A stretch of DNA of 64,000 bases, taken from Candidatus Magasanikiibacteriota bacterium. GTDB taxonomy: Bacteria > Patescibacteriota > Patescibacteriia > Magasanikbacterales > UBA922. The notes beneath the pieces were generated by a model. It did no database searches and was not told the DNA's origin. It was given only the letters and a program-made list of their open reading frames with translations. Location: NCBI GenBank assembly GCA_041665025.1, contig JBAYJP010000002.1, positions 196,820 through 260,819 of the forward strand, given 5' to 3'. The translations under genes and the position numbers were made by a program. Shown here piece by piece: positions 1-64,000 of this stretch; the first letter of the stretch is position 1; each line of letters begins with the position of its first letter.

Positions 1-4
1 TTTT

Positions 5-3000
5 ATGGGACCTATAGATTCACGTTCTGTCCAGATGCTACGCCTTGGACAAGAGAACAATATACAGTTTAGCTATACAGATAATGGGCTTCGTTTTAAA
101 CGAGTATTTAGCGTCGAGGGAAGAAGTCCATTTGATATGGTCGAATATGATCGAAGGACTTCTATTATCCGCGAACCAGATGGAACCGTGGTGTTTGAAA
201 TGAAAGATATTGAAATCCCTAAACAATGGTCTCAGGTGGCGACCGATATTATTGCACAAAAATATTTTCGTAAAACAGGCGTACCACAATACGATGAACA
301 AGGGAAGCCGAAGATCAATCGTGACGGGTCTCCCATGCTTGGACCCGAAACGAGCGCTAAACAAACCATTCATCGTATTGCGGGAACGTGGAGATATTGG
401 GGAGAAAAATATGCATATTTTGCAAGCGAACAAGATGCACAGATCTTTTATGATGAAATTGTGGTTATGATGCTTCGCCAAATGGCTGCACCAAATTCTC
501 CTCAGTGGTTCAATACGGGCCTCAATTGGGCATATGGCATCAATAGTGAAGCACAGGGCCATTATTATGTAGATCCAGACACTGGAGTCATGACAAAAGC
601 AAAAGACGCATATACCCATCCACAGCCACATGCATGCTTTATACAATCAATAAAAGATGATTTGGTAAATGAAGGCGGTATTATGGATTTGTGGGTGCGT
701 GAAGCTCGACTATTTAAATATGGATCTGGGACAGGTACCAATTTTTCATCTCTCCGCGGAGCTGGCGAGCCATTGTCTGGAGGCGGAAAATCATCAGGAC
801 TTATGAGTTGGCTTCGTATTGGGGACAGAGCTGCGGGCGCTATTAAATCTGGCGGCACCACACGCCGTGCGGCAAAGATGGTTACCCTTGATTTGGATCA
901 TCCAGACATTGAATTGTTTATTGATTGGAAAGTAAAAGAGGAAAAGAAAGTTGCGGCTCTTATTGCAGCGGGGTATCCAAGCGACTACGAAGGAGAAGCA
1001 TACTCGACAGTATCTGGACAAAATTCCAACAATTCAGTACGCGTGCCCCATAAATTTATGGAATCGCTTGAACATGATGGTTCTTGGAATTTGACATGGC
1101 GTACTGATGGAAGTGTGTGTAAGTCAATTAAGTCGCGCGATTTGTGGGATAAAATTGCGTATGCTGCATGGGCCTGTGCAGACCCGGGCATCCAATATGA
1201 TAGTACGATAAATGAATGGCATACCTGTCCTCAGTCGGGGAAAATAAACGCGTCAAATCCTTGCTCTGAATACATGTTTTTGGATAATACGGCATGCAAT
1301 CTCGCTTCATTTAATTTGGCACATTTTTATAATCAAGAGAATCACGAGTTTGAAGTTAATAATTTTAAACATGCAGTCCGTTTGTGGACCGTGATACTTG
1401 AAGTAAGCGTGCTTATGGCACAGTTTCCCAGCCGTGAAATCGCGCAAGGTAGCTACGATTTCCGCACGCTTGGGCTTGGGTATGCAAATCTTGGATCAGT
1501 CCTTATGACTGCGGGTATTCCATACGAATCAGAAGATGCCTATGCATTTGCAGGGACAATAACTGCGCTTATGACCGCGGAAAGCTATAAAACAAGCGCG
1601 GAAATGGCGCGATTTTTGGGTGCTTTTCCAAAGTTTGAAAGTAACAGAAAAGATATGCTCCGTGTTATGAGAAATCATAAACGCGCGGCATTTAATGCGC
1701 CCGCAAGTGAGTATGAAAAATTGGATGTTATGCCTGTTGGTATCAATCCACAGTATGCGCCAGCGTATCTCATCGCCGCTGCACGGGAAAGTTGGAATGA
1801 AGTGGTAGAAATGGGAGAACAGTATGGATTTAGAAATGCGCAAACAACATTGCTTGCGCCTACCGGGACAATAGGGCTTCTGATGGATTGTGCAACTACT
1901 GGCGTAGAACCAGATTTTGCATTGGTAAAATTTAAAAAATTAGCCGGCGGAGGTTATTTCCGCATTGTAAATGAGTCAGTCCCTTCTGCCCTTAAAAATT
2001 TGGGTTATAATGAGACCCAAGTAACTGACATGCTCAATTACATGCGTGGTACTGCTGACATTACGCGCGCACCATATATCAATGCAGAAACCTTGAAGCA
2101 AAAGGGATTTACTGATGAAGATTTAAAACAAGTGAACAAAGCGTTGGAAGGAGCATTTGAAATAAAATTTGTTTTCAATGTATGGTCGCTTGGCGAAGAT
2201 GTATTGAAACGCACAGGGTTTACCTCAGTAGAATATAATGATCCAAATTTTAATATGCTCAAAGGCCTTGGATTTACTGATGAACACATAGAAGCGGCCA
2301 ATGAATATGTCTGCGGCACCATGACCATAGAAGGTACACCTCATCTGAAAGCAGAACATTATCCAGTGTTTGATACGGCAAATAAAAACGGCAAAAAAGG
2401 GAAACGATTTATTTACTACATGGGCCATGTAAGGATGATGGCAGCGGTACAGCCATTTTTGTCAGGTGCCATAAGCAAGACGATAAACATGCCTCATGAA
2501 GCAACAGTGGAAGATATTAAGCGAGCATATCAAGAATCATGGAAAGTCGGTCTCAAGGCAGTTGCCCTGTATCGTGATGGCTGTAAATTGAGCCAACCGC
2601 TTTCGACCAAATCAAAGAGTAGTACTGAAGATAAAAAAGAAAAAGCCGAACAAAAAATTATAGAAGAACACAAAGAAGAAGTATTACAAATTTCCAAAAT
2701 GGTGAACGCAGATGAAATGGACGATGCAATATTTCAGGCAAGCCAAATTTTGAGCCAACATGCAGGCATTCACACGCCGATGGAATCATATACCAAAGAT
2801 GGCGAGGTGGCAGAACGGCGCGTCTATTTGCACGGTGAAAAACGCAGGCTTCCGGCAAAACGCAGTGGTATAACCGTTGCTGCAAAAGTTGGCAACCAGC
2901 AGATTTGGCTGCGGACTGGCGAATATCCAAACGGCCAATTGGCTGAAATATTTGTGGACATGTACAAAGAAGGCGCTGCAGTACGAAGTTTGCTCAATAT

Positions 3001-3505
3001 GTTTGCTATTTCAGTATCCATGGGATTGCAATATGGCGTCCCGCTTGAAAAATACGTAGAAAATTTTGTCTTTACACGTTTTGAACCAAGTGGATTTACT
3101 GATCATCCAAATATCAAGAACTGTACATCCATTATTGACTTTGTATTCCGCGTGCTTGGTATGGAATATTTGGGGCGAACAGATTTTGTCCAAGTTCCGC
3201 CAAAAGGAATTCAAAAAAAGAAATTTGAAAATCTTGCAAAAATTGCAGAAAACAAATCTGCGCAAGAGACAATGGAATTAGAGACCCCAGCTGTAAAAGA
3301 AGGAGTGAGCGAGGACATGAGGGGTATAAACCAGAGTTCTCTGCCTATTCTGGAAAAAGAAGAAAACCAGACAAATGCATCGGATGCGGCGCTTTCCAAT
3401 ATGATGGGAGATGCACCGGCTTGTCCAACCTGCGGACATATTACAGTACGAAATGGAAGTTGTTATAAGTGTTTGAACTGTGGAGATAGTTTGGGGTGTA
3501 GTTAG
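5..3505 (+). CDS. nrdJ: Ribonucleotide reductase class II (adenosylcobalamin-dependent, NrdJ-type), with C-terminal Cys4 zinc-ribbon; 5' end may lie upstream of window
   Basis: 1166-aa ORF; N-terminal region 'DMVEYDRRTSIIREPDGTVVFEMKDIEIPKQWSQVATDIIAQKYFRK' and 'PCSEYMFLDNTACNLASFNL' typical of class II RNR; C-terminal 'CPTCGHITVRNGSCYKCLNCG'; no in-window stop upstream of position 5. Confidence 0.85.
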   Translation: MGPIDSRSVQMLRLGQENNIQFSYTDNGLRFKRVFSVEGRSPFDMVEYDRRTSIIREPDGTVVFEMKDIEIPKQWSQVATDIIAQKYFRKTGVPQYDEQGKPKINRDGSPMLGPETSAKQTIHRIAGTWRYWGEKYAYFASEQDAQIFYDEIVVMMLRQMAAPNSPQWFNTGLNWAYGINSEAQGHYYVDPDTGVMTKAKDAYTHPQPHACFIQSIKDDLVNEGGIMDLWVREARLFKYGSGTGTNFSSLRGAGEPLSGGGKSSGLMSWLRIGDRAAGAIKSGGTTRRAAKMVTLDLDHPDIELFIDWKVKEEKKVAALIAAGYPSDYEGEAYSTVSGQNSNNSVRVPHKFMESLEHDGSWNLTWRTDGSVCKSIKSRDLWDKIAYAAWACADPGIQYDSTINEWHTCPQSGKINASNPCSEYMFLDNTACNLASFNLAHFYNQENHEFEVNNFKHAVRLWTVILEVSVLMAQFPSREIAQGSYDFRTLGLGYANLGSVLMTAGIPYESEDAYAFAGTITALMTAESYKTSAEMARFLGAFPKFESNRKDMLRVMRNHKRAAFNAPASEYEKLDVMPVGINPQYAPAYLIAAARESWNEVVEMGEQYGFRNAQTTLLAPTGTIGLLMDCATTGVEPDFALVKFKKLAGGGYFRIVNESVPSALKNLGYNETQVTDMLNYMRGTADITRAPYINAETLKQKGFTDEDLKQVNKALEGAFEIKFVFNVWSLGEDVLKRTGFTSVEYNDPNFNMLKGLGFTDEHIEAANEYVCGTMTIEGTPHLKAEHYPVFDTANKNGKKGKRFIYYMGHVRMMAAVQPFLSGAISKTINMPHEATVEDIKRAYQESWKVGLKAVALYRDGCKLSQPLSTKSKSSTEDKKEKAEQKIIEEHKEEVLQISKMVNADEMDDAIFQASQILSQHAGIHTPMESYTKDGEVAERRVYLHGEKRRLPAKRSGITVAAKVGNQQIWLRTGEYPNGQLAEIFVDMYKEGAAVRSLLNMFAISVSMGLQYGVPLEKYVENFVFTRFEPSGFTDHPNIKNCTSIIDFVFRVLGMEYLGRTDFVQVPPKGIQKKKFENLAKIAENKSAQETMELETPAVKEGVSEDMRGINQSSLPILEKEENQTNASDAALSNMMGDAPACPTCGHITVRNGSCYKCLNCGDSLGCS

Positions 3506-3532
3506 TTTTTAAAGTAAGAATAAAGATAAAAC

Positions 3533-3560
3533 AAAAAATTCGCCATCAGGCGAATTTTTT
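3533..3560. terminator. Bidirectional intrinsic terminator (aaaaaattcgcc-atca-ggcgaatttttt)
   Basis: Perfect 7-bp GC-containing stem flanked by A-tract and T-tract, between convergent nrdJ and GC-island gene. Confidence 0.7.
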
Positions 3561-3622
3561 GGATCTTACTTTGTGCGCAAAGTTGATGTCCCTCCTTTCC
3601 TCCTTGTGGAACATCATGTTGA

Positions 3623-4198
3623 CTACAGCTCCCATGCGAAGTTCAGCCTGACGCCGAACATCATGAGGTCCATGTCGGTGGTGATGTTGTGAAGATAGCC
3701 GAATGGCAAGATGAGCGTGAGGTGGTCGCTGATGGGGAACGCGGGCATGACCACTGCGCCAACGATATCTTGGTCGGTTGGCGCGCCTCCATCGAAGTCA
3801 TGGACGTATCGATAGATGACCGAAATGCCGAGCAGAAGCGGGGCGTTGTTGATCTTGTAGTTCGCTCCGACCATGACCTGCAGGGCCGGTTCGAACTTCG
3901 CGAGCGACGTGGCGAATGCAGCTTCACCGAAGACACTGAAGCCTTCGCCGACCGGGACGATGAGGTCTACGCCGTGTACGATTCCGACAGGCATCCCTTC
4001 TCCCGTCTTCGTGTCCAGAACGTAGGAGATCTGATTCCCTACACCGATCTTCACCTGGGCGTTGGCTTCGCGTCCGAGGAGGCAGATACCTGTGCTGAGT
4101 ACGACGACGATGAAGAATGCAAGACTGACAAGCACCAGCCTTGCCGTCGTCTCTCCGCATGGCCGGTAGGGATCCTCGATATATTGGGGAGTCTTCAT
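3623..4198 (-). CDS. High-GC island gene: membrane-anchored/secreted beta-rich protein (N-terminal TM/signal, alternating hydrophobic beta-strand pattern, C-terminal aromatic 'NFAWEL')
   Basis: 191-aa ORF with strong SD (caGGAGAcaacaccATG); GC3-rich codon usage (GGC, GTC, CTG, ATC) unlike neighbours; TM segment LVLVSLAFFIVVVLSTGICLLG then ANA|Q. Confidence 0.6.
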   Translation of the reverse strand: MKTPQYIEDPYRPCGETTARLVLVSLAFFIVVVLSTGICLLGREANAQVKIGVGNQISYVLDTKTGEGMPVGIVHGVDLIVPVGEGFSVFGEAAFATSLAKFEPALQVMVGANYKINNAPLLLGISVIYRYVHDFDGGAPTDQDIVGAVVMPAFPISDHLTLILPFGYLHNITTDMDLMMFGVRLNFAWEL

Positions 4199-4364
4199 GG
4201 TGTTGTCTCCTGCCTGGTATTATCACCCCACAGGCTGGGTAGTTGAGAAAGAACATTTCAAGCTTGATAGCACAGTTTATCATGTAAAATTATATTTGTC
4301 AAGCATATTTAGCTAAAATAAGCTAAATAGTTCAGTATTTAACTATGATAATTTTGGTCTATAT

Positions 4365-4393
4365 TTGACAAAAATGGCTTAATCTAGTATATT
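4365..4393 (+). promoter_or_regulatory. Sigma70-like promoter for TrmB-like gene (TTGACA-17nt-TATATT), near-leaderless
   Basis: Consensus -35 TTGACA 4365-4370, 17-nt spacer, -10 TATATT 4388-4393, ATG at 4412 without SD. Confidence 0.5.
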
Positions 4394-4411
4394 TTATCTA
4401 TCATAAAAAAT

Positions 4412-5929
4412 ATGATAGAACAAGAGCTTAAACAACTTGGTTTTCATAAGAATGAGATAAAAGTTTATCTTGCGTTATTTGAATTGGGAAAGGGCAAGGC
4501 CGGCGAGATAATTGAAGCAGCTAATATTCACAGAAATTTGGTATACACCGCGCTAGATGTACTCGTTGGGCGCGGGCTTGTTACTAAAACAAATGTAAAT
4601 GGAATTGCAATGTTCACTCTTAGTTCTCCAGGTAATTTGCTAGAAGAAATTGATCACAAAAGACAATTGACTCAAAAAATTGTGGAAGAATTAAAAAGTA
4701 GGCAAGAAAAAATGTTACGTGAGATAACTATTTTTGAAGGATTTGATGGAATAAAACGAGCGACACGTCAGAATTTTCAAGCAGAAAAAGGTGAGACTGT
4801 GTATGTGCTTGGAGCTTCCACGCACGAGATTCTATCAGACTTATCTATGCGATGGCGCGCGTATGATAAAAAAAGAATAGAGAAAGGAATTGGATTTAAA
4901 GCATTGTATGGGCGAGGAACTGATCAGCACATTCTAGATGGAAAAAATGTATTACCTATGACAGAAGCAAAATACATGCCAAGCGATATTGATGCTCCGA
5001 TGTGGTTCAATATATGTGGTGATGTTAGTTCCATCGTTGCGATAGACAAAGAACCTATTGCAATCAATATAAAAAGCAAACAAATAGCAAATGGTCTAAA
5101 ACAATACTTTAATCATCTGTGGAACCAAAAAACTATAACATTTCAGGGAAATGAGGGTTTTGAAAAGGCTTTTGGTGATATATTACAAACATTACAAAGC
5201 GGAGATGAATTATTGGTTATGGGTATGTTTGATTTTGACCCAGAGTTTGCTCAAATGATTGCACAGTTTCATGAAAAGAGATCGAAAAAAGGCATTAAAG
5301 CAAAGATTTTATTGAATGAAAATGCATGCAAGCTTGGTGACATATTGAAATATTTACCACACACAAATATTAAATACATGCAAAAGGGGATTGTTACACC
5401 GGCAGTATTTCTTTTGTATAAAAACAAGACAGTAATTAGCTTGCCGAACCAAAGGACGTTCATTCAAATAGAGAATGAAGAGGCGACCGAATCGTTTCGT
5501 GTGTATTTTTACAATCTATGGAATCAAGAAGAAAGGATCTTGCAAGGTCCAGAGGCATTAAAAGAACTGTGGTTGGAAGGTATTGACACTAAAGAAATAC
5601 GATGGATTGGAGCTCGAGGTTATTTTGTGGATAATTATCCAAAATTTTTCGAGGAAATATGCCACAAAGCAGAACAGACGTCTGGTCTCAAATGTAAATT
5701 AATTATTGATCCAGGTTTTCGCGGTCATATCTTGACTCGTCTGTCATGGATTGAAACACGTTATAATTTGTCCTCAATAAAAAACCCCAATGCTGTTTGG
5801 CTTTTTGGTAATAAAGTACTTATTATAAGTTGGGCAAAAAAGGAACCAGTGATTTTCCTTACTACGAATTCTACTGTAGTACAAAGCTATAATGATTATT
5901 TTGAAGAATTGTGGAATATGAAAAAATAG
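4412..5929 (+). CDS. TrmB-family HTH transcriptional regulator with triplicated C-terminal domain
   Basis: N-terminus 'KNEIKVYLALFELGKGKAGEIIEAANIHRNLVYTALDVLVGRGLV' matches TrmB wHTH; three internal repeats ending ...YFNHLWNQK / ...YFYNLWNQEE / ...YFEELWNMKK. Confidence 0.7.
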   Translation: MIEQELKQLGFHKNEIKVYLALFELGKGKAGEIIEAANIHRNLVYTALDVLVGRGLVTKTNVNGIAMFTLSSPGNLLEEIDHKRQLTQKIVEELKSRQEKMLREITIFEGFDGIKRATRQNFQAEKGETVYVLGASTHEILSDLSMRWRAYDKKRIEKGIGFKALYGRGTDQHILDGKNVLPMTEAKYMPSDIDAPMWFNICGDVSSIVAIDKEPIAINIKSKQIANGLKQYFNHLWNQKTITFQGNEGFEKAFGDILQTLQSGDELLVMGMFDFDPEFAQMIAQFHEKRSKKGIKAKILLNENACKLGDILKYLPHTNIKYMQKGIVTPAVFLLYKNKTVISLPNQRTFIQIENEEATESFRVYFYNLWNQEERILQGPEALKELWLEGIDTKEIRWIGARGYFVDNYPKFFEEICHKAEQTSGLKCKLIIDPGFRGHILTRLSWIETRYNLSSIKNPNAVWLFGNKVLIISWAKKEPVIFLTTNSTVVQSYNDYFEELWNMKK

Positions 5930-5975
5930 AGAAACATTATTGCTATTTCAGTGCCTTTATGATTAAATCGTTTTT

Positions 5976-6779
5976 ATGTCACCTAGCAATCTAGAAATTT
6001 TGTATAAGTATCTTCAAAAAATCGAACACGTTTCTTATTTTGTTTTACCTGCAAAAGAGTCTGCAAATTGGGTGTTGGTTTTGAGGACATTATTTAGAAA
6101 GTTAAAAGAAGAAATTGGGAATGAAAAGCTACCCGAGTTTCAGGCTGTTTTTAATCTCTTGTGTGAAGATAGAATAAACGAATACAAATTAGCAAAAAAT
6201 TTACATAGTTTTCTTTTAAAATTATATACTAAATCCTTTGATCAATTCAGTAGTTTGCTCGATAACATAGAAAAAAGGTCACTGAATTTTTGGATGAGTG
6301 AAGAACAAGCATATAAGATGCGCATATCAAAAGAAAGGGTTCAAGTTGTCGAACATGATGTATCTCTTTTGCAAAATGAAATGCAGTTATATGCACTTGA
6401 TTATTTTTTTAGCATGCAAAAATGGTTTGCAACTTCTGATAACAAGCAGAAATTGGTACTAATTTTTTATGGGAAAAACAATTTACCTTCACTCAAGGAT
6501 GATGCATTGGAAGATGATATGCTTGACAAAGTTGTATACCAGATGTGGGATTGGAGATTGAAAGTCAAAATGGTGAATGATTATTTTGATTATAAAAAAT
6601 CTTTTGTTAACGCCAAAAAGGAACATATATCGGATAAACAGTTGGTTGAAATTGAAGAATCTCTGCGTCGTTATTGCAAACAGTTGCTTGATATATCAAT
6701 ACAACATGGAATTCAAAAAATTGAAAACGGATTACTGTTGCCATATGGAAATATATATCTAAACAAAATAATCTTATAA
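5976..6779 (+). CDS. Hypothetical protein (267 aa), apparently co-operonic with downstream methyltransferase (1-nt gap)
   Basis: Long ORF, no recognisable motifs; stop 6779 / next start 6781. Confidence 0.5.
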   Translation: MSPSNLEILYKYLQKIEHVSYFVLPAKESANWVLVLRTLFRKLKEEIGNEKLPEFQAVFNLLCEDRINEYKLAKNLHSFLLKLYTKSFDQFSSLLDNIEKRSLNFWMSEEQAYKMRISKERVQVVEHDVSLLQNEMQLYALDYFFSMQKWFATSDNKQKLVLIFYGKNNLPSLKDDALEDDMLDKVVYQMWDWRLKVKMVNDYFDYKKSFVNAKKEHISDKQLVEIEESLRRYCKQLLDISIQHGIQKIENGLLLPYGNIYLNKIIL

Positions 6780-6780
6780 T

Positions 6781-7929
6781 ATGAAATTTTTTGATAGAAA
6801 AGAACCTCCTAAAGAAGATGGTGGGGAAAGTGAAAAGAAAGAAAAGGCCTCGAATTTTAAGTTGAAAGATCTGTTTGCTCGTATTGTTAGAAAGATAACA
6901 AATCTTCTTTCAGCTCCATTTGGTGAATTTGGAGAAGACGAGAAAGAATTATTTGAGCGCCAATTTAATCCGCGTGAATATATTGAATTGTATTATCCAC
7001 CAATAGATAAGGAATCGGTTAAACACATTTCAGATATTTTAGCTCGCGTAGAGGTACGAGAGATGGGTGAAGATGGAGTTAAATTGACAAAGATAGATGG
7101 TAGGCTTTTGGCACGGCAGTTTGAACACGGTTCAACCGAGGGGAAATCCATCGAGTTGCTCGAAAATTATTGCATTTATGATTTTGTAGCTCGAAAGGCC
7201 TTGCCTGCAATGCTTACAAAACGACCTGAGGATCATTTTAGTGTTCTAGATGTTGGCGGTGGGCCAACGGTATATCAGCATATCCCTCTTCTTGGTGTAT
7301 CAGACAAAATTACGCACGCAGAATATTTGGAAGCAAATAGACAAGAGATTGCAACCTGGAAGCAGGAGAAAGGGTACGATTGGTCTAGTTATATCGCATG
7401 CTGGCAATCATACCTCGCACTGCATCCCGAAGCCTATTCAATGGCCATGAAAGATGTTAGAGATGTGTTAGATAATTTATCTACCAAAGATCCGAGCATT
7501 TATAATCAAGAGATGGCTAAACGTATAGAGGACGTAATACCTGTGGATGTTTTCAGCCCAAACATTCTTTCTAGCCAAGAAGGATATGATGCTGTTTCTG
7601 TAGGAAAATGGGGTTGTGTCGATTTGTTAACTTCCCATTTCTGTATAGAATCAGCTACTGCAGATCCCAATAGGTGGAGAATAGGAATAGGCAATATTGC
7701 AAAAAAAGTGAATGAGGGAGGTTTTCTTATTATGACAGCTATTCGAAATGCTGAATGGTATAAGGTGGGGGATAATAAATTACCTGCTGTTCCTGTTGAT
7801 TACACAGCCATAGCAAATGAATTGAAAAAACATGGTTTCAAAGTTCTTGAAGGTACCGAATTACTCACCCATAACCAAAAAGAAGTCGGATATGATGGTA
7901 TGATTTTTATACTCGTTCAAAAACAATAA
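6781..7929 (+). CDS. NNMT/PNMT/TEMT-family SAM-dependent small-molecule N-methyltransferase, with ~60-aa low-complexity N-terminal extension
   Basis: 'FNPREYIELYY' resembles NNMT 'FNPRDYLEKYY'; SAM motif I 'VLDVGGGPTVYQHIPL' resembles NNMT 'LIDIGSGPTIYQLLSA'. Confidence 0.65.
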   Translation: MKFFDRKEPPKEDGGESEKKEKASNFKLKDLFARIVRKITNLLSAPFGEFGEDEKELFERQFNPREYIELYYPPIDKESVKHISDILARVEVREMGEDGVKLTKIDGRLLARQFEHGSTEGKSIELLENYCIYDFVARKALPAMLTKRPEDHFSVLDVGGGPTVYQHIPLLGVSDKITHAEYLEANRQEIATWKQEKGYDWSSYIACWQSYLALHPEAYSMAMKDVRDVLDNLSTKDPSIYNQEMAKRIEDVIPVDVFSPNILSSQEGYDAVSVGKWGCVDLLTSHFCIESATADPNRWRIGIGNIAKKVNEGGFLIMTAIRNAEWYKVGDNKLPAVPVDYTAIANELKKHGFKVLEGTELLTHNQKEVGYDGMIFILVQKQ

Positions 7930-7934
7930 AACAT

Positions 7935-8483
7935 ATGCCCAAAATTTACACTAAAACTGGAGACAAGGGACAAACTTCTCTCCTCGGAGGCAAACGCATT
8001 TCAAAAAGCTGTCTTGAAATGGATGCCATAGGAGAAATAGACGAACTTAACGCTTTCCTAGGTATTTTGATTGAAGAAATAGAGGACGATTTTAAGGCTG
8101 AGAAAAGAAAGTTGATAGGAGTACAACGCAGTTTGTTTGTTGTAGGAGCTATCTTGGCATCAGTTCAGACGAAGTTAATAAAAGTTCCAAAATTAAAAAA
8201 TACAGAAGTTGTAAAATTAGAAACATGGATTGACAAAATGGAAAAGGAATTACCTCGTTTAACTCAATTTATTTTACCAACCGGTGCAGAAGGGGCGACG
8301 TGCAGTTTTTATGCGCGTGCAATTTGTCGGCGTGCAGAGCGACGTATCGTTCAATTATCTAACGTATATCCTTTGGAGCCAATTATTAATACATATATAA
8401 ATCGTTTAAGTGATGTGTTGTTTGTTTTTGGTAGATGGATAAATATGAAAGAAGGAATAAAAGAAATAAAGTGGAAAAAATGA
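7935..8483 (+). CDS. pduO: ATP:cob(I)alamin adenosyltransferase, PduO/MMAB type
   Basis: N-terminal 'KIYTKTGDKGQTSLLGGKRISKS...AIGEIDELNAFLG' hallmark of PduO-type ATR. Confidence 0.85.
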   Translation: MPKIYTKTGDKGQTSLLGGKRISKSCLEMDAIGEIDELNAFLGILIEEIEDDFKAEKRKLIGVQRSLFVVGAILASVQTKLIKVPKLKNTEVVKLETWIDKMEKELPRLTQFILPTGAEGATCSFYARAICRRAERRIVQLSNVYPLEPIINTYINRLSDVLFVFGRWINMKEGIKEIKWKK

Positions 8484-8837
8484 TTAAATAAAAAAACCGC
8501 CTCGGTCACTGCTTTTCGGCTTTATTTGTTTGAGTTTAAATAAAGCGGAGGTGAGATAGATGAAAGCAGTTTGCGCTGAGACGGTCTTTTTTAACCTTCC
8601 ATACAGATCGAGTACATAGGTAGCTAATTGAAGTTGAGTAGTTTAATATCCTCCTAATCCCCATGTTTTGTGTTTGTGTTTGTATTGTAGTTTTTACATA
8701 CGATCACCTCCTCAAAATTAATGGTAAGTTAGCTTCAGGAGATGTGCAGTCCCCTTACTGATAGTATTACTCATACAAAGTTAGTATAGTATCTCTACAT
8801 AACAAGTCAATCGCACACAACCGGGAAAGTGGATAAT

Positions 8838-8937
8838 GAGTGTATATCCTATGGATAAATAAAGGATTCTATAGTTACTCCTCGGCTCGGAAAAACAAAT
8901 GTGAATTTGCTCTTCTCTCACCTGCCTCGTAAATAAA
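8838..8937 (+). repeat. ~95-nt repeat element copy A (second copy at 38075-38160, opposite strand); contains GNRA hairpin caaat-GTGA-atttg
   Basis: ~90% identity with revcomp of 38075-38160, including 'TAGTTACTCCTCGGCTCGGAAAA' and 'TTCTCTCACCTGC'; followed directly by terminator. Confidence 0.7.
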
Positions 8938-8939
8938 AA

Positions 8940-8965
8940 ATACTGAACTGATTCAGTATTTTAGT
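8940..8965. terminator. Bidirectional intrinsic terminator (aatactgaa-ctga-ttcagtatt + T-tract)
   Basis: Perfect 9-bp inverted repeat flanked by A/T tracts, between repeat element and tRNA-Leu. Confidence 0.65.
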
Positions 8966-8968
8966 GTG

Positions 8969-9052
8969 TGCCGCGGGCGGGAATCGAACCCGCACTCTCT
9001 TGCGAGAAAGGGATTTTAAGTCCCTCGTGTATACCAGTTTCACCACCGCGGC
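8969..9052 (-). tRNA. tRNA-Leu (anticodon TAA), type II with long variable arm
   Basis: Manual fold: acceptor GCCGCGG/CCGCGGC, anticodon loop CTTAAAA, variable arm hairpin TCTC-GCAA-GAGA, T-arm GCGGG-TTCGATT-CCCGC; CCA not encoded. Confidence 0.8.
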
Positions 9053-9103
9053 ATGTCTAAATTATTGAGAAAATCATACCATATACTTGTGAAGATATCA
9101 AGG

Positions 9104-9132
9104 TTGACAAAATCGCAGTAATTGCCTATACT
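9104..9132 (+). promoter_or_regulatory. Sigma70-like promoter upstream of ftsH (TTGACA-17-TATACT)
   Basis: -35 TTGACA 9104-9109, 17-nt spacer, -10 TATACT 9127-9132. Confidence 0.5.
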
Positions 9133-9174
9133 CCCTCTTACTTTTATTGTAGAATTACTTTATATTTAAGTTAT

Positions 9175-11031
9175 ATGAAACACCTCGTAAAAAATTTTAT
9201 ATTAGTTTTTCTTACCCTTTTGCTCGTGGCGGCACTCCTCAGTACAGCCAATTTTGGTGGCGCGCAGAAAGCAGAGCAAGTAGGCATTAGCCGCCTGGTA
9301 ACTGAAATTAATAATGACAATGTCTCTGCTATTGAGGTCCAGGGCGATTTGATAAAGATCACTCTCAAAGCAGAAAATACACCACTTTTGGAAGTCAAGA
9401 AAGAAGCCGGTCAATCTTTTTCTGAGCTTATGAGCAATTATGGCGTAGATACCCAAAAACTTCAGCAAGTGAATGTCCAGGTAAAAGATCAGTCAGGGTG
9501 GAAATTTTGGGTTGCAGCTCTTGCACCGTGGCTTTTGCCCATATTGTTGTTTGTGGGCATTATTTATTTTTTTAGCCGTCAAGTACAAGGAGCAAATAAC
9601 CGAGCAATGGGATTTGGTCAAAGTACTGCTCGCCAAGTAAAACCAGATGATAAAAATAAGAAAACATTCGCTGACGTGGCAGGAGCCAAAGAGGCAAAAG
9701 AAGAGTTGCAAGAAGTGGTTGAATTTTTGAAAGATCCAAAACGATTTACTGATATGGGGGCCAAAATTCCAAAAGGTGTTTTGCTCATGGGCACACCAGG
9801 AACCGGTAAAACATTGCTTGCAAAAGCTGTCGCAGGAGAGGCAAACGTGCCATTCTTCCACATGAGTGGTTCTGAATTTGTAGAAATGTTTGTCGGTGTG
9901 GGTGCATCTCGCGTACGTGATTTATTTAACAAAGCAAAAAAAGCCGCTCCCGCTATTGTATTTATTGATGAAATTGACGCCGTGGGGCGCAAGCGTGGCG
10001 CAGGACTCGGTGGTAGTCATGATGAACGCGAACAAACACTCAACCAAATTCTTGTTGAAATGGATGGGTTTGATCCAAACCTCGGTGTGATTGTCGTCGC
10101 AGCAACCAATCGTCCTGATGTACTTGACCCAGCACTTCTTCGTCCCGGTCGTTTTGATCGCCGTGTAGTGATTGACATGCCAGATATCAATGATCGCGAA
10201 GAAATATTAAAAGTTCATGCCGTAGGTAAACCAATTGTCAAAGATGTTTCATTGCGAAAAATTGCAGAACGCACCCCAGGATTTTCTGGTGCCGATCTTG
10301 CAAATCTTTTGAACGAAGCTGCGATACTTGCGGTACGTAGAAATAAAAAACAAGTTGAAGAAGTAGATGTCTTGGAAAGTATTGAAAAAGTAATTCTCGG
10401 ACCGGAAAAAAGATCACGCGTCATGACAGAAAAAGATAGAAAAATGACTGCGTATCACGAAGCAGGACATGCGATAGTTGGACATTTTCTTCCACACTGT
10501 GATCCGGTTAGAAAAGTTTCTATTATCGGCCGTGGTATGGCAGGCGGATATACATTGTCTATGCCAGAAAACGATGTACGTTACAAAACGCTTATTCAGT
10601 TCAAAGATGAATTGTCTATGATACTTGGAGGCTATGTAACTGAGAAAATGATTTACGGAGATGAATATATTAGCACAGGTCCTTCGAGTGATTTAAAAAA
10701 AGCAACTGAATTGGCTAAGTCTATGATTTTGCGTTATGGCATGAGTGAAAAGCTTGGACCTCGCCAATATGGCGAAAATGATGAACTCATATTTTTGGCT
10801 CAAGAAATACATGAAAAAAGAAATTATAGCGAAAAAACGGCTGAACTTATTGATGTGGAAATTGATAAATTGTTGAGTGATTCTATAACACGCGCTGAAA
10901 ATATTATCAAAAAACAACGCAAGCAAATGGATGATTTGGTGGCAGTTTTGCTCAAGAAAGAAACTGTCGAACAGGATGAATTTAAACTGATTATGGGCCA
11001 CGAAGTAGTACATGACGTGGAAAAAAATTAG
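9175..11031 (+). CDS. ftsH: ATP-dependent zinc metalloprotease FtsH
   Basis: N-terminal TM, AAA+ Walker A '[23 protein letters not shown]', zinc motif 'HEAGHAIV', 618 aa. Confidence 0.95.
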
Positions 11032-11123
11032 ACAGATATTACAAAATACTAAAAAGATATTGAAAAGAAATTAAGATATTTACATTGATAAACTGTTTAT
11101 TGTTGACAGACTTATATCGCGTT

Positions 11124-11163
11124 CGTAACTTTATAACTTTACAACTTTCGACTTTATAACTTC
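11124..11163 (+). repeat. Tandem heptad/octad array 'nnAACTTT' (gtaACTTTataACTTTacaACTTTcgACTTTataACTTc); related copy on opposite strand at 17424-17462
   Basis: Direct visual repeat; ~34/38 identity with revcomp of 17424-17462. Confidence 0.6.
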
Positions 11164-11164
11164 A

Positions 11165-11185
11165 CCCCGCCTTGTGGCGGGTTTT
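11165..11185 (+). terminator. Intrinsic terminator hairpin ccccgcc-ttgt-ggcggg + tttt (ftsH terminator or attenuator before rlmI)
   Basis: 6-bp GC stem, tetraloop, T-tract; 12 nt upstream of the next ATG. Confidence 0.55.
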
Positions 11186-11196
11186 CGTTAGGACGT

Positions 11197-12384
11197 ATGA
11201 CTACTACATTGCCACAATTAATTCTCAAGCCAGGAAAAGAAAAACCAATAAAGAATTTTCATCATTGGATTTTTTCGGGCGCTATAAAACAATTCCCCAA
11301 AGAAGCAGAAGATGGCGATTTTGTGAACGTGTATAGTTCAAGTGGAGAATTATTGGGCAGTGCGTATGTGAACCGTAAGACTTCAATTACTGCACGCATG
11401 GTGTCTTTTGATAATGCCGAACCTTTGGATTCAATTGTTAGCCATATGGATAAGGCAATTGAAATGAGAAAGAATTTTTTTGATGATAAACAAACAAATG
11501 CATACCGTTTAATAAATAGCGAAGGAGATGGTATCCCAGGTTTAGTTGTAGACAAGTATGATGATGTGATTGTGGTACAGATAACAACACTTGGCATTGA
11601 AAAAATAAAAAAAGATATTGTAAATTATCTGGTTGCAAAATTAAAACCAATTTGCGTGTATGAACGGTCAGATATGCCTTCACGCAGAGAAGAAGGTTTG
11701 AAAAATCAGGTTGGATTGCTATATGGCGAAGACATAAAAGAAAAAATAATTAAAGAATGCGGGGCATTATTTAAGGTAGATTTTATTGACTCACAAAAAA
11801 CAGGATTTTTTCTGGACCAACGCGAGATGAGACAGCACGTAAAAAAACTAGCCAGTAATAAAACTGTTTTAAATTGTTTTTCATACACGGGAGGATTTTC
11901 TGTTGCCGCGGCTCTCGGTGGTGCTAAAAAGGCTGATTCAGTAGATATTTCAGACCCTGCAATTGAATTAGCTAAGGAAAATTTTACTCTCAATAATCTT
12001 AGTCTTAATTTCAATTCTTTTTTTACTGCAGATGTATTTGAATTTTTGCGTAAGGACTCAATCAAAGATGTATATGATTTTATTGTGCTTGATCCGCCAG
12101 CATTTGCAAAAAAGAGGGGAGATGTTGTACAAGCATGTAGGGGTTACAAAGATATTAATCGTCTCGCGTTACAAAAAATAAAATCATCAGGAATTCTTGT
12201 TACTTCATCTTGTTCATACTATGTGGATGAAAAGTTATTTCAACAAGTTGTGTTTGAAGCGGCGGTAGAGGCAAAACGTTCAGTGCATATTATTGATAAA
12301 CATCATTATGCGCCTGATCACCCGGTAAATATTTTTCATCCAGAGGGAAATTATTTGAAGAGTTTGGTGTTGTGGGTGGAATAA
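11197..12384 (+). CDS. rlmI: Class I SAM-dependent rRNA methyltransferase, RlmI/RlmK (PUA + MTase) family
   Basis: 'FSYTGGFSVAA' SAM motif, 'VLDPPAFAK' motif IV, 395 aa, N-terminal PUA-like region. Confidence 0.75.
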   Translation: MTTTLPQLILKPGKEKPIKNFHHWIFSGAIKQFPKEAEDGDFVNVYSSSGELLGSAYVNRKTSITARMVSFDNAEPLDSIVSHMDKAIEMRKNFFDDKQTNAYRLINSEGDGIPGLVVDKYDDVIVVQITTLGIEKIKKDIVNYLVAKLKPICVYERSDMPSRREEGLKNQVGLLYGEDIKEKIIKECGALFKVDFIDSQKTGFFLDQREMRQHVKKLASNKTVLNCFSYTGGFSVAAALGGAKKADSVDISDPAIELAKENFTLNNLSLNFNSFFTADVFEFLRKDSIKDVYDFIVLDPPAFAKKRGDVVQACRGYKDINRLALQKIKSSGILVTSSCSYYVDEKLFQQVVFEAAVEAKRSVHIIDKHHYAPDHPVNIFHPEGNYLKSLVLWVE

Positions 12385-12451
12385 TATAGAAATTGGAAAT
12401 TAGGGAAAGAAAATATTGAAAAAATATTGGGATATTGAGATATTATTAAAC

Positions 12452-12484
12452 AAAAAACCTCCGCTATAAACGGTAGGTTTTTTG
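12452..12484 (+). terminator. Intrinsic terminator after rlmI (aaaaaacctccg-ctataaa-cggtaggtttttt)
   Basis: Stem with one bulge followed by T-tract. Confidence 0.6.
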
Positions 12485-12582
12485 TCCTGTTTGTGCACAA
12501 GTTAGGTGTGCCGGTTTTTTACATGCCCACGGCCGCATGGATGACCAGTCCTTGCTAGTCTTTCCTCCTTGTGTGATGATGG

Positions 12583-13017
12583 TTACTTCCAGTACTGCTC
12601 GAAGTATTTTTCCATGCTCATGAAGTCAACCTGAAGTTCAATACCAAACCCGTAAGCGTAAGTAAAGTAACTGAAGACGCACAGTTGGTCATAATCGTAG
12701 GGAGAGTTGAGCTTGTGGGAGAGAGCCTCTTCCACATAACTCTCCGTGATTTCGATTACGACTCTTCCATCTTGCTTTGTGAATTCTTCTTCCCTTTTAG
12801 TGAGTTCCTCCCACTCTCTTTGACTTGTTACCTTTCCATGGGGCAAGAGTCCTGCTTCTTGCAGGAGTTTTGCCGTGCCCAGCACGAGATGAGGGGTTGA
12901 ACCTGGCATTACTTCCTCTCCCTGTTGTTGAGAACGTGGCGTAACCAGATATCGGTCCCGTCGTTTTACGGCTGATGGGACGGCGAAAAGAACATAGAAC
13001 CATCCGGGGTCGGTCAA
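12583..13017 (-). CDS. High-GC island gene 2b: hypothetical protein (144 aa)
   Basis: GC-rich codons; ATGA start/stop overlap with upstream gene; 'CTTTCCTCCTTGTG' motif 10 nt past stop as in island 1. Confidence 0.5.
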   Translation of the reverse strand: MTDPGWFYVLFAVPSAVKRRDRYLVTPRSQQQGEEVMPGSTPHLVLGTAKLLQEAGLLPHGKVTSQREWEELTKREEEFTKQDGRVVIEITESYVEEALSHKLNSPYDYDQLCVFSYFTYAYGFGIELQVDFMSMEKYFEQYWK

Positions 13018-13439
13018 ACGGAAAACCTAAAAGGATTTCTTTCGAAGATATTGCTTACATCTTTCTCCGTCTCTTTACCAGCGGAATTGTGCTTCCACAT
13101 GATCTTGTCACCGATCTGCGTGAATTCGCTGTTGATGGGGATGTAATTGATGACCGAACCAGTCACCCATGGGGTAGATCCTTCTTGGACATGTGCGAAT
13201 TCAGTTTCACCGTCGTCCAGAAGACGGTAGACGACCAACTCGTACGAGAATTGACGTACTTCAACGCCAATTGAAAACGCCTGTGGACCCTCTACCTCTT
13301 TCTTGTCAATCAGAAGGAGCAGGAACAGAAAACCCCACCCAATTTTTTCGTTGAATCCAAACCCTTCGCAGCTGTACGCCGACCTTGCGTCCATGATTTT
13401 TCTTTCAGCTTCCTTGCGACGCTCCCTCAGGCTTTTCAT
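13014..13439 (-). CDS. High-GC island gene 2a: hypothetical protein with one hydrophobic segment (start taken at internal Met with GGGAG SD; ORF extends to 13466)
   Basis: 'GGGAGtcaccaaATG' SD before Met10; GC-rich codon usage; hydrophobic 'IGWGFLFLLLLI'. Confidence 0.5.
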   Translation of the reverse strand: MKSLRERRKEAERKIMDARSAYSCEGFGFNEKIGWGFLFLLLLIDKKEVEGPQAFSIGVEVRQFSYELVVYRLLDDGETEFAHVQEGSTPWVTGSVINYIPINSEFTQIGDKIMWKHNSAGKETEKDVSNIFERNPFRFSV

Positions 13440-13620
13440 TTGGTGACTCCCCCATTTCGGGTACATTTTGCAGGCATTGGTGCCTACAGTGTTGCCTTCC
13501 CTGTGAAGAGGATATTATATAGTAATATGATATTTGACAAGAGTATACGTCTTAATAAATTTATAATTTTGTCATAAATAAGCTAATTTTCTTGTTAATA
13601 AAATATATTGTCGGAATAGA

Positions 13621-13649
13621 TTGACACAAAATAGACTATATAATATACT
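13621..13649 (+). promoter_or_regulatory. Sigma70-like promoter for second TrmB-like gene (TTGACA-17-TATACT), leaderless-type
   Basis: -10 ends 9 nt before ATG 13659; upstream shares 'ATATTTGACAA' and 'AAATAAGCTAA' words with the 4330-4370 region. Confidence 0.5.
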
Positions 13650-13658
13650 GTTTATCAT

Positions 13659-14456
13659 ATGAACCCACAACTATATAAACAACTCCAAGATGTTGGCTTG
13701 CAGGATAATGAGGCAAAGGTATACCTGGCCTTACTTGAGATTGGTAGGGGAACAGTTACCCAAATTAGCAGCCGTGCAGGTATGAACCGCACAACTGGCT
13801 ATGATATTTTGGAGCGTCTTAGTTTGCACGGACTTGTAAATCCAGTTATTACAAGCAAAAAGAAAAGAATATATGTGCCTGAACCACCTATACGCCTCAA
13901 ACAATTTTTGGAAAATAAAAAACGGCAAGCAGAGCGTCGTTTGAATGAAATCGGTTCATTATTACCAGAGTTGCAGGCGCTGTATAAGACCGAGCTGAAA
14001 CCAGTAATTAAGGTTGCGGAAGGAAAAAATGCTATGCAAAAGCTCTATATGAATGTAACTGAATCAAACAGCACTATATATTCTATATTGAATTTGAAAG
14101 GGTATGCGGAAGCATTTGATGAAATGGGAACAATACAGTCTGAAGAACGATTTAAAAAGGGAATAAAAGAAAAATGTTTGGCCGTGGATAGTGAAGTTGC
14201 GCGATGGTGGCATGATAAAACGTACAAAAAACAAAGTAAGGCTCGACAGGAGAATACAACATACCACTGGTTGCCGTGGGATGACCGGTACAAAACTGCA
14301 GGGGAAGTTAATATATTTGATGATAAAGTAATAGGCGTGCTATCTAAACCTGAAGAGAGTATAGCGTTTGAGATTCAAAGTCAGACTTTTGCTGACTTTT
14401 TGAAATTAGTTTTTGAGATGGCTTGGAAGAATACAAAAGGAAAAAACTCGGAATAG
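13659..14456 (+). CDS. TrmB-family HTH transcriptional regulator (single C-terminal domain), paralog of 4412-5929
   Basis: 'DNEAKVYLALLEIGRGTVTQISSRAGMNRTTGYDILERLSLHGLV' TrmB wHTH; C-terminal ends 'FADFLKLVFEMAWKN' like repeat ends of the other paralog. Confidence 0.7.
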   Translation: MNPQLYKQLQDVGLQDNEAKVYLALLEIGRGTVTQISSRAGMNRTTGYDILERLSLHGLVNPVITSKKKRIYVPEPPIRLKQFLENKKRQAERRLNEIGSLLPELQALYKTELKPVIKVAEGKNAMQKLYMNVTESNSTIYSILNLKGYAEAFDEMGTIQSEERFKKGIKEKCLAVDSEVARWWHDKTYKKQSKARQENTTYHWLPWDDRYKTAGEVNIFDDKVIGVLSKPEESIAFEIQSQTFADFLKLVFEMAWKNTKGKNSE

Positions 14457-14482
14457 AGTAAAAATGGAGAATGTGATATAAT

Positions 14483-14569
14483 ATGTACGAAATGCGAAAA
14501 CTTCGAAAGGTGCGAAAATGGCGATTTCGAATTTTTCGTAGATTTCGTGTTTCGTACATACATTAAAAT
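14483..14569. repeat. Palindromic TACGAAA-repeat element (terminal IRs atgtacgaaa...tttcgtacat); family member also at 57659-57734
   Basis: 10-bp perfect terminal inverted repeat plus internal cgaaa/tttcg words; sits in 5' leader of membrane-protein gene. Confidence 0.65.
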
Positions 14570-14597
14570 TGTTATTTTAGAGATAAACTTATTTAAT

Positions 14598-15584
14598 ATG
14601 CATGAACCAACCTATCGTGATGCATTCAAAGCAAGCTGGGAGCTTGCGTGGCATCATAAGTCTTTGTGGATTTTTGGATTGTTTGCCGCATTTTGGGGCC
14701 AACTGGGCATTATGGAATTATTGGCCAAAGTAGTATTTGGTGCAAGCACGCTTCATACGCCATCAGCATTTGTGTATGCAGTAAACTTTTTTACACAATA
14801 TAATTTCGTCGACTTTGCACGTGTGTGGCATCCAGGTTTGGATACTTGGGTATGGACATTATGGCTTGTGGTGATTTTTGTTGGTTTTGCGGTATTTCTT
14901 GCCTTCATTTCTACTGTTTCACAGGGTGCAATTGTACATAGTGCTGAAAAGTACATGGAAAAAAGAAAGAAAAAGTTTGAATCAAGCTCTGTCTCATGGC
15001 ATGAGAGCAGAAAATATTTCGGTAAATTATTTGCTTTGAATATTTTGCGCAAGATTATTGAAATCGCGTTTATTTCGTTTGCTGCATGGGGCATGGCAAA
15101 TGCCTTGATTGAGCCAAATGGATCTGATGTCGCGTTATTCTTGTTTTTGTTTGTACTTGCAGCTTTGATGGGAATGGTATTGTCTTTTATGCTCGTATAT
15201 TCAACAGGCTACGTAGTTATTGAAAAGAAAAAATTTGTTGAATCGCTTCACATGGCATGGAGACTTTTTACGCGCCATTGGCTCGTATCGTTTGAAGTCG
15301 GGTTTTTACTCATGCTTGCCAATCTTGTGCTTGTTGCACTTGTGCTCGTGGGGTTGTATCTCTTATTTTTACCAAGTCTTGTTATGTGGCTTATTGCATT
15401 TGCCATACAGAGTCAAGGTCTATATATTGCAGGTATGTTTCTTGGTTTTGGTTTATTTTTGGTCTATCTCGCCATACTTGGTTCAATGTTTACGGTATTT
15501 GTTACTTCCACCTGGTCATATTTGTTTGCGAAAATGCACAGAGAAGGTGTGGTGAGCAGAGTTGTACATTTTTTTAAACGATAA
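14598..15584 (+). CDS. Polytopic membrane protein of unknown function (ORF extends to 14547 via GTG inside the palindromic element)
   Basis: Multiple hydrophobic helices; ATG 'MHEPTYRD' chosen because upstream part lies within repeat element. Confidence 0.55.
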   Translation: MHEPTYRDAFKASWELAWHHKSLWIFGLFAAFWGQLGIMELLAKVVFGASTLHTPSAFVYAVNFFTQYNFVDFARVWHPGLDTWVWTLWLVVIFVGFAVFLAFISTVSQGAIVHSAEKYMEKRKKKFESSSVSWHESRKYFGKLFALNILRKIIEIAFISFAAWGMANALIEPNGSDVALFLFLFVLAALMGMVLSFMLVYSTGYVVIEKKKFVESLHMAWRLFTRHWLVSFEVGFLLMLANLVLVALVLVGLYLLFLPSLVMWLIAFAIQSQGLYIAGMFLGFGLFLVYLAILGSMFTVFVTSTWSYLFAKMHREGVVSRVVHFFKR

Positions 15585-15651
15585 ATTTCACATAACACAT
15601 AACATTCTTTCATGCATCATTCTGAATTTAGCATTCTGCATTATATAGCAT

Positions 15652-17418
15652 ATGCCGACCGGTCTCCCATCCATTGATGATTTAATTCCAAAAAAAACTA
15701 GTTTACCAACGGATGATTCTTCGGTTACTCAAAAAACAGCCGTACCGCTCAATGTCTCCCAGTCAGGTGCTGAAGAAAAATTTGGTAAAAAAATGGATGA
15801 AATAAAAAAGAAAGAACTGGAGACAGAAGCCATGCGCTTTGCTTCGCAAATTGGTGTACCGCACGTTGATCTCAAAAAATTTCCTGTTACTCACGAAGCG
15901 CTTAAGCAAGTTCCGCTCGAGACCGCAAAAGAATTGGGAGTTGTCTGTTTTTATGCAGATCAAGATGAACTGCGTTTTGGCGCTATTGATCCTACTCTCG
16001 ATGAGGTGAAGACTCTCATAGAAGAAGCCAGCGCTCGCTATCATGCAAACAGCGTAGTGTATGTCGTATCTGAGGTAAGTTTGGAAAGAGTATTGGAAAT
16101 GTATAAAGGCATGCCTACCATAAAAGCAATTAGCAAAGATATTGAAATTACCGCAGAGAGCCTGGATAATGTAAAAGCGCAGGTGGATGATTTTAAAACA
16201 GTAGATGAGCTTCTTCAGAAAAGTACCACGACAGATATTATTACTATTCTACTTGGTGCGGCGCTCAAAGTTGACGCATCAGACATCCATGTTGAAGCAG
16301 AGCAAGACAAGGTGGCTATTCGTTTTCGTTTGGATGGTATTTTGCATGATGTTTCCATGTTGCCCAAAGACATGCTGCATCAGCTCCTGTCGCGTATCAA
16401 ACTTACTTCATCGCTTAAAATTAACATTACTGACAAACCGCAAGACGGACGTTTTACCATAAAACTTGAAACTGGTGATGTAGATGTCCGTGTGTCAACT
16501 ATTCCGACTGTATTTGGAGAAAGTGTTGTCTTGCGTCTTCTCATGCAACACCAGGAAGGAATTTCTCTTGATGGACTTGGATTTTCACAGCGTGCCCTTG
16601 ATATTATTCGGCAAGAAATTTCTCGTCCGAATGGTATGATTATCACTACTGGTCCGACCGGAAGTGGTAAATCTACGACATTGTATGCGGTTTTGAAAAT
16701 TTTGAATAAGCCAGGTGTGAAAATTATTACGCTTGAAGATCCGGTGGAATATCGTCTTGAGGGAATCAACCAAAGCCAAATAGAACATGAGAAAGGATAC
16801 ACATTTGCAAAAGGATTGCGCTCAATTTTACGTCAAGATCCAGATATCGTCATGGTCGGAGAAATTCGTGATGGAGAAACAGCTGAAATTGCTATCCAGG
16901 CCGCATTGACCGGGCATCTGATGCTTTCTACATTGCATACCAACAGTTCTGCAGGTTCAATTCCCCGTTTGCTTTCTATGGGTGCGCAGTCATTTTTGCT
17001 GGCGCCAGCACTCAACTGTGCTATGGGACAGCGACTTGTACGGCGTGTATGTTCGACATGTCGAAAACAAGTTGCATTGTCAGCTATGGCGCCGCATGTT
17101 CAGGAACGAGCACAAAAAAATATTGAACTTATGCCAGAAACAGAACGAACAAAATTTTCTCAAAAAGAACTTTTGTTTTATACCTCAGTAGGATGCAAGG
17201 ATTGCAATGGTATCGGATACAAGGGGCGCATAGGAATATGTGAAATTTTCCAGGTTACCGATGAAATTAAAGATTTAATTTTGTCAGGCGTTGCGGCTGA
17301 ACATGAGATAGAAGATCATGCACGCAAACAAGGTATGACAACTATGGTTCAAGATGGTATACTTAAAGCCGCGGAAGGAATTACGACATTGGATGAAATA
17401 TTTCGTGTTATTGATTAA
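15652..17418 (+). CDS. pilB: Type IV pilus / type II secretion assembly ATPase (PilB/GspE family)
   Basis: Walker A 'GPTGSGKSTTLYA', 'GEIRD' , C-terminal Cys4 'CSTCRK...CKDCNGIGYKGRIGICE'. Confidence 0.9.
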   Translation: MPTGLPSIDDLIPKKTSLPTDDSSVTQKTAVPLNVSQSGAEEKFGKKMDEIKKKELETEAMRFASQIGVPHVDLKKFPVTHEALKQVPLETAKELGVVCFYADQDELRFGAIDPTLDEVKTLIEEASARYHANSVVYVVSEVSLERVLEMYKGMPTIKAISKDIEITAESLDNVKAQVDDFKTVDELLQKSTTTDIITILLGAALKVDASDIHVEAEQDKVAIRFRLDGILHDVSMLPKDMLHQLLSRIKLTSSLKINITDKPQDGRFTIKLETGDVDVRVSTIPTVFGESVVLRLLMQHQEGISLDGLGFSQRALDIIRQEISRPNGMIITTGPTGSGKSTTLYAVLKILNKPGVKIITLEDPVEYRLEGINQSQIEHEKGYTFAKGLRSILRQDPDIVMVGEIRDGETAEIAIQAALTGHLMLSTLHTNSSAGSIPRLLSMGAQSFLLAPALNCAMGQRLVRRVCSTCRKQVALSAMAPHVQERAQKNIELMPETERTKFSQKELLFYTSVGCKDCNGIGYKGRIGICEIFQVTDEIKDLILSGVAAEHEIEDHARKQGMTTMVQDGILKAAEGITTLDEIFRVID

Positions 17419-17423
17419 TGATT

Positions 17424-17462
17424 AGTTATAAAGTTGAAAGTTGTAAAGTTATAAAGTTCGAA
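17424..17462 (-). repeat. AACTTTAT heptad array, inverted copy of 11124-11163
   Basis: revcomp = ttcgaactttataactttacaactttcaactttataac. Confidence 0.6.
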
Positions 17463-17473
17463 TTGGCAAATTG

Positions 17474-17508
17474 ATATGTGATGTGTGCTATGTGATATGT
17501 GAAATATG
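17474..17508 (-). repeat. Heptad 'nTAnCAC' repeat array (4 copies) upstream of 17576 gene
   Basis: minus strand reads tttCACatatCACatagCACacatCACatat. Confidence 0.5.
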
Positions 17509-17575
17509 TTGAGATACATAGAGATAAATTGAGATAAAATTTTCGAAAATCAATATTTAATATTTTTAAAACGCT

Positions 17576-18730
17576 ATGGTTAACATAAAACGAAATACGG
17601 GGAATCCCGAACTTATTCCTTCAAACCAGCCAGTGAGATTTTATAAATTTATTGCGCTTAGTTTTTTGATAGTCACGGTTGTGTTGCTCGGGTTTATTGT
17701 GTTTATGTCTGCTAAACGCGCGGAAATTTCCATTGTAACTCGGTCCGAACCTATAAATGTCCAGGCCACGGTAACTATTGACCCTGTGCAAACTAAACAG
17801 ATTGTCTCTGGATTTGTCACAACAACATTGATTGAGGCAGAACAATCTTTTTCTCCGCAAGGAAATAAAAAAGAAGATGGCATTGCAGAAGGTGTGGTGA
17901 CTCTTGTGAACGATGGAGAGACCGAGCAGGCTTTGGTCGCTACTACACGCTTGCTCACGCCAGAAGGGATATTGTTTCGGATGAAAGACCGTGCAGTAGT
18001 ACCAGCCAAAGGGAGTATCGAAGTCTCTGTATATGCCGACCAAGAAGGTGTATCGGGAGATATAGGTCCTTCGACTTTTATCGTCCCCGGACTCAATGAA
18101 GCAAGACAAAAGATCGTCTATGCAAAAAGTACTGTAGCAATGCAAGGTGGTGTGCGCACTATTGGCACAGTGAATGAGGACGATATAGAGAAAGCAGAGA
18201 AGCAGATGCTTGAGGTATTGAAAAAAAATGGATCTGATGAACTAACTGCATTATATCCAAATAATAAAGGATTATTCGAAGTAGTGCAGTATGTATTTGA
18301 AAATGATGCAAAGCTTGGAGAAGAGGCCTCGACTTTTATGGTAAAAGGTAAGGCGACAGTCGTTGGGGTGTTCTATGATGAGAGCCAATTAAAAGCATAC
18401 GCAGGAGAGATATTGCAAAAACAAGTGGTGGATAATAGCGAAGTCTTGGAATCAGTACAGGGTGAACCGACCGTTGTACTCGATTCAAATGATTTGGAAA
18501 GAGGGACAGCTATTCTCGGTGTCACGCATACGGGACTTGTGAATATTGATCCCAATAGTCGAGAACTCCAAAAAATTATGTTTTTTGGCAAGACAGAAGA
18601 CGAAGTAAGACGTTATGTCATGTCGCTTAACCATGTGCAGGGAGTTGAAATGCATTTTCGTCCCATGTGGAATAGGAGCGTACCACATGTAGCGGATCAT
18701 GTAGTTGTCACGATAAAGCAGGTCGAGTAA
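17576..18730 (+). CDS. Hypothetical protein with N-terminal TM anchor (384 aa), downstream of pilB
   Basis: Hydrophobic 'FIALSFLIVTVVLLGFIVFM' then soluble domain; no motif recognised. Confidence 0.5.
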   Translation: MVNIKRNTGNPELIPSNQPVRFYKFIALSFLIVTVVLLGFIVFMSAKRAEISIVTRSEPINVQATVTIDPVQTKQIVSGFVTTTLIEAEQSFSPQGNKKEDGIAEGVVTLVNDGETEQALVATTRLLTPEGILFRMKDRAVVPAKGSIEVSVYADQEGVSGDIGPSTFIVPGLNEARQKIVYAKSTVAMQGGVRTIGTVNEDDIEKAEKQMLEVLKKNGSDELTALYPNNKGLFEVVQYVFENDAKLGEEASTFMVKGKATVVGVFYDESQLKAYAGEILQKQVVDNSEVLESVQGEPTVVLDSNDLERGTAILGVTHTGLVNIDPNSRELQKIMFFGKTEDEVRRYVMSLNHVQGVEMHFRPMWNRSVPHVADHVVVTIKQVE

Positions 18731-18742
18731 ATATACAACATA

Positions 18743-18793
18743 TACGAACTACGAAAGGTACGAAATTACGAAAGTGGAGATTACGAAGACGAA
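18743..18793 (+). repeat. Five direct TACGAAA repeats immediately upstream of thrS promoter -35
   Basis: tacgaac-tacgaaa-ggtacgaaa-ttacgaaa-...-tacgaagacgaa. Confidence 0.6.
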
Positions 18794-18796
18794 TAT

Positions 18797-18825
18797 TTGA
18801 CAGTTTTATAAATAATAGTTAAGAT
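18797..18825 (+). promoter_or_regulatory. Candidate promoter for thrS leader (TTGACA-17-TAAGAT)
   Basis: Consensus -35, 17-nt spacer, weak -10. Confidence 0.4.
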
Positions 18826-18830
18826 GTACC

Positions 18831-18987
18831 TGTCAGCGATTGATGCGTCTACCACACGCATGCCTGTGAAGGTTTCTTTTGAACTAAGCTGACACCAATC
18901 CAACGAGTTAAACTGCTGGGTGGAAACGTCCTAAGGACCCCGGTATATAATTCTAATACTATTAGAGTTATATACCGGGTTTTTTTA
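18831..18987 (+). promoter_or_regulatory. Candidate T-box-like riboswitch leader (Thr ACC specifier hairpin, GGGTGG T-box-like motif, intrinsic terminator) upstream of thrS
   Basis: Hairpin atgcgt-CTACCAC-acgcat (18843-18861) presents ACC; 'ctGGGTGGaaacg' 18916-18928 precedes 21-bp terminator stem 18937-18979 + T7 tract. Confidence 0.4.
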
Positions 18988-19035
18988 TTAAATTTTAAAT
19001 TAGAAATTAAGACTTATATATTTAATTAAATTAAT

Positions 19036-20814
19036 ATGGAAAATGACAAACTAGAAGCCCTTCGCCATAGTTGTGAGCACGTCCTCACCATGGCCATGCT
19101 TCGCATCTGGGGAAATAAAGTAAAAGCAGCTATGGGCCCGGCAACGGATGATGGATTTTATTTTGATTTTGATTCAGAAATAAAGATATCTGAAGAAGAT
19201 TTTGCAAAGATTGAAAAAGAAATGGCGAAGATTATAAAAGAAAATTTGTCTATTGCCAAAGATGAAATGACTGTAGCAGAAGCCAGAGAATTTTTTAATT
19301 CAAATATATACAAAGGAAATGAATATAAACACGAATGGCTCGATGAAATAGAAGGACGTGGAGAAAAAGTGAGTGTATACTGGATGGGAGAAAAAGGAGG
19401 GGATATCCCACATACGTTTGTAGATATTTGTGCTGGTCCTCACCTAGAATCAACGGGTAAAATCGGCGTATTCAAACTTCTCAAGGTCGCGGGTGCATAC
19501 TGGCATGGAGATGAGAAAAATAAAATGTTGCAACGCATTTATGGTACTGCATTTGGAACCCAGGAAGAACTCGATGAATATGTATCCATGCTTGAAGAAG
19601 CAAAGAAACGAGATCATAAAAAGTTAGGCAAAGAACTTGATTTGTTTACGTTCTCGGAATTAGTTGGTGCTGGTTTACCATTGTGGACGCCCAAAGGTAC
19701 ATTATTGCGAAATACATTGGATAATTTTGTGTGGGAATTGCGCCAGGCAAAAGGGTATCAAAAAGTAACTATTCCTCACATTACCAAAAAGGATTTGTAC
19801 GAAACGAGCGGGCATTGGGCAAAATTTTCAAACGATCTATTCAAAATTCAAACTAGAGAGGGCCATGAATTTGCGATGAAGCCTATGAATTGTCCTCATC
19901 ATACACAGATTTATGCCCACATACCTCGAAGTTATCGCGATCTGCCTCAGCGATACGCAGAGACAACAATGGTATATCGCGATGAACAGACAGGGGAATT
20001 AAATGGATTATCACGAGTACGCTGTATTACTCAAGACGATGCACACGTATTTTGTCGCGAGTCTCAGCTTAGAGATGAATTCTATGCGATTTGGGATATT
20101 ATTGAAACCTTTTATGCGGCGTGTGGTTTCCCTGCATTAAAAATTCGATTGTCTTTGTCTGACCCGGAACACATGGAAAAATATTTGGGAAGTAAAGAAC
20201 AGTGGGATAAAGCAGAAAGTCAGTTGCGACAATTTATTACTGACCGAGGAGCTACATTTTTTGAAGCCGTAGGCGAGGCTGCATTCTATGGTCCAAAGAT
20301 TGATTTTATGGCCAAAGATTCTCTTGGCAGAGAGTGGCAAGTGGCAACAATCCAGGCTGATCGCAGTATGCCACAGAGTTTTGATTTGTTTTGCAACAAT
20401 GAAGAGGGAGAACAGGAACGAATTGTCATGATTCATGCGGCTATTATGGGTTCGATTGAACGATTTCTGTCAGTCTTGATTGAACACCATGGTGGCGCCT
20501 TTCCGGTATGGCTTTCGCCCGTGCAAGTTCATTTTGCTCCGGTATCTTCCAAACATGTCGAGGGTGCAAAAAACATAGCACAAGAATTTTCTGACTTGGG
20601 CATTCGCATCGCACTTGACGATGCGGACGAAACTGTTGGAAACAAAGTACGCAAAGCCGTGGCGCAAAAAGTTCCCTACATCGTAGTTGTTGGTGACAAA
20701 GAAATTGCAGGAGAAGACTTTATGATACGCGTTCGAGGCATTGAAAAACAAGAGAAGATGGCGAAGGATGTGTTTGTTGAAAGAGTGTTGAGTGAAATAA
20801 AAGAGAGAAAATAA
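19036..20814 (+). CDS. thrS: Threonyl-tRNA synthetase lacking N-terminal TGS domain
   Basis: Editing motifs 'RHSCEH' and 'CAGPH', class II catalytic core, anticodon-binding C-terminus; 592 aa. Confidence 0.9.
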   Translation: MENDKLEALRHSCEHVLTMAMLRIWGNKVKAAMGPATDDGFYFDFDSEIKISEEDFAKIEKEMAKIIKENLSIAKDEMTVAEAREFFNSNIYKGNEYKHEWLDEIEGRGEKVSVYWMGEKGGDIPHTFVDICAGPHLESTGKIGVFKLLKVAGAYWHGDEKNKMLQRIYGTAFGTQEELDEYVSMLEEAKKRDHKKLGKELDLFTFSELVGAGLPLWTPKGTLLRNTLDNFVWELRQAKGYQKVTIPHITKKDLYETSGHWAKFSNDLFKIQTREGHEFAMKPMNCPHHTQIYAHIPRSYRDLPQRYAETTMVYRDEQTGELNGLSRVRCITQDDAHVFCRESQLRDEFYAIWDIIETFYAACGFPALKIRLSLSDPEHMEKYLGSKEQWDKAESQLRQFITDRGATFFEAVGEAAFYGPKIDFMAKDSLGREWQVATIQADRSMPQSFDLFCNNEEGEQERIVMIHAAIMGSIERFLSVLIEHHGGAFPVWLSPVQVHFAPVSSKHVEGAKNIAQEFSDLGIRIALDDADETVGNKVRKAVAQKVPYIVVVGDKEIAGEDFMIRVRGIEKQEKMAKDVFVERVLSEIKERK

Positions 20815-20836
20815 GTAGCTAAGTTCCGACATTACT

Positions 20837-21670
20837 ATGCTACATAAAAAAATAGTTTGGTTTATTGCACTACTACTAATAGTTTGTGCAAGTATTTTTG
20901 TACGGCATATTGATAAGAGATCTGCCGAAAAAGTCGTATATTTTCTTCCGCACCAAGATGATGAAATGGTGTTGCTCGGTTCTGTATACAATAATGTGAA
21001 GCAGGGGAAAGAGGTATATACGATTATGGTAGCAGATGGTGGGGGATCTTATATTATTGATGTGTTGAATGGAGAAGAATACTGTAAATTGCATAAGAAA
21101 TTTCATAAGCCTGAAGAAGAAGGTTACAAGACGATAACACGAAAAGAATTTAGTGCAGCGCGTAATGATGAATATGCCCGTACCATGAAATCTATTGGCG
21201 TGCCAGAAAATAATATTCTATTTGCAAATCCAGGAGGTAAAGATGGCAGTGACGAACCGTGGTACAGAGATAATGAATTAACACAAGAACAAGCTAAAGA
21301 AGTCATTCAAAGTTTTTATGATTTAGTTGGAAAGGGTACATATGTCACACTTGCGTCTGAGCAAAATGAATCAGATTTCCCACACAGCGATCATATTGTT
21401 ATTGAGCGTGCTTTAAAACAGTTTTCCGCCCAAGGCGGATCCACTTTGGGCGGAGATAAAGTTGCAAATAAATTATTTTTTGCAGACAGAGAAAATTCTG
21501 CCATTGCCATAGACTTGCTGGAGGATGTACAAAAAGCAAAAGCACTAGCCTTGCAAGAATATTCAGTCTGGAAACCAGAAGAAGGGAAGTTTGCGATTGG
21601 GAGGCATTCGATATTGGATAGGTTGAAGTTGTGGGGAGAGAGCGCGAGGGAGTTTGTGATTGGGAATTAA
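20837..21670 (+). CDS. PIG-L/LmbE family deacetylase with N-terminal TM/signal
   Basis: 'FLPHQDDE' matches PIG-L 'HPDDE' zinc motif region; 277 aa. Confidence 0.55.
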   Translation: MLHKKIVWFIALLLIVCASIFVRHIDKRSAEKVVYFLPHQDDEMVLLGSVYNNVKQGKEVYTIMVADGGGSYIIDVLNGEEYCKLHKKFHKPEEEGYKTITRKEFSAARNDEYARTMKSIGVPENNILFANPGGKDGSDEPWYRDNELTQEQAKEVIQSFYDLVGKGTYVTLASEQNESDFPHSDHIVIERALKQFSAQGGSTLGGDKVANKLFFADRENSAIAIDLLEDVQKAKALALQEYSVWKPEEGKFAIGRHSILDRLKLWGESAREFVIGN

Positions 21671-21704
21671 GATATTGGGAAAATATTGGATATTAGGATA
21701 TTTT

Positions 21705-21731
21705 AAAAGACAGCCTGGAAGGGCTGTTTTG
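21705..21731 (+). terminator. Intrinsic terminator (aaaagacagcc-tggaag-ggctgtttt)
   Basis: 6-bp stem + T-tract after PIG-L gene. Confidence 0.6.
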
Positions 21732-21733
21732 TA

Positions 21734-21762
21734 TTGACAAATAGATTTTTTAATGATAGGCT
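21734..21762 (+). promoter_or_regulatory. Candidate promoter reading into GC island 3 (TTGACA-17-TAGGCT)
   Basis: Consensus -35 at 21734-21739; weak -10. Confidence 0.3.
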
Positions 21763-21894
21763 AGCCCATCGTTTAAAAAAGAACGAAATAAGTTTGTATA
21801 AGATGTAAATTTATTTTGTCCTTTTTATTTTTGCTCAGTCGGGTACCTTAGCCCCGCCAGCGTGACGCGGCGGGTTTGACCGAGGAGTGTTGAG

Positions 21895-22107
21895 TTGAAA
21901 AAGATCGAGTTGAGGTCCCAAGCGGACCCGATGTCGCCGGCGCTTCCGCCGGCATGGTTCGTGATTACCGTCGAGGGGGAGGAGGTCTTCGATACGTTTC
22001 GGTTCGCGAGCGGTTGTGCGGCCGGAGTCGCTTTGGGCCAAATTCAGAGACACGGTCACGCCGAAATGCTCGACGAGGCTCGTCGTCTCTATGAGTGCTT
22101 CGTGTAG
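21895..22107 (+). CDS. High-GC island gene 3a: small hypothetical protein (70 aa, TTG start, GAGGAG SD)
   Basis: GC3-rich; 'GAGGAGtgttgagTTG'; stop TAG embedded in 17-bp hairpin. Confidence 0.45.
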   Translation: MKKIELRSQADPMSPALPPAWFVITVEGEEVFDTFRFASGCAAGVALGQIQRHGHAEMLDEARRLYECFV

Positions 22108-22142
22108 CTGGACGGGACAAAATCCCCCGTCCAGCTACACGA
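22100..22142 (+). other. Perfect 17-bp stem hairpin (tcgtgtagctggacggg-acaaaatcc-cccgtccagctacacga) between island-3 genes
   Basis: Exact reverse complementarity verified by hand; overlaps stop of gene 3a and abuts ATG of gene 3b. Confidence 0.8.
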
Positions 22143-22513
22143 TGCGTCTCGAGAAGAACGGTGAGCGCGAGACGCTCGTTGTGGAGGGACAGCGAACCCT
22201 TCACGACGGGCGGGTCAAGCACTTCGAGACCCGAAGCGTCGAGTGGCTCACCGGTCAGACGACCGAGCCGATCGGGACGGGAACTAAGTTCCTCGGTGTT
22301 CTTGGTGGGGAGGAGGAATTCCTCTTCCGTCCCATGCCCGTTTTCGGCGTCCCCGGTCGCTTGCTGTCTCGGGCCGGTCTGCTCGACTTCCTCCGCGACC
22401 GGGGTGTCGCGACGTCGGTCGACACACGGAGATGGCGTGAGGCCGAAAAGTCCGACGGCGACCCGGAAGACGAGGACTTGGCCGGGGCCGACGACCCTGT
22501 CTCCGGGGACTAG
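22142..22513 (+). CDS. High-GC island gene 3b: hypothetical acidic-tailed protein (124 aa)
   Basis: GC3-rich codon usage; in-frame ORF extends upstream to 22016 but overlaps gene 3a. Confidence 0.45.
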   Translation: MRLEKNGERETLVVEGQRTLHDGRVKHFETRSVEWLTGQTTEPIGTGTKFLGVLGGEEEFLFRPMPVFGVPGRLLSRAGLLDFLRDRGVATSVDTRRWREAEKSDGDPEDEDLAGADDPVSGD

Positions 22514-22526
22514 CCCGCGCTGAAGT

Positions 22527-22550
22527 CGCGCCTGCCTTCGGGCGGACGCG
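22527..22550 (+). other. UUCG-tetraloop hairpin (cgcgcctgcc-ttcg-ggcggacgcg) just after gene 3b stop
   Basis: 10-bp stem with one mismatch/one GU, cUUCGg loop. Confidence 0.5.
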
Positions 22551-22649
22551 ATAGAAGCGTGTGGCTGCAACAACGGCCGGCGCGTGTGATTCGATCGCAC
22601 GTCGCCGGCCAGGAGTTCAGTGTCCTGATGTACATCGGGATAGTGAATT

Positions 22650-22679
22650 AAAAACATCCCGTCATGGAGGGATGTTTTT
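22650..22679. terminator. Bidirectional intrinsic terminator (aaaaacatccc-gtcatggag-ggatgttttt)
   Basis: 7-bp stem flanked by A5/T5. Confidence 0.65.
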
Positions 22680-22680
22680 G

Positions 22681-23385
22681 TTATTTTATTGTTTCTATAT
22701 TTCCAGGAATCAGTGGAGGAGAAGGTTTTGTTGGTTTTAATCCAAATGCCTCTTTGGCTATGTGTAGGTCTCCGAGTGTCCCTTGCAAGAGTTGAAATCG
22801 TCTTACAAATTTTTCAAGTGTCTCAAGTTTTTTTCTATAACCCTCATTGTCTAATGCATTGATATCTTCAGCAGAAAGTGGGGCATGGTCAAATATTTTA
22901 CGAATTTTTTGTACTATTGTGCACAGATCTTCTGTATTAAGCATTTCTCCGCGTTTGCTTGGGCGGTTAATGACGTCAACAAGTTCATCAATTGTATTTT
23001 TTATCATTTCTACGGTGATATTTTTGTCCTTTGAATTTAATTCTTGGATTTCTTCCTTGTCGAATTCTTTTAAAATGTCTCCCAATTTTTGGCCGGGGTC
23101 AATTTTTCGTGCGCTTTCTATACTATGGTATTGTGCAACAAGGCGGTCTATTTCCCTATTTTCTTCTAACCCGAGATGAGGCTTTAGGCCAATTAATTCC
23201 ATCAGTAACCTAAGCAAATCGATCCATTTTTGTGAGTGTGTGCCTTCAAATTGTTTAAGTTCTATTTTAGCCAATTCTTGGAATGTTGCTTTGATTTCTT
23301 TAATAAGTGATCGTGCTTCTTCTTTTTTAGTATCTACTTCAAACGCTCGGCTGGCTTCTACAGTTTCTTCTATCATATTTTTCAT
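22681..23385 (-). CDS. Hypothetical helical protein (ORF extends to 23409; internal Met chosen to avoid overlap with ahcY)
   Basis: 235-242 aa, charged/helical, no motif. Confidence 0.45.
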   Translation of the reverse strand: MKNMIEETVEASRAFEVDTKKEEARSLIKEIKATFQELAKIELKQFEGTHSQKWIDLLRLLMELIGLKPHLGLEENREIDRLVAQYHSIESARKIDPGQKLGDILKEFDKEEIQELNSKDKNITVEMIKNTIDELVDVINRPSKRGEMLNTEDLCTIVQKIRKIFDHAPLSAEDINALDNEGYRKKLETLEKFVRRFQLLQGTLGDLHIAKEAFGLKPTKPSPPLIPGNIETIK

Positions 23386-23389
23386 TTTC

Positions 23390-24793
23390 TTAATACCTAT
23401 ACCACTCACTTTTATATGGTCCTTTTTCGTCTATACCAATATAGTCGGCTTGTGATTTGGTAAGTTTAGTAAGCTTCACCCCAATTTTTTCTAAGTGTAA
23501 TCGGGCGACTTCTTCATCCAAATGTTTTGGCAAGCGATATACGCCAATTTCGTATTTATTTTTCCATAAATCAAGTTGCGCGAGCACTTGGTTGGTGAAA
23601 CTGTTACTCATGACAAATGATGGGTGACCCGTAGCACAGCCAAGATTCATAAGTCGTCCTTCGGCAAGCATGTATAATGCGTTGCCGCCGGGGAATATAT
23701 ATTTATCTACTTGGGGTTTTATATTTATTTTTTGTATGCCTTTGGTTTTATTTAATTTTTCGACTTGGATTTCATTATCAAAATGCCCGATGTTTGATAC
23801 CACTGCCTGGTCTTTCATTTTTTTCATCTGTTCTACGGTGATAACTTCTTTGTTTCCTGTGGCCGTCACATATATATCTGCCTCACCCAGAGTATCTTCT
23901 ACTGTTTTTACTTCATATCCTTCCATGGCAGCCTGGAGAGCGCATATGGGATCAATTTCAGTTACAATCACGCGTGCACCTTGCCCTCGCAGAGCTTGGG
24001 CGCAACCTTTGCCCACTTCACCAAATCCGCAGACAACGGCGACTTTACCACCGATCATCACATCCATTGCGCGGTTCAGTCCATCAACCACTGAATGGCG
24101 GCAACCATATATATTATCAAATTTTGATTTTGTCACAGAGTCATTCACATTAATTGCCGGGAACAGGAGTTTACCTTCTTTTTCCATTTGATATAGACGA
24201 TGTACGCCGGTCGTGGTTTCTTCGCTGACACCTTTTACATGTTTTGCAACATTGGTCCAGCGAGTTTTATTTTTTGTATATTCTTTTTTTAACAATTTCA
24301 TCAATTCTCTAAAATCTTCTTGTTCTTTTGAATAATCTTTTTGTAATAATTTAGGATTGGATTCAATCTCAACGCCCTTATGAATCATGATTGTTGCATC
24401 TCCGCCGTCGTCAACAATAAGATTAGGCCCCTTGCCATTTTCGAAGTCTAATGCTTTCTCTGTACACCACCAATATTCTTCGAGTGTCTCGCCTTTCCAT
24501 GCAAAAATGGGTACTTTTGAATCGCGTACAACTGCTGCTGCCGCATGATCCTGCGTAGAGAAAATGTTACAGCTTGCCCAGCGTACATTTGCGCCAAGTG
24601 CTTTTAAGGTCTCAATAAGTACTGCAGTCTGGATAGTCATATGTAAACTACCCATGATATGTACGCCTTTCAGTGGTTTTTGTTTTGCGTATTTCTTGCG
24701 AATTGCCATAAGGCCGGGCATTTCTTGTTCCGCAATATCAATCTCTTTTCTGCCCCAGTCTGCGAGGGAGATGTCTTTGATTTTGTAATCCAT
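23390..24793 (-). CDS. ahcY: Adenosylhomocysteinase (S-adenosyl-L-homocysteine hydrolase)
   Basis: '[18 protein letters not shown]', NAD-binding '[28 protein letters not shown]', 467 aa. Confidence 0.95.
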
Positions 24794-24856
24794 AGGTTTT
24801 TTGATATTAAAAACACGCGTAGTATAGCGTGTCTTTGGAATAAAATCAATAATTAA

Positions 24857-25153
24857 TTAAGCACCTGTATACCCCTCAAACTCTTTTAAAAGTTTTTCTA
24901 GCTCTTTAATGTATCTTTTCATATCTGCCCTGTTCCAATGTTTATAATGTTTATCATTTTTGAATTCATCAGTGGCTAGCAGATTTCTAAGATGAGGAAT
25001 CATCGTTTCTCTCATTTGAGGAATAAGGTTTAGAACAGTTTCAGGGCCACTATATATCCATAATTGTCGTTTGCCTGCAATAATCTGTGATATCTCTTCC
25101 CCATGTTCCACTTGTTCTATTTGTCTTTCAAGTTCTCTAGACATATATTCCAC
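24857..25153 (-). CDS. Small hypothetical protein (98 aa)
   Basis: ORF only. Confidence 0.35.
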   Translation of the reverse strand: MEYMSRELERQIEQVEHGEEISQIIAGKRQLWIYSGPETVLNLIPQMRETMIPHLRNLLATDEFKNDKHYKHWNRADMKRYIKELEKLLKEFEGYTGA

Positions 25154-25226
25154 TGTTTAATAAATAAGATATTTAAAAACACAAGTAGCATATTATTTTC
25201 CTTTCTTTTTGTCAATCCACAGATAT

Positions 25227-26174
25227 TTATAGTTTCAAACTGATTGTTTCCCCATATGTCCTTTCATACTTTTTTTCAAATTCTTTTGTCGTAAACGTGT
25301 GATTCACCGTTCCATACTGTTCCACCGCATAGACAGCTGCGACACTTGCCATCTGTCCACATGTTTTCAGATCAAAACCACGTACGTATCCTGTAATAAA
25401 GCCTGCACGATATGCATCGCCGGCGCCTGTTGGATCTTCGACTGATGTGGCAGGACAAGGAGCTATTTCAAATACCTTTTCCTTTGTCGTAATAATTGAC
25501 CCTTTTTCTCCAAGCGTAGTAATAACTATTTCAACATGGTTTAAAAGTTCATGAGGATCCCAACCAGTCATTTCTTGGGTGAGCTTCATTTCATAATCAT
25601 TGCCAATATACATTTTTGCTTGTCCTATGATCATGCTTAATTCTCGAGGATTAAAAGCTGTTAATTGATGGCTTGGATCGAAGATGAATGGTATTTTTGC
25701 ATCATATAATTCTTTTGCATGTTGGATCATTGCTTCTTTTTTTGTCGGGGCAACAAGGGCAAGCTGTATATCTTCTTTTACGTCGGAGATATGCAATTCA
25801 ACTGCTTCTTCAAGTGCACCATTGTAAAAGGCAATAATTTGGTTGTCATCTTTGTCTGTCGTGATATGTGCACCCGCGGTAAGTAATTTTTTGGATAGAG
25901 GTATATGTGAAATTTTTATTTTATGAGTTTTGAAGAATTCAATGAGTTCTTGTCCATCTTTTCCGAGTGGCGCAAGTACAATCGGGTCTTGCCCAAGAAG
26001 TTTTGCGTTGTAGGCGACATTTGTGGCCACACCGCCAATATTTTTGCTTAGCTTATCAACCATGAAACATACATTTAAAATATGCAGTTGGTCTGGCAAA
26101 ATATGATTTTTGAAACTATCGGGGAAATCCATGATATAGTCGTAGGCGAGGGAACCGGAAATTAAAATGCTCAT
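25227..26174 (-). CDS. PfkB-family carbohydrate/nucleoside kinase (possibly adenosine kinase, adjacent to ahcY)
   Basis: C-terminal 'DPTGAGDAYRAGF' PfkB signature; 315 aa. Confidence 0.75.
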   Translation of the reverse strand: MSILISGSLAYDYIMDFPDSFKNHILPDQLHILNVCFMVDKLSKNIGGVATNVAYNAKLLGQDPIVLAPLGKDGQELIEFFKTHKIKISHIPLSKKLLTAGAHITTDKDDNQIIAFYNGALEEAVELHISDVKEDIQLALVAPTKKEAMIQHAKELYDAKIPFIFDPSHQLTAFNPRELSMIIGQAKMYIGNDYEMKLTQEMTGWDPHELLNHVEIVITTLGEKGSIITTKEKVFEIAPCPATSVEDPTGAGDAYRAGFITGYVRGFDLKTCGQMASVAAVYAVEQYGTVNHTFTTKEFEKKYERTYGETISLKL

Positions 26175-26207
26175 ATATACAAGATATTAATTTATTTTGA
26201 ATAAATT

Positions 26208-26280
26208 TTCACATACCACATATCACGTAACACGTAACAATCGATTTGGTATGTGATATGTGCTACGTGGTACGTGACAA
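26208..26280. repeat. Inverted arrays of 7-nt 'nTAnCAC' repeats (5 + 5 copies) centred on atcgat; right arm overlaps last codons of rumA
   Basis: ttCACataCCACatatCACgtaaCACgtaaca | revcomp arm ttgtCACgtacCACgtagCACatatCACatacca. Confidence 0.6.
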
Positions 26281-27618
26281 AACCACAAGTCCTTCGATAT
26301 GCGGCGTTCTTGGGAAAAAATTATACAGTCTATGAAATACTATATCATAATTTTGCGATAACATCTCTACATCACGCGCCTGAGTTGCGAGGTCGCATGA
26401 GAGATATATGATTGTCGGCGGCAAGACTTCGTTCAATCGTTTGGCGACATCTGGGTGCAAACCAGCACGGGGCGGGTCAACAATTATCGTCTTATCAGGC
26501 GTAATATATTCAAGCATTTTTTCGGCAGGCTTGCAGTGTGCTTCGCAATTAGTAAAATTATTTAATGCGATATTTTCTTGTGCGTATTGAATTGCTTCCT
26601 CATTATTATCTACCAACATGCACGGTTGTTTTCCTTGTGAAATTGTCAGCCCGATGGAACCTACCCCCGAATAGTAGTCGACAAGGGGTATGTTTGGGTT
26701 AATAAATTTCGAGATGTCTTGCAGAGTTTGTTCAAAAATAGGGATATTGATTTGGAAGAAACTAAGGAGGCCGAATTTTAAAAATGCAGAATGATGAATG
26801 TCGAATGCAGAATTGATAGACAGTTGTGTTACAAGATAATTTTGTCCCACTAAATATAATAGTTTTGTTGGTACTGAGGCGGGTGATTTGTGCGTAGAGT
26901 AATATAGTTGAAAACCGACAAGATTATCATCAAGTTCAGGGTAATCACCAAAGGGAAGCTGGTCTTTGATAAACAATGCAGCGATAGCTTTGCCTTGCCC
27001 ATTGCTCCTCACTATAAGGCTTTTTAAACTTCGCATGGGGATTTTGTGTGTGTTGACCCACGTCAAGATATATTGTGCCGTTTTATTTATAATGTCCTCG
27101 GCAAGTTGCGAACCTATAGCAGGAATATGTACTTTTTTACCGCGTTCAAAGAATGCCAAAGAGATTTTGGATGAATCAGCAACCCCCTCTTCCATCTCCC
27201 CCTTAGAAAGGGGGAGACAGTTGAGATCTACAAAACTAAATTCCATTTTATTTCGGTAATGGAAAAAGTTTTTTGGATCAGAAATAATGTCAGGATTTGT
27301 ATTTGAAAAAATATCTCCGCCCAGTCGTTTGTATGTTTCTATTGCGATTTGTTTTTTATATTCATCTTCTTTATCTGCATTAAGCATTTGCCAAGGACTT
27401 GTGGATAGAAAATGATTATCAACGGGTTCAATACGATCTGGCGATGATTTCAATATTTTTGTAGCCACTGCTTCTGCGAAGTCTTTTTTATTTTTTATAT
27501 ACTCTATCCCGACTTCTTCACCGGGTAGAGCATTCCATACAAAAATAGCCTTCCCATCTAAATGAGCCAAACCTTGTCCTCCTGAAACTAATTTTTCTAT
27601 GATAACTGTGTGAGCCAT
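26263..27618 (-). CDS. TRAM-domain RNA (uracil-5)-methyltransferase, RumA/TrmA family (ORF extends to 27663)
   Basis: N-terminal TRAM 'MAHTVIIEKLVSGGQGLAHLDGKAIFVWNALPGEEV', 'IVDPPRAGL', 'YLSCDLATQARD'. Confidence 0.8.
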   Translation of the reverse strand: MAHTVIIEKLVSGGQGLAHLDGKAIFVWNALPGEEVGIEYIKNKKDFAEAVATKILKSSPDRIEPVDNHFLSTSPWQMLNADKEDEYKKQIAIETYKRLGGDIFSNTNPDIISDPKNFFHYRNKMEFSFVDLNCLPLSKGEMEEGVADSSKISLAFFERGKKVHIPAIGSQLAEDIINKTAQYILTWVNTHKIPMRSLKSLIVRSNGQGKAIAALFIKDQLPFGDYPELDDNLVGFQLYYSTHKSPASVPTKLLYLVGQNYLVTQLSINSAFDIHHSAFLKFGLLSFFQINIPIFEQTLQDISKFINPNIPLVDYYSGVGSIGLTISQGKQPCMLVDNNEEAIQYAQENIALNNFTNCEAHCKPAEKMLEYITPDKTIIVDPPRAGLHPDVAKRLNEVLPPTIIYLSCDLATQARDVEMLSQNYDIVFHRLYNFFPRTPHIEGLVVLSRTT

Positions 27619-27930
27619 ACGCCACCCATTGTAAACGATTTGGTATATTATTTCAAATAACAAAAACTACTCGGCTGTCCCCGCAGAAATCCCAAATCTT
27701 TAGTCCGTATCACCTACGGAAGGTTTACCAGGGAGAACTGCGTGAGCGTCGAGTAGTTCTAGGCGTTCGTCGTCATAAACTACTTGCCTTATTCGCTTCT
27801 AAGTAGGTGTAAGCGATGAAACACCAGAGTATTTACATACTCCACATGTACTATAAATTTATACTAAAATAGTGTCAATTGAAAAAGTGGACAGACAGTG
27901 GAAAGAATGGGTATAAGTAGGTCATCTAAG

Positions 27931-28566
27931 CTATTTTTGATCTAAAAGGTTGATTTCAGTCAAAAGCGGGCAGTTTTTATGGGTACAGCGTGCGGAGCAG
28001 TATGTCCGACCGTATGCAATAAGACGGTTTGTGAGGTTAAACCATTCTTCTTTTGGAAAAATTTTTTGGAGATCCTGCTCAATTCTTTTGATATTTTTTT
28101 GTGTAGTCAAGCCAAACAAATGAGTTAATCGCCTCACATGCGTATCTACCGCGATACCCTCTATAATGCCATACGCATTCCCAAGTACCACAAGTGCAGT
28201 TTTTCTTCCTACTCCAGGAAACTTGATTAGTTCTTCTAGGGTTTTTGGCAATACACCGCCATGTATCTCATGCAGTATTTTTGCTGCTTGTCTTATGTGT
28301 CTGGCTTTGGTTTTGTAATAGTTTATCGACGATAAATTTTTTTCAAATGTCCTCGGATGTGCGTCCACATAATGTTGTAACGTTGGGTACTTTTGGAATA
28401 AATTTTTTGTAGCCTTATTTACTTGCGCGTCACTGGTTTGTGCAGAGAGCATGACTGCCACGAGCAATTCCCAATGGTTTGAAAATTTTAAAATAGTACC
28501 TGGAATGGGGAATAGGCGTTTGAGTTTTTTGAGAATAATTTTAGCATTTTGTTTGGCGTTATTCAT
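27931..28566 (-). CDS. nth: Endonuclease III (HhH-GPD with 4Fe-4S), ORF extends to 28605
   Basis: 'CSARCTHKNCPLL' Cys4 cluster, HhH 'LIKFPGVGRKTALVV', Lys in 'VDTHV'. Confidence 0.85.
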   Translation of the reverse strand: MNNAKQNAKIILKKLKRLFPIPGTILKFSNHWELLVAVMLSAQTSDAQVNKATKNLFQKYPTLQHYVDAHPRTFEKNLSSINYYKTKARHIRQAAKILHEIHGGVLPKTLEELIKFPGVGRKTALVVLGNAYGIIEGIAVDTHVRRLTHLFGLTTQKNIKRIEQDLQKIFPKEEWFNLTNRLIAYGRTYCSARCTHKNCPLLTEINLLDQK

Positions 28567-28622
28567 AGTTGAGAATATTTTATTCTTCATGTATAGTATG
28601 TGCATTCATCATAACAAGAATT

Positions 28623-29348
28623 ATGAGCATACGCCATCATTATAATCCTCACTTTATACACCATCACGTTTCTCCTTTCACGTCTCTTATTCGCGAGGTT
28701 GTGTTTGGTATGGAAGATGGCATGGTTTCTACCCTTGGCGCAGTGACAGGCATTGCTGCCGCCACACAGAATCATTCTACTGTTATACTTTCCGGTTTCA
28801 TTGTGGTAGCCGTAGAATCCATTTCTATGGGAGTTGGCTCTTATTTGTCCAACAAATCAGAGGCAGACGTTGAAAAGAGAAAATTGCATGAGGAAAGGAT
28901 TGAACTAAACGAATTTCCTGAAGAGGAAAGACAAGAATTGGAAGATATATATAAAAAAGATGGTTGGCCTGTCGATTTGGCTCATACTATGGCACAAGAG
29001 GCATCAAAAAGTAGGCACCTTTTTTTGCATGAGATGGCATGCCATGAGCTTGCCATATTTCCAGATGTAGATGAACATCCTGTAAAAAAAGGAGTGGCTA
29101 TGTTTTTTTCGTATGTTGCGGGCGGTGCTATTCCTCTCATCCCGTACCTAGTATTTAGTATAAAGACCGGTATTATCACTTCTATTATTATAACGCTTAT
29201 TGGGTTGTTTGCACTTGGTGTTGGCACAACAAGACTTACCAAGCGGAAATGGTGGAAAGCGGGTCTTGAAATGCTCATTCTCGCAAGTGTCGCGGCTATT
29301 ATTGGATATGCCGTAGGACAGCTAGCTGAAAATATTATAGGAAATTAG
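28623..29348 (+). CDS. VIT1/CCC1-family iron/manganese transporter (ORF extends to 28569)
   Basis: 'FGMEDGMVSTLGAVTGIAAA' VIT signature, TM-rich C-terminus. Confidence 0.7.
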   Translation: MSIRHHYNPHFIHHHVSPFTSLIREVVFGMEDGMVSTLGAVTGIAAATQNHSTVILSGFIVVAVESISMGVGSYLSNKSEADVEKRKLHEERIELNEFPEEERQELEDIYKKDGWPVDLAHTMAQEASKSRHLFLHEMACHELAIFPDVDEHPVKKGVAMFFSYVAGGAIPLIPYLVFSIKTGIITSIIITLIGLFALGVGTTRLTKRKWWKAGLEMLILASVAAIIGYAVGQLAENIIGN

Positions 29349-29353
29349 TTTTT

Positions 29354-30205
29354 TTATTTTTCAAGAGAGTATGTTGAATTGAAGTTGAAAATCATGTCTT
29401 CGTCTGACAACTGTTGTAATATCTTTTGTATGCGTGCTGGGTCATCTCCCAGCTTTTTTATTATTTGTCCCTTGGTGAGTGTGTTGTGGTTTGTGAGAAG
29501 TTTTAGGATGCTTCCGCGAATTTCTCTGTTAGATCCTTTGAATGCTGATTGCCTGGCGTAGTGTCTGCTTTTTATATTTGGATTTCCGTGCGTAGATTTT
29601 ATCATGGTTCCGTAGTCCATAAGCGCGCTATACCATTCTCGCGGATTTCGTATGTCCATTGTTTGTTCTACAAGAGGAAAAATATCTTTGTCAGAAATTA
29701 TTTTTTTGTCTGAAAAAAATTCATGAATAAACACGCTGCGTATATTTGTTTCAATAAAAATAGTTGGCTTGTTGAAAGCAAATGCACAGATAGAAGCGGC
29801 AGTGTTTGGCCCGATGCCAGGTAATTTTTTTAATGTTTCATCATTATCGGATAGTTTTCCTTTATAATCTCGTATAACAATTTCTGCAATCTTTTTTAGA
29901 AATAATGCGCGGCGATTATATCCCATGCCTTGCCAGGCCCTTAAAATTTCCGTTAAAGAAGCTTGTGCAAGAGATTTGAAATTAGGAAAGGCTTTGATAA
30001 ATTGAGGAAATTTTTCGGCCACTCTTTTTACCTGAGTTTGTTGTAACATTATTTCAGAAACCAAAATTCGATAAGGATTAAGAGACTTCCGCCAAGGGAA
30101 GTCCCGTTTATTTTTTTTGTAGTAAGAATATATTTTGTTTTGGAATTTTTTAATAGTCGTTGTTTCCAATTTGTCCGAGTTCCGGTGCATAGGGTGAGCT
30201 TTCAA
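29354..30205 (-). CDS. HhH-GPD DNA glycosylase, MutY-like (no NUDIX domain)
   Basis: 'FPWRKSLNPYRILVSEIMLQQTQV', HhH 'LPGIGPNTAASI'. Confidence 0.65.
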   Translation of the reverse strand: MKAHPMHRNSDKLETTTIKKFQNKIYSYYKKNKRDFPWRKSLNPYRILVSEIMLQQTQVKRVAEKFPQFIKAFPNFKSLAQASLTEILRAWQGMGYNRRALFLKKIAEIVIRDYKGKLSDNDETLKKLPGIGPNTAASICAFAFNKPTIFIETNIRSVFIHEFFSDKKIISDKDIFPLVEQTMDIRNPREWYSALMDYGTMIKSTHGNPNIKSRHYARQSAFKGSNREIRGSILKLLTNHNTLTKGQIIKKLGDDPARIQKILQQLSDEDMIFNFNSTYSLEK

Positions 30206-30806
30206 ATTTTTTATGTTCTAGTTTATGAAAGAAGATATCAAGAGATATTTTCAACCCAATAAGGATAATAAGAGCCGTTAATGAATTTCCCGTTATCGTT
30301 GTGATTCCTCCACCAAGTAATATGGTAAGATGAATAATAACAATTCTTTTGTATGGTTGTATAAATAAAAGTTTTGGGCTGACCTTTTTATATTCTCCTT
30401 TATTAATAAAATTGCGTATGTAAGAAACACCATGACTGACAAATAGCGAGATAATAGACAGAAAGATGAAAAGAACACCTGCGTCTGGTATGCCAAAAAA
30501 AGTAAAAACAAATATGCCATGGCCGAGGGTAAAAAATCCATAATGGAAGAGAAAAAAAGCAATAAAGAACCGCTTGTCCGGGTCAGGTTTGGAAACTCCT
30601 TCTACTGTGGTCATTGTCTTTCCTTGGGCTTTTGCCATTTTTATACAGTTGCATATACCGATGACGATGTTTTCAAACCAGTACATAAATAAGATAGTTG
30701 CAATATCCCAACGGAAAAACAAAACGCCGGCGAGCGGTAAGAGATTACTTATGATAAGTGAAATGAGAGGGGAACCATTTTTTAATTGGGCGATTTTACT
30801 TGGCAT
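30150..30806 (-). CDS. Polytopic membrane protein of unknown function
   Basis: 218 aa, ~6 hydrophobic helices. Confidence 0.45.
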   Translation of the reverse strand: MPSKIAQLKNGSPLISLIISNLLPLAGVLFFRWDIATILFMYWFENIVIGICNCIKMAKAQGKTMTTVEGVSKPDPDKRFFIAFFLFHYGFFTLGHGIFVFTFFGIPDAGVLFIFLSIISLFVSHGVSYIRNFINKGEYKKVSPKLLFIQPYKRIVIIHLTILLGGGITTITGNSLTALIILIGLKISLDIFFHKLEHKKFESSPYAPELGQIGNNDY

Positions 30807-31629
30807 ATTGTCTTGTGTAAACGTCTAGATATTTATCATAACATGTTTGTAATGTTTTAATTTCGTCGGTAATCATGTTAAATGAAGTTTCATTTATCAT
30901 ACGAATCGGGACGATTTTTCCTGATGTATTGGTAAAGAAAGCTCCATCAAAATCAAAAATATTCTTCAGTGCAATTTCTTGTTCAATGATTTCGTATCCA
31001 TTTTTTTCTGCACAGTCTATAACAGTTCGTCGTGTCACTCCGTCCAATACTGTTTCAACTGGCGGGGTATAGAGTTTTTTATCTTTGATGGTAAAAAAAT
31101 TTGATCGCGTCCCTTCGGTTACATTTCCATTATGGTCGATAAGTAATGCATCAAAACATTTTTGCTCCTGCGCTTTTTTGAAAATAATATAACTCGGGAG
31201 CATGTTAAGTGTTTTGGCTTCAGGCATGAAGCGCTCATAAGGGTATGTGATTGTTTTCACACCTTCCCGATATTCTTTTTTTTCTACAAATTTTGGTGCA
31301 AGTGTAAAAATATACAAGAGCGCGTCCTTAGCACTTTTCCCCCCAACCAAAATAATCTTTATATTTGAATCTGAGATATTATTTTTTTCTATAAGATTGT
31401 ACATCCATTTTTTTATCTCGTCTTTCTTCAAAAAATGGTCTAAACCTATTACTTCCGCAGAATGAAAAAGACGGTCGACATGGTCGTCAATGAAATATAC
31501 AAATTTTTTTCGAACTTTTAAATTTTCATATACACCAAAACCATAGGCAAACTCGATATGGTCTACTGCTAGTTTTGCGTCAGCCCTCTGTATGAGTTGT
31601 CCGTTGAGAGAACAATAATTCATAAACAT
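30796..31629 (-). CDS. Class IV aminotransferase (branched-chain / D-amino-acid aminotransferase family)
   Basis: 'EGTRSNFF' fold-type IV motif; 277 aa. Confidence 0.7.
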   Translation of the reverse strand: MFMNYCSLNGQLIQRADAKLAVDHIEFAYGFGVYENLKVRKKFVYFIDDHVDRLFHSAEVIGLDHFLKKDEIKKWMYNLIEKNNISDSNIKIILVGGKSAKDALLYIFTLAPKFVEKKEYREGVKTITYPYERFMPEAKTLNMLPSYIIFKKAQEQKCFDALLIDHNGNVTEGTRSNFFTIKDKKLYTPPVETVLDGVTRRTVIDCAEKNGYEIIEQEIALKNIFDFDGAFFTNTSGKIVPIRMINETSFNMITDEIKTLQTCYDKYLDVYTRQYAK

Positions 31630-31694
31630 TGATTACACAGATTTTAAGGGATTACACTGACATAGGCTCTAATCTATCTTCAGGGGGATCGGTA

Positions 31695-32480
31695 TTATAT
31701 ATCTATCTCAATTCCTATAGGGCAGTGATCTGAGCCATTTTGTTGGTCCCAAATAAATGCTGTTTTAACTTTTGGTAGAAGCCTTTTACTTGCGAGCACA
31801 TAATCAATACGCCATCCAATATTTCTTTTCCGCACGTTGAAGCGAAAACTCCACCAGGTATATTGAATTTTTTTTGGATTAAGCTCTCGATACGTGTCAA
31901 CAAATCCCGCTCTGAGAAATTTTGTCATCCACTTTCGTTCTTGGGGGGTGAAGCCAGCATTTTGTTCATTATCTTTTGGACGCGCAATGTCTATTTCTTC
32001 ATGTGCAACATTGTAGTCACCTATGGCAATAACCGGTTTTTTCTTATCTAATTTTTGTATATATTTTAAAAAATGGCCGTTGAATTCTTCTTTGAATGGT
32101 AAACGGGATAAATCATGTCGGGTGTTGGGGAAGTAGACATTTACAAGGTAAAATGCGTCAAATTCCAATGTTTGAATCCGTCCTTCGCCATTGAATTCCA
32201 TATGATTTGTATCTGTAGTGTGCCCTATAAACCGTTTTGCAAGCACGGATTTTTCTTTTAAGAGTGTCATAGTTCCTGCATACCCCGGACGTTTTGCAGA
32301 GTTCCAATATTCTGTGTATCCTCCAAAATCAAATTGAGTCTTTTCACGCATGGTATCAGCTATTTTTACTTCTTGAATACCGAGAATATCTGGCTTTTTG
32401 TCTATAAGAAAATCGGCAAATCCTTTTTTTCCGACTGCACGGATGCCATTGACGTTCCAAGAAAGGATAGAAAGCCTCAT
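31695..32480 (-). CDS. xth: Exodeoxyribonuclease III (AP endonuclease)
   Basis: 'LSILSWNVNGIRA', 'QEVK', C-terminal 'GSDHCPI'. Confidence 0.9.
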   Translation of the reverse strand: MRLSILSWNVNGIRAVGKKGFADFLIDKKPDILGIQEVKIADTMREKTQFDFGGYTEYWNSAKRPGYAGTMTLLKEKSVLAKRFIGHTTDTNHMEFNGEGRIQTLEFDAFYLVNVYFPNTRHDLSRLPFKEEFNGHFLKYIQKLDKKKPVIAIGDYNVAHEEIDIARPKDNEQNAGFTPQERKWMTKFLRAGFVDTYRELNPKKIQYTWWSFRFNVRKRNIGWRIDYVLASKRLLPKVKTAFIWDQQNGSDHCPIGIEIDI

Positions 32481-32489
32481 ACGTGTTTG

Positions 32490-32894
32490 TTATTCAATGA
32501 TTTTTATATATTCCAAATTTTGTATAAATTTTACGTAATTATCTGTACCATTTGAAATACATTGGTCGTGTATATCACAATACTGGGTAGTAATGTCACC
32601 CTTCATTTTGATAATTTTCCCGTCCAATTGTTCTTCGGTGAGTGACGTTTGTTTTACTTGTTCTTCTGACAGAAAGATATCGTTTACTATAATTTGGTCT
32701 CCTTTACTTAATCGTGCTGTCCCTTGCACAATTTGGTTTTTTTGAATCAAATCGTCTTTGGCTATTTGTGAGGAATCTGCTGAATTGTCTAGTGCGTTTT
32801 TGGAAGTAGGTGTGATATTTGAGGTTGCTGACGTACATCCCCAACCCATAAGAATTAGCGCGATTCCTGCACTATACATGAAAGATTTTTTCAT
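32490..32894 (-). CDS. Putative lipoprotein (ORF extends to 32930)
   Basis: 'MKKSFMYSAGIALILMGWGC' signal/lipobox-like. Confidence 0.45.
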   Translation of the reverse strand: MKKSFMYSAGIALILMGWGCTSATSNITPTSKNALDNSADSSQIAKDDLIQKNQIVQGTARLSKGDQIIVNDIFLSEEQVKQTSLTEEQLDGKIIKMKGDITTQYCDIHDQCISNGTDNYVKFIQNLEYIKIIE

Positions 32895-32919
32895 ATGGCC
32901 ATGATTAGAAATTATATTT

Positions 32920-33633
32920 TTATCGTGCATACTTCATGCTCAGATAAGACGTTCTTTTTTTCTCATCAAATTTTTCTATTGCGTATCGTAACATAGTTCT
33001 TGGCATATGTGTAGCGTGAAGTTTGAGGAATTTTTCCTCTGTTTGTATATCACGATTGCCAATTTCTCGGAGCATCCACCCTACTGCTTTGTGTATGAGG
33101 TCATGAGTGTCATGAAGTAATATTGCAGAGATGTTTAGTGTATCTTTAAAATCATTATTACGGATAAACGTAAATGTTGAGATAATCGCGATTCTTTTTT
33201 TCCAAAGATTTTTTGATCGTGCGAATGTATATAAAATTTTTCGTTGTTTTGGTTTGTCAAGCAAATATCGTCCGACAACATGGGGAGCAGAAATATCGAC
33301 CAGATCCCAGTTATTAATATATTTAGTGCTTTTTAAATACAGAGTACATGTGCGTTTTCGTGTGACATCATCTGCTTTGGGATATTTGTATACAAGAATA
33401 AGTAGAGCAAGCTGTCGATATTCGTGAATCGGACTTTGTAAAAGTTGTTGAACTGTGGAGAGTTCAATGTCCTTGTATTTTTTTGCGATAATCCGCATAG
33501 TTGGTCCGGTAACGCCAATAAATATATCACCTTCGCCGTATTGTCCTTTTTTTGTTTTAAAAAACCAAAGCGCATTTTTTGCACGTACCGGGTCAGCGTA
33601 CGACCTGAGCTCTTTTTGTATGTTTGCAAGTGA
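32920..33633 (-). CDS. DNA alkylation repair protein, AlkD/AlkC-like HEAT-repeat glycosylase (ORF extends to 33693)
   Basis: 'INNWDLVD' and 'KAVGWMLRE' motifs typical of AlkD family. Confidence 0.7.
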   Translation of the reverse strand, partial: SLANIQKELRSYADPVRAKNALWFFKTKKGQYGEGDIFIGVTGPTMRIIAKKYKDIELSTVQQLLQSPIHEYRQLALLILVYKYPKADDVTRKRTCTLYLKSTKYINNWDLVDISAPHVVGRYLLDKPKQRKILYTFARSKNLWKKRIAIISTFTFIRNNDFKDTLNISAILLHDTHDLIHKAVGWMLREIGNRDIQTEEKFLKLHATHMPRTMLRYAIEKFDEKKRTSYLSMKYAR

Positions 33634-33640
33634 CATATTT

Positions 33641-33925
33641 TTAGTTGAATGTAGGCCTTGTGTCTGGCTCATAATGCGCACGATCTGATCCAAATTGTTT
33701 TTTCAATTTTTCTTGTTGAGGTCCGAGGTCTAATTCCCAGTTGTAGGTGAGGCCAGGAAATTCTTCGGTCTCTATAATATGATAATGTGTTCCCCCACGA
33801 TTTTCAATGCTTACTTTTGCAACAGTTGCCAGTCCGCCTTTTCGGTCGTCTTCTCCATGGCTAAGAAACAGGTCAGAGGGAACATATATGTAGCCATTAG
33901 GAACCGGAGGTGGAAAAAAAGTCAT
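33641..33925 (-). CDS. Small hypothetical protein (94 aa from internal Met; longer ORF overlaps neighbour out of frame)
   Basis: ORF; possible remnant. Confidence 0.3.
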   Translation of the reverse strand: MTFFPPPVPNGYIYVPSDLFLSHGEDDRKGGLATVAKVSIENRGGTHYHIIETEEFPGLTYNWELDLGPQQEKLKKQFGSDRAHYEPDTRPTFN

Positions 33926-33942
33926 AGGTAAACACTGTAAAT

Positions 33943-34497
33943 TTATGAAGTTTTTAATATCTGGGCCTGGTAGATTGTCGCAACAAGTTGGATTATTCCC
34001 ATAATAATAAAAAGTGTGGAAAAAGAGAAATATGCAACGATAAGACCACCCATAACTACTGCTACACCGGTGACAATTTTTGCCCCGCCTTCGGCAAGCC
34101 CCCACTCAAACGTATCATGCTGTTTATCTTCATATCGCGCATATAGGGCATCCCAGGTGGGAGTAGCGAGTGCTGCAGCAATGCCAAGCCCTGCCTGGAC
34201 AAAAAATAAATGCCATGGCGAAGATACAAACAAATAAGCAAATGTGAATAGTGCATTTAACGCATATCCACATACCATGATTTTTTCTGTGTTTTTCTTT
34301 CCATCAGCAAATTTTCCCACTATAATATAGAAAATTCCACTCACAATAAGGTATGTAGCCCATGCCCACGTGATATCAAAAATATCACCCCCCATTTTTT
34401 CTGTGAAAATAGCAAAAAGGGGTCCGAGCATCCCTTCGCCCAAAAACCATATATTGGCTCCATACAAAAGAAGTTTGATTGGTCTATTGAGATGCAT
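33943..34497 (-). CDS. Six-helix membrane protein resembling half of an MFS transporter (possibly truncated)
   Basis: 184 aa, 6 predicted TM helices, 'GKFADGKK' loop. Confidence 0.4.
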   Translation of the reverse strand: MHLNRPIKLLLYGANIWFLGEGMLGPLFAIFTEKMGGDIFDITWAWATYLIVSGIFYIIVGKFADGKKNTEKIMVCGYALNALFTFAYLFVSSPWHLFFVQAGLGIAAALATPTWDALYARYEDKQHDTFEWGLAEGGAKIVTGVAVVMGGLIVAYFSFSTLFIIMGIIQLVATIYQAQILKTS

Positions 34498-34614
34498 AGC
34501 TTGAATTGATAAAATTTAATGCAGGCGTACTATATCATAGTTTTTGGTCTATTTCTACTCAAAAAAATCTTGATAATTCACATAAGAGCGGGTATACTAG
34601 AATCTCTTTTTACT

Positions 34615-36711
34615 ATGAATCTCAATTCAATTTTTTACCCCACATCAATCGCAATTATTGGCGCGTCTACAAAAGTCGGCAGTGTTGGTAATGATATTGT
34701 AAAAAATTTAGTCCAGCAGGGGTTTAAGGGGCGCATATATCCGGTAAACCCAAAGGCCGATACACTCTATGATTTGGAGTGTTTTCCAAATATTAATTCT
34801 ATCAATGATTCTGTTGAGTTGGCAGTTATTGTCGTGCCCGCGACAGCTGTGATTGAAGTAATGAAACAAGTAGCACAAAAAGGCGTGAAGGGAGTTGTGA
34901 TTATTTCTGCGGGGTTTCGAGAGGCAGGCAACGTGGAAGCTGAACAAGAAATAAAAAATATTTGTACAAAGCATGATATTGCCCTTATTGGGCCAAACTG
35001 TCTGGGCGTTATCAATGCGGAAAACAGTATGAATGCGTCGTTTGCCATGGTCATGCCTCAAAAAGGTAACGTCGCATTTATTTCCCAAAGCGGCGCATTA
35101 TGCACCGCAGTTTTGGATTATGCCCAAAAAGTCGGTATAGGCTTTTCAAAATTTGTGAGTGCGGGAAACAAAGCAGTCGTAGGCGAAGTAGAATTATTGG
35201 AATATTTGGCAGATGACCCCGAGACGTCGGTCATTGCGATGTATGTGGAACAACTGGTCGATGGAAATAAAATTATTGAAACAGCGCGGCACATTATTCA
35301 CGGCAAAAATCCAAAGCCAATTATTGTGATTAAATCAGGCAGAACTACTGACGGCGCATCTGCCTCGGCTTCTCACACAGGCGCGCTTGCAGGCAATGAC
35401 GCTGCGTATGAGGCGTTGTTTGAACAGGCAGGCATTATTCGTGCCGAGAGGATTTCTGAATTATTTGAGTATATTCGTGTATTTACTCACAATCCTTTAC
35501 CGCAAGGCAGACATGTCGCGATTATAACTAATGCAGGAGGTCCGGGAGTCTTGGCTACTGACGAAGCAATTGCCAGTGGTTTAACATTAGCCAGATTATC
35601 AGATATTTCGACTCAAACTTTAAAGGAACAACTGCCTCAATGCGCAAATATCCACAATCCCATTGATTTGCTCGGAGATGCAAAGGCAGACAGGTACAAA
35701 AAAGCATTTGAAATTCTTTTGGCTGATGAGAATGTCGATTCTCTCGCGATTATTCTTACGCCACAATCGATGACAGAAATAGAAGAAACGGCGCGCATGG
35801 TCATAGAAACACAAAAAAAGAGTGTGAAGCCTGTGGTGGTAAGTTTTGTCGGCGGCACCATGGTATCTCCAGCCATTAAACTTATGCGTGAAAATGGAGT
35901 TTGCATTATTGGTTTTCCTGAGCAATCAATCAAAGCCTTGGCAGCATTGACACAGTTTGCCGAATTAAAAAAACGCGATTATGATGGCTGCTTTGTATTT
36001 ACTGATGTTGATAAAAAATTTGTTAAGAAGTTTTTTAAAGATGCAAAAAAACAAGGAAGGATATCATTTCCTGAAGCCGAAGCATTGAAAGTCTTGGAAG
36101 CGTATAAATTTCCGTTGTTAAAAAGTGCCGTGGTTAAAACAAGAGAAGAAGCAGAAAAAATTGCCCCGTCCATTGGCTCTTTGTTTGCCATGAAAATTGT
36201 ATCAGAAGATATTTTGCACAAAACTGAGGCAGGCGGTGTGATGCTCAATGTTACGCTCGATCAAGTTGGAGATAAATTTGACACGATGTTGTCTGTGGTC
36301 AAGAAAAAAATGCCAGAGGCGAGATTGGATGGGGTATTGCTGGTTGAGATGGCGCCGGACAGTGTCGAAATGATTATTGGAAGCACGCGCGATCCAGGTC
36401 TCGGGCATGTAATCATGTGCGGGCTTGGCGGAATTTATGTAGAAGTTATGAAAGACGTTGCCTTTTGTCTTCCGCCCGTGAGCAGGCAAGATGTGTATCG
36501 CATGTTGGACAAATTAAAAGCAAAGAAAATGCTTGATGGTGCGCGTGGTGGATCTTCGCTTGATGTCGAGGCTCTTGTACAATGTGTGGGCAGACTTTCA
36601 CAGTTGCTTATTGATTTTCCTGAAATAAAAGAAATGGATATCAACCCCATTGCAGTCTTGCCAAAAGGACAAGGGGTGAGGGTATTAGATGAGAGGATAG
36701 TAATTGAATAG
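34615..36711 (+). CDS. acd: Acetyl-CoA synthetase (ADP-forming), fused alpha/beta subunits
   Basis: CoA-binding 'IAIIGASTKVGSVGNDIVKNLVQQGFKGRIYPVNPK', ligase-CoA and ATP-grasp halves; ORF extends to 34519 but ATG at 34615 fits homologs. Confidence 0.85.
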   Translation: MNLNSIFYPTSIAIIGASTKVGSVGNDIVKNLVQQGFKGRIYPVNPKADTLYDLECFPNINSINDSVELAVIVVPATAVIEVMKQVAQKGVKGVVIISAGFREAGNVEAEQEIKNICTKHDIALIGPNCLGVINAENSMNASFAMVMPQKGNVAFISQSGALCTAVLDYAQKVGIGFSKFVSAGNKAVVGEVELLEYLADDPETSVIAMYVEQLVDGNKIIETARHIIHGKNPKPIIVIKSGRTTDGASASASHTGALAGNDAAYEALFEQAGIIRAERISELFEYIRVFTHNPLPQGRHVAIITNAGGPGVLATDEAIASGLTLARLSDISTQTLKEQLPQCANIHNPIDLLGDAKADRYKKAFEILLADENVDSLAIILTPQSMTEIEETARMVIETQKKSVKPVVVSFVGGTMVSPAIKLMRENGVCIIGFPEQSIKALAALTQFAELKKRDYDGCFVFTDVDKKFVKKFFKDAKKQGRISFPEAEALKVLEAYKFPLLKSAVVKTREEAEKIAPSIGSLFAMKIVSEDILHKTEAGGVMLNVTLDQVGDKFDTMLSVVKKKMPEARLDGVLLVEMAPDSVEMIIGSTRDPGLGHVIMCGLGGIYVEVMKDVAFCLPPVSRQDVYRMLDKLKAKKMLDGARGGSSLDVEALVQCVGRLSQLLIDFPEIKEMDINPIAVLPKGQGVRVLDERIVIE

Positions 36712-36766
36712 AAATTTTCAATTTAAAAATATCCTTTGTAGGGATATTTTTATAATACACGATTCA

Positions 36767-37969
36767 TCAAGAAATAGACGCGGGAGGAAATATATCAGTT
36801 GGATCAGGTGTTATGGATTTTTTGTATGAGTGTCTACTCAAAAACCATGTGCCAACCATAAGTAATGCCCCAATAAGAAATGGATAATATGGCTGTATGC
36901 CAAATAAGGCGCCTCCGACTATAGGTCCGATGATAAGGCTCAATGAAAAAATAGATATACTGACGCCCATGACTTCGCCGTGCCGTCCGTCGCTTTTACT
37001 CACCATTTTGCTCGTAAGCACAACGCGCAATATGGACTGAGCAAATGCTACGCCTATAATTCCGGCTATAAATATGCCAAGCCACGGTATGCTCATGAGA
37101 AATAAACTTATTGCAAGTATAAAAATACTCCCATGTTCAAGTTGGTTTTCTTTGAAATATTTGAGCCACACACTTTTAAGCAAAAATCCTTGGTTGATGG
37201 TAAGTACGACGCCAACACCGGTCATAGAAATACCCGAAATTACGGCTCCAAACCCAAAGACTTTGTCGAGAAACAATGCAAAGACAGATTGATGCGCGGT
37301 TATTGCAATACCAAAAATAAACCAAACAAGAAAGTCAGAACGAAGATTTGCATTTCGTAAGCCACGCACAATAGGCGAGATAGGATTAATATCTATTTTG
37401 CCCACATGTTTTTCTGTATGGCTTTCGGGCAAGAAGAAATACGCAAGCAGAGCGTTTACTCCTGCCATAATCCCTACAAACCAAAAAGGTATCGCATGGC
37501 TGTATGTTGAGAGTAGTCCGCCTATCAAAGGTCCTACGATAAATGCCATGCCCACAATAGCTCCGATTGAACCAAGATTTGCCGTGCGTTCTTTGTCTGT
37601 CTTTGATAAGTCAGACAAATAACTTTGTGCAGTTGATATATTTCCTGCGGCAAGCCCGTCAATGATGCGACCGACAAACAATATCCATATGCTTGATGCT
37701 TCTGCAAATACAATCCAGCCGATTGCTGTAGAAATAATGCTTGCAATAAGAATAGGGCGGCGACCCAAGCGGTCTGACCACGCGCCGAGAAGCGGGGCGC
37801 TTACAAATGAACATGCGGCAAACACTGAAAATAGCAGCGTTACGGTAAAATCAGATACACCAAATGACTTCACGTAATAGGGAAGGATAGGAATGACAAT
37901 ACCCATGCCGAGTACGTCGACAAAGACGGTAAAGAGGATGATAGCTTTTTTTGATAAAAATTTGGGCAT
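36767..37969 (-). CDS. MFS transporter
   Basis: MFS motif A 'GAWSDRLGRRPIL', 12 TM pattern, 400 aa. Confidence 0.85.
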   Translation of the reverse strand: MPKFLSKKAIILFTVFVDVLGMGIVIPILPYYVKSFGVSDFTVTLLFSVFAACSFVSAPLLGAWSDRLGRRPILIASIISTAIGWIVFAEASSIWILFVGRIIDGLAAGNISTAQSYLSDLSKTDKERTANLGSIGAIVGMAFIVGPLIGGLLSTYSHAIPFWFVGIMAGVNALLAYFFLPESHTEKHVGKIDINPISPIVRGLRNANLRSDFLVWFIFGIAITAHQSVFALFLDKVFGFGAVISGISMTGVGVVLTINQGFLLKSVWLKYFKENQLEHGSIFILAISLFLMSIPWLGIFIAGIIGVAFAQSILRVVLTSKMVSKSDGRHGEVMGVSISIFSLSLIIGPIVGGALFGIQPYYPFLIGALLMVGTWFLSRHSYKKSITPDPTDIFPPASIS

Positions 37970-38074
37970 AGAAAATGTGTTTCTATAGTATACAGAGAAA
38001 TCTTATTGTACCAAAAAATGTATAAAAATTATAGCCCAGTAGGGTGTGAGGTGTGATATGTAATATGTATTTTG

Positions 38075-38160
38075 TCAATATGTTTTATTTACGACGCAGG
38101 TGAGAGAAAAGTAAATTCGCATTTACTTTTCCGAGCCGAGGAGTAACTACAGGATAATAT
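38075..38160 (-). repeat. ~95-nt repeat element copy B (see 8838-8937); GNRA hairpin gtaaat-GCGA-atttac with compensatory pair change
   Basis: Hand alignment ~90% identity to copy A. Confidence 0.7.
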
Positions 38161-38285
38161 ACCTCGCAGCTTGGTGCTAAAATTAATTTTTTATAAATTA
38201 CTGTAATACCTCGTGAGCTTGCTCTGAGGATTCTTTATATAAATAAAAACACTTTTTTAGGTGTTTATTATTTATGATAGTTTTT

Positions 38286-38333
<48 letters not shown>

Positions 38334-38356
38334 ACTTTTCTCGATCACGTATAGAG

Positions 38357-38443
38357 CGGAGGGAGCGAGATTTGAACTCGCGAACCAATTTCTTGGTTAA
38401 TGCTTTTCGAGAGCACCCCATTCAACCGCTCTGGCATCCCTCC
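38357..38443 (-). tRNA. tRNA-Ser (anticodon CGA), type II
   Basis: Manual fold: acceptor GGAGGGA/TCCCTCC, discriminator G, anticodon stem GTGCT/AGCAT, loop CTCGAAA, long variable arm, T-arm GCGAG-TTCAAAT-CTCGC. Confidence 0.8.
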
Positions 38444-38551
38444 GTTCTTCTACGTGACGAGGTGGCACCTTAAACCAACTCAGACACCACTCCATGCCTG
38501 GCTATTTTAGTATAGAATTAAGACAAAATCAATGGTTAAAAAAACGGAATG

Positions 38552-39184
38552 TTATTTCCGTCTTTTTTTAATTTCTTTTAATACGTTTTCTAGTTTGATT
38601 CCTTTTTGTACTAGCAACGTGAATAGATGATAAAGTACGTCGACACTTTCTTCAGCAGTTCGTTTTTTAGTTTCTTCTCTAACTGCTCGGCAGACTTCTT
38701 CAGCTTCTTCCATTATCTTTTCTTCAATTTTGGGTAGTCCTTTGGAAAATAGGTAAGTGGTATAGGATTTTTTAGGCATATTTTTTTTGCGATCCTGAAT
38801 CACACTAAATAATTCAGCGATAAAGCCAATGTCAGGTTGGGATTTTTTGTTTATCCCTTTTGGTTGTGGTATGTCAAAACATGATTCAGTAAGAAGATGA
38901 CAGGTCGGTCCTGCCGGTTTTACTTTTACGAGTATAGTGTCTGCGTCACAATCTATTTTGATATCTTTTACAAATAAATAGTTTTTGCTTTCTTCCCCTT
39001 TCATCCAAAGACATTTTTTTGTCCTGCTATAAAACCAGACTTTTTGTGTGTGTATGGTTTTTCTAAATGCATCTTCATTCATAAAACCCAACATAAGAAC
39101 ACGATTTGTGGAGATGTCCTGAATAATAGCTGGCGCAAGCCCACTCATTTTTTTGAAATTAATTTTTTTGAGTATTGTCTTCAT
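38552..39184 (-). CDS. hisIE: Bifunctional phosphoribosyl-AMP cyclohydrolase / phosphoribosyl-ATP pyrophosphatase
   Basis: HisI 'LAPAIIQD...FYSRTKKCLWMKGEES...DCDADTILVKVKPAGPTCHLLTESCF'; HisE-like C-terminus; ATGA overlap with upstream gene. Confidence 0.85.
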   Translation of the reverse strand: MKTILKKINFKKMSGLAPAIIQDISTNRVLMLGFMNEDAFRKTIHTQKVWFYSRTKKCLWMKGEESKNYLFVKDIKIDCDADTILVKVKPAGPTCHLLTESCFDIPQPKGINKKSQPDIGFIAELFSVIQDRKKNMPKKSYTTYLFSKGLPKIEEKIMEEAEEVCRAVREETKKRTAEESVDVLYHLFTLLVQKGIKLENVLKEIKKRRK

Positions 39185-40653
39185 AGCCGTATGGGCAGGT
39201 TATTGTTCTTTAGATATCGTTTCAATTTTTTGATTTTGATTTTTTCATAATGAAAAACCGTTGCTGCCAATACTGCATCTACGTTGGTTTGTTTCAATAC
39301 ATCGAGGAAATCTTTTTTTGTTCCAGCACCGCTCGAAGCAATTACCGGTATACGTACTGACCGAGAAATTTTGTTGAGAAGTTCTATGTCAAATCCTTTT
39401 TTTGTACCGTCTCTATCCAAACTATTCACGAGTAATTCGCCCGCACCTAGTTTTTCCATTTTTTTAGCAAATGTAATTGCATTTATGTCAGTCTTTTGTT
39501 TACCTCCTCGTATATATATCATCCATATTTTCCCAGTTTTTTTTGCATCAATAGAAATTACTAAACATTGCGAGCCGTATTTTTGTGAAATACTTTTTAC
39601 TAATGCTGGATTAAGAACTGCAGCAGTACATAGTGAAACCTTATCTGCTCCAGCGTTTAATAAACATTTTACGTCATTAATATCTGCTATCCCACCCCCA
39701 ACGGTAAAAGGTATGTTTATATTTTTCGCGATTTTTTCTACCAGTTCACGGAGAGTTTTTCTTTTTTCAGATGTCGCCGTTATATCCAAAAATACGAGTT
39801 CATCCGCCCCGCTTTGGCTATACAATTGAGCTAATTTCACTGCATCGCCTGCATCTGTCAGTTTTGTGAAGTGGATGCCTTTGACTACCTTTCCATCTTT
39901 TACATCGAGACAGGGGATTATTCTCTTTGTCAGATTATTTGGAGAAAAAATGGGCAATATTTTTTCTAGGCTTAATTTTCCTTCATACAAAGTTTTTCCC
40001 AAGACTACGCCATAGACTCCAAGTTTCTCCAGTTTTTTTATATCACCAATTGTGGTAATTCCTCCGGCGGCGATTATCTTAAAGCCATATTTCAGTATCT
40101 TTTTTATTAATGGTAAGTTTGGTCCGGTAAGTGTTCCATCTTTTTTAATATCAGTAACTAAAATATAGTTAACGCCGATCTGTTTTAATACATTCAGGAA
40201 CTTGTTCAGGGATACGTTGTTTGTTTTCTGCCATCCTTTGGACATAAGTACATTATTTTTGACATCGACAGCTATAATTATTCTTTCAGTGCCATATTTT
40301 TTTATTAGTTTAGGTATCAGATTATTTTTTTCAATAGCTGAAGTACCAATAATGACTTTGTCTGTACCCGAATCTAGCAGTTGGACTGCATCTTTGTATG
40401 TTCTAATGCCGCCGCCTATTTGGACAGGCAGACCGATTTTTTTTGTCATATTTATTATGAGTTTTTTGTTTACGGGGCGACCCATTTGAGCGCCTTCTAA
40501 ATCAATAATATGGAGGCATGAAGCACCAGCATTTTTGAATTCCATTGCTTTGCTCATAGGATTGCGGGTATATGTTTTAACACAAGAATAGTCGCCTTGT
40601 GTAAGACGAACGCATGTTCCCTTATAAATATCAATCGCAGGAATAATTATCAT
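39181..40653 (-). CDS. hisAF: Fused HisA (ProFAR isomerase) - HisF (IGP synthase cyclase subunit) protein
   Basis: N-half 'MIIIPAIDIYKGTCVRLTQGDY...QIGGGIRT'; C-half 'RIIPCLDVKDGKVVKGIHF...ELVFLDITAT...VGGGIADI'; single uninterrupted 490-aa ORF. Confidence 0.8.
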   Translation of the reverse strand: MIIIPAIDIYKGTCVRLTQGDYSCVKTYTRNPMSKAMEFKNAGASCLHIIDLEGAQMGRPVNKKLIINMTKKIGLPVQIGGGIRTYKDAVQLLDSGTDKVIIGTSAIEKNNLIPKLIKKYGTERIIIAVDVKNNVLMSKGWQKTNNVSLNKFLNVLKQIGVNYILVTDIKKDGTLTGPNLPLIKKILKYGFKIIAAGGITTIGDIKKLEKLGVYGVVLGKTLYEGKLSLEKILPIFSPNNLTKRIIPCLDVKDGKVVKGIHFTKLTDAGDAVKLAQLYSQSGADELVFLDITATSEKRKTLRELVEKIAKNINIPFTVGGGIADINDVKCLLNAGADKVSLCTAAVLNPALVKSISQKYGSQCLVISIDAKKTGKIWMIYIRGGKQKTDINAITFAKKMEKLGAGELLVNSLDRDGTKKGFDIELLNKISRSVRIPVIASSGAGTKKDFLDVLKQTNVDAVLAATVFHYEKIKIKKLKRYLKNNNLPIRL

Positions 40654-41234
40654 AGTACGCAAAAATTATGTAATAACCTCAAACCAGCTTTTCCCGATTT
40701 TTCCGGATGAAATTGGACCGCGTAGAAATTATTTTTTTGTATAATTGAGGGAAAACGTATTCCATAATCAGTTAGTCCAAGAATATCTTGTTCAGGTGAT
40801 TGAAAATAGTATGAATGCACAAAATAAAAATACTCATTATTTTTCAAATCATTTAGTAATGGCGACTTTGTTTTTATTTGTACACTATTCCAGCCTATAT
40901 GCGGAACTTTTAGTCTGCCGGCAAATTTATTTACTTTTCCGGGTATTATTGAGAGACACTCTGTTTCATCTTCCTCAGAATAATCAGCCAATAGCTGCAT
41001 GCCAAGGCAAATACCAAGAAAAGGGACATTGATATTTTTAATAATTGTATTAATGCTTCGTCTTTTCAATTCTCTCATTGCACTTCCGGCTCTGCCCTGT
41101 CCCGGAAAAATTATTTTTTTTGCATTCTTAATTTTGTTAGGGTCAGAAGTTACAGAGCATTCAAACCCAAGATGCCCTATTGCATTTTTTAGAGAGCCAA
41201 TATTGCTGGCATTGTAATCGATAATGGTAATCAT
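40650..41234 (-). CDS. hisH: Imidazole glycerol phosphate synthase, glutamine amidotransferase subunit
   Basis: 'GICLGMQLL', 'HIGWN', 'FYFVHSY'. Confidence 0.9.
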   Translation of the reverse strand: MITIIDYNASNIGSLKNAIGHLGFECSVTSDPNKIKNAKKIIFPGQGRAGSAMRELKRRSINTIIKNINVPFLGICLGMQLLADYSEEDETECLSIIPGKVNKFAGRLKVPHIGWNSVQIKTKSPLLNDLKNNEYFYFVHSYYFQSPEQDILGLTDYGIRFPSIIQKNNFYAVQFHPEKSGKAGLRLLHNFCVL

Positions 41235-41821
41235 AGTGTTCCTTTGGTTGTTGGTAATATATTCTTCATGCGCGGGTCGTTTTCTGCTGCCATTTTAAGA
41301 GTTCGGGCAAAAGCTTTAAAAATAGCCTCTACCATGTGGTGTTCATTGCGTCCGTATTTTATATTGATATGGATATTGGCTTGTAGGTTGTCTGCAACTG
41401 AGCGGAAAAAATCTTCAAACAGTTCAGTAGACATATCACCAATTTTTTCTCGTCTAAATTTAACATTCCAAACCACATAAGATCTTCCACCAATATCAAT
41501 CGCGACCTCGGCTAACGTTTCATCCATAGGCAATAAAAATCCATAACGTTGGATCCCTTTTTTGTTGCCCAGTGCTTTTTTTATGGCCTGTCCTAGACAG
41601 ATTCCAATATCTTCAACTGTGTGGTGTTCATCGACGTCCAAATCTCCTTTGCTGATTATGTTTATGTCGATTAATGACTGCTTTGATAATAATTCAAGCA
41701 TGTGGTCGAAAAAACCAATGCCCGTTTGTATATTATATTTTCCTTTGCCATCCAAATTTACTGATAGGGAGATATCTGTTTCACTTGTCTCCCGTTTTAT
41801 TTTAGATTTTCGTTGTTTCAT
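41231..41821 (-). CDS. hisB: Imidazoleglycerol-phosphate dehydratase
   Basis: 'GIGFFDHMLELLSKQSLIDINI', 'DVDEHHTVEDIGICLGQA'. Confidence 0.9.
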   Translation of the reverse strand: MKQRKSKIKRETSETDISLSVNLDGKGKYNIQTGIGFFDHMLELLSKQSLIDINIISKGDLDVDEHHTVEDIGICLGQAIKKALGNKKGIQRYGFLLPMDETLAEVAIDIGGRSYVVWNVKFRREKIGDMSTELFEDFFRSVADNLQANIHINIKYGRNEHHMVEAIFKAFARTLKMAAENDPRMKNILPTTKGTL

Positions 41822-41826
41822 ATGGG

Positions 41827-42336
41827 TTATAGTTTGAAATTCTCAAGCGTGAACTTCTGGTTCGTCTCTGTCTGTAGGAATCTGAGCCCTAGATTTTTTG
41901 CCAGCAATCTATCACTCTCTCTGTCTCCACAAACAAATGAAAGTTCTTTGTCTACGTCACGATTTCTTAAAAAATTATCAAATAATTTTGTCTTTGGTTT
42001 TCTACAATTGCAATTATCATCGGGCATGTGAGGACATAGAAGTAATGTTTCAAATGATACTCCATTCTGTTTGAATATCTGTACTAGTTGTTTTTGTACC
42101 GTGTCAAAACATTCTTGCGGGTATATGGTTGTGCCGAGTCCGTCCTGGTTGCTTGTCATTATTAATGTATATTGAGTGTCAATAATTTTGTGTAATCCGT
42201 CAATGACGCCGGGAAGAATACGGAGTTTTTTAATGGCATCAATTTGGTAGGGGATATCACCTCGTTTTGTTTCCTTAGGCGTTGGTTCGTAAATCAATGT
42301 TCCATCGCGATCTATGAATGCATATTTAGTTTTCAT
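41827..42336 (-). CDS. hisN: Histidinol-phosphatase, HAD-IIIA (HisB-N type)
   Basis: 'YAFIDRDGTLI', 'CNCRKPK' as in E. coli HisB N-domain. Confidence 0.75.
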   Translation of the reverse strand: MKTKYAFIDRDGTLIYEPTPKETKRGDIPYQIDAIKKLRILPGVIDGLHKIIDTQYTLIMTSNQDGLGTTIYPQECFDTVQKQLVQIFKQNGVSFETLLLCPHMPDDNCNCRKPKTKLFDNFLRNRDVDKELSFVCGDRESDRLLAKNLGLRFLQTETNQKFTLENFKL

Positions 42337-42346
42337 ACCACTGATT

Positions 42347-43411
42347 TTACTGATTAATTAGACTTTTGTACGTTTCAATAAATTGTTTAGTCTGACCCAC
42401 GGTGCCCATGGAAACTCTCACTGTATTATCAAACCCATATCCCTTGCGTGGGCGGATAAGAAATCCTCGTTCTCTTAGGTTGTTAAATATCTGAGCAGGA
42501 TTTTTTGGTCTAAACAATATAAAATGTGCTGAGCTCGGGTAAAACATTACCCCGTTTTCTCTAAAGAATTGTTCAAGCATTGGTTTGGATACTTTCATAA
42601 CTTGCTGTATGTAGATTTTTAGTGGTTGTAGGTTTTGTAATACTGCTCTTGCCGTATATAACCCAGCCATATTTATGTCATATGGTCCTCGTACCTTCGC
42701 CATCTCCCTAATCAATAGTACTGGCGCAATTACATAGCCAATACGCAGTGCAGCGAGTCCAAATGCTTTGGAAAATGTCCTGGTAATAACCAAATTTGGA
42801 TATTTTTCTATAAGAGGGATGGCGGTTATTCCGGAATATTCTGCATAAGCTTCGTCCACGTATACCAAGCCATTTTTCAATTTTTTTAATATACGTTCAA
42901 TATCATCCGGGGACACTTGTGTGCCTGTTGGGTTATTTGGGTTACAGACCACGACAAGTTTTGTTTTATCTGTTATGGCATTTAGCACATCTTGAAGCGG
43001 GAATGAACCATTGTCCGTATTATACGTTGGAGTTATGATCTTGTTTCCACATAGCTCGGCGCATTGATAGAACATAGCAAAACTTGGTGAAGGTATGATG
43101 ACTTCGTCGCCTGGTTTGGTGAATGTTTTAAATATAATATCTATACCTTGATCAGAGCCATTGATTATCATAATATTTTTTGGTCGCGTACTTGCATATT
43201 GGGCAATTCGTTCGTTTATGTCCCCATATTCCGGATAGCGTTGGAATACATTTTCTTGCGTAAGTTTTTCAAGAGCCTTTTTTACTACATCACCATAAGG
43301 TGTTGTCCGTTCATTGAAATCCAATAAACAACCATCAAAATAACGCCTGCCTTCAATTGGCGGATTATATGGATTCATAACTTGTATGTTTTGGTTTGCC
43401 AAGTTTTTCAT
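42347..43411 (-). CDS. hisC: Histidinol-phosphate aminotransferase
   Basis: Class II aminotransferase, 'TRTFSKAFGLAALRIGY' PLP-Lys region, operon context. Confidence 0.85.
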   Translation of the reverse strand: MKNLANQNIQVMNPYNPPIEGRRYFDGCLLDFNERTTPYGDVVKKALEKLTQENVFQRYPEYGDINERIAQYASTRPKNIMIINGSDQGIDIIFKTFTKPGDEVIIPSPSFAMFYQCAELCGNKIITPTYNTDNGSFPLQDVLNAITDKTKLVVVCNPNNPTGTQVSPDDIERILKKLKNGLVYVDEAYAEYSGITAIPLIEKYPNLVITRTFSKAFGLAALRIGYVIAPVLLIREMAKVRGPYDINMAGLYTARAVLQNLQPLKIYIQQVMKVSKPMLEQFFRENGVMFYPSSAHFILFRPKNPAQIFNNLRERGFLIRPRKGYGFDNTVRVSMGTVGQTKQFIETYKSLINQ

Positions 43412-44547
43412 ATTTGTTTCAAGAACCTTGTTTCAATACTATCTGCATGGGCATTGAGTCCTTCGGCCCGTGCAATTGTAGTAATAGTATTTTTTATCTT
43501 TTTTAATCCTTGTTTAGTTACTCTCTGTACTTCTATTTTTTTGCCAAAGTCTTCCACACTTAAAGCTCCATATGTTTTTGACCATCCGGCAGTTGGCAAT
43601 GTATGATTTGGTCCCGTGACATAGTCGCCAGCTGAGACTGGAGAATAATTTCCCAAAAATATTGATCCAGCATTTATTATTTTTGATAATATGTGTTTTT
43701 CATTTTTTGCCATAATTTCTAAGTGTTCGGGCGCAATCTCATTGACCAGTTTTATCGCTTCAGTCATGTTTGGAACTAATTTAACTTTTCCAATTTTTAT
43801 TTTTTGTGCAAGTTTTTTATCCCACGTAATGAGAATTGCAACAGAATCGGGCCCATGCTCCAGTTGAGATGCTAGATCTTTTTCAATAAATTTAGGGTTT
43901 GCAGTTTCATCGGCAAGGATAGCAATCTCTGACGGACCTGCAGGCATATCAATCGCAACCGTGTTGCTTACTTGTATTTTTGCCTCAGTCACATACTTGT
44001 TTCCTGGTCCAAAAATTTTGTAAACCTGCGGAATAGTTTTTGTTCCAAAAGCCATCGCTGCAATAGCCTGTGCTCCCCCGACTTGGTATATATTTTTTAT
44101 TCCGACTATATCAGCTGCCACAAGTGTTACTGCGGCAATGGGCGGAGGAGAACACATAATAATATCGCTGCAGCCGGCAAGCTTTGCAGGGATGCCGAGC
44201 ATTAAGACCGTTGAAGGATATTTTGCTCGTCCCCCCGGGATGTATAATCCGACTTTTTCTATTGGTCTAAATTCACGCCAGCAGGTAATCCCCGGACTTG
44301 TTTGGATTGGACGTTCGCGAACAGATAAGATATTTTTATTGAATTTAGTAATATTTTTTATGGCTACTTTAAGTGATCTCATTATTTCAGTATCAACTTT
44401 TTTGTATGCATCTTGAATTTGTGTTTGAGAAATTTTAAGAGTATCAATTTTTGCATTATTAAATTTGAGCGCATATTCTTCTAATGCCGTGTCACCATTT
44501 TTTTTGACGTTTTCAATTATCTGTTTGACGGTCTCTTGTGTTGTCAT
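43408..44547 (-). CDS. hisD: Histidinol dehydrogenase
   Basis: 'GGAQAIAAMAFGT', 'ILADETANP', 'DYVTGPNHTLPT' motifs. Confidence 0.85.
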   Translation of the reverse strand: MTTQETVKQIIENVKKNGDTALEEYALKFNNAKIDTLKISQTQIQDAYKKVDTEIMRSLKVAIKNITKFNKNILSVRERPIQTSPGITCWREFRPIEKVGLYIPGGRAKYPSTVLMLGIPAKLAGCSDIIMCSPPPIAAVTLVAADIVGIKNIYQVGGAQAIAAMAFGTKTIPQVYKIFGPGNKYVTEAKIQVSNTVAIDMPAGPSEIAILADETANPKFIEKDLASQLEHGPDSVAILITWDKKLAQKIKIGKVKLVPNMTEAIKLVNEIAPEHLEIMAKNEKHILSKIINAGSIFLGNYSPVSAGDYVTGPNHTLPTAGWSKTYGALSVEDFGKKIEVQRVTKQGLKKIKNTITTIARAEGLNAHADSIETRFLKQI

Positions 44548-45160
44548 ATTTTTTTATTAATTCTAGGAATTCTTTCTTTTTTTCATTTGCATAGGGGCTT
44601 TCTATGAGTATGGCTTGGGAATCCATAACTTTGTCTATGATAATAAGTCCATTATCTCTAAGAGTTTTGCCGGTCTGGGTTATATCACATACCGCATCGG
44701 CCATACCAAGGGACGGAGCTATTTCCACTGATCCGGAGAGTTCTACTATGTTGGCATAAATGCCTTGTTGTTTTAGAAACCTTTTAAAGATATTAGGGTA
44801 GGATGTTGCAATAGTTTTATTTTGTAATTGTCGTACCGATGTTATATCACTGTTTTGTGGTACCGCGATTACCAATGTACAGTCGCTGAATGTAAGATTT
44901 TTTGAAATGCACGTGGTTTCCGCCCGTTCTTCCAGAACATCTCTTCCAATAATTCCAAAATCAACTAGATTTTTGTTGATATATGTCGGAATATCATCAT
45001 CACGCAGAAAGATTATTTGATTTCCTGTCTTGCGACATGTGGTAGATAGTTTTTTATCTTCCATATCAAAATCAAAACCAAGGTTTCTAAGAAATAATAA
45101 GCTTTCATCACGCAGATGACCTTTTTTCTGTATAGCAATTTTTAGATTTTGTTGTTGCAT
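44513..45160 (-). CDS. hisG: ATP phosphoribosyltransferase, short form (HisGS)
   Basis: 215 aa, 'LKIAIQKKGHL', 'DFGIIGRDVLEE', lacks C-terminal regulatory domain. Confidence 0.8.
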   Translation of the reverse strand: MQQQNLKIAIQKKGHLRDESLLFLRNLGFDFDMEDKKLSTTCRKTGNQIIFLRDDDIPTYINKNLVDFGIIGRDVLEERAETTCISKNLTFSDCTLVIAVPQNSDITSVRQLQNKTIATSYPNIFKRFLKQQGIYANIVELSGSVEIAPSLGMADAVCDITQTGKTLRDNGLIIIDKVMDSQAILIESPYANEKKKEFLELIKKYDNTRDRQTDN

Positions 45161-45164
45161 ATGA

Positions 45165-45581
45165 TTATGTGATCATGCAAGAAATTGAATAAATATTTTG
45201 TCCCTTCTTTTGAATTTTTGTGATTGTAAATGTGCCAATCTCCTTTGTATTTTTTACGTGCGGGCCTGCACACGCCAATCTATTGAATCCTTCAATTTCA
45301 TATATAGATATGTTTGATACAGATTCGGGAATTAGGCTTACATCTGCTATTTTTTCAGCCCCAATTCTGGGCAGAATATAATTGATTACGTTATACCCTT
45401 TTTCTATCTCTGCATTTACTTCATCTTGAAGTTTTTGTGCTAAGTTACGGATATCAGTTATACATTCATAGACAACTCGGAACGAACCTTTTTTAAATTC
45501 CAGTGCCTTGCTTGTTATTTCATATTGATTTTTAAGTACGGTGTAGAGAATATGCTCGGCAGTATGAAGACGTGATTTCAT
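45165..45581 (-). CDS. AlaX-S-like tRNA-editing domain protein (aaRS second additional domain)
   Basis: 'HTAEHIL' and 'CAGPHV' zinc motifs. Confidence 0.6.
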   Translation of the reverse strand: MKSRLHTAEHILYTVLKNQYEITSKALEFKKGSFRVVYECITDIRNLAQKLQDEVNAEIEKGYNVINYILPRIGAEKIADVSLIPESVSNISIYEIEGFNRLACAGPHVKNTKEIGTFTITKIQKKGQNIYSISCMIT

Positions 45582-45610
45582 AAGATAAGATTAGGAGAAA
45601 TCTCCATGGG

Positions 45611-45683
45611 GGTGCCCAATGGGAGTTGAACCCATATTCTCAGTACCACAAACTGATGTGCTGGCCGTTGCACCATGAGCACC
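45611..45683 (-). tRNA. tRNA-His (anticodon GTG) with encoded G-1
   Basis: Manual fold: G-1 + GTGCTCA acceptor (one G-U), D-stem GTGC/GCAC, anticodon stem TCAGT/ACTGA loop TTGTGGT, T-arm ATGGG-TTCAACT-CCCAT, discriminator C. Confidence 0.75.
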
Positions 45684-45710
45684 GCCATAGAGATTTCTAG
45701 TAGAATAAAC

Positions 45711-45736
45711 AAAAAATCGCCTATTATAGCGATTTT
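45711..45736. terminator. Bidirectional intrinsic terminator (aaaaaatcgc-ctattata-gcgatttt)
   Basis: 6-bp stem with A/T tracts both sides. Confidence 0.55.
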
Positions 45737-45908
45737 GACCTCAAAGTAAAACTACCCGTGGTAGATTACCCGAGGTCGTTTGTATGGTGTGATATGTTGT
45801 AAGAATTAGTTAGGTTCATAGTGTTATAATGTATTAATACAATAATACATTTATATAATTTTGTCAAATAGGGAATGTGGATAAAAAATGACCATTTTAA
45901 TCATCTGT

Positions 45909-46190
45909 CTATTTTTCATTTTTCAAGGCCTTTCTGTAGCCGCCTTCCCCATGATTCAACCAATGCGCGATCCGTGTGACTGTGGTCGTACTCAAGCCTG
46001 TATTCCGGGCTATATCTCTATAGGGTACACCTTTGTCTATCATGTGTACTGCTTCCCAGCGCCGTGACATTTCTTCGAGTTCTTCAAGTGTACAAAGGTC
46101 GCGCAAAAAATTAAGCATATCATCTTCTTTTTTCAGAGAAAGAAATGCTTTGGCTAATTTTTTAAGTTGTGAATTTTTCCAGTTTTTCAT
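45909..46190 (-). CDS. TrpR-like YerC/YecD family DNA-binding protein
   Basis: 93 aa, 'RDIARNTGLSTTTVTRIAHWL' HTH. Confidence 0.6.
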   Translation of the reverse strand: MKNWKNSQLKKLAKAFLSLKKEDDMLNFLRDLCTLEELEEMSRRWEAVHMIDKGVPYRDIARNTGLSTTTVTRIAHWLNHGEGGYRKALKNEK

Positions 46191-47631
46191 ATGATGAAAT
46201 TAGTAACAATGCAATAATCCCCCAAAACAAAACCGCTAAATCATTTTTCATATAGGGTGTGTCAACGAGTCCCATGACAAGCATAATTATAATACTGCTT
46301 ATAAGAAAATAATGTAAGGTCGGGAGTTTTTTGTATTTTTTAAATAGTGAATATTGGATGTTAGATATTGAAATGAGAATCCAGATAAAACCAAATAGAC
46401 CAACCAAGCCAATATTAATCCATAAGGAGAGAAATAAATTGTGTTGAAGATGAAATATTTCGATGTTTTCTCCATTCACTTGTGTGTGGTAAGGCACGAT
46501 ACGATCCACATAAGACCTTAGACCTGCGCCAAGTATGGGGCGATCAGACAAGAGCGCAAGTGCTTCGCCCCACATAGCAACTCTGATCTGGCCAGAACGA
46601 TCTTGGGCAAAGACTTCTTGTTTTATATTCCCAAGTTGTGGAATACTTAGTATGCTTATTATACCTACAAGACCAATAATAACTGAGGGCCAGCGAGTTT
46701 TTTTATATATAAGAAGCAGAGTACCAATTCCCGCGGCAAGGCCAATGAGTCCACCCGTGCTTTTAGCATAGTATATAGCGAGTGGAGCTGTGATAAGATA
46801 TAAGATACAAGATACAAATAATAACCAAGTTCCAAATTCAAAATTTTTAAATTTGTGATGTGGTGATTGAGATTTATTTGCCCTTAGGCCCGGGTCTAGG
46901 GTTTCTTGTTTCTTGGTTATTAATTTTAAGTAGTAGGTTTTTGCCAAATAAATTGCCAGTGGCACAATCGGTGCTAAAAATAATGCCACTGCATTTGGAT
47001 ATCCATACCACCCGGTCACACGATAACTATTACCGTTTTGCCAAAAGCTCCACGGCACCATCCAGCCGGTGAAGTGTTGGTATATTGCGAAAACAGATGT
47101 CGCTAGACCACATAGGATAAAAGATAAAACGATGATATTGGTCGTTTTGGAAAAAAGGGAATAGGGATTAGGGAACGGGAGATTTTGTCTTTCCGAGTTA
47201 GACGATTCTTTTTGTTCCTTGTTCCCTGGTCTTTGATCTTTTATGGTCGTAACCAACATCAAGAACACTAAAAAAGGCTCTATGTAAAACGCTTTCCATT
47301 CCCCGGCGGCTTCTTTTAAATGTAGTGAAGAGAATACCGCGACTGTAGCTCCGAGTAAGAATACGCTAGAGGCAATAAAGAAGGTTTTGTATTTTAAGAT
47401 TAAAGATTTAAGATTGAAGATTATTGAGCGATTATATTTTATTAGCCAAATAATACATAGAATCCAGATCATCATTTCAAGAAGAGTCGTCGGAATGAGG
47501 CCAATGTCGAACCTGATGAGATAGGTGGGTAATAGGAGAAATAACAAAAATAGGCCGTGGTGGAAACGGTATAAAGTGATAAACGCAAAAAATAAGAAAA
47601 ACAGTATGTACAAAGAGATCATATCACCCAT
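46162..47631 (-). CDS. O-antigen ligase/polymerase (Wzy)-like polytopic membrane protein
   Basis: 489 aa, >10 TM helices with large loop, adjacent flippase. Confidence 0.6.
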   Translation of the reverse strand: MGDMISLYILFFLFFAFITLYRFHHGLFLLFLLLPTYLIRFDIGLIPTTLLEMMIWILCIIWLIKYNRSIIFNLKSLILKYKTFFIASSVFLLGATVAVFSSLHLKEAAGEWKAFYIEPFLVFLMLVTTIKDQRPGNKEQKESSNSERQNLPFPNPYSLFSKTTNIIVLSFILCGLATSVFAIYQHFTGWMVPWSFWQNGNSYRVTGWYGYPNAVALFLAPIVPLAIYLAKTYYLKLITKKQETLDPGLRANKSQSPHHKFKNFEFGTWLLFVSCILYLITAPLAIYYAKSTGGLIGLAAGIGTLLLIYKKTRWPSVIIGLVGIISILSIPQLGNIKQEVFAQDRSGQIRVAMWGEALALLSDRPILGAGLRSYVDRIVPYHTQVNGENIEIFHLQHNLFLSLWINIGLVGLFGFIWILISISNIQYSLFKKYKKLPTLHYFLISSIIIMLVMGLVDTPYMKNDLAVLFWGIIALLLISSYEKLEKFTT

Positions 47632-49060
47632 GCAAGGTTAATATTTCCTTTAACGTCTTTTTGGAAATTCCACCTATACCTACGAGTACAAGACCATATA
47701 CCAATATACCTATGAGTATAAGTGTGAGAACGTGCAAATTTTGTAATAAAAATAAGACTGACCCCATGGCTATACTTGCTAATGCAATTTTTACAAATGT
47801 TTTTAATTGCACCTGTTCTTTACTGTAGTATTTTATGGTAATAAATAGAAGCAGTCCTGCGTACCATTCAGAAAAGACCGTCATCCATGCGGCGCCAGAC
47901 AATCCGTAGCGTGGAATAAATATGAGGTAGCCAATTAATGTAATAATTGCATCTGAAATATAAATCCACATAGTTTGTTTTTGCCGGTTTATTGCAACAG
48001 CCACGTGTCCAAATACACCTCCCACAAATACGCCAAGAACCGCAAGCGAAAGAATTTGAAGTATGTTTCCCGCGTCAGTAAAATTATTACCAGCCACGAG
48101 GCGCATAATTTTTGTGGATAGTATTGCCATTCCTACGGTTGTCGGGATTGCAATAAGCATCATAGAGTCAAATGACATTTGGTAGCGATGTCTGAAATCT
48201 TCTCTGTGGTTGCGCGACCATGAATATGCCAGGAGCGGCAACATGACACCCATGATCATCATTGCCATTTGTGCGATGATATCAATCACACGATACGCCG
48301 CTCCATACATCCCAACTTCTGCTTGCGAGCGCATGACCGTCAAAATAAGCGTGTCGCCCTTGAGATACACGACGTTGAAAATAATGGAAATAGTAATGGG
48401 CCACATTTTATGCGTGATGGATTTCCATATTTGTTTGTCATATGCAAAACCGAGAGGGGTCTCTCTGTGTGTAAAAATGAGCAAGGCTAATGTGTACACC
48501 ATACTTGCCAATGTGACTATACCCATGATTGGCAGAAAACCTAAGCCCTTTGTAATAACCAAGTATAAGCCAGCAACCAAAGCAATTCTTCCGATATTTT
48601 CGGCAATGGTCTGTATGTGCATTTTGAGCCGTGATTGAAATAGGCCGGTGATAACTTGATTTATAGAAATGCACAAAAAAGAAATAGTGGTAAAGCTTAT
48701 CGCAATTTTTACTTCAAGAGGATACGGAAAAAACCAGGCAACAAATGGTGTTATTCCTAGAAAAATAAGAGCAGTAACCAGGCGATAGGTAAGTAAATTT
48801 TTGAATAAAAATTGTTTATCAAAATTAGGTTCGCTCATCATTTGGGCTGTCACTGGGATAAGGCCAAAATCTATTAATATGCCGATAAATTGCAGAAATG
48901 TAATCACGGTTATATACCACCCAAACTGTTCAGTGCCCAAATAGCGGGTCATCATGCCGATAGCCAATAAACCAAAAAATGTGGAAATGACTTTTCCTAC
49001 AAGTTGATATATGGTGTTGTGGGCGACTTGGCGGGTGAGAGACATGTTGGCACGTAACAC
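47624..49060 (-). CDS. Polysaccharide/lipid-linked oligosaccharide flippase (Wzx/MOP superfamily)
   Basis: 478 aa, 12-14 TM helices typical of MOP flippases. Confidence 0.65.
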   Translation of the reverse strand: MLRANMSLTRQVAHNTIYQLVGKVISTFFGLLAIGMMTRYLGTEQFGWYITVITFLQFIGILIDFGLIPVTAQMMSEPNFDKQFLFKNLLTYRLVTALIFLGITPFVAWFFPYPLEVKIAISFTTISFLCISINQVITGLFQSRLKMHIQTIAENIGRIALVAGLYLVITKGLGFLPIMGIVTLASMVYTLALLIFTHRETPLGFAYDKQIWKSITHKMWPITISIIFNVVYLKGDTLILTVMRSQAEVGMYGAAYRVIDIIAQMAMMIMGVMLPLLAYSWSRNHREDFRHRYQMSFDSMMLIAIPTTVGMAILSTKIMRLVAGNNFTDAGNILQILSLAVLGVFVGGVFGHVAVAINRQKQTMWIYISDAIITLIGYLIFIPRYGLSGAAWMTVFSEWYAGLLLFITIKYYSKEQVQLKTFVKIALASIAMGSVLFLLQNLHVLTLILIGILVYGLVLVGIGGISKKTLKEILTLHG

Positions 49061-49130
49061 ATAGCACTTAACACATTTGAAAAATTTAAATAATTGTTAC
49101 GTGATATGTGTTACGTGCTACGTGATACAG
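49045..49130. repeat. Inverted arrays of 'nTAnCAC' heptads in divergent promoter region
   Basis: plus gtaaCACatagCACttaaCAC; minus tatCACgtagCACgtaaCACatatCACgtaaca. Confidence 0.6.
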
Positions 49131-49211
49131 TGTAGCATTTTTGGCTAAGAATAGCAACTAATTGAAAGCAGGATTTGCATATGATATACTGTGTGTATTA
49201 ACTGATTTTTT

Positions 49212-51089
49212 ATGAAAAGATATTTCAAAATACCCCTTTTGTTGTTCCCTATCCTTATTTTGAGTTTGTTTTTTAATGTTGAAAGCCTAAAAGCAGCCTC
49301 ATTACCAGAAGTAAAAGTACGCGATGAAGGCTACGCAGTAAAATATATAAGCCAATCTGTGCCTGATCCTATTATCATTGAAGCGGGAAAGACAACGGCA
49401 ATCACATATACATTCAAGAATATAGGTACGAAGACGTGGGACAGTGGAAGCAAGCAGTATATTTCTGCATATACCATGGAACCTCGATACCGTGCATCAA
49501 TTTTCAAAAGTTCAAATTGGCTTGAGGCAGGACAAACTGCAAAAATTGAAGGAGTGGTGAAACCTGGGCAAACAGGCGAACTTACATTAGAATTAAAAGC
49601 TCCAGAAAAAACAGGGACATACACAGAAAAGTTTTGGCTTGCGGCAGATGGATATTCGTGGGTAAAGGGAGGTTATTTCTACGCAGTTATACACGTGGTT
49701 GAACCAAAAGAAATATTTTCAGATGTAACTACAGAAAATAAAGTTCCGGTTTCAGGTGATTACCAGGCAAAACGTATTTTGATAAATAAAAAATCATTTA
49801 CAGCTCGAGGCGGTGAAGCAATACCAGTAATAATAGGATATCAAAACATAGGAAAAGGTTCGTGGAAAAATTATACATTGACGAGCGGTGCTTCGGCAGG
49901 CCTAGCAGGAGACGTACGGCAACTAAGTTTTGCACATGACAACTGGAAGTCGCCCACAATCGTTTCTGAAGTCTCTGAAGAAATTTCATCAGGAAAAGTA
50001 ATCCGCCATGAATTTTTTATAAAAACGCCAAGCAAACAGGGGACGTATGTGTTGTCACTTTCACTTAAAACTGATGGAGTTACTATCCCGGGGTCAGAGA
50101 CAAGTGTGTCAGTAAATGTTACTGAGAATGCGCCTAATTACGTAGATGACGGAACGCCCGTAGCTATTGAAGCTCCTCGCTTGGCAGAAGAACCAAAAAT
50201 TAGAGTTGGACTGTGGAGAGACCCGGGGACAAAGGTTGATTTTATTTCTGCAGATGACACATATATGGTGTATGATGGCGAAACGCAGGTTGGAGAATTA
50301 CCAGTAAATACAAAAGCAACACTGACATTTAATAATGGCATATATGGTTACAAGAGCGGGGATGTGTCATTTTCTACAGGAAAATTTATTCGTTTAGTTC
50401 CTCAAAATAATTGGCGTGCAGTGTTCACTCTGATCAACTATGAGCGCTTGGTATCGTGGAAAGCAAAAGCAAATTTCAATGAGTACCGCGGAGCTATGGA
50501 ATTGCGCCAGACCGAAGATGCAAAGACGTTGTATGTCATCAATGAACTTATGTTTGAAGATTATGTGGCAGGTATTGGGGAAACTTCAAATGCATCACCT
50601 ATTGAATATATCAAAGCACTTCTTACCGCCGCACGCACATATGCGTTTTATATAAAAGAATATAGTAGCAAGCATGACAGTCGGTATTTCGATGTTGTGG
50701 CTCATACCGGAGATCAATTGTATTTGGGATATGTGAGTGAAAAATTAATGCCGCGCGTGGTCGATGCCGCTAACCAAACGCGAGGGTATATGATTACCTA
50801 TGACGCAGATTCAAATGTGGAAACCCCGTCAGATATTGTTATTACCCCATATTATGGCAATAGTGATGGACGTACGCGGAGTTGGACAGAGGTCTGGGGC
50901 GGCAAGACAAAGCCATGGCTTACATCAGTTGACGCAACGTATGACAAACGCGACGGAAGAAAAATGAATGGCCATGGTGTTGGTATGAGCGCGCGTGATG
51001 CCGCCATTCGCGCGGAAGAAGAAAGTGCCGATTGGCAGAGTTTGATTAAGTATTATTATACGGGTGTGGAAGTGGAGAAAGTTTATTAG
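49212..51089 (+). CDS. Secreted protein with two Ig-like (NBR1-like) N-terminal repeats and C-terminal SpoIID/LytB domain
   Basis: Signal peptide; repeated ~110-aa modules; 'LTAARTYAFYIKEY...VVAHTGDQLYLGY' SpoIID/LytB signature. Confidence 0.7.
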   Translation: MKRYFKIPLLLFPILILSLFFNVESLKAASLPEVKVRDEGYAVKYISQSVPDPIIIEAGKTTAITYTFKNIGTKTWDSGSKQYISAYTMEPRYRASIFKSSNWLEAGQTAKIEGVVKPGQTGELTLELKAPEKTGTYTEKFWLAADGYSWVKGGYFYAVIHVVEPKEIFSDVTTENKVPVSGDYQAKRILINKKSFTARGGEAIPVIIGYQNIGKGSWKNYTLTSGASAGLAGDVRQLSFAHDNWKSPTIVSEVSEEISSGKVIRHEFFIKTPSKQGTYVLSLSLKTDGVTIPGSETSVSVNVTENAPNYVDDGTPVAIEAPRLAEEPKIRVGLWRDPGTKVDFISADDTYMVYDGETQVGELPVNTKATLTFNNGIYGYKSGDVSFSTGKFIRLVPQNNWRAVFTLINYERLVSWKAKANFNEYRGAMELRQTEDAKTLYVINELMFEDYVAGIGETSNASPIEYIKALLTAARTYAFYIKEYSSKHDSRYFDVVAHTGDQLYLGYVSEKLMPRVVDAANQTRGYMITYDADSNVETPSDIVITPYYGNSDGRTRSWTEVWGGKTKPWLTSVDATYDKRDGRKMNGHGVGMSARDAAIRAEEESADWQSLIKYYYTGVEVEKVY

Positions 51090-51123
51090 CATTGATTTAG
51101 ACTGACTTAAATGGATTTAAACT

Positions 51124-51150
51124 AAAAACCGACCACGAGGTCGGTTTTTA
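51124..51150. terminator. Bidirectional intrinsic terminator (aaaaaccgacc-acgag-ggtcggttttta)
   Basis: 7-bp GC stem flanked by A/T tracts. Confidence 0.7.
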
Positions 51151-51163
51151 GTTTTCTATATTA

Positions 51164-52123
51164 CTAATTTTCAAAAAGTAGCGCATCAAAATAATTATTA
51201 TTTTTTGGGAGATGTACCTCAGTAGAAATCATTTTATGTAAAACTTTCTTTAATAAATATTCTAGTTTAAAACTAGCTGTCATGAAATCAGTCACATCAT
51301 CAAATAAAATTAATTTTTTTTTAACCGATTTACTTACTTCATCCTCTAACTCCTTAATAATTTTATTTTCGTGTATGATTCGCGAACGAATATCATATAA
51401 CACTCTAATGAACTCAAAGATGGTCTTTCTTTCCTGTGCACTTTTTCCAATAAAGAAAGCAGATCTCAATGCAACTTTGTATGTTGATTCGTGTCGTTCC
51501 CCAAAGATACTATCAAAAGCAATTATAAGATCTATCAGACATTCAATAATATCTTTATTTTCCCAAGAATTGTTAAGTCGTTTGATAATGTGATATTCTT
51601 TTGAATTCGATTGTCCTGTAAGTAATTCCATGTCTTTGCCCTTTCCGTCAATTCCTTTGCAAAAAAGGGAGTACTTATTGCAGAAAGTGCTAAATTCAGA
51701 AAAACCCACCTTGTCCATGGTTATACTTTCTTTTTCAGCAATTGAGTTTTTTCTTATTCTGTGATCATTTGTGGGCCATGGCCTAACAAAGAGTATATTT
51801 TTTGGATAAAAAATTCTTAATGAAACCAAAATGTTTTTTATTTTAGAATCACAAAAAATACGGTTGAAAAGCAATTTCTTTTTAAAATTAAAGATAATCT
51901 TTGTTTTTATAATTGCAATTTCTTCTCTGCACAGCGGAGAATTATTAGGGATTGAGAGCATAATATGTTCACCATCATTTTCTATTATCGGGCTTAACAT
52001 CACCTCAACATTTTCTTCGGAAAATAAGACATGACTGCTCTGTATCTCTAGACCACCAACAAAATACGTAAAAGAAGTAGGTGATTTTGCAATTAAGTTG
52101 GAAAAAATATTTGATCTCACCAT
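51164..52123 (-). CDS. Very AT-rich hypothetical protein with C-terminal HEPN-like R-x4-H motif (Abi-like candidate); ORF extends to 52165 through a terminator
   Basis: 'LYDIRSRIIHENK' Rx4H; ~28% GC gene bracketed by terminators 51124-51150 and 52151-52180. Confidence 0.45.
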   Translation of the reverse strand: MVRSNIFSNLIAKSPTSFTYFVGGLEIQSSHVLFSEENVEVMLSPIIENDGEHIMLSIPNNSPLCREEIAIIKTKIIFNFKKKLLFNRIFCDSKIKNILVSLRIFYPKNILFVRPWPTNDHRIRKNSIAEKESITMDKVGFSEFSTFCNKYSLFCKGIDGKGKDMELLTGQSNSKEYHIIKRLNNSWENKDIIECLIDLIIAFDSIFGERHESTYKVALRSAFFIGKSAQERKTIFEFIRVLYDIRSRIIHENKIIKELEDEVSKSVKKKLILFDDVTDFMTASFKLEYLLKKVLHKMISTEVHLPKNNNYFDALLFEN

Positions 52124-52150
52124 ACGGTATTTATTGCATTTTCGTTTTAT

Positions 52151-52180
52151 AAAAACCACCCGCATTGAGGATGGTTTTTT
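52151..52180 (-). terminator. recA intrinsic terminator (aaccatcc-tcaatgc-gggtggtt, one G-U)
   Basis: Hairpin + T-tract 5 nt past recA stop. Confidence 0.6.
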
Positions 52181-52184
52181 AAAT

Positions 52185-53240
52185 TTACTCCTCTACACTC
52201 TCCCGTTCTCCAACTTTACCTTTTTCTTCCTCAGGTGCCTCACCACGTTCCACCGCTTCCCAAATTTTTTCGCGTATTGCTTTCATAAGTTTTGGATTTG
52301 CGCGTAAAAATTCTTTTGCTTTTTCACGTCCAACACCAAGTTTTTCTTCGCCAAATGAATAGCTATTGCCGGATTTTTGGACTACTCTGTGCAATACCCC
52401 TGTGTCTATGAGGTCGCCCGAAACAGAAATTCCTTCGTTGTACATAATATCAAATTCAGTGGTGCGGAATGGCGCGGCGACTTTATTTTTTACTACTTTT
52501 GCTTTCACGCGATTGCCGATAATTTTTTCTGCTTGTTTTATTTGTGCGGCGCGTCGAACTTCAATACGGACCGAAGAATAAAATTTCAGCGCATTACCAC
52601 CAGTGGTTGTTTCAGGGTTTCCAAAAAACACGCCAATCTTCATGCGGGTCTGATTGATAAAAATAACAACTGTTTTTGTTTTGCTTACAATGCCGGTGAG
52701 TTTGCGAAGTGCCTGTGACATGAGGCGTGCCTGCAAACCCATGTGCTGGTCTCCCATTTCACCTTCGATTTCTGCTTTTGGAACAAGTGCCGCTACTGAA
52801 TCTACTACGGCCACGTCAACAGCATTTGAACGCACTAATGTTTCCAAAATTTCAAGTGCTTGTTCTCCTGTGTCTGGCTGGGAAATATACAAAGCGTCGA
52901 CATCAACGCCAATCTTTCGTGCATAGTCAGGATCGAGCGCGTGTTCGGCGTCAATAAATGCTGCAATTCCACCTAGTTTTTGGACTTCTGCAATAATATG
53001 CTGGGCAAGTGTAGTTTTTCCACTTGCTTCAGGACCAAAAATTTCTATAACTCTTCCACGGGGGACGCCTTTGACACCAAGTGCGATATCAAGGGAAATT
53101 GAACCAGTTGAGACCGCATCTACATTGCTTGCTTTTGCTTCTCCAAAACGCATAATGGCATTTTCGCCATATCGTTCTTTAATTTGATCAATAGCAGTCT
53201 GGGCTGCCTGGAGTTTTGGATTTTCAGCTTTTGTTGCCAT
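52185..53240 (-). CDS. recA: Recombinase A
   Basis: '[13 protein letters not shown]' Walker A, '[29 protein letters not shown]'. Confidence 0.97.
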
Positions 53241-53321
53241 AGTATGGTATGTTATGTTTCAGTTTAAAAAAGAGAGGAATGCCTCTCCCGCCACGTATTG
53301 TACCTGGTTGCCAAATTAGTG

Positions 53322-54035
53322 TCAATTGGTATTTTGAGTGCTTGGTGCCAAGGTAATATAGTCAATATTTTTGTATATGATATGGCGTGTTTCAGAGGTA
53401 TTCTTTCCATGTTTATTATATGCATTGATAACCAATGTGTTAATGCCCGGAGACAAAAGGATAGTTTGTTCAAAATTTCCTTTTTCGTCGTTATTAATAT
53501 TTTCTCCGTTGATAGTAATTTTTGTTTCAGGCTCTGTTGTGCCAGTGACTTGTATAGAATTTTTTTGCGTCACCATACCCTCGGTAGGTTCGACAACAGA
53601 AAGGCTTGGAGGTCTTAAAATATTTTTTACATGGAGGCCTAAATAGAAAACAAGAGATAATGTCGCGGCTCCCACAAGAGCATAACGTATGATAAGAGGG
53701 AGACTGCGTAAATGCCACTTGGAACATAAGAATTTTTTCTGCTGTGTGGCACGCGGTTTGTACGATAATTCTTCCTCTGTAAATTGTTCAATAAATGGCG
53801 TAGGGTCTTCACCAAGCGCACTCACGTATTTTTTTATGAAATTTTTTTGGTAGACAGCAGAATATTTGAGCATTTCAAAATTACATTCTTCTATTGCTTG
53901 TAAATATTTTTTACTAATTTTTGTTTTTTTCTCAAGTTCTTCAAGTGATATACCTGACGCATCACGCAGAGATTTCAAACGCAAACAAACCCGCTTGCTC
54001 GGGATCAGACATTTTTTGGAAAACATGGGGGACAT
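53322..54035 (-). CDS. RodZ-like HTH (XRE) membrane protein
   Basis: N-terminal HTH 'LRDASGISLEELEKKTKISKKYLQAIE', central TM, C-terminal beta domain. Confidence 0.6.
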   Translation of the reverse strand: MSPMFSKKCLIPSKRVCLRLKSLRDASGISLEELEKKTKISKKYLQAIEECNFEMLKYSAVYQKNFIKKYVSALGEDPTPFIEQFTEEELSYKPRATQQKKFLCSKWHLRSLPLIIRYALVGAATLSLVFYLGLHVKNILRPPSLSVVEPTEGMVTQKNSIQVTGTTEPETKITINGENINNDEKGNFEQTILLSPGINTLVINAYNKHGKNTSETRHIIYKNIDYITLAPSTQNTN

Positions 54036-54106
54036 AACCTGACTAATTTTTAATTTCGAATTTTGAATTTTAAAACAATATCACAATATCCAATTTATCC
54101 GGCGTA

Positions 54107-54125
54107 GTCCCGACTGGGTCGGGAC
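54107..54125. other. Perfect 8-bp GC hairpin gtcccgac-tgg-gtcgggac downstream of ftsK
   Basis: Exact inverted repeat; no clear U-tract on either strand. Confidence 0.5.
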
Positions 54126-54153
54126 GAAAACGGAATATCTGTTTAGTATTTTT

Positions 54154-56526
54154 TTAATATTTATTATCTTCATTTTCTGTTTCTTTTTCTACGATTTCAT
54201 CGCCAATTCCTTCATCAATAGTTTCATCTTCCTGATCGCCCAATTCTTCTTCAGTTATTCCATCTTTTGCCACTTCATTTTTTGTTGGTGCGTCAAACGC
54301 ATTGAATTCTGCTCCTGCATCCATTGTATCATTTACCTCAGTTTCTGTCACGAGAATTTCACGAGGTTTTGCACCGTCGCCTGGTCCTATAATTCCTTCT
54401 TCTTCGAGTTCATCCAAAATACGAGCGGCACGTGCATATCCAATTTTTAATCGTCGTTGTAAAAATGACGCACTTGCTTTGCCCGCTTGCACCAGAGCCT
54501 TGCGTGCCTCGTCAAAGAGCGGGTCTCGATCATCGCTTGCTCCGCCAAATAAATTTAGAGTACCGCTTTTTTGTTGGCCCGTGATTGATTCATCATATTC
54601 AGGTTCTTCGTCACCCTTGAGATAATCCACGACATCTTTGAGTTCTTCTTCAGAAATAAATGCTCCTTGAATGCGAATTGGTTTACTGAGTTCTGCGGTT
54701 TGGAATAACATATCTCCGCGACCTAATAATTTTTCTGCGCCCGGAGAATCGAGTATTGTGCGCGAATCAATTTGTGATGCAACAGAAAAGGCAATACGTG
54801 CAGGAATGTTTGCTTTCATAAGTCCGGTAATAACATCAACACTCGGACGTTGTGTTGCAACAACAATATGTATACCAACTGCGCGTGCCATTTGTGCAAG
54901 TCGAATAATGCCCGCTTCTACTTCATTTGCTGCTGATGCCATAAGGTCTGCGAGCTCGTCAATGACAAAGACAATATGTGGCATTTTGTTATCCGGATGT
55001 TTTGCATTGTATGAATGTATATCGCGCGATCCAACACTGGCAAGCACTTCAAATCTTCTATCCATCTCGCCAATGGTCCATTTGAGCGCGTTCACTGTTT
55101 TTTGGACATTGGTAATGACCGGAGTTAACAAATGCGGAATACCATTGTAGAGCGTGAGTTCAACTCGTTTGGGATCAACCATTATGATGCGTAGTGTTTC
55201 TGCGGTATTTTGAAACAACAAACTCATGATAATGGTATTTACGCATACCGTTTTTCCAGATCCAGTTGCGCCGGCAATCAGTAAATGTGGCATGCGCGGT
55301 AGATCTCCAAACCACACTTTTCCGGCCACATCTTTTCCAAGTGCTATCATCATACTGTGCTGACGATTTTTAAACTCTTTTGACTCAAGCAATTCTTTTA
55401 CTGACACCAGTGCGGCGCGTTCGTTTGGCACTTCAATACCTACAAGCGGTTTGCCAGGAATTGGCGCTTCAATTCTAATTGGATGAGCAGCAAGCGCAAG
55501 CGCTAAATCATTTGATAATCCAGTAATGCGTGAGAGTTTGACGCCTTTATCGGGTTTAAGTGAGTATTGGGTTACTGTTGGTCCTACCCGTATTTCACCC
55601 ATAGTAACGCCAATGCCAAATTGGCTAAATGTGTCTTGGATGATTTCTGCGTTTGCCACGATGTCGCCACTCGTTGGTTTCCCTCGTTTGTCAGACAAGA
55701 GGGTTAGTGGTGGCAAATTTTTTATAATTACTCGTTTTGACCAGACATCAGATGGCTTATGCTCTGGTTCTTCTTGTTCAGCAGATTCCTCATCTTCTTC
55801 GTGAGATTCGTTACCTACTTGTTTATTTATAAATTTTCGTTTTGGCTCTTCTTCCTCTATTTCTTCGTCATTCTCAACTACTTCATTTTCGTTCTCATCT
55901 TCATCATTTGTCTCTCTATAGTCGCCGTTGATTTTAATTTTTTGAGTTCCCGCTACTGGTTGATATATTTTTTTTGTGATATTGATAATACAGTGGCCAA
56001 ACCAGCCAAGGCCAGATAATATTTTTTGATGAAATAAAATAAATGCAGAGAGAGACGCATTGAAAATAAGAAAGAGTGCGATAATAAATAGCCCAACTAG
56101 AATGACATATCCGGCAATAATGCCAGTGTATTGCTTCAAAGGCCATGCGAGCATACCAAATACCCCGCCACCAAATCCATCCAAAGCTTGCTGCCACATG
56201 TCTCCTGTTTCAAAATGCATGTGCATCATGCCTGACAGGGCAAAAAATAAAAAAATAGCGCCCATACCATGCATGGGACGATAATGATATTCACCCGAGC
56301 GCAACAAAAATCCTGCGAGTAGTAGAATAACTGCAGGCACAACATAGCGGATAGATCCAAATAGGAAACTCAGAAGATATTCATCGAGCATGATGCCAAT
56401 TGCGCCAGCCTTATCAAAAAAACTAAGCATGATGATGACTGAAAATACCATGAGAAGAACTGCGATGATACCGCGAGAAAGAGTTGGATTAAAAGACGAT
56501 CCAGTTTGTCTGCGTCTGCGGGACAT
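54154..56526 (-). CDS. ftsK: DNA translocase FtsK/SpoIIIE
   Basis: N-terminal TM helices, acidic linker, 'GATGSGKTVCVNTII' Walker A, C-terminal gamma winged helix. Confidence 0.95.
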   Translation of the reverse strand: MSRRRRQTGSSFNPTLSRGIIAVLLMVFSVIIMLSFFDKAGAIGIMLDEYLLSFLFGSIRYVVPAVILLLAGFLLRSGEYHYRPMHGMGAIFLFFALSGMMHMHFETGDMWQQALDGFGGGVFGMLAWPLKQYTGIIAGYVILVGLFIIALFLIFNASLSAFILFHQKILSGLGWFGHCIINITKKIYQPVAGTQKIKINGDYRETNDEDENENEVVENDEEIEEEEPKRKFINKQVGNESHEEDEESAEQEEPEHKPSDVWSKRVIIKNLPPLTLLSDKRGKPTSGDIVANAEIIQDTFSQFGIGVTMGEIRVGPTVTQYSLKPDKGVKLSRITGLSNDLALALAAHPIRIEAPIPGKPLVGIEVPNERAALVSVKELLESKEFKNRQHSMMIALGKDVAGKVWFGDLPRMPHLLIAGATGSGKTVCVNTIIMSLLFQNTAETLRIIMVDPKRVELTLYNGIPHLLTPVITNVQKTVNALKWTIGEMDRRFEVLASVGSRDIHSYNAKHPDNKMPHIVFVIDELADLMASAANEVEAGIIRLAQMARAVGIHIVVATQRPSVDVITGLMKANIPARIAFSVASQIDSRTILDSPGAEKLLGRGDMLFQTAELSKPIRIQGAFISEEELKDVVDYLKGDEEPEYDESITGQQKSGTLNLFGGASDDRDPLFDEARKALVQAGKASASFLQRRLKIGYARAARILDELEEEGIIGPGDGAKPREILVTETEVNDTMDAGAEFNAFDAPTKNEVAKDGITEEELGDQEDETIDEGIGDEIVEKETENEDNKY

Positions 56527-56649
56527 AGGGAAGATAAGTAGTTGCGTAAGATCTTACGCAATAAACACAGATATTGTAGCATATTTTCTTTTAAAGAGGA
56601 ATGGATTTTCATTTGACGCACATGTATTGCCTGATATACTGAAAGTATT

Positions 56650-57174
56650 ATGGATAAAAATCAGACAATTATTCTTGGTGGTGGATGTTTTTGGTGTACA
56701 GAAGCGGCATTTTTACGTGTGCCTGGAGTTTTGAGCGTGAAGCCAGGCTATGCAGGTGGCAGCAAACCAAATTCCACTTATGAAGAAGTTTGTGCAGGCG
56801 ATACAGGGCACGCTGAAGTTGTAAAAGTAGAATTTGACCCGGCTGTCGTTCCACTTGAGAAAATACTTGAGCTATTTTTTCTTATACACGATCCCACATC
56901 TTTAAATCGGCAGGGGAATGACGTGGGTACACAGTATAGATCTATTATTTTATATAGTACTGATGAACAAAAAGAGTTTATAATGCGCTATGTTGAGCAA
57001 ATTAAAAATAATTATCAAAAGCCTCTTGTAACTGAAGTTAAAAAAAATGATGTATTTTACGAAGCAGAGGAATATCACCATAATTACTTTGCCCGGAACC
57101 TGGACAAAGCATACTGTCAGGTGGTTATTGCGCCGAAGGTAAAGAAAATTGAAGAAATATTAGAAAATTATTAA
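56650..57174 (+). CDS. msrA: Peptide methionine sulfoxide reductase A
   Basis: 'GGGCFWCTEA' active site. Confidence 0.95.
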   Translation: MDKNQTIILGGGCFWCTEAAFLRVPGVLSVKPGYAGGSKPNSTYEEVCAGDTGHAEVVKVEFDPAVVPLEKILELFFLIHDPTSLNRQGNDVGTQYRSIILYSTDEQKEFIMRYVEQIKNNYQKPLVTEVKKNDVFYEAEEYHHNYFARNLDKAYCQVVIAPKVKKIEEILENY

Positions 57175-57658
57175 TTATTTGATATTAATCTTTTCCACCC
57201 GAGGCGGACCAGCCTTGGGCTGGCAATCTTTGTAATCTTACAATCTTCCAACTCTTAGAAGAGTATAATCAATGGTTTTATCTGAGCTTATAAAGGGTAA
57301 AAGTATATACGTGTTCGGTATGAATTGTGGATAAAGTTGTGGCAAAATATGGCTTATTTGGTAGTGGACTGTTTATTTTAGGCTTAAATTAGATAAAAAG
57401 TAGGGCTTCTTGACAGATAGTTATCCACTTGTTCTCTATTTGACAAGGGGCCTTTTTTCAGGTATCCTAATGAGGCTATTGAATTCTTCACGAGAAATGG
57501 GTGAAAAATAGCTCAAATAAGCTTAAAACTGGTTTTCTCGTTCCTTCGGTTTCGTTTGGGGCGGAAATACCCGGCACCACATGCGCGCAATTTCTCTCGA
57601 CAAATAGCTTTGCAATACAAAAACCTTTCAAAAAAGGGATTTTTTGTTATCTATAGTC

Positions 57659-57734
57659 ATGTACGAAATACGAAAAATACGAAAGTACGAAAAATATTAT
57701 TTCGGATATTTCGCAGCTTTCGTATTTCGAACAT
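57659..57734. repeat. Palindromic TACGAAA-repeat element (IRs atgtacgaaatacgaaa / tttcgtatttcgaacat) 12 nt upstream of rpoB ATG
   Basis: 17-bp terminal inverted repeat (1 mismatch); same terminal words as 14483-14569. Confidence 0.65.
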
Positions 57735-57746
57735 AATCATTTTTTT

Positions 57747-60700
57747 ATGCCAACATACAAACGTCAACCGTTAAAAACTCTTGAGAGAAAGTTTTTTACC
57801 GAGAATCGTGATGCCATAGATGCACCGGATTTGATTGAGGTGCAAAAATCTTCGTATGAATGGTTTTTCAAAGATGGACTTCGTGAATTGTTTGATGAAT
57901 TATCTCCTATCACCGACTTTACCGGACGCGATTTGGAATTATATTTTGAAGATTATTATTTGGATGAGCCAAAGTTTGATGAGATTACGTGCCGTAATAA
58001 AAATACCACATTTGAAGCGCCACTCCGCGTGAATGTGCGTCTTGCAAATAAGAGGACTAATAAACAAGAAAAACAAGAAATTTATTTGGGTGATGTTCCT
58101 GTCATGACACAGCGCGGTACATTTGTCGTCAATGGTATTGAGCGTGTGGTCGTGTCTCAGCTCATTCGCAGCGCGGGAGCATTCTTTACGGCAGAGGTCA
58201 TTCGCGGACGCAGATATTATGGAGCAAAAATAATTCCAAACCGCGGAGCATGGATAGAAATTGAAACTGACCAGAATAATGTGATGTGGATCAAAGTAGA
58301 TCGTAAACGTAAAGTAGCAGCTACGTCTCTTTTGCGTGCGTTTGGTTATTCAGACGGTGAGTCTATTACCAAACTTTTCAAAGATGTAAACAACCACCCC
58401 AATATTGATTTTATTGATGCAACACTCAAAAAAGATATTGCGCAAAATGAAGAAGAAGGTTTGATTGAAGTGTATCGCAGAATTCGTCCAGGGGATTTGG
58501 CTACGACAGACAACGCACGCAGTTTGATCCATGCCATGTTTTTCAATTTCGATCGTTATGATTTGGGTAAGGTTGGTGTGTACAAATTTAATACTAAATT
58601 TGATTTAGGACTTTCTGAAGAAAAATTTGATGACAAACAAGAACGCGTATTGTCTCCAGAAAAATTGGTTCAAGTATTGCGCGAAGTAGTGCGTCTCAAT
58701 GTGACTCAAGAAGAGCCAGATGACATTGACCATTTGGGAAATCGCCGCGTACGCGGGGTTGGTGAACTCGTACAAAATCGTTTCCGCATCGGTCTTGCGC
58801 GCATGGAACGCATTATCAAAGATCGCATGAGCACCATGGATATTGATACCATTGCCCCAAATAAACTTATCAACGCACGCCCCGTTATTTCGGTCATGCG
58901 CGAGTTTTTCATGAGTTCTCAGCTTTCACAGTTCATGGATCAGGTAAATCCATTGGCAGAACTCGAACATAAACGCCGTATTAGTGCCTTAGGACCTGGC
59001 GGTTTATCACGTGATAGAGCAGGGTTTGAAGTCCGTGATGTGCATCGTACACACTATGGACGCATTTGTCCTATTGCTACTCCAGAAGGACCAAACATCG
59101 GTCTTGTTGGCCACTTATCTTCTTTTTCAAAAATAAATCGTTTTGGATTTTTGGAAACTCCATATCGCAAAGTTTTGCATGAAGTTGCAAATGAATCTCG
59201 CTTTACTGATGGCGAGGTTTCAGATGATGATGTTAAGGGAATTGTGAAAAAAGGGGAAACCATTACAAAAGAAATTGCAAAAAAACTCGAACAAGAAAAA
59301 AAGATTACCCATGTAAAAATCAAGCCTCATGTTACGAGCGAAATTGTGTATCTCAACTCATTTCAAGAAGAAAAAACAGTCACCGCAAGCGCCACGACAC
59401 GCATGGATGAACAGGGGCATTTTTTGGATGAGCGTACGCCAGCTCGTGTGCATGGCGAAGCTCAGGTCACTGAAGCAGAAACTATCCAGTATCTTGACGT
59501 TGCATCAAATCAAATTTTGTCGCTTGCAACCAGCCTTATTCCATTTTTGGAACATGATGATGCGACGCGCGCACTCATGGGTACAAACATGCAACGGCAA
59601 TCAGTACCATGCATCAAGCCAGAACCTCCACTCGTCGGTACTGGTGTTGAACGCACCGCTGCTGAACATAGTGGGTATGTATTCAAAGCTCCTGCAGACG
59701 GAGAGGTCACGTATGTTGATGGAGAACGGATTGAAATTACTGACAAGAAAGGAATGAATCATAAATTCCAGATTAATAAATTTGTACGTTCAAATGCATC
59801 GAGCTGTATCAACCAACGTCCGGTGGTTACTGTTAATCAAAAAGTGAAAAAGGGAGACCGTTTGACTGATGGACCAAGTATCAAAGACGGCGAACTTGCA
59901 CTCGGACAAAATGTATTTGTTGCGTACATGGTATGGGATGGTTTCAACTACGAAGACGCGGTAATTATTTCAGACCGGCTTGTACGTAGAGACAACTTTA
60001 CTTCCATTCATATTGAAGATTATACCACTGATGTCCGCGAGACGAAGCTTGGACCAGAAGTAGTGACTTGCGATATCCCAAATGTGAGTGAAGAAAAATT
60101 ACGCAATCTTGATGCAGAAGGTATTGTGCGTATTGGCGCCGAAGTTCATTCAGGCGATATTTTGGTAGGAAAAATTACACCAAAAGGTGAAACCGAATTA
60201 ACGCCAGAAGAACGATTGTTGCGCGCGATATTTGGTGAAAAAGCTCGCGATGTGCGCGATTCTTCACTTTACCTTGAACACGGTGAGCAGGGGAAAGTCA
60301 TTGATGTAAAAATATTTTCTGCAGAAGAAGGAGATAAACTTCAACCAGGTGTTATCAAACAAGTGCAAGTAACGGTTGCTGACCTTCGTAAAATTCAAGT
60401 TGGTGACAAAATGGCAGGACGCCATGGAAATAAAGGTGTTATTTCACGCGTAGTGCCTGCTGGCGATATGCCATTTTTGGAAGATGGAACTCCTGTTGAC
60501 ATTATTTTGTCTCCACTGGGTGTTGTTTCTCGTATGAACTTGGGTCAGTTGCTTGAAACCCATCTCGGGCTTGCGGCAAATGCCCTTGGTTACAAAGCAG
60601 CAACACCAGTCTTGAATGGTATTACTGAAGATCAAATTACTGAAGAATTGGTAAAAGCAGGATTCCCGGTGGATGGCAAATTGCAATTGTTTGATGGCAG

Positions 60701-61205
60701 AACCGGAGAACCATATGACCACAAGACAACAGTAGGGTACAACTACATGCTCAAACTCAATCACATGGTTGAAGATAAAATCCATCAACGCTCCATTGGT
60801 CCTTATTCGCTTATTACCCAACAACCTTTGGGAGGTAAAGCGCAGTTTGGAGGACAGCGTTTTGGAGAAATGGAAGTATGGGCTTTGCAAGCATATGGCG
60901 CCGCGCATACGTTGCAAGAAATTTTGACGATTAAATCAGACGACGTGCCAGGCCGTGCAAAAGCATATGAAGCTATTATCAAGGGTGAATTGATAACCAA
61001 AATCAATCTTCCAGAATCATTTAATGTGTTGGTTCGTGAAATGAAAGGACTTTGCCTTGACGTAGAATTATTGAAGCACATGGAAGATGGAACATACACG
61101 CATGTCGAAGAAATGAAAGCTCATGTGAGCGATGCACGCCCAGGTGATTATGGTACTGCGACAGAAAATGGAGAGCGACCAAAAAAAGTTGAACGTGTTG
61201 AGTAA
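57747..61205 (+). CDS. rpoB: DNA-directed RNA polymerase subunit beta
   Basis: 1152 aa; 'NMQRQ', 'GDKMAGRHGNKGV', 'RFGEMEVWALQAYGAAHTLQE'. Confidence 0.98.
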   Translation: MPTYKRQPLKTLERKFFTENRDAIDAPDLIEVQKSSYEWFFKDGLRELFDELSPITDFTGRDLELYFEDYYLDEPKFDEITCRNKNTTFEAPLRVNVRLANKRTNKQEKQEIYLGDVPVMTQRGTFVVNGIERVVVSQLIRSAGAFFTAEVIRGRRYYGAKIIPNRGAWIEIETDQNNVMWIKVDRKRKVAATSLLRAFGYSDGESITKLFKDVNNHPNIDFIDATLKKDIAQNEEEGLIEVYRRIRPGDLATTDNARSLIHAMFFNFDRYDLGKVGVYKFNTKFDLGLSEEKFDDKQERVLSPEKLVQVLREVVRLNVTQEEPDDIDHLGNRRVRGVGELVQNRFRIGLARMERIIKDRMSTMDIDTIAPNKLINARPVISVMREFFMSSQLSQFMDQVNPLAELEHKRRISALGPGGLSRDRAGFEVRDVHRTHYGRICPIATPEGPNIGLVGHLSSFSKINRFGFLETPYRKVLHEVANESRFTDGEVSDDDVKGIVKKGETITKEIAKKLEQEKKITHVKIKPHVTSEIVYLNSFQEEKTVTASATTRMDEQGHFLDERTPARVHGEAQVTEAETIQYLDVASNQILSLATSLIPFLEHDDATRALMGTNMQRQSVPCIKPEPPLVGTGVERTAAEHSGYVFKAPADGEVTYVDGERIEITDKKGMNHKFQINKFVRSNASSCINQRPVVTVNQKVKKGDRLTDGPSIKDGELALGQNVFVAYMVWDGFNYEDAVIISDRLVRRDNFTSIHIEDYTTDVRETKLGPEVVTCDIPNVSEEKLRNLDAEGIVRIGAEVHSGDILVGKITPKGETELTPEERLLRAIFGEKARDVRDSSLYLEHGEQGKVIDVKIFSAEEGDKLQPGVIKQVQVTVADLRKIQVGDKMAGRHGNKGVISRVVPAGDMPFLEDGTPVDIILSPLGVVSRMNLGQLLETHLGLAANALGYKAATPVLNGITEDQITEELVKAGFPVDGKLQLFDGRTGEPYDHKTTVGYNYMLKLNHMVEDKIHQRSIGPYSLITQQPLGGKAQFGGQRFGEMEVWALQAYGAAHTLQEILTIKSDDVPGRAKAYEAIIKGELITKINLPESFNVLVREMKGLCLDVELLKHMEDGTYTHVEEMKAHVSDARPGDYGTATENGERPKKVERVE

Positions 61206-61250
61206 TATACAGTACATTAATTATTTACCAATTTTTAATTACCAATTACT

Positions 61251-64000
61251 ATGGCACGCGACACTCTACATTCAATGAACTTTGATGCGTTGCGCTTGAA
61301 AATAGCCTCACCAGATACCATTCGCAAATGGTCATATGGTGAAGTATATAAGCCAGAAACCATCAATTATCGTACGCAAAAACCTGAAAAAGGCGGTTTG
61401 TTTGCCGAAGAAATTTTTGGGCCTACCAAAGATTGGGAATGTTATTGTGGCAAATACAAAAAAATTCGCTACAAAGGCATTGTCTGCGACAAATGCGGCG
61501 TGGAAGTTACTCATTCGCTCGTACGTCGTGAACGTATGGGTCATATCGAGCTTGCAACGCCAGTCTCGCATATTTGGTTTTTGCGCACGATTCCTTCGCG
61601 TACCGGTCTGGTGCTTGATTTGTCTATCCAAGCTTTGGAAAAAGTTATTTATTTTGCTTCATTTATCATTACACATGTTGATGAACAGCAAAGACAAGAA
61701 ACACGCGATGCTTTGAAAAAAGAATATACATCAAAAAAGAAACAAATTGAAAATGAATTTGGACAAAAAAGTGGGCATGCTTCCAAAGCTGAACTTGATG
61801 CACTGACTACTGAACACGATAGAAAATTATCCGCACTTGAAGAAGATTTCAAACAAGCAGATGACGAACTCAAAGAAATAGAAATGATGAATATTATTTC
61901 AGAGGCGCATTACCAGGAATTATCCTTGCGTTATGGACATATTTTTGAAGCGAGCATCGGAGCCGCGGCTATTAGAGGGTTGCTCGAACGACTCAATATT
62001 GACGAAACTGTTGCCCGTCTTGAAAAAGAAATCAAAAAAAGCAAAGGTGCAAAGCGCGAACGTTTATTGCGTCGTGTGAAATTATTGAAGAGTTTGGCGA
62101 AAAATGATATTCGTCCTGAATGGATGATTTTGACTAATTTGCCAGTTATTCCGCCAGATTTACGCCCCATGGTTGCGCTTGACGGCGGACGGTTTGCTAC
62201 GTCAGACCTAAACGATTTGTATCGACGCGTTATCAACCGCAACAATCGTTTGAAGCGTCTTATTGAACTCAACGCGCCAGAAGTTATTTGCCGCAATGAA
62301 AAACGCATGTTGCAAGAAGCCGTTGACGCGCTTATTGACAATAATGCCCGTGCTACAAAGACTGTTCGCGCTTCAACCGGACAAAAACGCCAACTGCGTT
62401 CGCTCGCTGATATTCTCAAAGGTAAACAAGGACGTTTTCGTCAGAACTTGCTTGGCAAGCGCGTCGACTATTCCGGACGTTCTGTTATTGTCGTTGGTCC
62501 GCACCTCGGCATTCATGAATGTGGTTTGCCAAAAATTATCGCGCTTGAACTCTTCAAGCCATTTATCATGTCAGAAATTATTAAACGCGAACTTGCGCAC
62601 AATGTGCGCAGCGCTAGCCGATTTATTGAAAGTAATGCACCAGAAGTGTGGGATATTTTGGAAGAATTGACCAAGAAAACTCGCGTGCTTTTGAACCGCG
62701 CTCCGACCCTGCACCGTCTTGGCATACAGGCGTTCAAACCACGTTTGGTAGAAGGTAAAGCAATCCAATTGCATCCACTCGTATGTCCTGCGTTCAATGC
62801 AGACTTCGATGGAGACCAAATGGCTGTTCACCTTCCATTGTCCGTACAGGCAAAGTGGGAAGCAGAAAATTTGATGGCATCTGAAAAGAATTTATTAAAG
62901 CCTGCCACGGGACATCCGGTAATTACTCCGCAGCAAGATATCGCGCTTGGTTGTTATTATCTGACCAAATATAATGAAACTGATACTGCTGAAGTTAAAA
63001 AATATTTTTCTTCAATTACCGAAGCGCGTTACGCATATAAAACTCGTGCTATCACACTCAAAGAGCGCATCAAAGTTCGTTTTGATGACATGAGCAAATT
63101 TCCTGATGGCACAAAGAATTTGGTAGAGACGTGTGTCGGTCGTGTGTTTTTCAACGAAGTGTTGCCAAATAAGTTACCCTATTACAATGAAACAATTACC
63201 AAAAAACAATTAAGTGGTATCATCCAGTTATTGCTTGAATTTTATGGACAGGAAGAGACAGCAGTATACCTAGACAAGATCAAAGAGCTTGGATTTAAAT
63301 ATGTCACTAAGTCAGGATACTCGCTTGGTAAAGATGATTTTCCTTCCATTCCAGAAAAGCAAGAATTGCTCGGACTCGCAGATGGTCAAATCCTTTTGGT
63401 CGAAGAACAATTTGCGCAAGGTTTGCTGACTGATTCAGAACGCCATGCAAAAGTATTGGAAATATGGTCTGATACCAAAGATAAATTGTTATCTAAATCA
63501 AAAGATATTCTTGACAAAGACAAATCCGTGTTTGCCATGATTGATTCTGGAGCTCGCGGTAATGTAGGACAGTTGGGACAGGTGATTGCTATGAAAGGGC
63601 TTGTGGCTTCTCCAAGCGGAGACATTATTGAATTGCCAGTCAAAGGAAACTTCAAAGAAGGATTTGATGTGCTTGAATTCTTTATTTCTTCGCATGGTAC
63701 AAGAAAAGGTTTGTCTGATACGGCTCTTCGTACGGCAAATGCTGGTTATCTGACTCGTCGTCTTGTCGATGTTGCACAAGAAGTGGTTATCCGCGCAGAA
63801 GATTGTGGAGACACGATGGGAGAATTATTTACCAAAGAACAGTCTGAACAAATGGGAGAAAAATTATCCGATCGCGTACTCGGACGTTTTGTATTATCAA
63901 GCGTGAAGTCAGGGAATAAAGTGATTGTAAAAGAGGGTGAAGTGGTTACTGAACAAGCGACGCGTGAGATTGAAAAATTAGGAATAGATGAAATTCATGT
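61251..64000 (+). CDS. rpoC: DNA-directed RNA polymerase subunit beta' (5' part; continues past window end; not in supplied ORF track because no stop in window)
   Basis: Hand translation: 'MARDTLHSMNFDALRLKIASPDTIRKWSYGEV...CYCGKYKK...CDKCGVEV' zinc finger; catalytic 'NADFDGDQMAVH' near 62800. Confidence 0.95.
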   Translation, partial: MARDTLHSMNFDALRLKIASPDTIRKWSYGEVYKPETINYRTQKPEKGGLFAEEIFGPTKDWECYCGKYKKIRYKGIVCDKCGVEVTHSLVRRERMGHIELATPVSHIWFLRTIPSRTGLVLDLSIQALEKVIYFASFIITHVDEQQRQETRDALKKEYTSKKKQIENEFGQKSGHASKAELDALTTEHDRKLSALEEDFKQADDELKEIEMMNIISEAHYQELSLRYGHIFEASIGAAAIRGLLERLNIDETVARLEKEIKKSKGAKRERLLRRVKLLKSLAKNDIRPEWMILTNLPVIPPDLRPMVALDGGRFATSDLNDLYRRVINRNNRLKRLIELNAPEVICRNEKRMLQEAVDALIDNNARATKTVRASTGQKRQLRSLADILKGKQGRFRQNLLGKRVDYSGRSVIVVGPHLGIHECGLPKIIALELFKPFIMSEIIKRELAHNVRSASRFIESNAPEVWDILEELTKKTRVLLNRAPTLHRLGIQAFKPRLVEGKAIQLHPLVCPAFNADFDGDQMAVHLPLSVQAKWEAENLMASEKNLLKPATGHPVITPQQDIALGCYYLTKYNETDTAEVKKYFSSITEARYAYKTRAITLKERIKVRFDDMSKFPDGTKNLVETCVGRVFFNEVLPNKLPYYNETITKKQLSGIIQLLLEFYGQEETAVYLDKIKELGFKYVTKSGYSLGKDDFPSIPEKQELLGLADGQILLVEEQFAQGLLTDSERHAKVLEIWSDTKDKLLSKSKDILDKDKSVFAMIDSGARGNVGQLGQVIAMKGLVASPSGDIIELPVKGNFKEGFDVLEFFISSHGTRKGLSDTALRTANAGYLTRRLVDVAQEVVIRAEDCGDTMGELFTKEQSEQMGEKLSDRVLGRFVLSSVKSGNKVIVKEGEVVTEQATREIEKLGIDEIH

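What the first reader, a model, noticed from the sequence alone, without database searches (positions are those of the whole stretch)
18743..18987. Possible T-box-like leader upstream of thrS, preceded by five direct TACGAAA repeats
Between a TTGACA promoter and thrS there is a 6-bp hairpin presenting CTACCAC in its loop (Thr codon ACC followed by A). There is a stem-I-like pairing (ctgtcagc...gctgacac), a GGGTGGaAACG segment resembling the T-box consensus (AGGGTGGnACCGCG), and a 21-bp terminator stem with U7. In Firmicutes thrS is a classic T-box-regulated gene. The architecture is not canonical (the specifier hairpin is a separate small stem-loop), so this may be a divergent T-box or another attenuator. 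The TACGAAA x5 array abutting the -35 suggests an additional protein-binding site.
Basis: partly seen in the sequence, partly recalled or inferred. Interest (0 to 1): 0.5.

Follow-up and report, generated by a model that had tools for sequence, protein, structure and literature searches.

The report
Unusual T-box tRNA sensor before thrS
The RNA leader in front of the threonyl-tRNA synthetase gene of this ultra-small (Patescibacteria) bacterium is very probably a tRNA-sensing T-box switch, but its tRNA-decoding half is built in a way not described before: a small cloverleaf-like junction that shows the threonine codon in a hairpin loop.

Summary
The window comes from a Patescibacteria (CPR) contig.

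Between a TTGACA/TAAGAT promoter and thrS lies a leader of about 155 nt. Its 3' half is a textbook T-box discriminator:
- helix A1, a 7-nt bulge UGGAAAC and helix A2;
- the 3' strand of A1 is also the 5' strand of a 19-bp terminator followed by U7.

Its 5' half is not a canonical Stem I. It is a four-way junction of closing helix P1 plus three hairpins. The first hairpin has a 7-nt loop, CUACCAC, that presents ACC-A.

I found 17 related leaders upstream of thrS in other CPR contigs. P1, the codon hairpin, A1 and A2 all covary, while ACCA, GAUUG, CUAA and UGGA stay fixed.

Rfam's T-box model misses the window even at E<=10. It gives a significant sub-threshold hit (38 bits, threshold 93) to a relative, through the discriminator only.

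Best reading (0.85): a tRNA-Thr-responsive transcriptional T-box of a new structural variant. It has no elbow platform, Stem II or pseudoknot, and in this window no Stem III.

The TACGAAA array is real but is not a conserved thrS operator. It is one of many short-period arrays in this genome's intergenic DNA.

The parts
18743..18794 (+). Direct TACGAA(A/C/G) repeats x5 plus one degenerate copy, abutting the -35 box. Not part of the RNA element.
   Evidence: Exact matches and TRF array. Not conserved in relatives. One of 23 short-period arrays in the window.
18797..18825 (+). Sigma-70-type promoter: TTGACA, 17 nt, TAAGAT. The predicted start lies at about 18831-18833, at the 5' strand of P1.
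   Evidence: A TTGAC(A/T) box is visible upstream of P1 in the 15 of 17 related leaders whose upstream DNA is available.
18831..18837 (+). P1 5' strand (UGUCAGC), closing helix of the decoding domain.
   Evidence: MFE fold. Covariation.
18838..18842 (+). Junction strand GAUUG (AUUG invariant, G present in at least 90% of leaders).
   Evidence: Alignment A2.
18843..18861 (+). Specifier hairpin hp1: 6-bp stem and 7-nt loop CUACCAC. Thr codon ACC at 18851-18853, followed by A at 18854.
   Evidence: 99% of cells paired and 6 of 6 pairs with compensatory changes. ACCA is invariant in 17 aligned leaders and in one further leader found by the model.
18862..18873 (+). Hairpin hp2 (GCCU-GUGA-AGGU). Structure is conserved but sequence is not.
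18874..18883 (+). Hairpin hp3 (UUC-UUUU-GAA). Structure is conserved but sequence is not.
18884..18887 (+). Junction strand CUAA (C-AA invariant).
18888..18894 (+). P1 3' strand (GCUGACA).
18895..18914 (+). Linker. Contains CAAUC (18896-18900), complementary to GAUUG, and the purine string GAG (18905-07) of the T-box discriminator. There is no Stem III here.
   Evidence: The RAG and RRRxG-Stem III-AA motifs are described in PMC11297988 and PMC7583486.
18915..18944 (+). Antiterminator: A1 18915-20/18939-44, 7-nt T-box bulge UGGAAAC 18921-27, A2 GUCC-UAA-GGAC 18928-38.
   Evidence: -10.7 kcal/mol. Covariation of A1 and A2.
18939..18986 (+). Intrinsic terminator: 19-bp stem, 3-nt loop, U7. Its 5' strand is the 3' strand of A1.
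   Evidence: -29.3 kcal/mol. Equivalent terminators occur in relatives.
19036..20814 (+). thrS, the regulated gene (592 aa, no N-terminal TGS domain).
   Evidence: Pfam tRNA_SAD, tRNA-synt_2b and HGTP_anticodon. Best homologues are Patescibacteria ThrRS.

Best explanation
This is a transcription-attenuating T-box riboswitch that senses uncharged tRNA-Thr and controls thrS.

Inferred sequence of events:
1. Transcription starts a few bases after the TAAGAT -10 box.
2. The first ~64 nt fold into a four-way junction: P1 plus three hairpins.
3. The first hairpin presents the Thr codon ACC, followed by A, in an anticodon-loop-sized 7-nt loop. This codon pairs with the GGU anticodon of tRNA-Thr.
4. 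About 70 nt downstream, the bulge UGGA of the antiterminator pairs with the free 3' end (predicted UCCA) of the same tRNA, but only if the tRNA carries no amino acid.
5. That pairing stabilises the weak antiterminator (-10.7 kcal/mol) against the much stronger terminator (-29.3 kcal/mol) that uses the same CCCGG strand, so RNA polymerase reads into thrS.
6. When tRNA-Thr is mostly charged, the terminator forms and transcription stops at the U7 tract.

Shown here: the structures, their mutual exclusivity, their covariation, the invariance of ACCA and UGGA, the link to thrS, and the homology of the discriminator half to the T-box family.

Inferred, not shown: actual tRNA binding, charge sensing, and the roles of hp2, hp3 and the invariant junction strands GAUUG and CUAA. 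These junction strands may replace the Stem II purine string or K-turn that buttress the codon-anticodon helix in known T-boxes.
For: - The antiterminator has exactly the canonical T-box anatomy (A1, 7-nt 5' bulge starting UGG, A2). Its 3' strand is the terminator's 5' strand.
- In 17 leaders, A1 positions 1-5 pair in 17 of 17, with G-C to A-U and U-A to C-G swaps. A2 base pairs form in 16-17 of 17, with swaps. The bulge is UGGAACC in 15 and UGGAAAC in 2.
- P1 and the specifier hairpin covary strongly while loop positions 3-6 (ACCA) never change. RNAalifold predicts both helices without any input from me.
- Of the loop's possible triplets, only ACC (Thr) and CCA are invariant. Position 2 of the loop is U or C and position 7 is A, C or G.
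- A covariance model of the decoding domain finds one copy in the 64-kb window (62 bits; next best 13 bits). In DNA it was not trained on, it found a new member upstream of thrS of a 76%-identical ThrRS (56.5 bits, E 2e-12). That member is followed by GGGUGGAACC and a terminator.
- RF00230 gives 107.6 bits to a Bacillus-group thrS leader used as a positive control. It gives significant sub-threshold hits to CPR thrS leaders, including class member L103 (38 bits, E 3e-7 on 301 nt). That alignment runs through AGUG-Stem III-AAAUCGGGUGGAACC and the antiterminator.
- The promoter sits immediately upstream of P1 in the window and in relatives, so there is no room for a hidden canonical Stem I.
- thrS is a classic T-box target. 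The Firmicute thrS leaders fetched here also carry UGGA in four of five cases.
Against: - RF00230 does not hit the window's own leader at E<=10.
- The leader lacks the Stem I distal platform, the AG bulge, the specifier internal loop with S-turn, Stem II, the IIA/B pseudoknot and Stem III. The review PMC7583486 says transcriptional T-boxes generally need the long Stem I platform.
- The bulge is UGGAAAC rather than UGGNACC.
- No member with a different codon upstream of a different gene was available, so codon-gene covariation is untested.
- No tRNA-Thr gene was found in any DNA held, so the predicted U73 discriminator is untested.
- There are no expression or binding data.
Confidence: 0.85

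Rival explanations
1. A self-contained or otherwise-triggered attenuator. The hairpin loop ACCA mimics a tRNA 3' end (NCCA) and pairs in cis with the UGG of the bulge. The switch would then respond to something other than tRNA anticodon pairing, such as a protein, temperature or folding kinetics.
For: Loop CCA (18852-54) is complementary to UGG (18921-23). In the window, CCAC is complementary to GUGG (sequence). ACCA invariance cannot separate 'Thr codon plus purine' from 'NCCA mimic'.
Against: - Every ACC-A Thr specifier contains CCA by construction, including the canonical-looking CPR thrS leaders with ACCA in an internal loop.
- The fourth position would be an A-A mismatch with UGGA.
- The discriminator half is homologous to tRNA-binding T-boxes.
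Confidence: 0.05
2. No sensing at all. The hairpin plus U7 is simply a terminator, of a small independent RNA made from the TTGACA promoter or a partial constitutive attenuator, and the upstream structures are stabilising elements.
For: The terminator is far more stable than the antiterminator. Rfam does not recognise the window's leader.
Against: The weak alternative helix A1/A2 with its UGGA bulge is conserved by compensatory changes in 17 leaders whose terminators differ completely in sequence. That is not expected unless the alternative fold is used. The element always sits upstream of thrS, or of a short operon ending in thrS.
Confidence: 0.05
3. Autoregulation by ThrRS protein binding a tRNA-like operator, as in E. 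coli thrS, with the hairpin acting as an anticodon-arm mimic.
For: hp1 has the size of an anticodon arm: 6-bp stem, 7-nt loop, pyrimidine-U/C-NNN-A-A.
Against: - The loop shows the codon ACC, not a Thr anticodon (NGU). From established knowledge, ThrRS reads G35 and U36.
- The hairpin lies 175 nt upstream of the ATG with a terminator in between, so it cannot compete with ribosome binding.
- This reading does not explain the UGGA-bulged antiterminator.
Confidence: 0.03
4. Leader-peptide (ribosome-mediated) attenuation.
For: Two short ORFs start at ATG 18844 and 18860 (read from the sequence).
Against: They encode MRLPHACL and MPVKVSFELS, with no Thr codons. They overlap stems that covary at the RNA level and are not conserved as peptides.
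Confidence: 0.01

Closest known systems
Class I (transcriptional) T-box leaders, Rfam RF00230, e.g. Bacillus thrS/thrZ and tyrS
   Same: - Regulated gene (thrS) and Thr ACC specifier followed by a purine.
- T-box sequence GGGUGGNA.
- Antiterminator of A1, 7-nt bulge and A2, competing with an intrinsic terminator.
- RAG purine string 5' of the discriminator. Relatives also keep the RRRxG-Stem III-AA arrangement.
- UGGA bulge, as in Firmicute thrS leaders.
   Different: - No long Stem I, K-turn, internal specifier loop with S-turn, AG bulge or distal-loop platform for the tRNA elbow.
- No Stem II, F-box or pseudoknot, and no Stem III in the window.
- The codon sits in a terminal hairpin loop inside a four-way junction.
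- The model scores below E = 10 on the window and 38 bits (threshold 93) on a relative.
Ultrashort-Stem-I (class II, translational) ileS T-boxes of Actinobacteria
   Same: The specifier is presented in the terminal loop of a short hairpin, with no elbow-binding platform (descriptions in bioRxiv 10.1101/2023.02.28.530422 and PMC7583486).
   Different: - Those are reported only for ileS/tRNA-Ile, and they act by sequestering the ribosome-binding site.
[quoted passage not shown]
- This one controls thrS, ends in an intrinsic terminator, and has two short variable hairpins and a closing helix instead of Stem II and the pseudoknot.
glyQS T-box (minimal transcriptional T-box)
   Same: Transcriptional, and lacks Stem II and the pseudoknot.
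   Different: glyQS keeps the full-length Stem I with the elbow platform and keeps Stem III. This leader has neither.
E. coli thrS operator (tRNA-Thr anticodon-arm mimic bound by ThrRS)
   Same: Same regulated gene and an anticodon-arm-sized hairpin.
   Different: Here the loop carries the codon, not the anticodon. Control is by termination, not by translation initiation. The sensor is inferred to be tRNA, not the enzyme.

Membership tests
T-box riboswitch (functional family) | Antiterminator of helix A1, a 7-nt 5' bulge beginning UGGN, and helix A2 | tested here: met
   A1 18915-20/18939-44, bulge UGGAAAC, A2 18928-38. A1 pairs in 17 of 17 leaders at five positions, with compensatory changes at three. 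A2 pairs in 16-17 of 17.
T-box riboswitch (functional family) | Mutually exclusive expression platform (terminator or sequestrator) sharing a strand with the antiterminator | tested here: met
   CCCGGU at 18939-44 is both the 3' strand of A1 and the start of the 19-bp terminator plus U7. Energies are -10.7 against -29.3 kcal/mol. The same arrangement is seen in relatives.
T-box riboswitch (functional family) | Specifier codon matching the amino acid of the regulated gene, followed by a purine | tested here: met
   ACC-A in the hp1 loop, invariant in 18 leaders, all upstream of thrS. Codon switching with gene identity could not be tested.
T-box riboswitch (functional family) | N of UGGN complementary to the discriminator base of the cognate tRNA | not testable with these tools
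   UGGA predicts U73. No tRNA-Thr gene is present in the window, in 20 kb of extra flank of the same contig, or in 160 thrS loci.
T-box riboswitch (functional family) | 14-nt T-box sequence AGGGUGGNACCGCG | tested here: inconclusive
   The window has UGGGUGGAAACGUC, which is 10 of 14 counting N. Relatives have CGGGUGGAACCGUC.
T-box riboswitch (functional family) | Binding of uncharged tRNA and tRNA-dependent antitermination | not testable with these tools
   Needs an experiment.
Rfam RF00230 / class I architecture | Score at or above the gathering threshold (93 bits) | tested here: not met
   No hit at gathering or at E<=10 on 451 nt or 165 nt. Relative L103 scores 38 bits. The positive control L038 scores 107.6 bits.
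Rfam RF00230 / class I architecture | Long Stem I with K-turn, internal specifier loop, AG bulge and distal loop (tRNA-elbow platform) | tested here: not met
   The promoter abuts P1. The decoding domain is P1 plus three hairpins of 63-78 nt, with no conserved loop sequences in hp2 or hp3. In Rfam's alignment of L103, 67 Stem I positions are replaced by 10 nt.
Rfam RF00230 / class I architecture | Stem III flanked by conserved purines (RRRxG-Stem III-AA) | tested here: not met
   In the window, GAGUUAAAC runs directly into A1 with no hairpin. The motif with a Stem III is present in relatives L083, L103 and L084.
Ultrashort-Stem-I translational T-box (class II) | Specifier in the terminal loop of a short Stem I | tested here: met
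   6-bp stem with a 7-nt loop carrying ACC.
Ultrashort-Stem-I translational T-box (class II) | Stem II with S-turn and IIA/B pseudoknot, a sequestrator of the ribosome-binding site, and ileS as target | tested here: not met
   hp2 and hp3 are 3-9-bp hairpins without conserved internal loops. The expression platform is an intrinsic terminator 50 nt upstream of the ATG. The gene is thrS.

The most novel reading that the evidence does not exclude
This is a previously undescribed structural class of T-box riboswitch, widespread in Patescibacteria. The whole tRNA-decoding module (Stem I with elbow platform, Stem II, pseudoknot) is replaced by a ~65-nt four-way junction that offers the codon in an anticodon-like hairpin loop. 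The element nevertheless works at the level of transcription, and in a subset it also lacks Stem III. It would be the smallest natural transcriptional T-box. It would also be a counter-example to the view that transcriptional T-boxes need the elbow contact.
Probability: 0.55. Interest if true: 0.7.

Novelty: new variant of a known kind. Interest (0 to 1): 0.6.

Why it matters
**For T-box mechanism.** T-boxes are the model for RNA that recognises another folded RNA. Current structural work holds that fast, transcription-coupled tRNA capture needs the long Stem I platform that stacks on the tRNA elbow, and that short-Stem-I forms depend on Stem II and the pseudoknot. A natural transcriptional T-box of about 155 nt with none of these modules would test that view. 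It would also offer a much smaller scaffold for structural study and for engineering tRNA-responsive switches.

**For Patescibacteria.** Standard annotation (Rfam and TBDB-style pipelines) is blind to this form. Regulation of aminoacyl-tRNA synthetases in Patescibacteria, whose gene regulation is almost unstudied, is therefore being missed.

Tried and rejected
- **Rfam scans.** I ran gathering and permissive scans on the window and on 34 loci. There was no family hit on the window's leader except chance snoRNA and miRNA matches.
- **Search for members with another codon.**
  - A pattern scan of viral contigs gave only chance matches; none of the 120 passed a hairpin check.
  - A scan of both strands of all thrS loci for further T-box motifs found them only upstream of thrS.
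  - No class I synthetase genes lie in the locus flanks.
  - There is no other synthetase among the ORFs tested here (the large ORFs, the thrS neighbours and the his region). An extra 20 kb of the source contig holds only a PoxA-like tRNA-synt_2 gene beside efp and no T-box.
- **Search for tRNA-Thr, to test UGGA against U73.** None was found in the window, the 160 loci or the flanks.
- **Alignment limits.** MAFFT could not align hp2 and hp3, so they are supported only by per-sequence folds and partly by RNAalifold.
- **Rejected readings.** Leader-peptide attenuation and an E. coli-type ThrRS operator; see the rival explanations.
- **Literature.**
  - The full text of Sherwood et al. 2015 and Battaglia et al. 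2019 is not held. The description of the ultrashort class is therefore taken from two later papers.
  - Searches combining T-box with candidate phyla radiation, Patescibacteria or Saccharibacteria returned nothing. The search for a four-way-junction T-box returned four papers, none describing such a variant. The six papers that mention both riboswitch and candidate phyla radiation were not about T-boxes.

Full report
**Context**

The window is part of a 440-kb ENA metagenome contig (ERZ27249449:k141_138385). The ORF at 19036-20814 is a 592-aa threonyl-tRNA synthetase with Pfam domains tRNA_SAD, tRNA-synt_2b and HGTP_anticodon. Its closest relatives (up to 90% identity) are Patescibacteria/CPR proteins labelled Magasanikbacteria, Peregrinibacteria, Uhrbacteria and so on. 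Upstream lie a type IV pilus ATPase and a 384-aa ORF without a Pfam match that ends at 18730. The same gene order recurs in a relative.

**The observation**

Their coordinates are:

| Feature | Coordinates |
|---|---|
| TTGACA, 17 nt, TAAGAT promoter | 18797-18825 |
| Outer helix UGUCAGC/GCUGACA | 18831-37 / 18888-94 |
| 6-bp hairpin | 18843-48 / 18856-61 |
| Loop CUACCAC | 18849-55 |
| GGGUGGAAACG | 18918-28 |
| Terminator | 18939-79, then U7 |

- The terminator has 19 bp, not 21.
- There are five exact TACGAA copies plus a degenerate sixth between 18743 and 18794.

**Structure of the leader in the window**

The minimum-free-energy fold (z = -6.0) gives a four-way junction. Helix P1 closes three hairpins:
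- hp1, carrying the ACC loop;
- hp2, GCCU-GUGA-AGGU;
- hp3, UUC-UUUU-GAA.

The junction strands are GAUUG (5') and CUAA (3').

Downstream I found by inspection, and then scored, a textbook T-box antiterminator:
- A1 is GCUGGG/CCCGGU.
- The 5' bulge is the 7-nt UGGAAAC.
- A2 is GUCC-UAA-GGAC.

The 3' strand of A1 is the first six bases of the terminator, so the two folds exclude each other. The antiterminator scores -10.7 kcal/mol and the terminator -29.3 kcal/mol. This asymmetry is usual for T-boxes, where bound tRNA tips the balance.

**Comparative evidence**

I fetched 160 thrS loci.
- Seventeen sequences, including the window, share the same architecture upstream of thrS.
- On a MAFFT alignment of the decoding domain (A2), ACCA in the loop, AUUG, and C-AA of CUAA are invariant.
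- P1 and hp1 show 88% of cells paired, and all 14 pairs have compensatory changes. The covariation score is 0.94, against 0.33 for shuffles (0 of 500 reach it) and at most 0.18 for slid partners.
- RNAalifold predicts both helices on its own.
- hp2 and hp3 are present in nearly every member but with unrelated sequences and lengths.
- In the antiterminator, A1 pairs in 17 of 17 at five positions, with G-C/A-U and U-A/C-G exchanges. The four basal A2 pairs form in 16-17 of 17. The bulge is UGGAACC in 15 leaders and UGGAAAC in 2.
- Each member has its own terminator of unrelated sequence starting at the 3' strand of A1.
- In the 15 leaders with enough upstream DNA, a TTGAC(A/T) box is visible upstream of P1, so the RNA starts at P1 and no canonical Stem I can lie further upstream.

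A covariance model of the decoding domain gave these results:
- One hit in the window (62 bits; next best 13 bits).
- Only the 17 training sequences among 96 sources.
- One new, untrained member in a contig encoding a 76%-identical ThrRS (56.5 bits, E 2e-12). It is followed by GAGUUAAAC, GGGUGGAACC and a terminator.

Among 67 metagenomic thrS loci with at least 280 nt of upstream sequence, 21 pass a strict T-box filter, and 13 of those 21 are of this form. Members accompany ThrRS proteins only 44-49% identical to the window's, one of them labelled Saccharibacteria. The form is therefore widespread in the group.

**Relation to the T-box family**

- Rfam RF00230 finds nothing in the window at gathering or at E<=10 on 451 or 165 nt.
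- As a positive control it scores 107.6 bits on a Halalkalibacterium thrS leader.
- It gives sub-threshold but significant hits to CPR thrS leaders of a more canonical look (55, 39 and 35 bits).
- It also hits class member L103 (38 bits; E 7e-5, or 3e-7 on 301 nt).

The L103 alignment shows that the score comes from the discriminator half: AGUG, Stem III, AAAUCGGGUGGAACC and the antiterminator. The model's Stem I is deleted there, with 67 positions replaced by 10 nt.

The discriminator is therefore homologous to known T-boxes, and the decoding half is not recognisable. The window and about half of the class also lack Stem III. The conserved purine string (GAG, 18905-07) runs straight into A1. 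The motifs are described in PMC7583486 and PMC11297988.

**Mechanism**

The simplest reading is the standard T-box mechanism. The GGU anticodon of tRNA-Thr pairs with ACC in the hp1 loop. The uncharged 3' end pairs with UGGA. This stabilises the antiterminator and allows read-through into thrS.

Support for ACC as the specifier:
- Of the triplets in the loop, only ACC and CCA are invariant.
- The gene is thrS.
- The following base is the usual purine.
- The Firmicute thrS leaders fetched here also use UGGA in four of five cases.

What differs is how the codon is presented. It sits in a 7-nt terminal loop shaped like an anticodon loop, as in the actinobacterial 'ultrashort' ileS T-boxes. Those are described as translational, ileS-only and dependent on Stem II and the pseudoknot (bioRxiv 10.1101/2023.02.28.530422; PMC7583486; PMC7913692). 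Here the platform is an intrinsic terminator, and two short variable hairpins plus a closing helix replace Stem II and the pseudoknot.

The review PMC7583486 states that transcriptional T-boxes generally need the long Stem I with the elbow-binding motif. This class would be an exception. The invariant GAUUG and CUAA strands are the obvious candidates for a tertiary contact that buttresses the codon-anticodon helix, but that is an inference.

A CAAUY element complementary to GAUUG sits right after P1 in 6 of 17 members, including the window (18896-18900). Counting anywhere in the linker, 7 of 17 have it, against 1.0 expected, and 0 of 2000 shuffles reach 7. Its role is unexplained.

**Rivals**

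- Cis pairing of the loop's CCA with the UGG bulge cannot be excluded without non-Thr members, but any ACC-A specifier contains CCA.
- A plain terminator or small RNA does not explain why the weak bulged alternative helix is conserved by compensatory changes.
- An E. coli-type ThrRS operator is excluded. The loop shows the codon, not the anticodon, and lies 175 nt upstream of the ATG, behind a terminator.
- The short ORFs in the leader carry no Thr codons.

**The TACGAAA array**

The array is real, but it is not a conserved part of thrS control.
- The closest relative (ThrRS 90% identical, same promoter and leader) has AGCAC x4 at that position.
- Two others have ATAAAGTT x4-5, another has GAGATA repeats, and several have nothing.
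- The window holds 23 arrays of period 6-11 with at least 2.8 copies, against 0-3 in shuffles. Fourteen of them lie in the 9.4% of the window that is intergenic.
- CGAAA-type arrays recur upstream of rpoB (57662-57735) and at 14486-14556. At both of those sites, direct copies are followed by inverted ones.

This looks like a genome-wide property of promoter-proximal DNA in this lineage. Its function is unknown.

**Novelty**

- No family in Rfam 15 matches the decoding domain.
- The held literature has no paper combining T-box with candidate phyla radiation, Patescibacteria or Saccharibacteria. Four papers combine T-box with 'four-way junction', none describing such a variant. The six that combine riboswitch with candidate phyla radiation are not about T-boxes.
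- TBDB was built from the RF00230 model and an Actinobacteria-trained class II model (PMC7778990), so it would miss this form.

I rate it a new variant of a known kind. The regulatory logic and the discriminator are those of a T-box; the decoding module is new.

**Limits**

- There are no members with other codons.
- No tRNA-Thr sequence was available.
- There is no experimental evidence.
- The literature search covers open-access papers only.

Noticed in passing
window 11034-11162, 14493-14556, 17424-17538, 18750-18774, 38052-38083, 49098-49128, 54045-54071, 57234-57257, 57661-57696: Intergenic DNA is packed with short tandem-like arrays (period 6-11 bp, 3-5 copies, different unit in each place). 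There are 23 arrays against 0-3 in shuffles, and 14 of the 23 lie in the 9.4% of the window that is non-coding. Several sit just upstream of -35 boxes. Related contigs have arrays with other units at the same positions.
   Followed up: partly
window 57662-57735 and 14486-14556: CGAAA-type units (TACGAAA, TGCGAAAA) occur as about four direct copies followed by about four inverted copies (TTTCG...). This forms long imperfect palindromes upstream of rpoB (ATG at 57747) and upstream of the 345-aa ORF 14547-15584 (GTG start). The unit is the same as in the array upstream of the thrS promoter, which has only direct copies.
   Followed up: partly
window 38552-45683, minus strand: A complete histidine biosynthesis operon: hisG, hisD, hisC, a phosphatase, the IGP dehydratase, hisH, a fused hisA/hisF and hisIE. 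It is preceded by a free-standing tRNA_SAD (AlaX/ThrRS-editing-like) protein at 45165-45581, with a tRNA-His(GUG) gene only 25 nt upstream of that ORF. Amino-acid biosynthesis operons are unusual in Patescibacteria (my own knowledge). No T-box motif is present there.
   Followed up: partly
L084 223-1212; L088 637-1182; L281 8803-9898: In some relatives the same leader and terminator are followed by an extra gene before thrS. This is a 329-aa ORF of unknown function in L084, and one or two GNAT acetyltransferases in L088 and L281. The T-box would then control a small operon.
   Followed up: partly
L117 154-230; L120 1303-1360; L083 1329-1378; L281 8574-8650: Several members carry 40-75-nt insertions in the apical part of antiterminator helix A2. 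This is reminiscent of the lineage-specific 'stem Sa' insertion described for staphylococcal glyS T-boxes (PMC9177973).
   Followed up: no
L016, L086, L097, L102, L107, L109, L113, L115, L133 (upstream of thrS): A second type of CPR thrS leader has a more canonical long Stem I (AGAGA..., GGUACCAC specifier in an internal loop) and often no Stem III. All score far below Rfam's T-box threshold (35-55 bits against 93), so standard annotation also misses them.
   Followed up: partly
window 18896-18900: CAAUC, complementary to the invariant junction strand GAUUG (18838-42), recurs at the same position in 6 of 17 leaders. A pseudoknot with P1 looks sterically tight, so it may mark an alternative conformer.
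   Followed up: partly

What the first reader, a model, noticed from the sequence alone, without database searches (positions are those of the whole stretch)
38552..45683. Complete enteric-order histidine operon (hisG-D-C-N-B-H-AF-IE) with tRNA-His and an AlaX-like editing protein immediately upstream, in a genome that otherwise looks biosynthetically minimal
All nine his functions are present, tightly packed with ATGA-type overlaps, in the same order as the E. coli hisGDCBHAFI operon. The phosphatase and dehydratase are separate (hisN, hisB). If the organism is CPR/Patescibacteria as its gene content suggests, full amino-acid biosynthesis operons are unusual, so acquisition by transfer is plausible. 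tRNA-His(GTG) lies 28 nt upstream of the AlaX-like gene on the same strand, giving tRNA-His - editing protein - his operon. That arrangement invites a regulatory link; enteric his attenuation senses tRNA-His charging.
Basis: partly seen in the sequence, partly recalled or inferred. Interest (0 to 1): 0.6.

Follow-up and report, generated by a model that had tools for sequence, protein, structure and literature searches.

The report
Regulated histidine operon in a CPR bacterium
A tiny-genome (CPR) bacterium carries a complete histidine-synthesis operon that was inherited within its own lineage, not borrowed from gut bacteria, and that appears to be controlled by a histidine repressor plus a short His-codon leader, with the tRNA-His gene and a small tRNA-editing-like gene placed behind that control.

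Summary
On the minus strand, 45683-38552 holds tRNA-His, a 138-aa AlaX-S-like gene, then hisG(short)-hisD-hisC-HolPase-hisB-hisH-hisAF-hisIE. All enzyme genes pass NCBIfam cut-offs and are packed with 4-nt overlaps.

Corrections: "hisN" is the HAD-type HisB-N-terminal phosphatase, not the IMPase HisN. HisA and HisF form one 490-aa protein. HisG lacks its regulatory domain.

The organism is a Candidatus Magasanikbacteria MAG (CPR). Recent transfer from enterics is not supported. More than 120 CPR protein clusters share the HisAF fusion. The six CPR operons sampled form one clade (bootstrap 100), sister to Bacteroidota-type operons. A Rifle Magasanikbacteria scaffold has the same operon with syntenic flanks.

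It contains:
- a TrpR-family HisR gene;
- a promoter overlapped by tandem 20-bp palindromes;
- a 17-codon leader with two adjacent His codons;
- a covarying hairpin that holds the stop codon;
- a terminator.

This module recurs in ten related loci. The only two known homologues of the AlaX-like protein also sit beside a tRNA-His, between this terminator and hisG.

No antiterminator is predicted, so the switching mechanism is unresolved. I class it as a new variant of a known kind, of moderate interest.

The parts
45909..46190 (-). hisR-like gene: 93-aa TrpR-family (YerC/YecD) protein, the putative histidine repressor
   Evidence: NCBIfam TIGR02531 scores 66.3 bits against a cut-off of 42.2. 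The best PDB match is 3G1C (E 1.7e-15, full length), the protein PMC9413887 calls HisR. [quoted passage not shown] It is fused to HisG in L088 and in at least 15 clusters.
45876..45884 (-). TTATCCACA box (identical to the DnaA-box consensus) 8 bp upstream of the -35; role unknown
   Evidence: Read. TTRTCCACA-N8-TTGAC occurs only in his-promoter loci among the 209 loci held. Within the window the 9-mer count is not above chance.
45839..45867 (-). Promoter-like site TTGACA-17-TATTGT
   Evidence: 10 of 12 matches. The -35 and the TAnTGT -10 are conserved in position in five other leaders.
45822..45849 (-). Putative tandem HisR operators: two overlapping 20-bp palindromes TGTAnTA-N6-TAnTACA, offset by 8 bp and covering the -10
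   Evidence: 3 matches in the window against 0.25 expected, with no shuffle reaching 3; two of the three lie here. The same 28-bp arrangement occurs in L086, L126, L128, L168, L190, L208 and L211. It matches the published proteobacterial HisR/TrpR-type motif (PMC9413887).
45766..45819 (-). Leader ORF MNLTNSYNISHHTNDLG*; His codons CAC CAT at 45789-45784
   Evidence: Tandem His codons occur at the same relative place in 7 of 9 related leaders, with synonymous changes. Chance of HH in one such ORF is about 0.003-0.02.
45737..45777 (-). Hairpin P1: starts 6 nt after the second His codon, and its 5' arm contains the leader stop codon
   Evidence: RNAfold, (z = -5.6). The base-anchored pair table shows compensatory changes between loci. 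Geometry is identical in 7 loci and similar in L087 and L211.
45705..45736 (-). Intrinsic terminator AAAATCGCT-ATAAT-AGGCGATTTTTTG, abutting P1
   Evidence: It is near-identical in L086 (independent of the motif search) and has a compensatory change in L208.
45723..45750 (-). Alternative promoter-like site TTTACT-16-TATAAT lying inside P1 and the terminator loop; probably not functional
   Evidence: It is not conserved in L208 (loop CCATAAGGG), L126 or L128.
45607..45683 (-). tRNA-His(GUG) with encoded G-1:C73
   Evidence: ARAGORN; Rfam 58 bits; acceptor and D-arm register read.
45165..45581 (-). AlaX-S-like protein (138 aa), putative zinc-dependent aminoacyl-tRNA deacylase
   Evidence: Pfam tRNA_SAD 43.9 bits. 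Matches PDB AlaX-S 1v4p by sequence (E 4e-5) and by fold (TM 0.75, model pLDDT 67). HxxxH and CxxxH are invariant. Only two homologues were found, both between the his terminator and hisG and beside a tRNA-His.
44513..45160 (-). hisG, short form (215 aa, no C-terminal regulatory domain)
   Evidence: No HisZ or HisS in the window.
43408..44547 (-). hisD (379 aa; 21-aa internal deletion and short N-terminus)
42347..43411 (-). hisC
   Evidence: TIGR01141, 281.3 bits against 276.55.
41827..42336 (-). Free-standing HAD-IIIA histidinol-phosphatase (HisB-N-terminal type)
   Evidence: TIGR01261, 174 bits against 140. It is free-standing also in L211, fused to HisB in L084-L086, and fused to HisC in L083 and L087.
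41231..41821 (-). hisB (imidazoleglycerol-phosphate dehydratase)
40650..41234 (-). hisH
39181..40653 (-). hisA-hisF fusion (490 aa: HisA residues ~3-235, ~10-residue linker, HisF ~244-490)
   Evidence: At least 120 full-length homologous clusters. The linker was read.
38552..39184 (-). hisIE
38538..38561 (-). Terminator hairpin ACGGAAATAACATTCCGT plus T run, overlapping the hisIE stop codon (end of the operon)

Best explanation
This is the CPR-lineage version of the histidine biosynthesis operon, in a Candidatus Magasanikbacteria genome. It was inherited within that lineage, not recently imported.

Shown:
- Eight genes supply all steps from PRPP to histidine. Lineage-typical features are a covalent HisA-HisF fusion, HisIE, short-form HisG and a HAD-type histidinol-phosphatase.

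Inferred from conservation and from the published HisR family:
- Transcription starts at TTGACA-17-TATTGT (45867-45839).
- It is repressed when the TrpR-family HisR protein, encoded just upstream, binds histidine and occupies two overlapping 20-bp palindromes that cover the -10.

Inferred, with the switch step unresolved:
- Transcripts that start must pass a leader: a 17-codon ORF with two adjacent His codons, a hairpin (P1) that begins 6 nt after them and encloses the stop codon, and an abutting intrinsic terminator.
- A ribosome waiting for His-tRNA at the His codons would sit at the foot of an intact P1.
- A ribosome that reads on to the stop codon must unwind P1.
- I propose that this difference sets how many polymerases read through the terminator, so that low charged tRNA-His raises expression.

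Consequence:
- The first products behind the terminator are tRNA-His and an AlaX-S-like deacylase, followed by the his enzymes.
- Histidine supply and the tRNA-His side of its use would therefore be co-regulated.
- In sister genomes the same slot holds hisS.
For: Enzyme identities.

Organism and contig.

Lineage inheritance:
- At least 120 HisAF fusion clusters at 52-83% identity, named Patescibacteria, Peregrinibacteria or Magasanikbacteria where named.
- The same gene order in L083-L088 and L210/L211.
- For HisC, HisB, HisH and the phosphatase, nearly all CPR loci that carry the gene match the window's protein better than any non-CPR locus; L083 is the exception for HisC and the phosphatase. 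For HisG, HisD, HisAF and HisIE the two ranges overlap.
- NJ tree of HisB+HisH+HisA+HisF: CPR clade 100/100, window+L086 96/100, sister to the Bacteroidota-type clade 87/100.
- Flank synteny with Magasanikbacteria RIFOXYD2_FULL_41_14.
- No G+C anomaly.

HisR:
- TIGR02531 above cut-off.
- Best PDB match 3G1C.
- Palindromes enriched in the window and conserved in position over the -10 in eight loci.
- A TTTA-N6-TAAA variant occurs in L083, L087 and L088.
- The motif types and histidine co-repression are published (PMC9413887).
- Recurrent HisR-HisG fusions tie the two proteins together.

Leader:
- HH codons are conserved with synonymous changes.
- HHH occurs in L087, which was fetched through a protein, not through the terminator motif.
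- P1 starts at nt 13-14 from the first His nucleotide in 7/7 loci, with the stop codon inside its 5' arm and with covarying pairs.
- z-scores are -5.6 and -4.0.

tRNA-His and the AlaX-like gene belong to the unit:
-.
- tRNA-His(-like) genes start 5-10 nt after the U tract in L126 and L128.
Against: - No antiterminator pairing is predicted in any of seven leaders, with or without ribosome masks, even when the terminator arms are barred from pairing with each other. Read-through control is therefore inferred from anatomy only.
- The leader has only two His codons and no Shine-Dalgarno sequence; its start is about 13 nt from the presumed transcription start.
- Two relatives have a single His at the site (L126 CAG-CAT, L211 CAT-CAA).
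- Four of the leaders were found by searching for the terminator motif, so terminator conservation there is by construction.
- A TTTACT-16-TATAAT site inside the terminator could give tRNA-His its own promoter in this genome.
- Short HisG normally works with HisZ. None is in the window, and the rest of the genome was not available.
- Sampling for the tree was accidental (80 loci from one pattern scan), contains no Enterobacteriaceae, and used NJ only.
- How common his operons are across all Magasanikbacteria was not measured.
Confidence: 0.7

Rival explanations
1. The operon was acquired by horizontal transfer into an otherwise non-biosynthetic CPR genome, for example from an enteric or other proteobacterial donor.
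For: - Gene order equals E. coli hisGDCBHAFI.
- The HAD-type phosphatase is the HisB-N type known from gamma-proteobacteria and Bacteroidota.
- The CPR clade is sister to Bacteroidota-type operons (87/100), so an ancient exchange between those lineages cannot be excluded.
- No other amino-acid pathway appears in the 64 kb.
Against: - CPR his genes form a 100/100 clade, far from the gamma- and beta-proteobacteria sampled.
- Derived features (HisAF fusion, HisR, leader) are shared across many CPR contigs at 45-70% identity, which implies long residence.
- Flanks are syntenic with another Magasanikbacteria genome.
- G+C is the same as in the flanks.
- No mobile-element genes lie next to the operon.
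Confidence: 0.07
2. The tRNA-His and AlaX-like genes are ordinary housekeeping genes that merely happen to lie upstream. tRNA-His is transcribed from its own promoter (TTTACT-16-TATAAT, 45750-45723), and there is no functional link to histidine control.
For: - A 10-of-12 promoter match with a perfect TATAAT lies in the terminator loop.
- The closest relatives with context (L086, L168) have no tRNA or alaX between terminator and hisG.
- Making a probably single-copy tRNA gene repressible by histidine seems risky for the cell.
Against: - The AlaX-like protein has only two homologues in 5.8 billion sequences. Both lie between the same terminator and hisG, beside a tRNA-His, once in the swapped order.
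- The TATAAT is absent in L208, whose P1 is identical.
- In L126 and L128 a tRNA-His(-like) gene starts 5-10 nt after the U tract, which leaves no room for a promoter.
- In sister genomes the slot holds hisS, another His-tRNA function.
Confidence: 0.2
3. The small ORF and hairpins are not a sensor. P1 plus the terminator is simply a leaky terminator or insulator after hisR, and all regulation comes from HisR alone.
For: - No alternative antiterminator structure was found.
- There are only two His codons and no Shine-Dalgarno sequence.
- L088 and L083 manage without such a leader.
Against: - The promoter and operator lie upstream of the leader and downstream of hisR's own terminator in L086, L126, L128, L168, L208 and L211. 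The structure therefore sits inside the his transcript.
- HH is kept with synonymous changes while the neighbouring codons drift.
- The 6-nt spacing from the His codons to P1, and the stop codon inside P1, are invariant.
- L087 has HHH with the same geometry.
Confidence: 0.15
4. The operon is decaying. Truncated HisD and short HisG without HisZ mean that histidine is no longer made.
For: - HisD is 379 aa with a unique 21-aa deletion.
- No HisZ or HisS is in the window.
- hisC only just reaches its cut-off.
Against: - All ORFs are intact, with tight overlaps.
- HisD keeps the Gln/His/Asp/His zinc residues and the Glu-His catalytic residues.
- L086 shares the short N-terminus.
- Short HisG without an adjacent HisZ is the rule in this CPR clade.
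- HisG-short enzymes have some activity alone (my recollection of the Psychrobacter HisGS work, not checked here).
Confidence: 0.08

Closest known systems
E. coli / Salmonella hisGDCBHAFI operon with the hisL attenuator
   Same: Same gene order. HisIE is fused and the phosphatase is of the HAD type. A translated leader with His codons is followed by an intrinsic terminator.
   Different: - Here the phosphatase and the dehydratase are separate genes.
- HisA and HisF are fused.
- HisG is the short form.
- The leader has 2 His codons, not 7.
- No alternative antiterminator is predicted, and Rfam His_leader does not match.
- There is a protein repressor (HisR), and a tRNA-His gene and an AlaX-like gene lie inside the unit.
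E. coli trp operon dual control (TrpR repressor plus a trpL leader with two Trp codons)
   Same: A TrpR-family repressor with tandem overlapping palindromic operators over the -10, combined with a short leader peptide carrying two adjacent regulatory codons and a terminator.
   Different: The amino acid sensed is histidine. The repressor is the YerC/HisR branch of the family. The 1:2/2:3/3:4 alternative pairing of trpL is not present here.
HisR regulon of Firmicutes, Actinobacteria, Proteobacteria and Synergistetes (Ashniev et al. 2022, PMC9413887)
   Same: A YerC/TrpR-family protein next to his genes. The operators are 20-bp palindromes, and both published motif flavours occur among the CPR loci.
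   Different: CPR/Patescibacteria are not among the phyla reported there. Here the operators are tandem (8-bp offset) and are combined with a leader peptide. In some CPR the repressor domain is fused to HisG.
Bacteroidota-type his operon (Del Duca et al. 2021, PMC8305728)
   Same: Nearest non-CPR relatives in the tree, with the same order and the same HAD-type phosphatase.
   Different: The paper was listed in my search but not read. No HisAF fusion and no HisR gene were detected in the Bacteroidota loci I held.
AlaX-S trans-editing protein (Pyrococcus horikoshii PH0574; PDB 1v4p, 1wnu)
   Same: Same fold over the full length (TM 0.75). Same HxxxH and CxxxH zinc motif. Similar size.
   Different: About 22% identity. 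It is below the NCBIfam AlaXM cut-off. It is known only from three loci, always with tRNA-His and hisG. Its substrate is unknown.
HisZ-HisG(short) ATP-phosphoribosyltransferase
   Same: HisG here is the short catalytic form.
   Different: No HisZ was found. The gene immediately upstream of hisG is hisS (a true HisRS by NCBIfam) in several relatives, a fused HisR domain in others, and the AlaX-like gene here.

Membership tests
Histidine biosynthesis operon (complete pathway) | All ten catalytic functions are present (G, E, I, A, H, F, B-dehydratase, C, phosphatase, D) | tested here: met
   Each gene is at or above the NCBIfam curated cut-off. Pfam agrees.
Histidine biosynthesis operon (complete pathway) | The genes form one transcription unit | tested here: inconclusive
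   Overlapping or 4-10-nt junctions, no convincing internal terminator, and a terminator after hisIE. No transcript data.
HisN (IMPase-family histidinol-phosphatase) | Inositol-monophosphatase fold (PF00459) | tested here: not met
   The protein matches HAD-IIIA / TIGR01261 hisB_Nterm, not PF00459.
Long-form HisG | C-terminal histidine-binding regulatory domain | tested here: not met
   215 aa, with only PF01634 over residues 53-203.
HisG(short)-HisZ system | A HisZ (HisRS paralogue) gene is present | tested here: inconclusive
   No HisS/HisZ-like sequence in the 64-kb window. The rest of the genome was not available. The adjacent genes in relatives score as hisS, not hisZ.
HisR (TrpR-family histidine repressor) | YerC/YecD-type TrpR-family protein | tested here: met
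   TIGR02531 scores 66.3 against 42.2. Best PDB match is 3G1C, E 1.7e-15.
HisR (TrpR-family histidine repressor) | 20-bp palindromic site in the promoter region of his genes | tested here: met
   TGTATTA-N6-TAATACA at 45849-45830 over the -10, with a second site offset by 8 bp. Conserved in eight loci.
HisR (TrpR-family histidine repressor) | Histidine-dependent DNA binding | not testable with these tools
   Needs EMSA with purified protein.
Classical ribosome-mediated transcription attenuator | Leader ORF with regulatory codons for the pathway's amino acid | tested here: met
   CAC CAT at codons 11-12. HH or HHH occurs in 7 of 9 related leaders.
Classical ribosome-mediated transcription attenuator | Intrinsic terminator before the first structural gene | tested here: met
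   45736-45705.
Classical ribosome-mediated transcription attenuator | Mutually exclusive antiterminator pairing | tested here: not met
   None appears in seven leaders under any ribosome mask or constraint.
T-box riboswitch / Rfam His_leader | Match to the covariance model | tested here: not met
   No hit at E <= 1 in 38000-46500, nor in the related loci.
AlaX trans-editing proteins | AlaRS-editing-domain fold with HxxxH and CxxxH zinc ligands | tested here: met
   PF07973. Foldseek match to 1v4p, TM 0.75 (the model is only pLDDT 67). H6, H10, C104 and H108 are invariant.
AlaX trans-editing proteins | Equivalog-level sequence match (AlaXM NF040865) | tested here: not met
   82 bits against a cut-off of 300, covering only model positions 96-226.
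AlaX trans-editing proteins | Deacylation of Ser- or Gly-tRNA-Ala | not testable with these tools
   Needs an enzyme assay.
Bacterial tRNA-His | GUG anticodon and an encoded G-1 paired with C73 | tested here: met
   plus the register read.

The most novel reading that the evidence does not exclude
The leader may be a new kind of ribosome-gated attenuator that has no antiterminator. In this reading, the position of the ribosome decides terminator efficiency. The ribosome is either parked at the His codons at the foot of an intact P1, or it is unwinding P1 to reach the stop codon inside it. One possible means is that P1 loops out 40 nt, so that a stalled ribosome lies next to the polymerase.

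The first regulated products would then be the tRNA-His itself and an AlaX-like enzyme that acts on tRNA-His, or on HisG in place of HisZ. That would close a feedback loop on charged tRNA-His.
Probability: 0.12. Interest if true: 0.8.

Novelty: new variant of a known kind. Interest (0 to 1): 0.5.

Why it matters
CPR bacteria are usually described as unable to make amino acids. This locus shows that one whole pathway is kept and finely regulated in several CPR lineages, so histidine autonomy matters to them.

The regulatory region joins two textbook devices, a TrpR-type repressor and a two-codon leader peptide. The combination had not, in the literature I could search, been reported for histidine or for CPR, and its RNA anatomy does not fit the classical switching model.

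The natural covalent HisA-HisF fusion joins two consecutive enzymes that are the standard example of TIM-barrel duplication. The his-gene fusion reviews I checked do not list hisA among the fused genes.

A tRNA gene and an editing-like protein placed behind an attenuator that senses that same tRNA's charging is an unusual arrangement and can be tested.

Tried and rejected
1. The genome-contig scan with an alignment of HisAF fusions. No CPR genome was returned. I reused these loci as outgroups for the tree.

2. My first reading of the tRNA put position 1 at 45683 and suggested there was no G-1. The Rfam register and the U8/D-stem positions show that 45683 is G-1, so this is a normal bacterial tRNA-His.

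3. Rfam at permissive thresholds found no T-box, His leader or other riboswitch.

4. I searched for an antiterminator by four routes: MFE with ribosome masks, folding truncated before the 3' arm, constraints that bar the terminator arms from pairing with each other, and inspection by eye. Only locus-specific, inconsistent complementarities turned up, for example AAAAUCGCC in the L168 ORF.

5. RNAalifold on a MAFFT alignment of the leaders misaligned P1. I replaced it with a base-anchored pair table.

6. The metagenome scan for the terminator motif gave 119 loci, of which only four were relevant.

7. The 176-aa ORF in L211 is not related to the AlaX-like protein.

8. ARAGORN in intron mode did not call the split tRNA near 38400.

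9. Literature searches for CPR histidine biosynthesis and for 'HisAF' found nothing specific.

Full report
**1. What is there**

The minus strand carries, in order:
- tRNA-His(GTG), 45683-45607
- a 138-aa tRNA_SAD/AlaX-like gene, 45581-45165
- hisG, 45160-44513
- hisD, 44547-43408
- hisC, 43411-42347
- a HAD-IIIA histidinol-phosphatase, 42336-41827
- hisB, 41821-41231
- hisH, 41234-40650
- one 490-codon hisA-hisF ORF, 40653-39181
- hisIE, 39184-38552

A hairpin plus T run overlaps the hisIE stop codon and ends the unit. Every enzyme reaches its NCBIfam equivalog cut-off. Junctions are 4-nt overlaps or gaps of at most 10 nt.

- The phosphatase is the HisB-N-terminal type (TIGR01261), not the IMPase enzyme normally called HisN.
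- HisA and HisF are covalently fused.
- HisG is the 215-aa short form, without the regulatory domain.
- HisD lacks about 30 N-terminal residues and has a private 21-aa deletion. It keeps the zinc and catalytic residues.

The tRNA is a normal bacterial tRNA-His with encoded G-1:C73.

**2. Whose genome**

The window is part of a 440-kb metagenome contig. Identical RpoB, RecA, FtsH, HisG and other proteins are deposited at NCBI as 'MAG: Candidatus Magasanikbacteria bacterium'. The CPR guess is therefore right.

The rest of the window encodes:
- NrdJ, FtsH, a pilus ATPase and ThrRS
- AdoHcy hydrolase and a PfkB kinase
- DNA glycosylases
- an ADP-forming acyl-CoA synthetase
- RecA, FtsK and RpoB

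It encodes no other amino-acid pathway. This covers only 64 kb of the genome.

**3. Transferred or inherited?**

- The HisAF fusion has at least 120 full-length homologous clusters at 52-83% identity. Where named, they come from Patescibacteria, Peregrinibacteria and an ACD groundwater bacterium; one is labelled an Actinobacteria MAG.
- Contigs carrying such fusions show the same operon. The shared order is a TrpR-family gene, often hisS, then short hisG, hisD, hisC, the HAD phosphatase, hisB, hisH, hisAF and hisIE. The phosphatase is free, fused to HisB, or fused to HisC.
- For HisC, HisB, HisH and the phosphatase, nearly every CPR locus that carries the gene matches the window's protein better than any of about 80 non-CPR loci does; L083 is the exception for HisC and the phosphatase. 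For HisG, HisD, HisAF and HisIE the two ranges overlap.
- An NJ tree of HisB+HisH+HisA+HisF (862 columns, 64 taxa) puts the six CPR operons in one clade (100/100 bootstrap). The window pairs with L086 (96/100). The CPR clade is sister to a Bacteroidota-type clade (87/100) and distant from beta- and gamma-proteobacteria and Firmicutes.
- A Rifle scaffold whose HisG is named Candidatus Magasanikbacteria RIFOXYD2_FULL_41_14 has the same operon, including the free-standing 169-aa phosphatase. PfkB, AdoHcy hydrolase and a Wzy-like gene lie nearby, as in the window.
- G+C is uniform across the region.

Recent transfer, and an enteric donor in particular, is therefore not supported. An ancient exchange with a Bacteroidota-like lineage cannot be excluded. 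The tree sampling was accidental and used NJ only.

**4.

*The repressor gene.* Directly upstream lies a 93-aa YerC/YecD TrpR-family gene. It scores above the TIGR02531 cut-off. Its best PDB match is 3G1C, the structure that Ashniev et al. 2022 assign to HisR. They showed in vitro that HisR is a histidine-dependent repressor of his genes and that it uses 20-bp palindromes (PMC9413887).

*The promoter and operators.* Between this gene and the tRNA there is a TTGACA-17-TATTGT promoter. TGTATTA-ttgtat-TAATACA covers its -10, and a second copy is offset by 8 bp. The pattern gives 3 hits in the window against 0.25 expected, and two of the three lie here.

*The leader RNA.* Three elements follow the promoter (z = -5.6):
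- a 17-codon ORF, MNLTNSYNISHHTNDLG*
- a hairpin, P1
- an intrinsic terminator

*Conservation.* The closest relative with context, L086, has the same elements. Its His codons differ only synonymously and its terminator is almost identical. A motif scan added L126, L128, L168 and L190. Protein-based look-ups added L208, L209, L211 and L087. Across these loci:
- HH or HHH is present in 7 of 9 readable leaders. The other two have CAG-CAT or CAT-CAA at the same spot.
- P1 always starts 13-14 nt from the first His nucleotide.
- The stop codon always lies in the 5' arm of P1.
- P1 pairs covary. The second pair from the base, for example, is A-U, G-C, C-G or U-A.
- Chance of HH in one such ORF is about 0.003-0.02.

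L083, L087 and L088 carry the other published operator flavour, TTTA-N6-TAAA.

**5. How it probably works**

*Repression.* Repression by HisR plus histidine at the operators follows from family membership, motif match and position. It is an inference, but a strong one.

*The leader.* Its anatomy argues for sensing of His-tRNA by a translating ribosome. However, no antiterminator can be found by folding with ribosome masks, by co-transcriptional truncation or by constraints on the terminator arms. The classical model therefore fails one defining test.

*What the geometry suggests.* A ribosome's 3' edge lies about 12-13 nt beyond the first nucleotide of the A-site codon (textbook toeprint distances, my knowledge). 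A ribosome waiting at the His codons would therefore stop exactly at the foot of an intact P1. One that reads on must melt P1 to reach the stop codon. I propose that the state of P1 modulates the abutting terminator. I cannot say how, and I give the attenuation function itself about even odds.

**6. tRNA-His and the AlaX-like gene**

- In L086 and L168, hisG follows the terminator directly. In the window the tRNA and the AlaX-like gene sit in between, beginning just after the conserved TCTATG motif that, in L086, ends in hisG's start codon.
- The AlaX-like protein has the AlaX-S fold. Evidence is a sequence match to PDB 1v4p at E 4e-5 and a Foldseek TM of 0.75 on a pLDDT-67 model.
- Its HxxxH and CxxxH motifs are invariant.
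- Only two homologues were found among 5.8 billion sequences. In L208 the order is leader, terminator, tRNA-His, alaX, hisG. In L209 it is terminator, alaX, tRNA-His, hisG. The pair is therefore conserved with the operon even though the order changed.
- In L126 and L128 a tRNA-His(-like) gene begins 5-10 nt after the U tract.
- In L083, L087, L210/L211 and two JGI contigs the same slot holds a true hisS, which overlaps hisG in each case.
- The position behind the attenuator is thus repeatedly used for His-tRNA functions.
- The TATAAT in the window's terminator loop is not conserved in L208, so an independent tRNA promoter is the less likely reading.
- The biochemical role of the AlaX-like protein is unknown.

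**7. Comparison and novelty**

The operon itself is an ordinary, already deposited his operon. The following appear new relative to the literature I could search:
- HisR control in CPR.
- Its combination with a two-His leader whose RNA lacks an antiterminator.
- The embedding of tRNA-His and an AlaX-S-like gene in the unit.
- The lineage-wide HisA-HisF fusion. The his-fusion reviews list fusions of hisD, N, B, H, F, I and E only (PMC10138114, PMC1963479). A search for 'HisAF' found nothing relevant.
- Recurrent HisR-HisG fusions.

I rate this a new variant of a known kind, with interest 0.5.

Noticed in passing
window 38493-38286 (-), enclosing tRNA-Ser(CGA) 38443-38356: A second, type-II (Ser-like, G73, CCA-encoded) tRNA appears to be split in its anticodon loop by an insert of about 120 nt. 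That insert contains the complete tRNA-Ser(CGA) gene. Joining the 5' half (38493-~38458) and the 3' half (~38338-38286) in silico gives an 89-nt tRNA that ARAGORN accepts. One junction gives Ser(CGA). Intron mode does not call it. Origin and function are unknown.
   Followed up: partly
window 45884-45876 (-); also L086, L088, L126, L128, L168, L190, L208, L211: A 9-mer identical to the DnaA-box consensus (TTATCCACA, or TTGTCCACA in two loci) sits 8-9 bp upstream of the -35 of the his promoter in nine CPR loci. The pattern TTRTCCACA-N8-TTGAC hits no other of the 209 loci held. A 2023 paper claims that his attenuation in E. coli depends on DnaA (PMC10989985). Whether DnaA binds here is unknown.
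   Followed up: partly
L088 5148-6041; proteins P0137-P0148, P0150, P0157: The HisR (TrpR-family) domain is fused to the N-terminus of short-form HisG in at least 15 diverged protein clusters (43-53% identity). This suggests either a bifunctional enzyme-repressor or use of the histidine-binding domain as an allosteric module in place of HisZ.
   Followed up: partly
L083 7338-8840, L087 6445-8037; P0082, P0095, P0156: Other unusual his fusions occur in CPR relatives: HisC-HolPase (500-530 aa), HisAF-IE (687 aa), HisH-AF (665 aa) and IMPase-HisG (512 aa).
   Followed up: no
L126 5439-5512; L128 451-378: The tRNA-His-like genes right after the his terminator have non-canonical elbows: T loop UGCAAAU/UGCAAAA and no GG in the D loop. 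They are followed by non-his genes (an unknown 228-aa protein, DUF6282 and a PfkB kinase). It is unclear whether they are functional tRNAs or tRNA-like regulatory RNAs.
   Followed up: partly
L190 1242-2759: The same HisR operator, HH leader and terminator module precedes a PNP_UDP-family phosphorylase and a HAD hydrolase instead of his genes.
   Followed up: no
L211 3435-3965: In Magasanikbacteria RIFOXYD2_FULL_41_14 the 'leader' is a 176-codon ORF with no Pfam match. It still ends ...HQRNCPW* with its stop codon inside P1.
   Followed up: partly
window 39181-40653 (-): The NCBI annotation of this MAG lists only a 250-aa HisF (MFA6427326.1, starting MTKRIIPCLDV). In the window the ORF is open for 490 codons. 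The HisA half may be unannotated or annotated differently there.
   Followed up: no
L083-L087, L210/L211, two JGI contigs: In many CPR his operons the first gene is a genuine hisS (TIGR00442, about 400 bits) whose end overlaps short hisG. If it is the only HisRS gene in the genome, it would be under his-operon control. It might also double as a HisZ-like partner of HisG.
   Followed up: no

What the first reader, a model, noticed from the sequence alone, without database searches (positions are those of the whole stretch)
39181..40653. HisA-HisF fusion protein
A single uninterrupted ORF encodes a complete HisA (MIIIPAIDIYKG...QIGGGIRT...) followed directly by a complete HisF (RIIPCLDVKDGKVVKG...VGGGIADI...). 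The two (beta/alpha)8 barrels are ancient paralogs that are normally separate polypeptides. Common his fusions are hisIE, hisNB and HisH-HisF (HIS7), so an A-F fusion is rare. It is relevant to barrel evolution and substrate channelling of PRFAR between the two active sites.
Basis: seen in the sequence. Interest (0 to 1): 0.5.

Follow-up and report, generated by a model that had tools for sequence, protein, structure and literature searches.

The report
Natural HisA–HisF fused histidine enzyme
A candidate-phyla-radiation bacterium (Candidatus Magasanikbacteria) really does encode two consecutive histidine-pathway enzymes, HisA and HisF, as one 490-residue protein; this fusion is inherited across a whole clade of such bacteria yet is missing from published lists of histidine gene fusions, and whether it does more than keep the two enzymes together in equal amounts is untested.

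Summary
On the minus strand, 39181-40653 is one stop-free ORF of 490 aa. It holds a complete HisA barrel (res 1-232), an 8-residue linker and a complete HisF barrel (res 241-490). All catalytic, phosphate-binding and ammonia-gate residues are conserved. It lies in a compact operon, hisG-D-C-N-B-H-[AF]-IE, and is joined to hisH and hisIE by ATGA overlaps.

It is not an artefact. More than 120 homologues are fused in the same way. Codon alignment of four organisms from four sequencing runs shows an in-frame junction with synonymous changes across it.

The fusion is uncommon overall: 2 of 80 sampled species with adjacent hisA-hisF, and at least 26 of about 15,000 family representatives. It is nevertheless the rule in one old CPR clade (Magasanik-, Nealson-, Peregrinibacteria). 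It also arose independently elsewhere (for example in Prevotella) and extends to H-A-F, A-F-IE and H-A-F-I-E proteins.

The halves are only 25% identical, so this is a secondary fusion of diverged paralogues, not a relic of barrel evolution. The best reading is a tethered bifunctional ProFAR isomerase/IGP-synthase cyclase that pairs with HisH. Substrate channelling is possible but unshown. UniProt auto-labels a homologue "Multifunctional fusion protein". I found no paper describing the fusion. Interest is moderate.

The parts
39181..40653 (-). hisAF coding sequence (490 aa plus stop), one uninterrupted frame
39958..40653 (-). HisA (ProFAR isomerase) barrel, residues 1-232. Catalytic D8 and D130, plus R16, W141, T167-D168 and the phosphate-binding glycines G80-G82 and G197-G198, are invariant or nearly invariant in 76 fused homologues.
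39934..39957 (-). Linker, residues 233-240 (LPIFSPNN). It varies in sequence and length across the clade (5-17 residues counted between query positions 228 and 241, with modes at 6 and 12-13), has lower pLDDT, and has no stop or ATG/GTG start. L241 is a CTG codon.
39184..39933 (-). HisF (IGP synthase cyclase subunit) barrel, residues 241-490. D250 and D369 correspond to T. maritima D11 and D130. Ammonia-gate residues R244, E285, K338 and E406 correspond to R5, E46, K99 and E167. D337 corresponds to D98. All are invariant.
40650..41234 (-). hisH glutaminase partner. Its TGA stop overlaps the hisAF ATG (ATGA). It contains GICLGMQ (nucleophile Cys) and HPE.
38552..39184 (-). hisIE (itself a fusion). 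Its ATG overlaps the hisAF stop (ATGA).
41231..41821 (-). hisB (IGP dehydratase), separate from hisN here
41827..42336 (-). hisN (HAD-type histidinol phosphatase), stand-alone here
42347..43411 (-). hisC
43408..44547 (-). hisD
44513..45160 (-). hisG (short form, 215 aa)
45909..46190 (-). YerC/YecD-family TrpR-like protein, conserved at the head of the operon in relatives. Candidate HisR repressor.

Best explanation
This is a genuine bifunctional enzyme. One chain carries a catalytically complete HisA barrel (ProFAR to PRFAR, step 4 of histidine biosynthesis), joined by a short flexible tether to a catalytically complete HisF barrel (PRFAR plus ammonia to IGP plus AICAR, step 5). The HisF half still recruits the separately encoded glutaminase HisH through its conserved docking and ammonia-gate face. 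It arose when adjacent, translationally coupled hisA and hisF genes in a very compact operon lost the boundary between them. That happened once, early in a CPR lineage where it has been inherited and kept under purifying selection, and again independently in other bacteria.

Shown: the fusion is real; both halves are intact and conserved; it sits in a complete his operon; it is clade-wide; it has several origins.

Inferred: both activities, and pairing with HisH. The selective value is most likely fixed 1:1 stoichiometry, co-translation and co-localisation of two consecutive enzymes, possibly with mutual stabilisation, rather than a sealed substrate tunnel. In a (beta/alpha)8 barrel both chain termini lie on the face opposite the active site. 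A tether of 5-13 residues therefore joins the two 'bottom' rims next to the HisH docking site and leaves the two catalytic faces apart.
For: There is a single ORF with two full-length domains above curated cut-offs. Residue-level alignment to T. maritima HisF, plus conservation of the catalytic Asp pairs, phosphate sites and the R5/E46/K99/E167 gate in 76 fused homologues, supports intact chemistry. AlphaFold gives two confident barrels (pLDDT 91.5), and the HisF half superposes on 1GPW/6RTZ at TM 0.96. The window holds no other HisA/HisF paralogue. The his operon is complete, with curated-model hits for G, D, C, N, B, H and IE and ATGA overlaps on both sides of hisAF. HisH has its catalytic motifs. 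The top 120 homologues are all about 484-491 aa at 97-100% coverage. The codon alignment across the junction in four organisms is in frame with synonymous substitutions, and both halves show many synonymous against non-synonymous differences. Within the clade the HisA halves diverge to 32% and the HisF halves to 52% identity while the fusion persists. An NJ tree of HisF domains gives one all-fused clade of 42/42 sampled sequences including the query, plus about 20 scattered fused singletons. The HisF half of the Prevotella fusion is 85% identical to a stand-alone HisF. The same operon with the same fusion occurs in Peregrinibacteria and other CPR contigs. The window's RpoB places the organism in Candidatus Magasanikbacteria.
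Against: No enzymology, expression data or reads were available. The relative orientation of the two barrels is not resolved (pTM 0.57, no PAE or coordinates), so the argument against a tunnel rests on general barrel topology and not on this protein. NCBI carries a 250-aa 'HisF' (MFA6427326.1) identical to residues 242-490 with Met in place of L241. I could not retrieve that record's DNA, so I cannot exclude that that assembly differs upstream. The NJ tree is crude (BLOSUM distances, no support values). Some scattered singleton fusions could be metagenome frameshift errors.
Confidence: 0.85

Rival explanations
1. The fusion is an adaptive 'mini-metabolon'. Covalent linkage, together with bound HisH, channels the labile intermediate PRFAR from the HisA site to the HisF site, or couples HisA occupancy allosterically to glutaminase activation, giving a kinetic advantage beyond stoichiometry.
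For: The two domains catalyse consecutive steps. The fusion has been kept across deep divergence and re-invented several times. Larger fusions in the same gene order exist: H-A-F, A-F-IE and H-A-F-I-E. The shortest linkers are only 5-6 residues, which forces close apposition. A hisBHAF metabolon has long been proposed but never confirmed (PMC10138114).
Against: The linker is variable in sequence and length and has lower confidence, as expected of a passive tether. No confident inter-domain interface is predicted (pTM 0.57). Both termini lie on the non-catalytic face of each barrel (established barrel topology). From memory, the comparable two-barrel fusion TrpC-TrpF of E. coli shows no channelling. 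Fusion of adjacent overlapping genes is expected to recur neutrally in compact genomes.
Confidence: 0.2
2. Sequencing or assembly artefact: two genes were falsely joined by an indel or a lost stop at the junction.
For: The junction DNA contains A6 and T6 runs. The two assemblies that carry the exact protein are the same population. NCBI lists a HisF-only product of 250 aa for the identical sequence.
Against: More than 120 independent clusters from many samples and pipelines are fused in the same way. Four organisms at 63-83% identity keep the frame, with the linker peptide conserved and synonymous changes within it. Several other members were seen on multiple contigs, for example P0059 on 12. 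There is no ATG/GTG start and no stop anywhere near the junction.
Confidence: 0.02
3. The long ORF exists, but a free HisF is also (or mainly) made from an internal start near codon 241, as the NCBI annotation implies.
For: NCBI protein MFA6427326.1 starts exactly at codon 241. CTG is a permitted though rare start codon in table 11.
Against: Ribosomes starting at the hisA ATG would still read through, so the fusion would be made anyway. Codon 241 is CTG or TTG in relatives with no conserved ATG. The nearest Shine-Dalgarno-like AGGA lies about 30-45 nt upstream of codon 241 in the junction codons (my reading), too far for a ribosome-binding site. NCBI annotates other members at full length, 491 aa. 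The start coincides with the N-terminus of the HisF model, which suggests a homology-guided start call.
Confidence: 0.05
4. One half is a degenerate or repurposed domain (for example a regulatory PRFAR-binding module, a PriA-like dual isomerase, or a WbuZ/HisF2-type glycan-amidation cyclase), so the protein is not a simple HisA plus HisF.
For: The whole-protein score for WbuZ (TIGR03572, 374 bits) exceeds that model's cut-off. HisA halves evolve faster than HisF halves.
Against: The HisF model scores higher (427 bits). The WbuZ score is inflated because both barrels contribute to it. The PriA model is below its cut-off (232 against 306). All catalytic residues of both halves are conserved. The gene occupies the hisA-hisF slot of a complete his operon, and the window holds no alternative hisA or hisF.
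Confidence: 0.04

Closest known systems
Stand-alone bacterial HisA (EC 5.3.1.16) and HisF (cyclase subunit of IGP synthase), e.g. T. maritima HisA/HisF and S. enterica HisA
   Same: Same folds, same catalytic and ligand-binding residues and same operon position. The HisF half is about 52% identical to T. maritima HisF with TM 0.96. The HisA half matches S. enterica HisA at E=1e-44.
   Different: Here the two are one polypeptide joined by about 8 residues. In 78 of 80 sampled species with adjacent genes they are separate.
Eukaryotic HIS7 / bacterial HisH-HisF fusions (yeast 1JVN)
   Same: A fusion involving HisF with an extension at the HisF N-terminus, which sits at the glutaminase docking face. 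This shows that such N-terminal extensions are tolerated (1jvn matched).
   Different: The partner fused to HisF is the glutaminase, not the preceding pathway enzyme. HIS7 joins two subunits of one enzyme, whereas A-F joins two consecutive enzymes.
Published catalogue of his gene fusions: hisIE, hisNB, hisHF, hisIED (Fani et al. 2007, PMC1963479; Del Duca et al. 2023, PMC10138114)
   Same: The same evolutionary process: fusion of neighbouring his genes in compact operons, with independent origins and inheritance within clades.
   Different: hisA is not among the seven genes listed as having undergone fusion. In those papers 'hisA/hisF fusion' refers to the ancient internal half-barrel elongation, not to a head-to-tail HisA-HisF protein. 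A 2024 archaeal survey mentions 'HisA/F fusions with HisIE' in four assemblies only (PMC11237513).
E. coli TrpC(F): bifunctional IGPS-PRAI, two (beta/alpha)8 barrels for consecutive steps on one chain (from memory, not tested here)
   Same: Two TIM barrels catalysing adjacent pathway steps, covalently joined by a short linker.
   Different: A different pathway and non-paralogous chemistry. For TrpCF the literature as I recall it reports no channelling; that is used here only as an analogy.
Engineered HisAF chimeras (half-barrel swaps, Sterner/Höcker laboratories; from memory)
   Same: They combine HisA and HisF sequence in one chain.
   Different: Those are single barrels built from one half of each protein. 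The natural protein here has two complete barrels.

Membership tests
HisA, ProFAR isomerase (NCBIfam TIGR00007) | Full-length match above the curated equivalog cut-off | tested here: met
   378.8 bits against a cut-off of 228.95, residues 3-231 covering profile positions 1-230 of 231. The whole-protein score includes a contribution from the paralogous second barrel. My clade-specific HisA HMM gives 336 bits for the first domain alone.
HisA, ProFAR isomerase | Catalytic Asp pair at the ends of beta1 and beta5, and two phosphate-binding glycine motifs | tested here: met
   D8, D130, G80-G82 and G197-G198, plus R16, W141 and T167-D168, are invariant or at least 90% conserved in 76 fused homologues.
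HisA, ProFAR isomerase | Isomerase activity on ProFAR | not testable with these tools
   Needs an enzyme assay or delta-hisA complementation.
HisF, IGP synthase cyclase subunit (NCBIfam TIGR00735) | Full-length match above the curated cut-off, and the (beta/alpha)8 fold | tested here: met
   426.7 bits against a cut-off of 294.55, residues 241-489 covering profile positions 2-254 of 254. TM 0.96 and rmsd 1.2-1.3 Å to 1GPW_A/6RTZ_A.
HisF, IGP synthase cyclase subunit | Catalytic D11/D130 and ammonia-gate R5/E46/K99/E167 (T. maritima numbering) | tested here: met
   D250, D369, R244, E285, K338 and E406 are all invariant, with numbering transferred through the alignment.
HisF, IGP synthase cyclase subunit | A cognate HisH glutaminase is present | tested here: met
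   The adjacent hisH matches TIGR01855 at 223.6 bits against a cut-off of 105.4. The Cys and His-x-Glu motifs align to solved HisH structures. Physical binding was not tested.
PriA (bifunctional HisA/TrpF, TIGR01919) | Score above the equivalog cut-off | tested here: not met
   231.8 bits against a cut-off of 306.45.
WbuZ / HisF2 glycan-amidation cyclases (TIGR03572, NF038364) | Best-scoring model and a polysaccharide-locus context | tested here: not met
   WbuZ scores 374 bits and AglZ/HisF2 309 bits (the latter below its cut-off of 310), both lower than HisF at 427 bits. The context is a complete his operon.
Catalogued his fusions (hisIE, hisNB, hisHF/HIS7, hisIED/HIS4) | The domain pair matches one of the described fusions | tested here: not met
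   The architecture is HisA+HisF. It is not listed in PMC1963479 or PMC10138114.
Conserved CPR HisA-HisF fusion clade (defined here) | Falls inside the all-fused clade, and has the same operon slot H-[AF]-IE | tested here: met
   The query nests in the 42/42 fused clade. The same gene order is seen in L083-L089.

The most novel reading that the evidence does not exclude
The clade-wide HisA-HisF protein, and its H-A-F and H-A-F-I-E extensions, is 'Rosetta-stone' evidence that HisA, HisF and HisH physically associate in all histidine-making organisms. In the fused form PRFAR would be handed directly, or with allosteric cross-talk to the glutaminase, between the two paralogous barrels. That would make the long-postulated but unconfirmed hisBHAF metabolon directly testable with a natural single-chain construct.
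Probability: 0.2. Interest if true: 0.6.

Novelty: new variant of a known kind. Interest (0 to 1): 0.35.

Why it matters
HisA and HisF are the textbook pair for TIM-barrel evolution and for allosteric ammonia channelling, and his gene fusions have been catalogued for decades. A natural, clade-wide, head-to-tail HisA-HisF protein is missing from that catalogue. It matters for three reasons.

(1) It provides a natural single-chain reagent to test whether consecutive his enzymes associate or channel PRFAR, which is the unconfirmed 'metabolon' idea.

(2) It shows that fusion of adjacent overlapping genes recurs, up to a five-domain H-A-F-I-E protein. That is relevant to how streamlined genomes compact their pathways.

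(3) It exposes an annotation trap. These proteins are named just 'HisF', and in one NCBI record only the HisF half is annotated. Automated pathway reconstruction would then score hisA as missing in CPR genomes, which are already assumed to lack amino-acid biosynthesis.

It does not bear on the ancient origin of the barrels.

Tried and rejected
- The AFDB50 fold search, intended to list UniProt two-barrel relatives, was not available on the machine.
- The single genome-contig scan returned mostly loci with adjacent but separate hisA and hisF, because tblastn joins the two genes. 'Residues 1-490 matched' therefore could not be read as fusion, and I re-tested every locus for a stop-free frame.
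- Looking up the NCBI 250-aa HisF (P0272) to read its upstream DNA failed because it is not on record.
- A regular-expression measure of linker length (YEG...RIIPC) was noisy, so I replaced it with alignment columns.
- Literature searches for HisAF, hisA-hisF and 'fused hisA' returned noise, engineered chimeras or gene-pair mentions, and no description of the natural fusion. The library holds only open-access papers and bioRxiv preprints, so absence there is not proof.
- The Firmicutes HisR operator consensus is not enriched in the window (4 matches against 5 expected, none near the operon).
- I rejected the idea that the fusion is a relic of the ancestral tandem duplication: the halves are 25% identical, each is closest to modern orthologues, and the fusion has several origins.
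- I considered predicting an H-A-F fusion to read out HisH docking.
Full report
**1. Observation.** The feature is real and lies on the minus strand. The ORF listing gives one ORF at 39181-40662 (493 aa from a TTG). The ATG at 40653 gives the 490-aa protein MIIIPAIDIYKG...NNNLPIRL. Pfam finds two His_biosynth domains. NCBIfam assigns residues 3-231 to HisA (TIGR00007, 378.8 bits, cut-off 229) and residues 241-489 to HisF (TIGR00735, 426.7 bits, cut-off 294.6). The other two frames of the gene contain 54 and 34 stops.

The hisAF ATG overlaps the hisH stop as ATGA, and the hisAF stop overlaps the hisIE ATG in the same way. All three genes are therefore translationally coupled.

**2. Not an artefact.** The exact protein is called on a 440-kb ENA contig, which is the source of the window, and in a Logan assembly of SRR6484324. 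The two are identical in DNA, so this is the same population put together by two assemblers.

The stronger evidence is comparative:
- The best 120 hits in the 5.8-billion-protein collection are nearly all 470-502 aa and cover 97-100% of the query (three longer ones carry extra domains). They come from NCBI, JGI, ENA, MGnify and Logan.
- I fetched the DNA of the three closest homologues (83, 68 and 63% identity, from ERR7850084, SRR22387796 and ERZ27247358). Their codon alignment through residues 222-251 has no indel and no stop, and it has synonymous changes inside the linker (CCC/CCT, AAT/AAC, ACA/ACC, TCT/TCG).
- Against the 83% homologue, the HisA half shows 62 synonymous and 50 non-synonymous codon differences, and the HisF half shows 44 and 31.

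The junction is therefore translated and under purifying selection.

**3. Both halves look functional.** Alignment to T. maritima HisF transfers the standard numbering. D11/D130 become D250/D369. The ammonia gate R5/E46/K99/E167 becomes R244/E285/K338/E406. D98 becomes D337. All of these are invariant in an alignment of 76 fused proteins (A1).

In the HisA half, D8 and D130, R16, W141, T167-D168 and the glycine-rich phosphate sites G80-G82 and G197-G198 are invariant or at least 90% conserved.

AlphaFold2 on A1 gives two confident (beta/alpha)8 barrels (mean pLDDT 91.5). A dip occurs at residues 231-240, and pTM is only 0.57, so the relative orientation of the barrels is not determined. The HisF half superposes on solved HisF structures at TM 0.96. 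No PDB chain, by sequence or by fold, spans both barrels. The window holds no other HisA/HisF paralogue. PriA is excluded by score, and WbuZ/HisF2 by lower score and by context.

**4. Context.** The gene is in a complete histidine operon on the minus strand: hisG (44513-45160), hisD, hisC, hisN, hisB, hisH, hisAF and hisIE (38552-39184). Each has curated-model support. A YerC/YecD-family TrpR-like gene lies upstream. HisH has its nucleophile Cys and His-x-Glu motifs.

The neighbours are core chromosomal genes: class II RNR, FtsH, ThrRS, FtsK and RpoB. RpoB is 100% identical to an NCBI MAG named Candidatus Magasanikbacteria, and the next 119 hits at 77-85% are Magasanikbacteria, Parcubacteria or Patescibacteria. 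That places the organism in the Patescibacteria/CPR group.

**5. Distribution and origin.**
- Of 80 GTDB species loci with adjacent hisA and hisF, only two have a stop-free frame across both: a Candidatus Peribacteria MAG and a Prevotella MAG.
- An exhaustive HMMER search of 1.84 billion 50%-identity representatives found 14,941 family members at E<=1e-10. Among the top 150, 26 carry both domains in one chain. This is a lower bound.
- Named members of the query's clade are Magasanikbacteria, Nealsonbacteria, 'Patescibacteria group' and Peregrinibacteria/Peribacteria.
- In an NJ tree of HisF domains, the query sits in one all-fused clade (42 of 42 sampled). About 20 other fused proteins are scattered among stand-alone HisF sequences.
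- The Prevotella protein's HisF half is 85% identical to a non-A-F HisF, and its HisA half is closest to a Prevotellaceae HisA. It is therefore an independent event.
- Inside the main clade the HisA halves diverge to 32% identity and the HisF halves to 52%, while the fusion and the operon order persist.
- The two halves of the query are only 25% identical to each other.

Together these results indicate a secondary fusion of already diverged paralogues. It is ancient in CPR and recurrent elsewhere. It is not a remnant of the primordial duplication.

**6. Wider fusion landscape.** The same searches revealed H-A-F (707, 784 and 665 aa), A-F-IE (687 and 773 aa), H-A-F-I-E (933 aa) and F-A-I (626 aa) proteins. 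They also revealed H-F, F-IE, F-methyltransferase and F-HAD proteins. All of those that contain A-F follow the operon order, which fits repeated loss of gene boundaries in compact, overlapping operons.

**7. Mechanism.** What is shown is a tethered pair of intact enzymes for consecutive steps, encoded next to the glutaminase partner.

The linker is short and variable in sequence. Counted between query positions 228 and 241 it is 5-17 residues long, with modes at 6 and 12-13. It has the lowest confidence in the model.

From established barrel topology, both termini of a (beta/alpha)8 barrel lie on the face opposite the catalytic face, and HisH docks on that same face of HisF (1GPW). The tether therefore connects the two 'bottom' rims beside the HisH site, as the HisH-HisF connector does in yeast HIS7 (1JVN).

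This geometry favours a side-by-side arrangement with separated catalytic faces. I conclude that the most likely benefits are 1:1 stoichiometry, co-localisation and perhaps stability. True channelling of PRFAR is a minority hypothesis (about 0.2). This step is inference and was not tested.

**8. Comparison with what is known.** The Fani-group surveys list hisIE, hisNB, hisHF and hisIED. They name seven fusing genes (D, N, B, H, F, I, E), and hisA is not among them. Their 'hisA/hisF fusion' means the ancient internal elongation.

An archaeal survey notes 'HisA/F fusions with HisIE' in four assemblies. Targeted searches found no description of the head-to-tail protein.

Databases do hold it. UniRef labels a Nealsonbacteria member 'Multifunctional fusion protein'. 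NCBI names full-length members simply 'HisF'. For the window's own organism NCBI lists only a 250-aa HisF that starts at codon 241, a CTG. The 2023 review states that the hisBHAF metabolon is still unconfirmed.

**9. Verdict.** The finding is real and correctly interpreted. It is an undescribed but database-visible architecture of two very well-known enzymes, so I class it as a new variant of a known kind. It would interest specialists in HisA/HisF and in CPR metabolism, but it is not a great surprise given how often adjacent his genes fuse. Interest 0.35.

Noticed in passing
window 39184-39933 (-), against NCBI MFA6427326.1: NCBI holds a 250-aa 'HisF' from a Candidatus Magasanikbacteria MAG that equals residues 242-490 of this protein, with Met at L241 (a CTG codon). 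If the DNA is identical, the in-frame HisA half is unannotated there and hisA would look absent in pathway reconstructions. Other clade members are annotated at full length but named only 'HisF'.
   Followed up: partly
window 41827-42336 (hisN), 41231-41821 (hisB), 42347-43411 (hisC); loci L083, L084, L085, L086, L089: hisN varies between relatives. It is stand-alone in the window, 5 nt from hisB and 10 nt from hisC. It is fused to hisB (343-351 aa) in L083, L084 and L089. It is fused to hisC (510 aa, aminotransferase plus phosphatase) in L085 and L086. A hisC-hisN fusion is also absent from the published catalogue.
   Followed up: partly
window 45607-45683 (tRNA-His, -) and 45165-45581 (138-aa ORF, -): Between the TrpR-like gene and hisG, relatives carry a HisRS-like gene of 429-459 aa that overlaps hisG (a hisZ-like position). 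The window instead has a tRNA-His(GTG) gene and a small AlaX-like tRNA_SAD editing-domain protein (82 bits to AlaXM, below its cut-off). L089 has neither. How the short-form HisG (215 aa) is regulated here is unclear.
   Followed up: partly
window 45830-45849; L089 3295-3314: A perfect palindrome TGTATTA-N6-TAATACA lies between the YerC/YecD-family TrpR-like gene (45909-46190) and the operon. The pattern gives 3 hits with up to 1 mismatch against 0.25 expected. The same motif sits in the equivalent spot of a 63%-identity relative. It resembles the proteobacterial HisR/TrpR half-site quoted in PMC9413887. It is a candidate HisR operator, which would extend HisR regulation to CPR.
   Followed up: partly
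proteins P0121, P0139, P0095, P0082, P0141, P0138, P0147, P0203, P0171: Public metagenomes contain larger or different fusions around HisF: HisH-HisA-HisF, HisA-HisF-HisIE, a 933-aa HisH-HisA-HisF-HisI-HisE, a reversed HisF-HisA-HisI, HisF-methyltransferase and HisF-HAD hydrolase. Some may be gene-calling or frameshift artefacts; none was verified at DNA level.
   Followed up: partly
L027 6555-8036 (Prevotella sp. MAG SUG565): A 493-aa hisA-hisF ORF lies between hisH and hisIE in a Prevotella MAG. Its halves are closest to Bacteroidota stand-alone genes (HisF half 85% identical to a protein without a HisA domain). This is either an independent recent fusion or a MAG frameshift error. P0125 may be a second Bacteroidota example.
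   Followed up: partly
window 38552-46190 as a whole; RpoB at 57747-61205: A complete, regulated, 10-activity histidine operon sits among core genes of a Magasanikbacteria (CPR) chromosome, although CPR are generally described as unable to make amino acids. RpoB has more than 100 relatives at 77-85% identity, but HisAF has only three above 62%. That suggests the operon is patchy within the phylum or was exchanged among CPR lineages.
   Followed up: no
window 44513-44547: hisG and hisD overlap by 35 nt as mechanically called, whereas most other junctions in the operon are 4-nt ATGA overlaps. HisD here is 379 aa against 393-434 aa in relatives. The true hisD start may lie further downstream.
   Followed up: no
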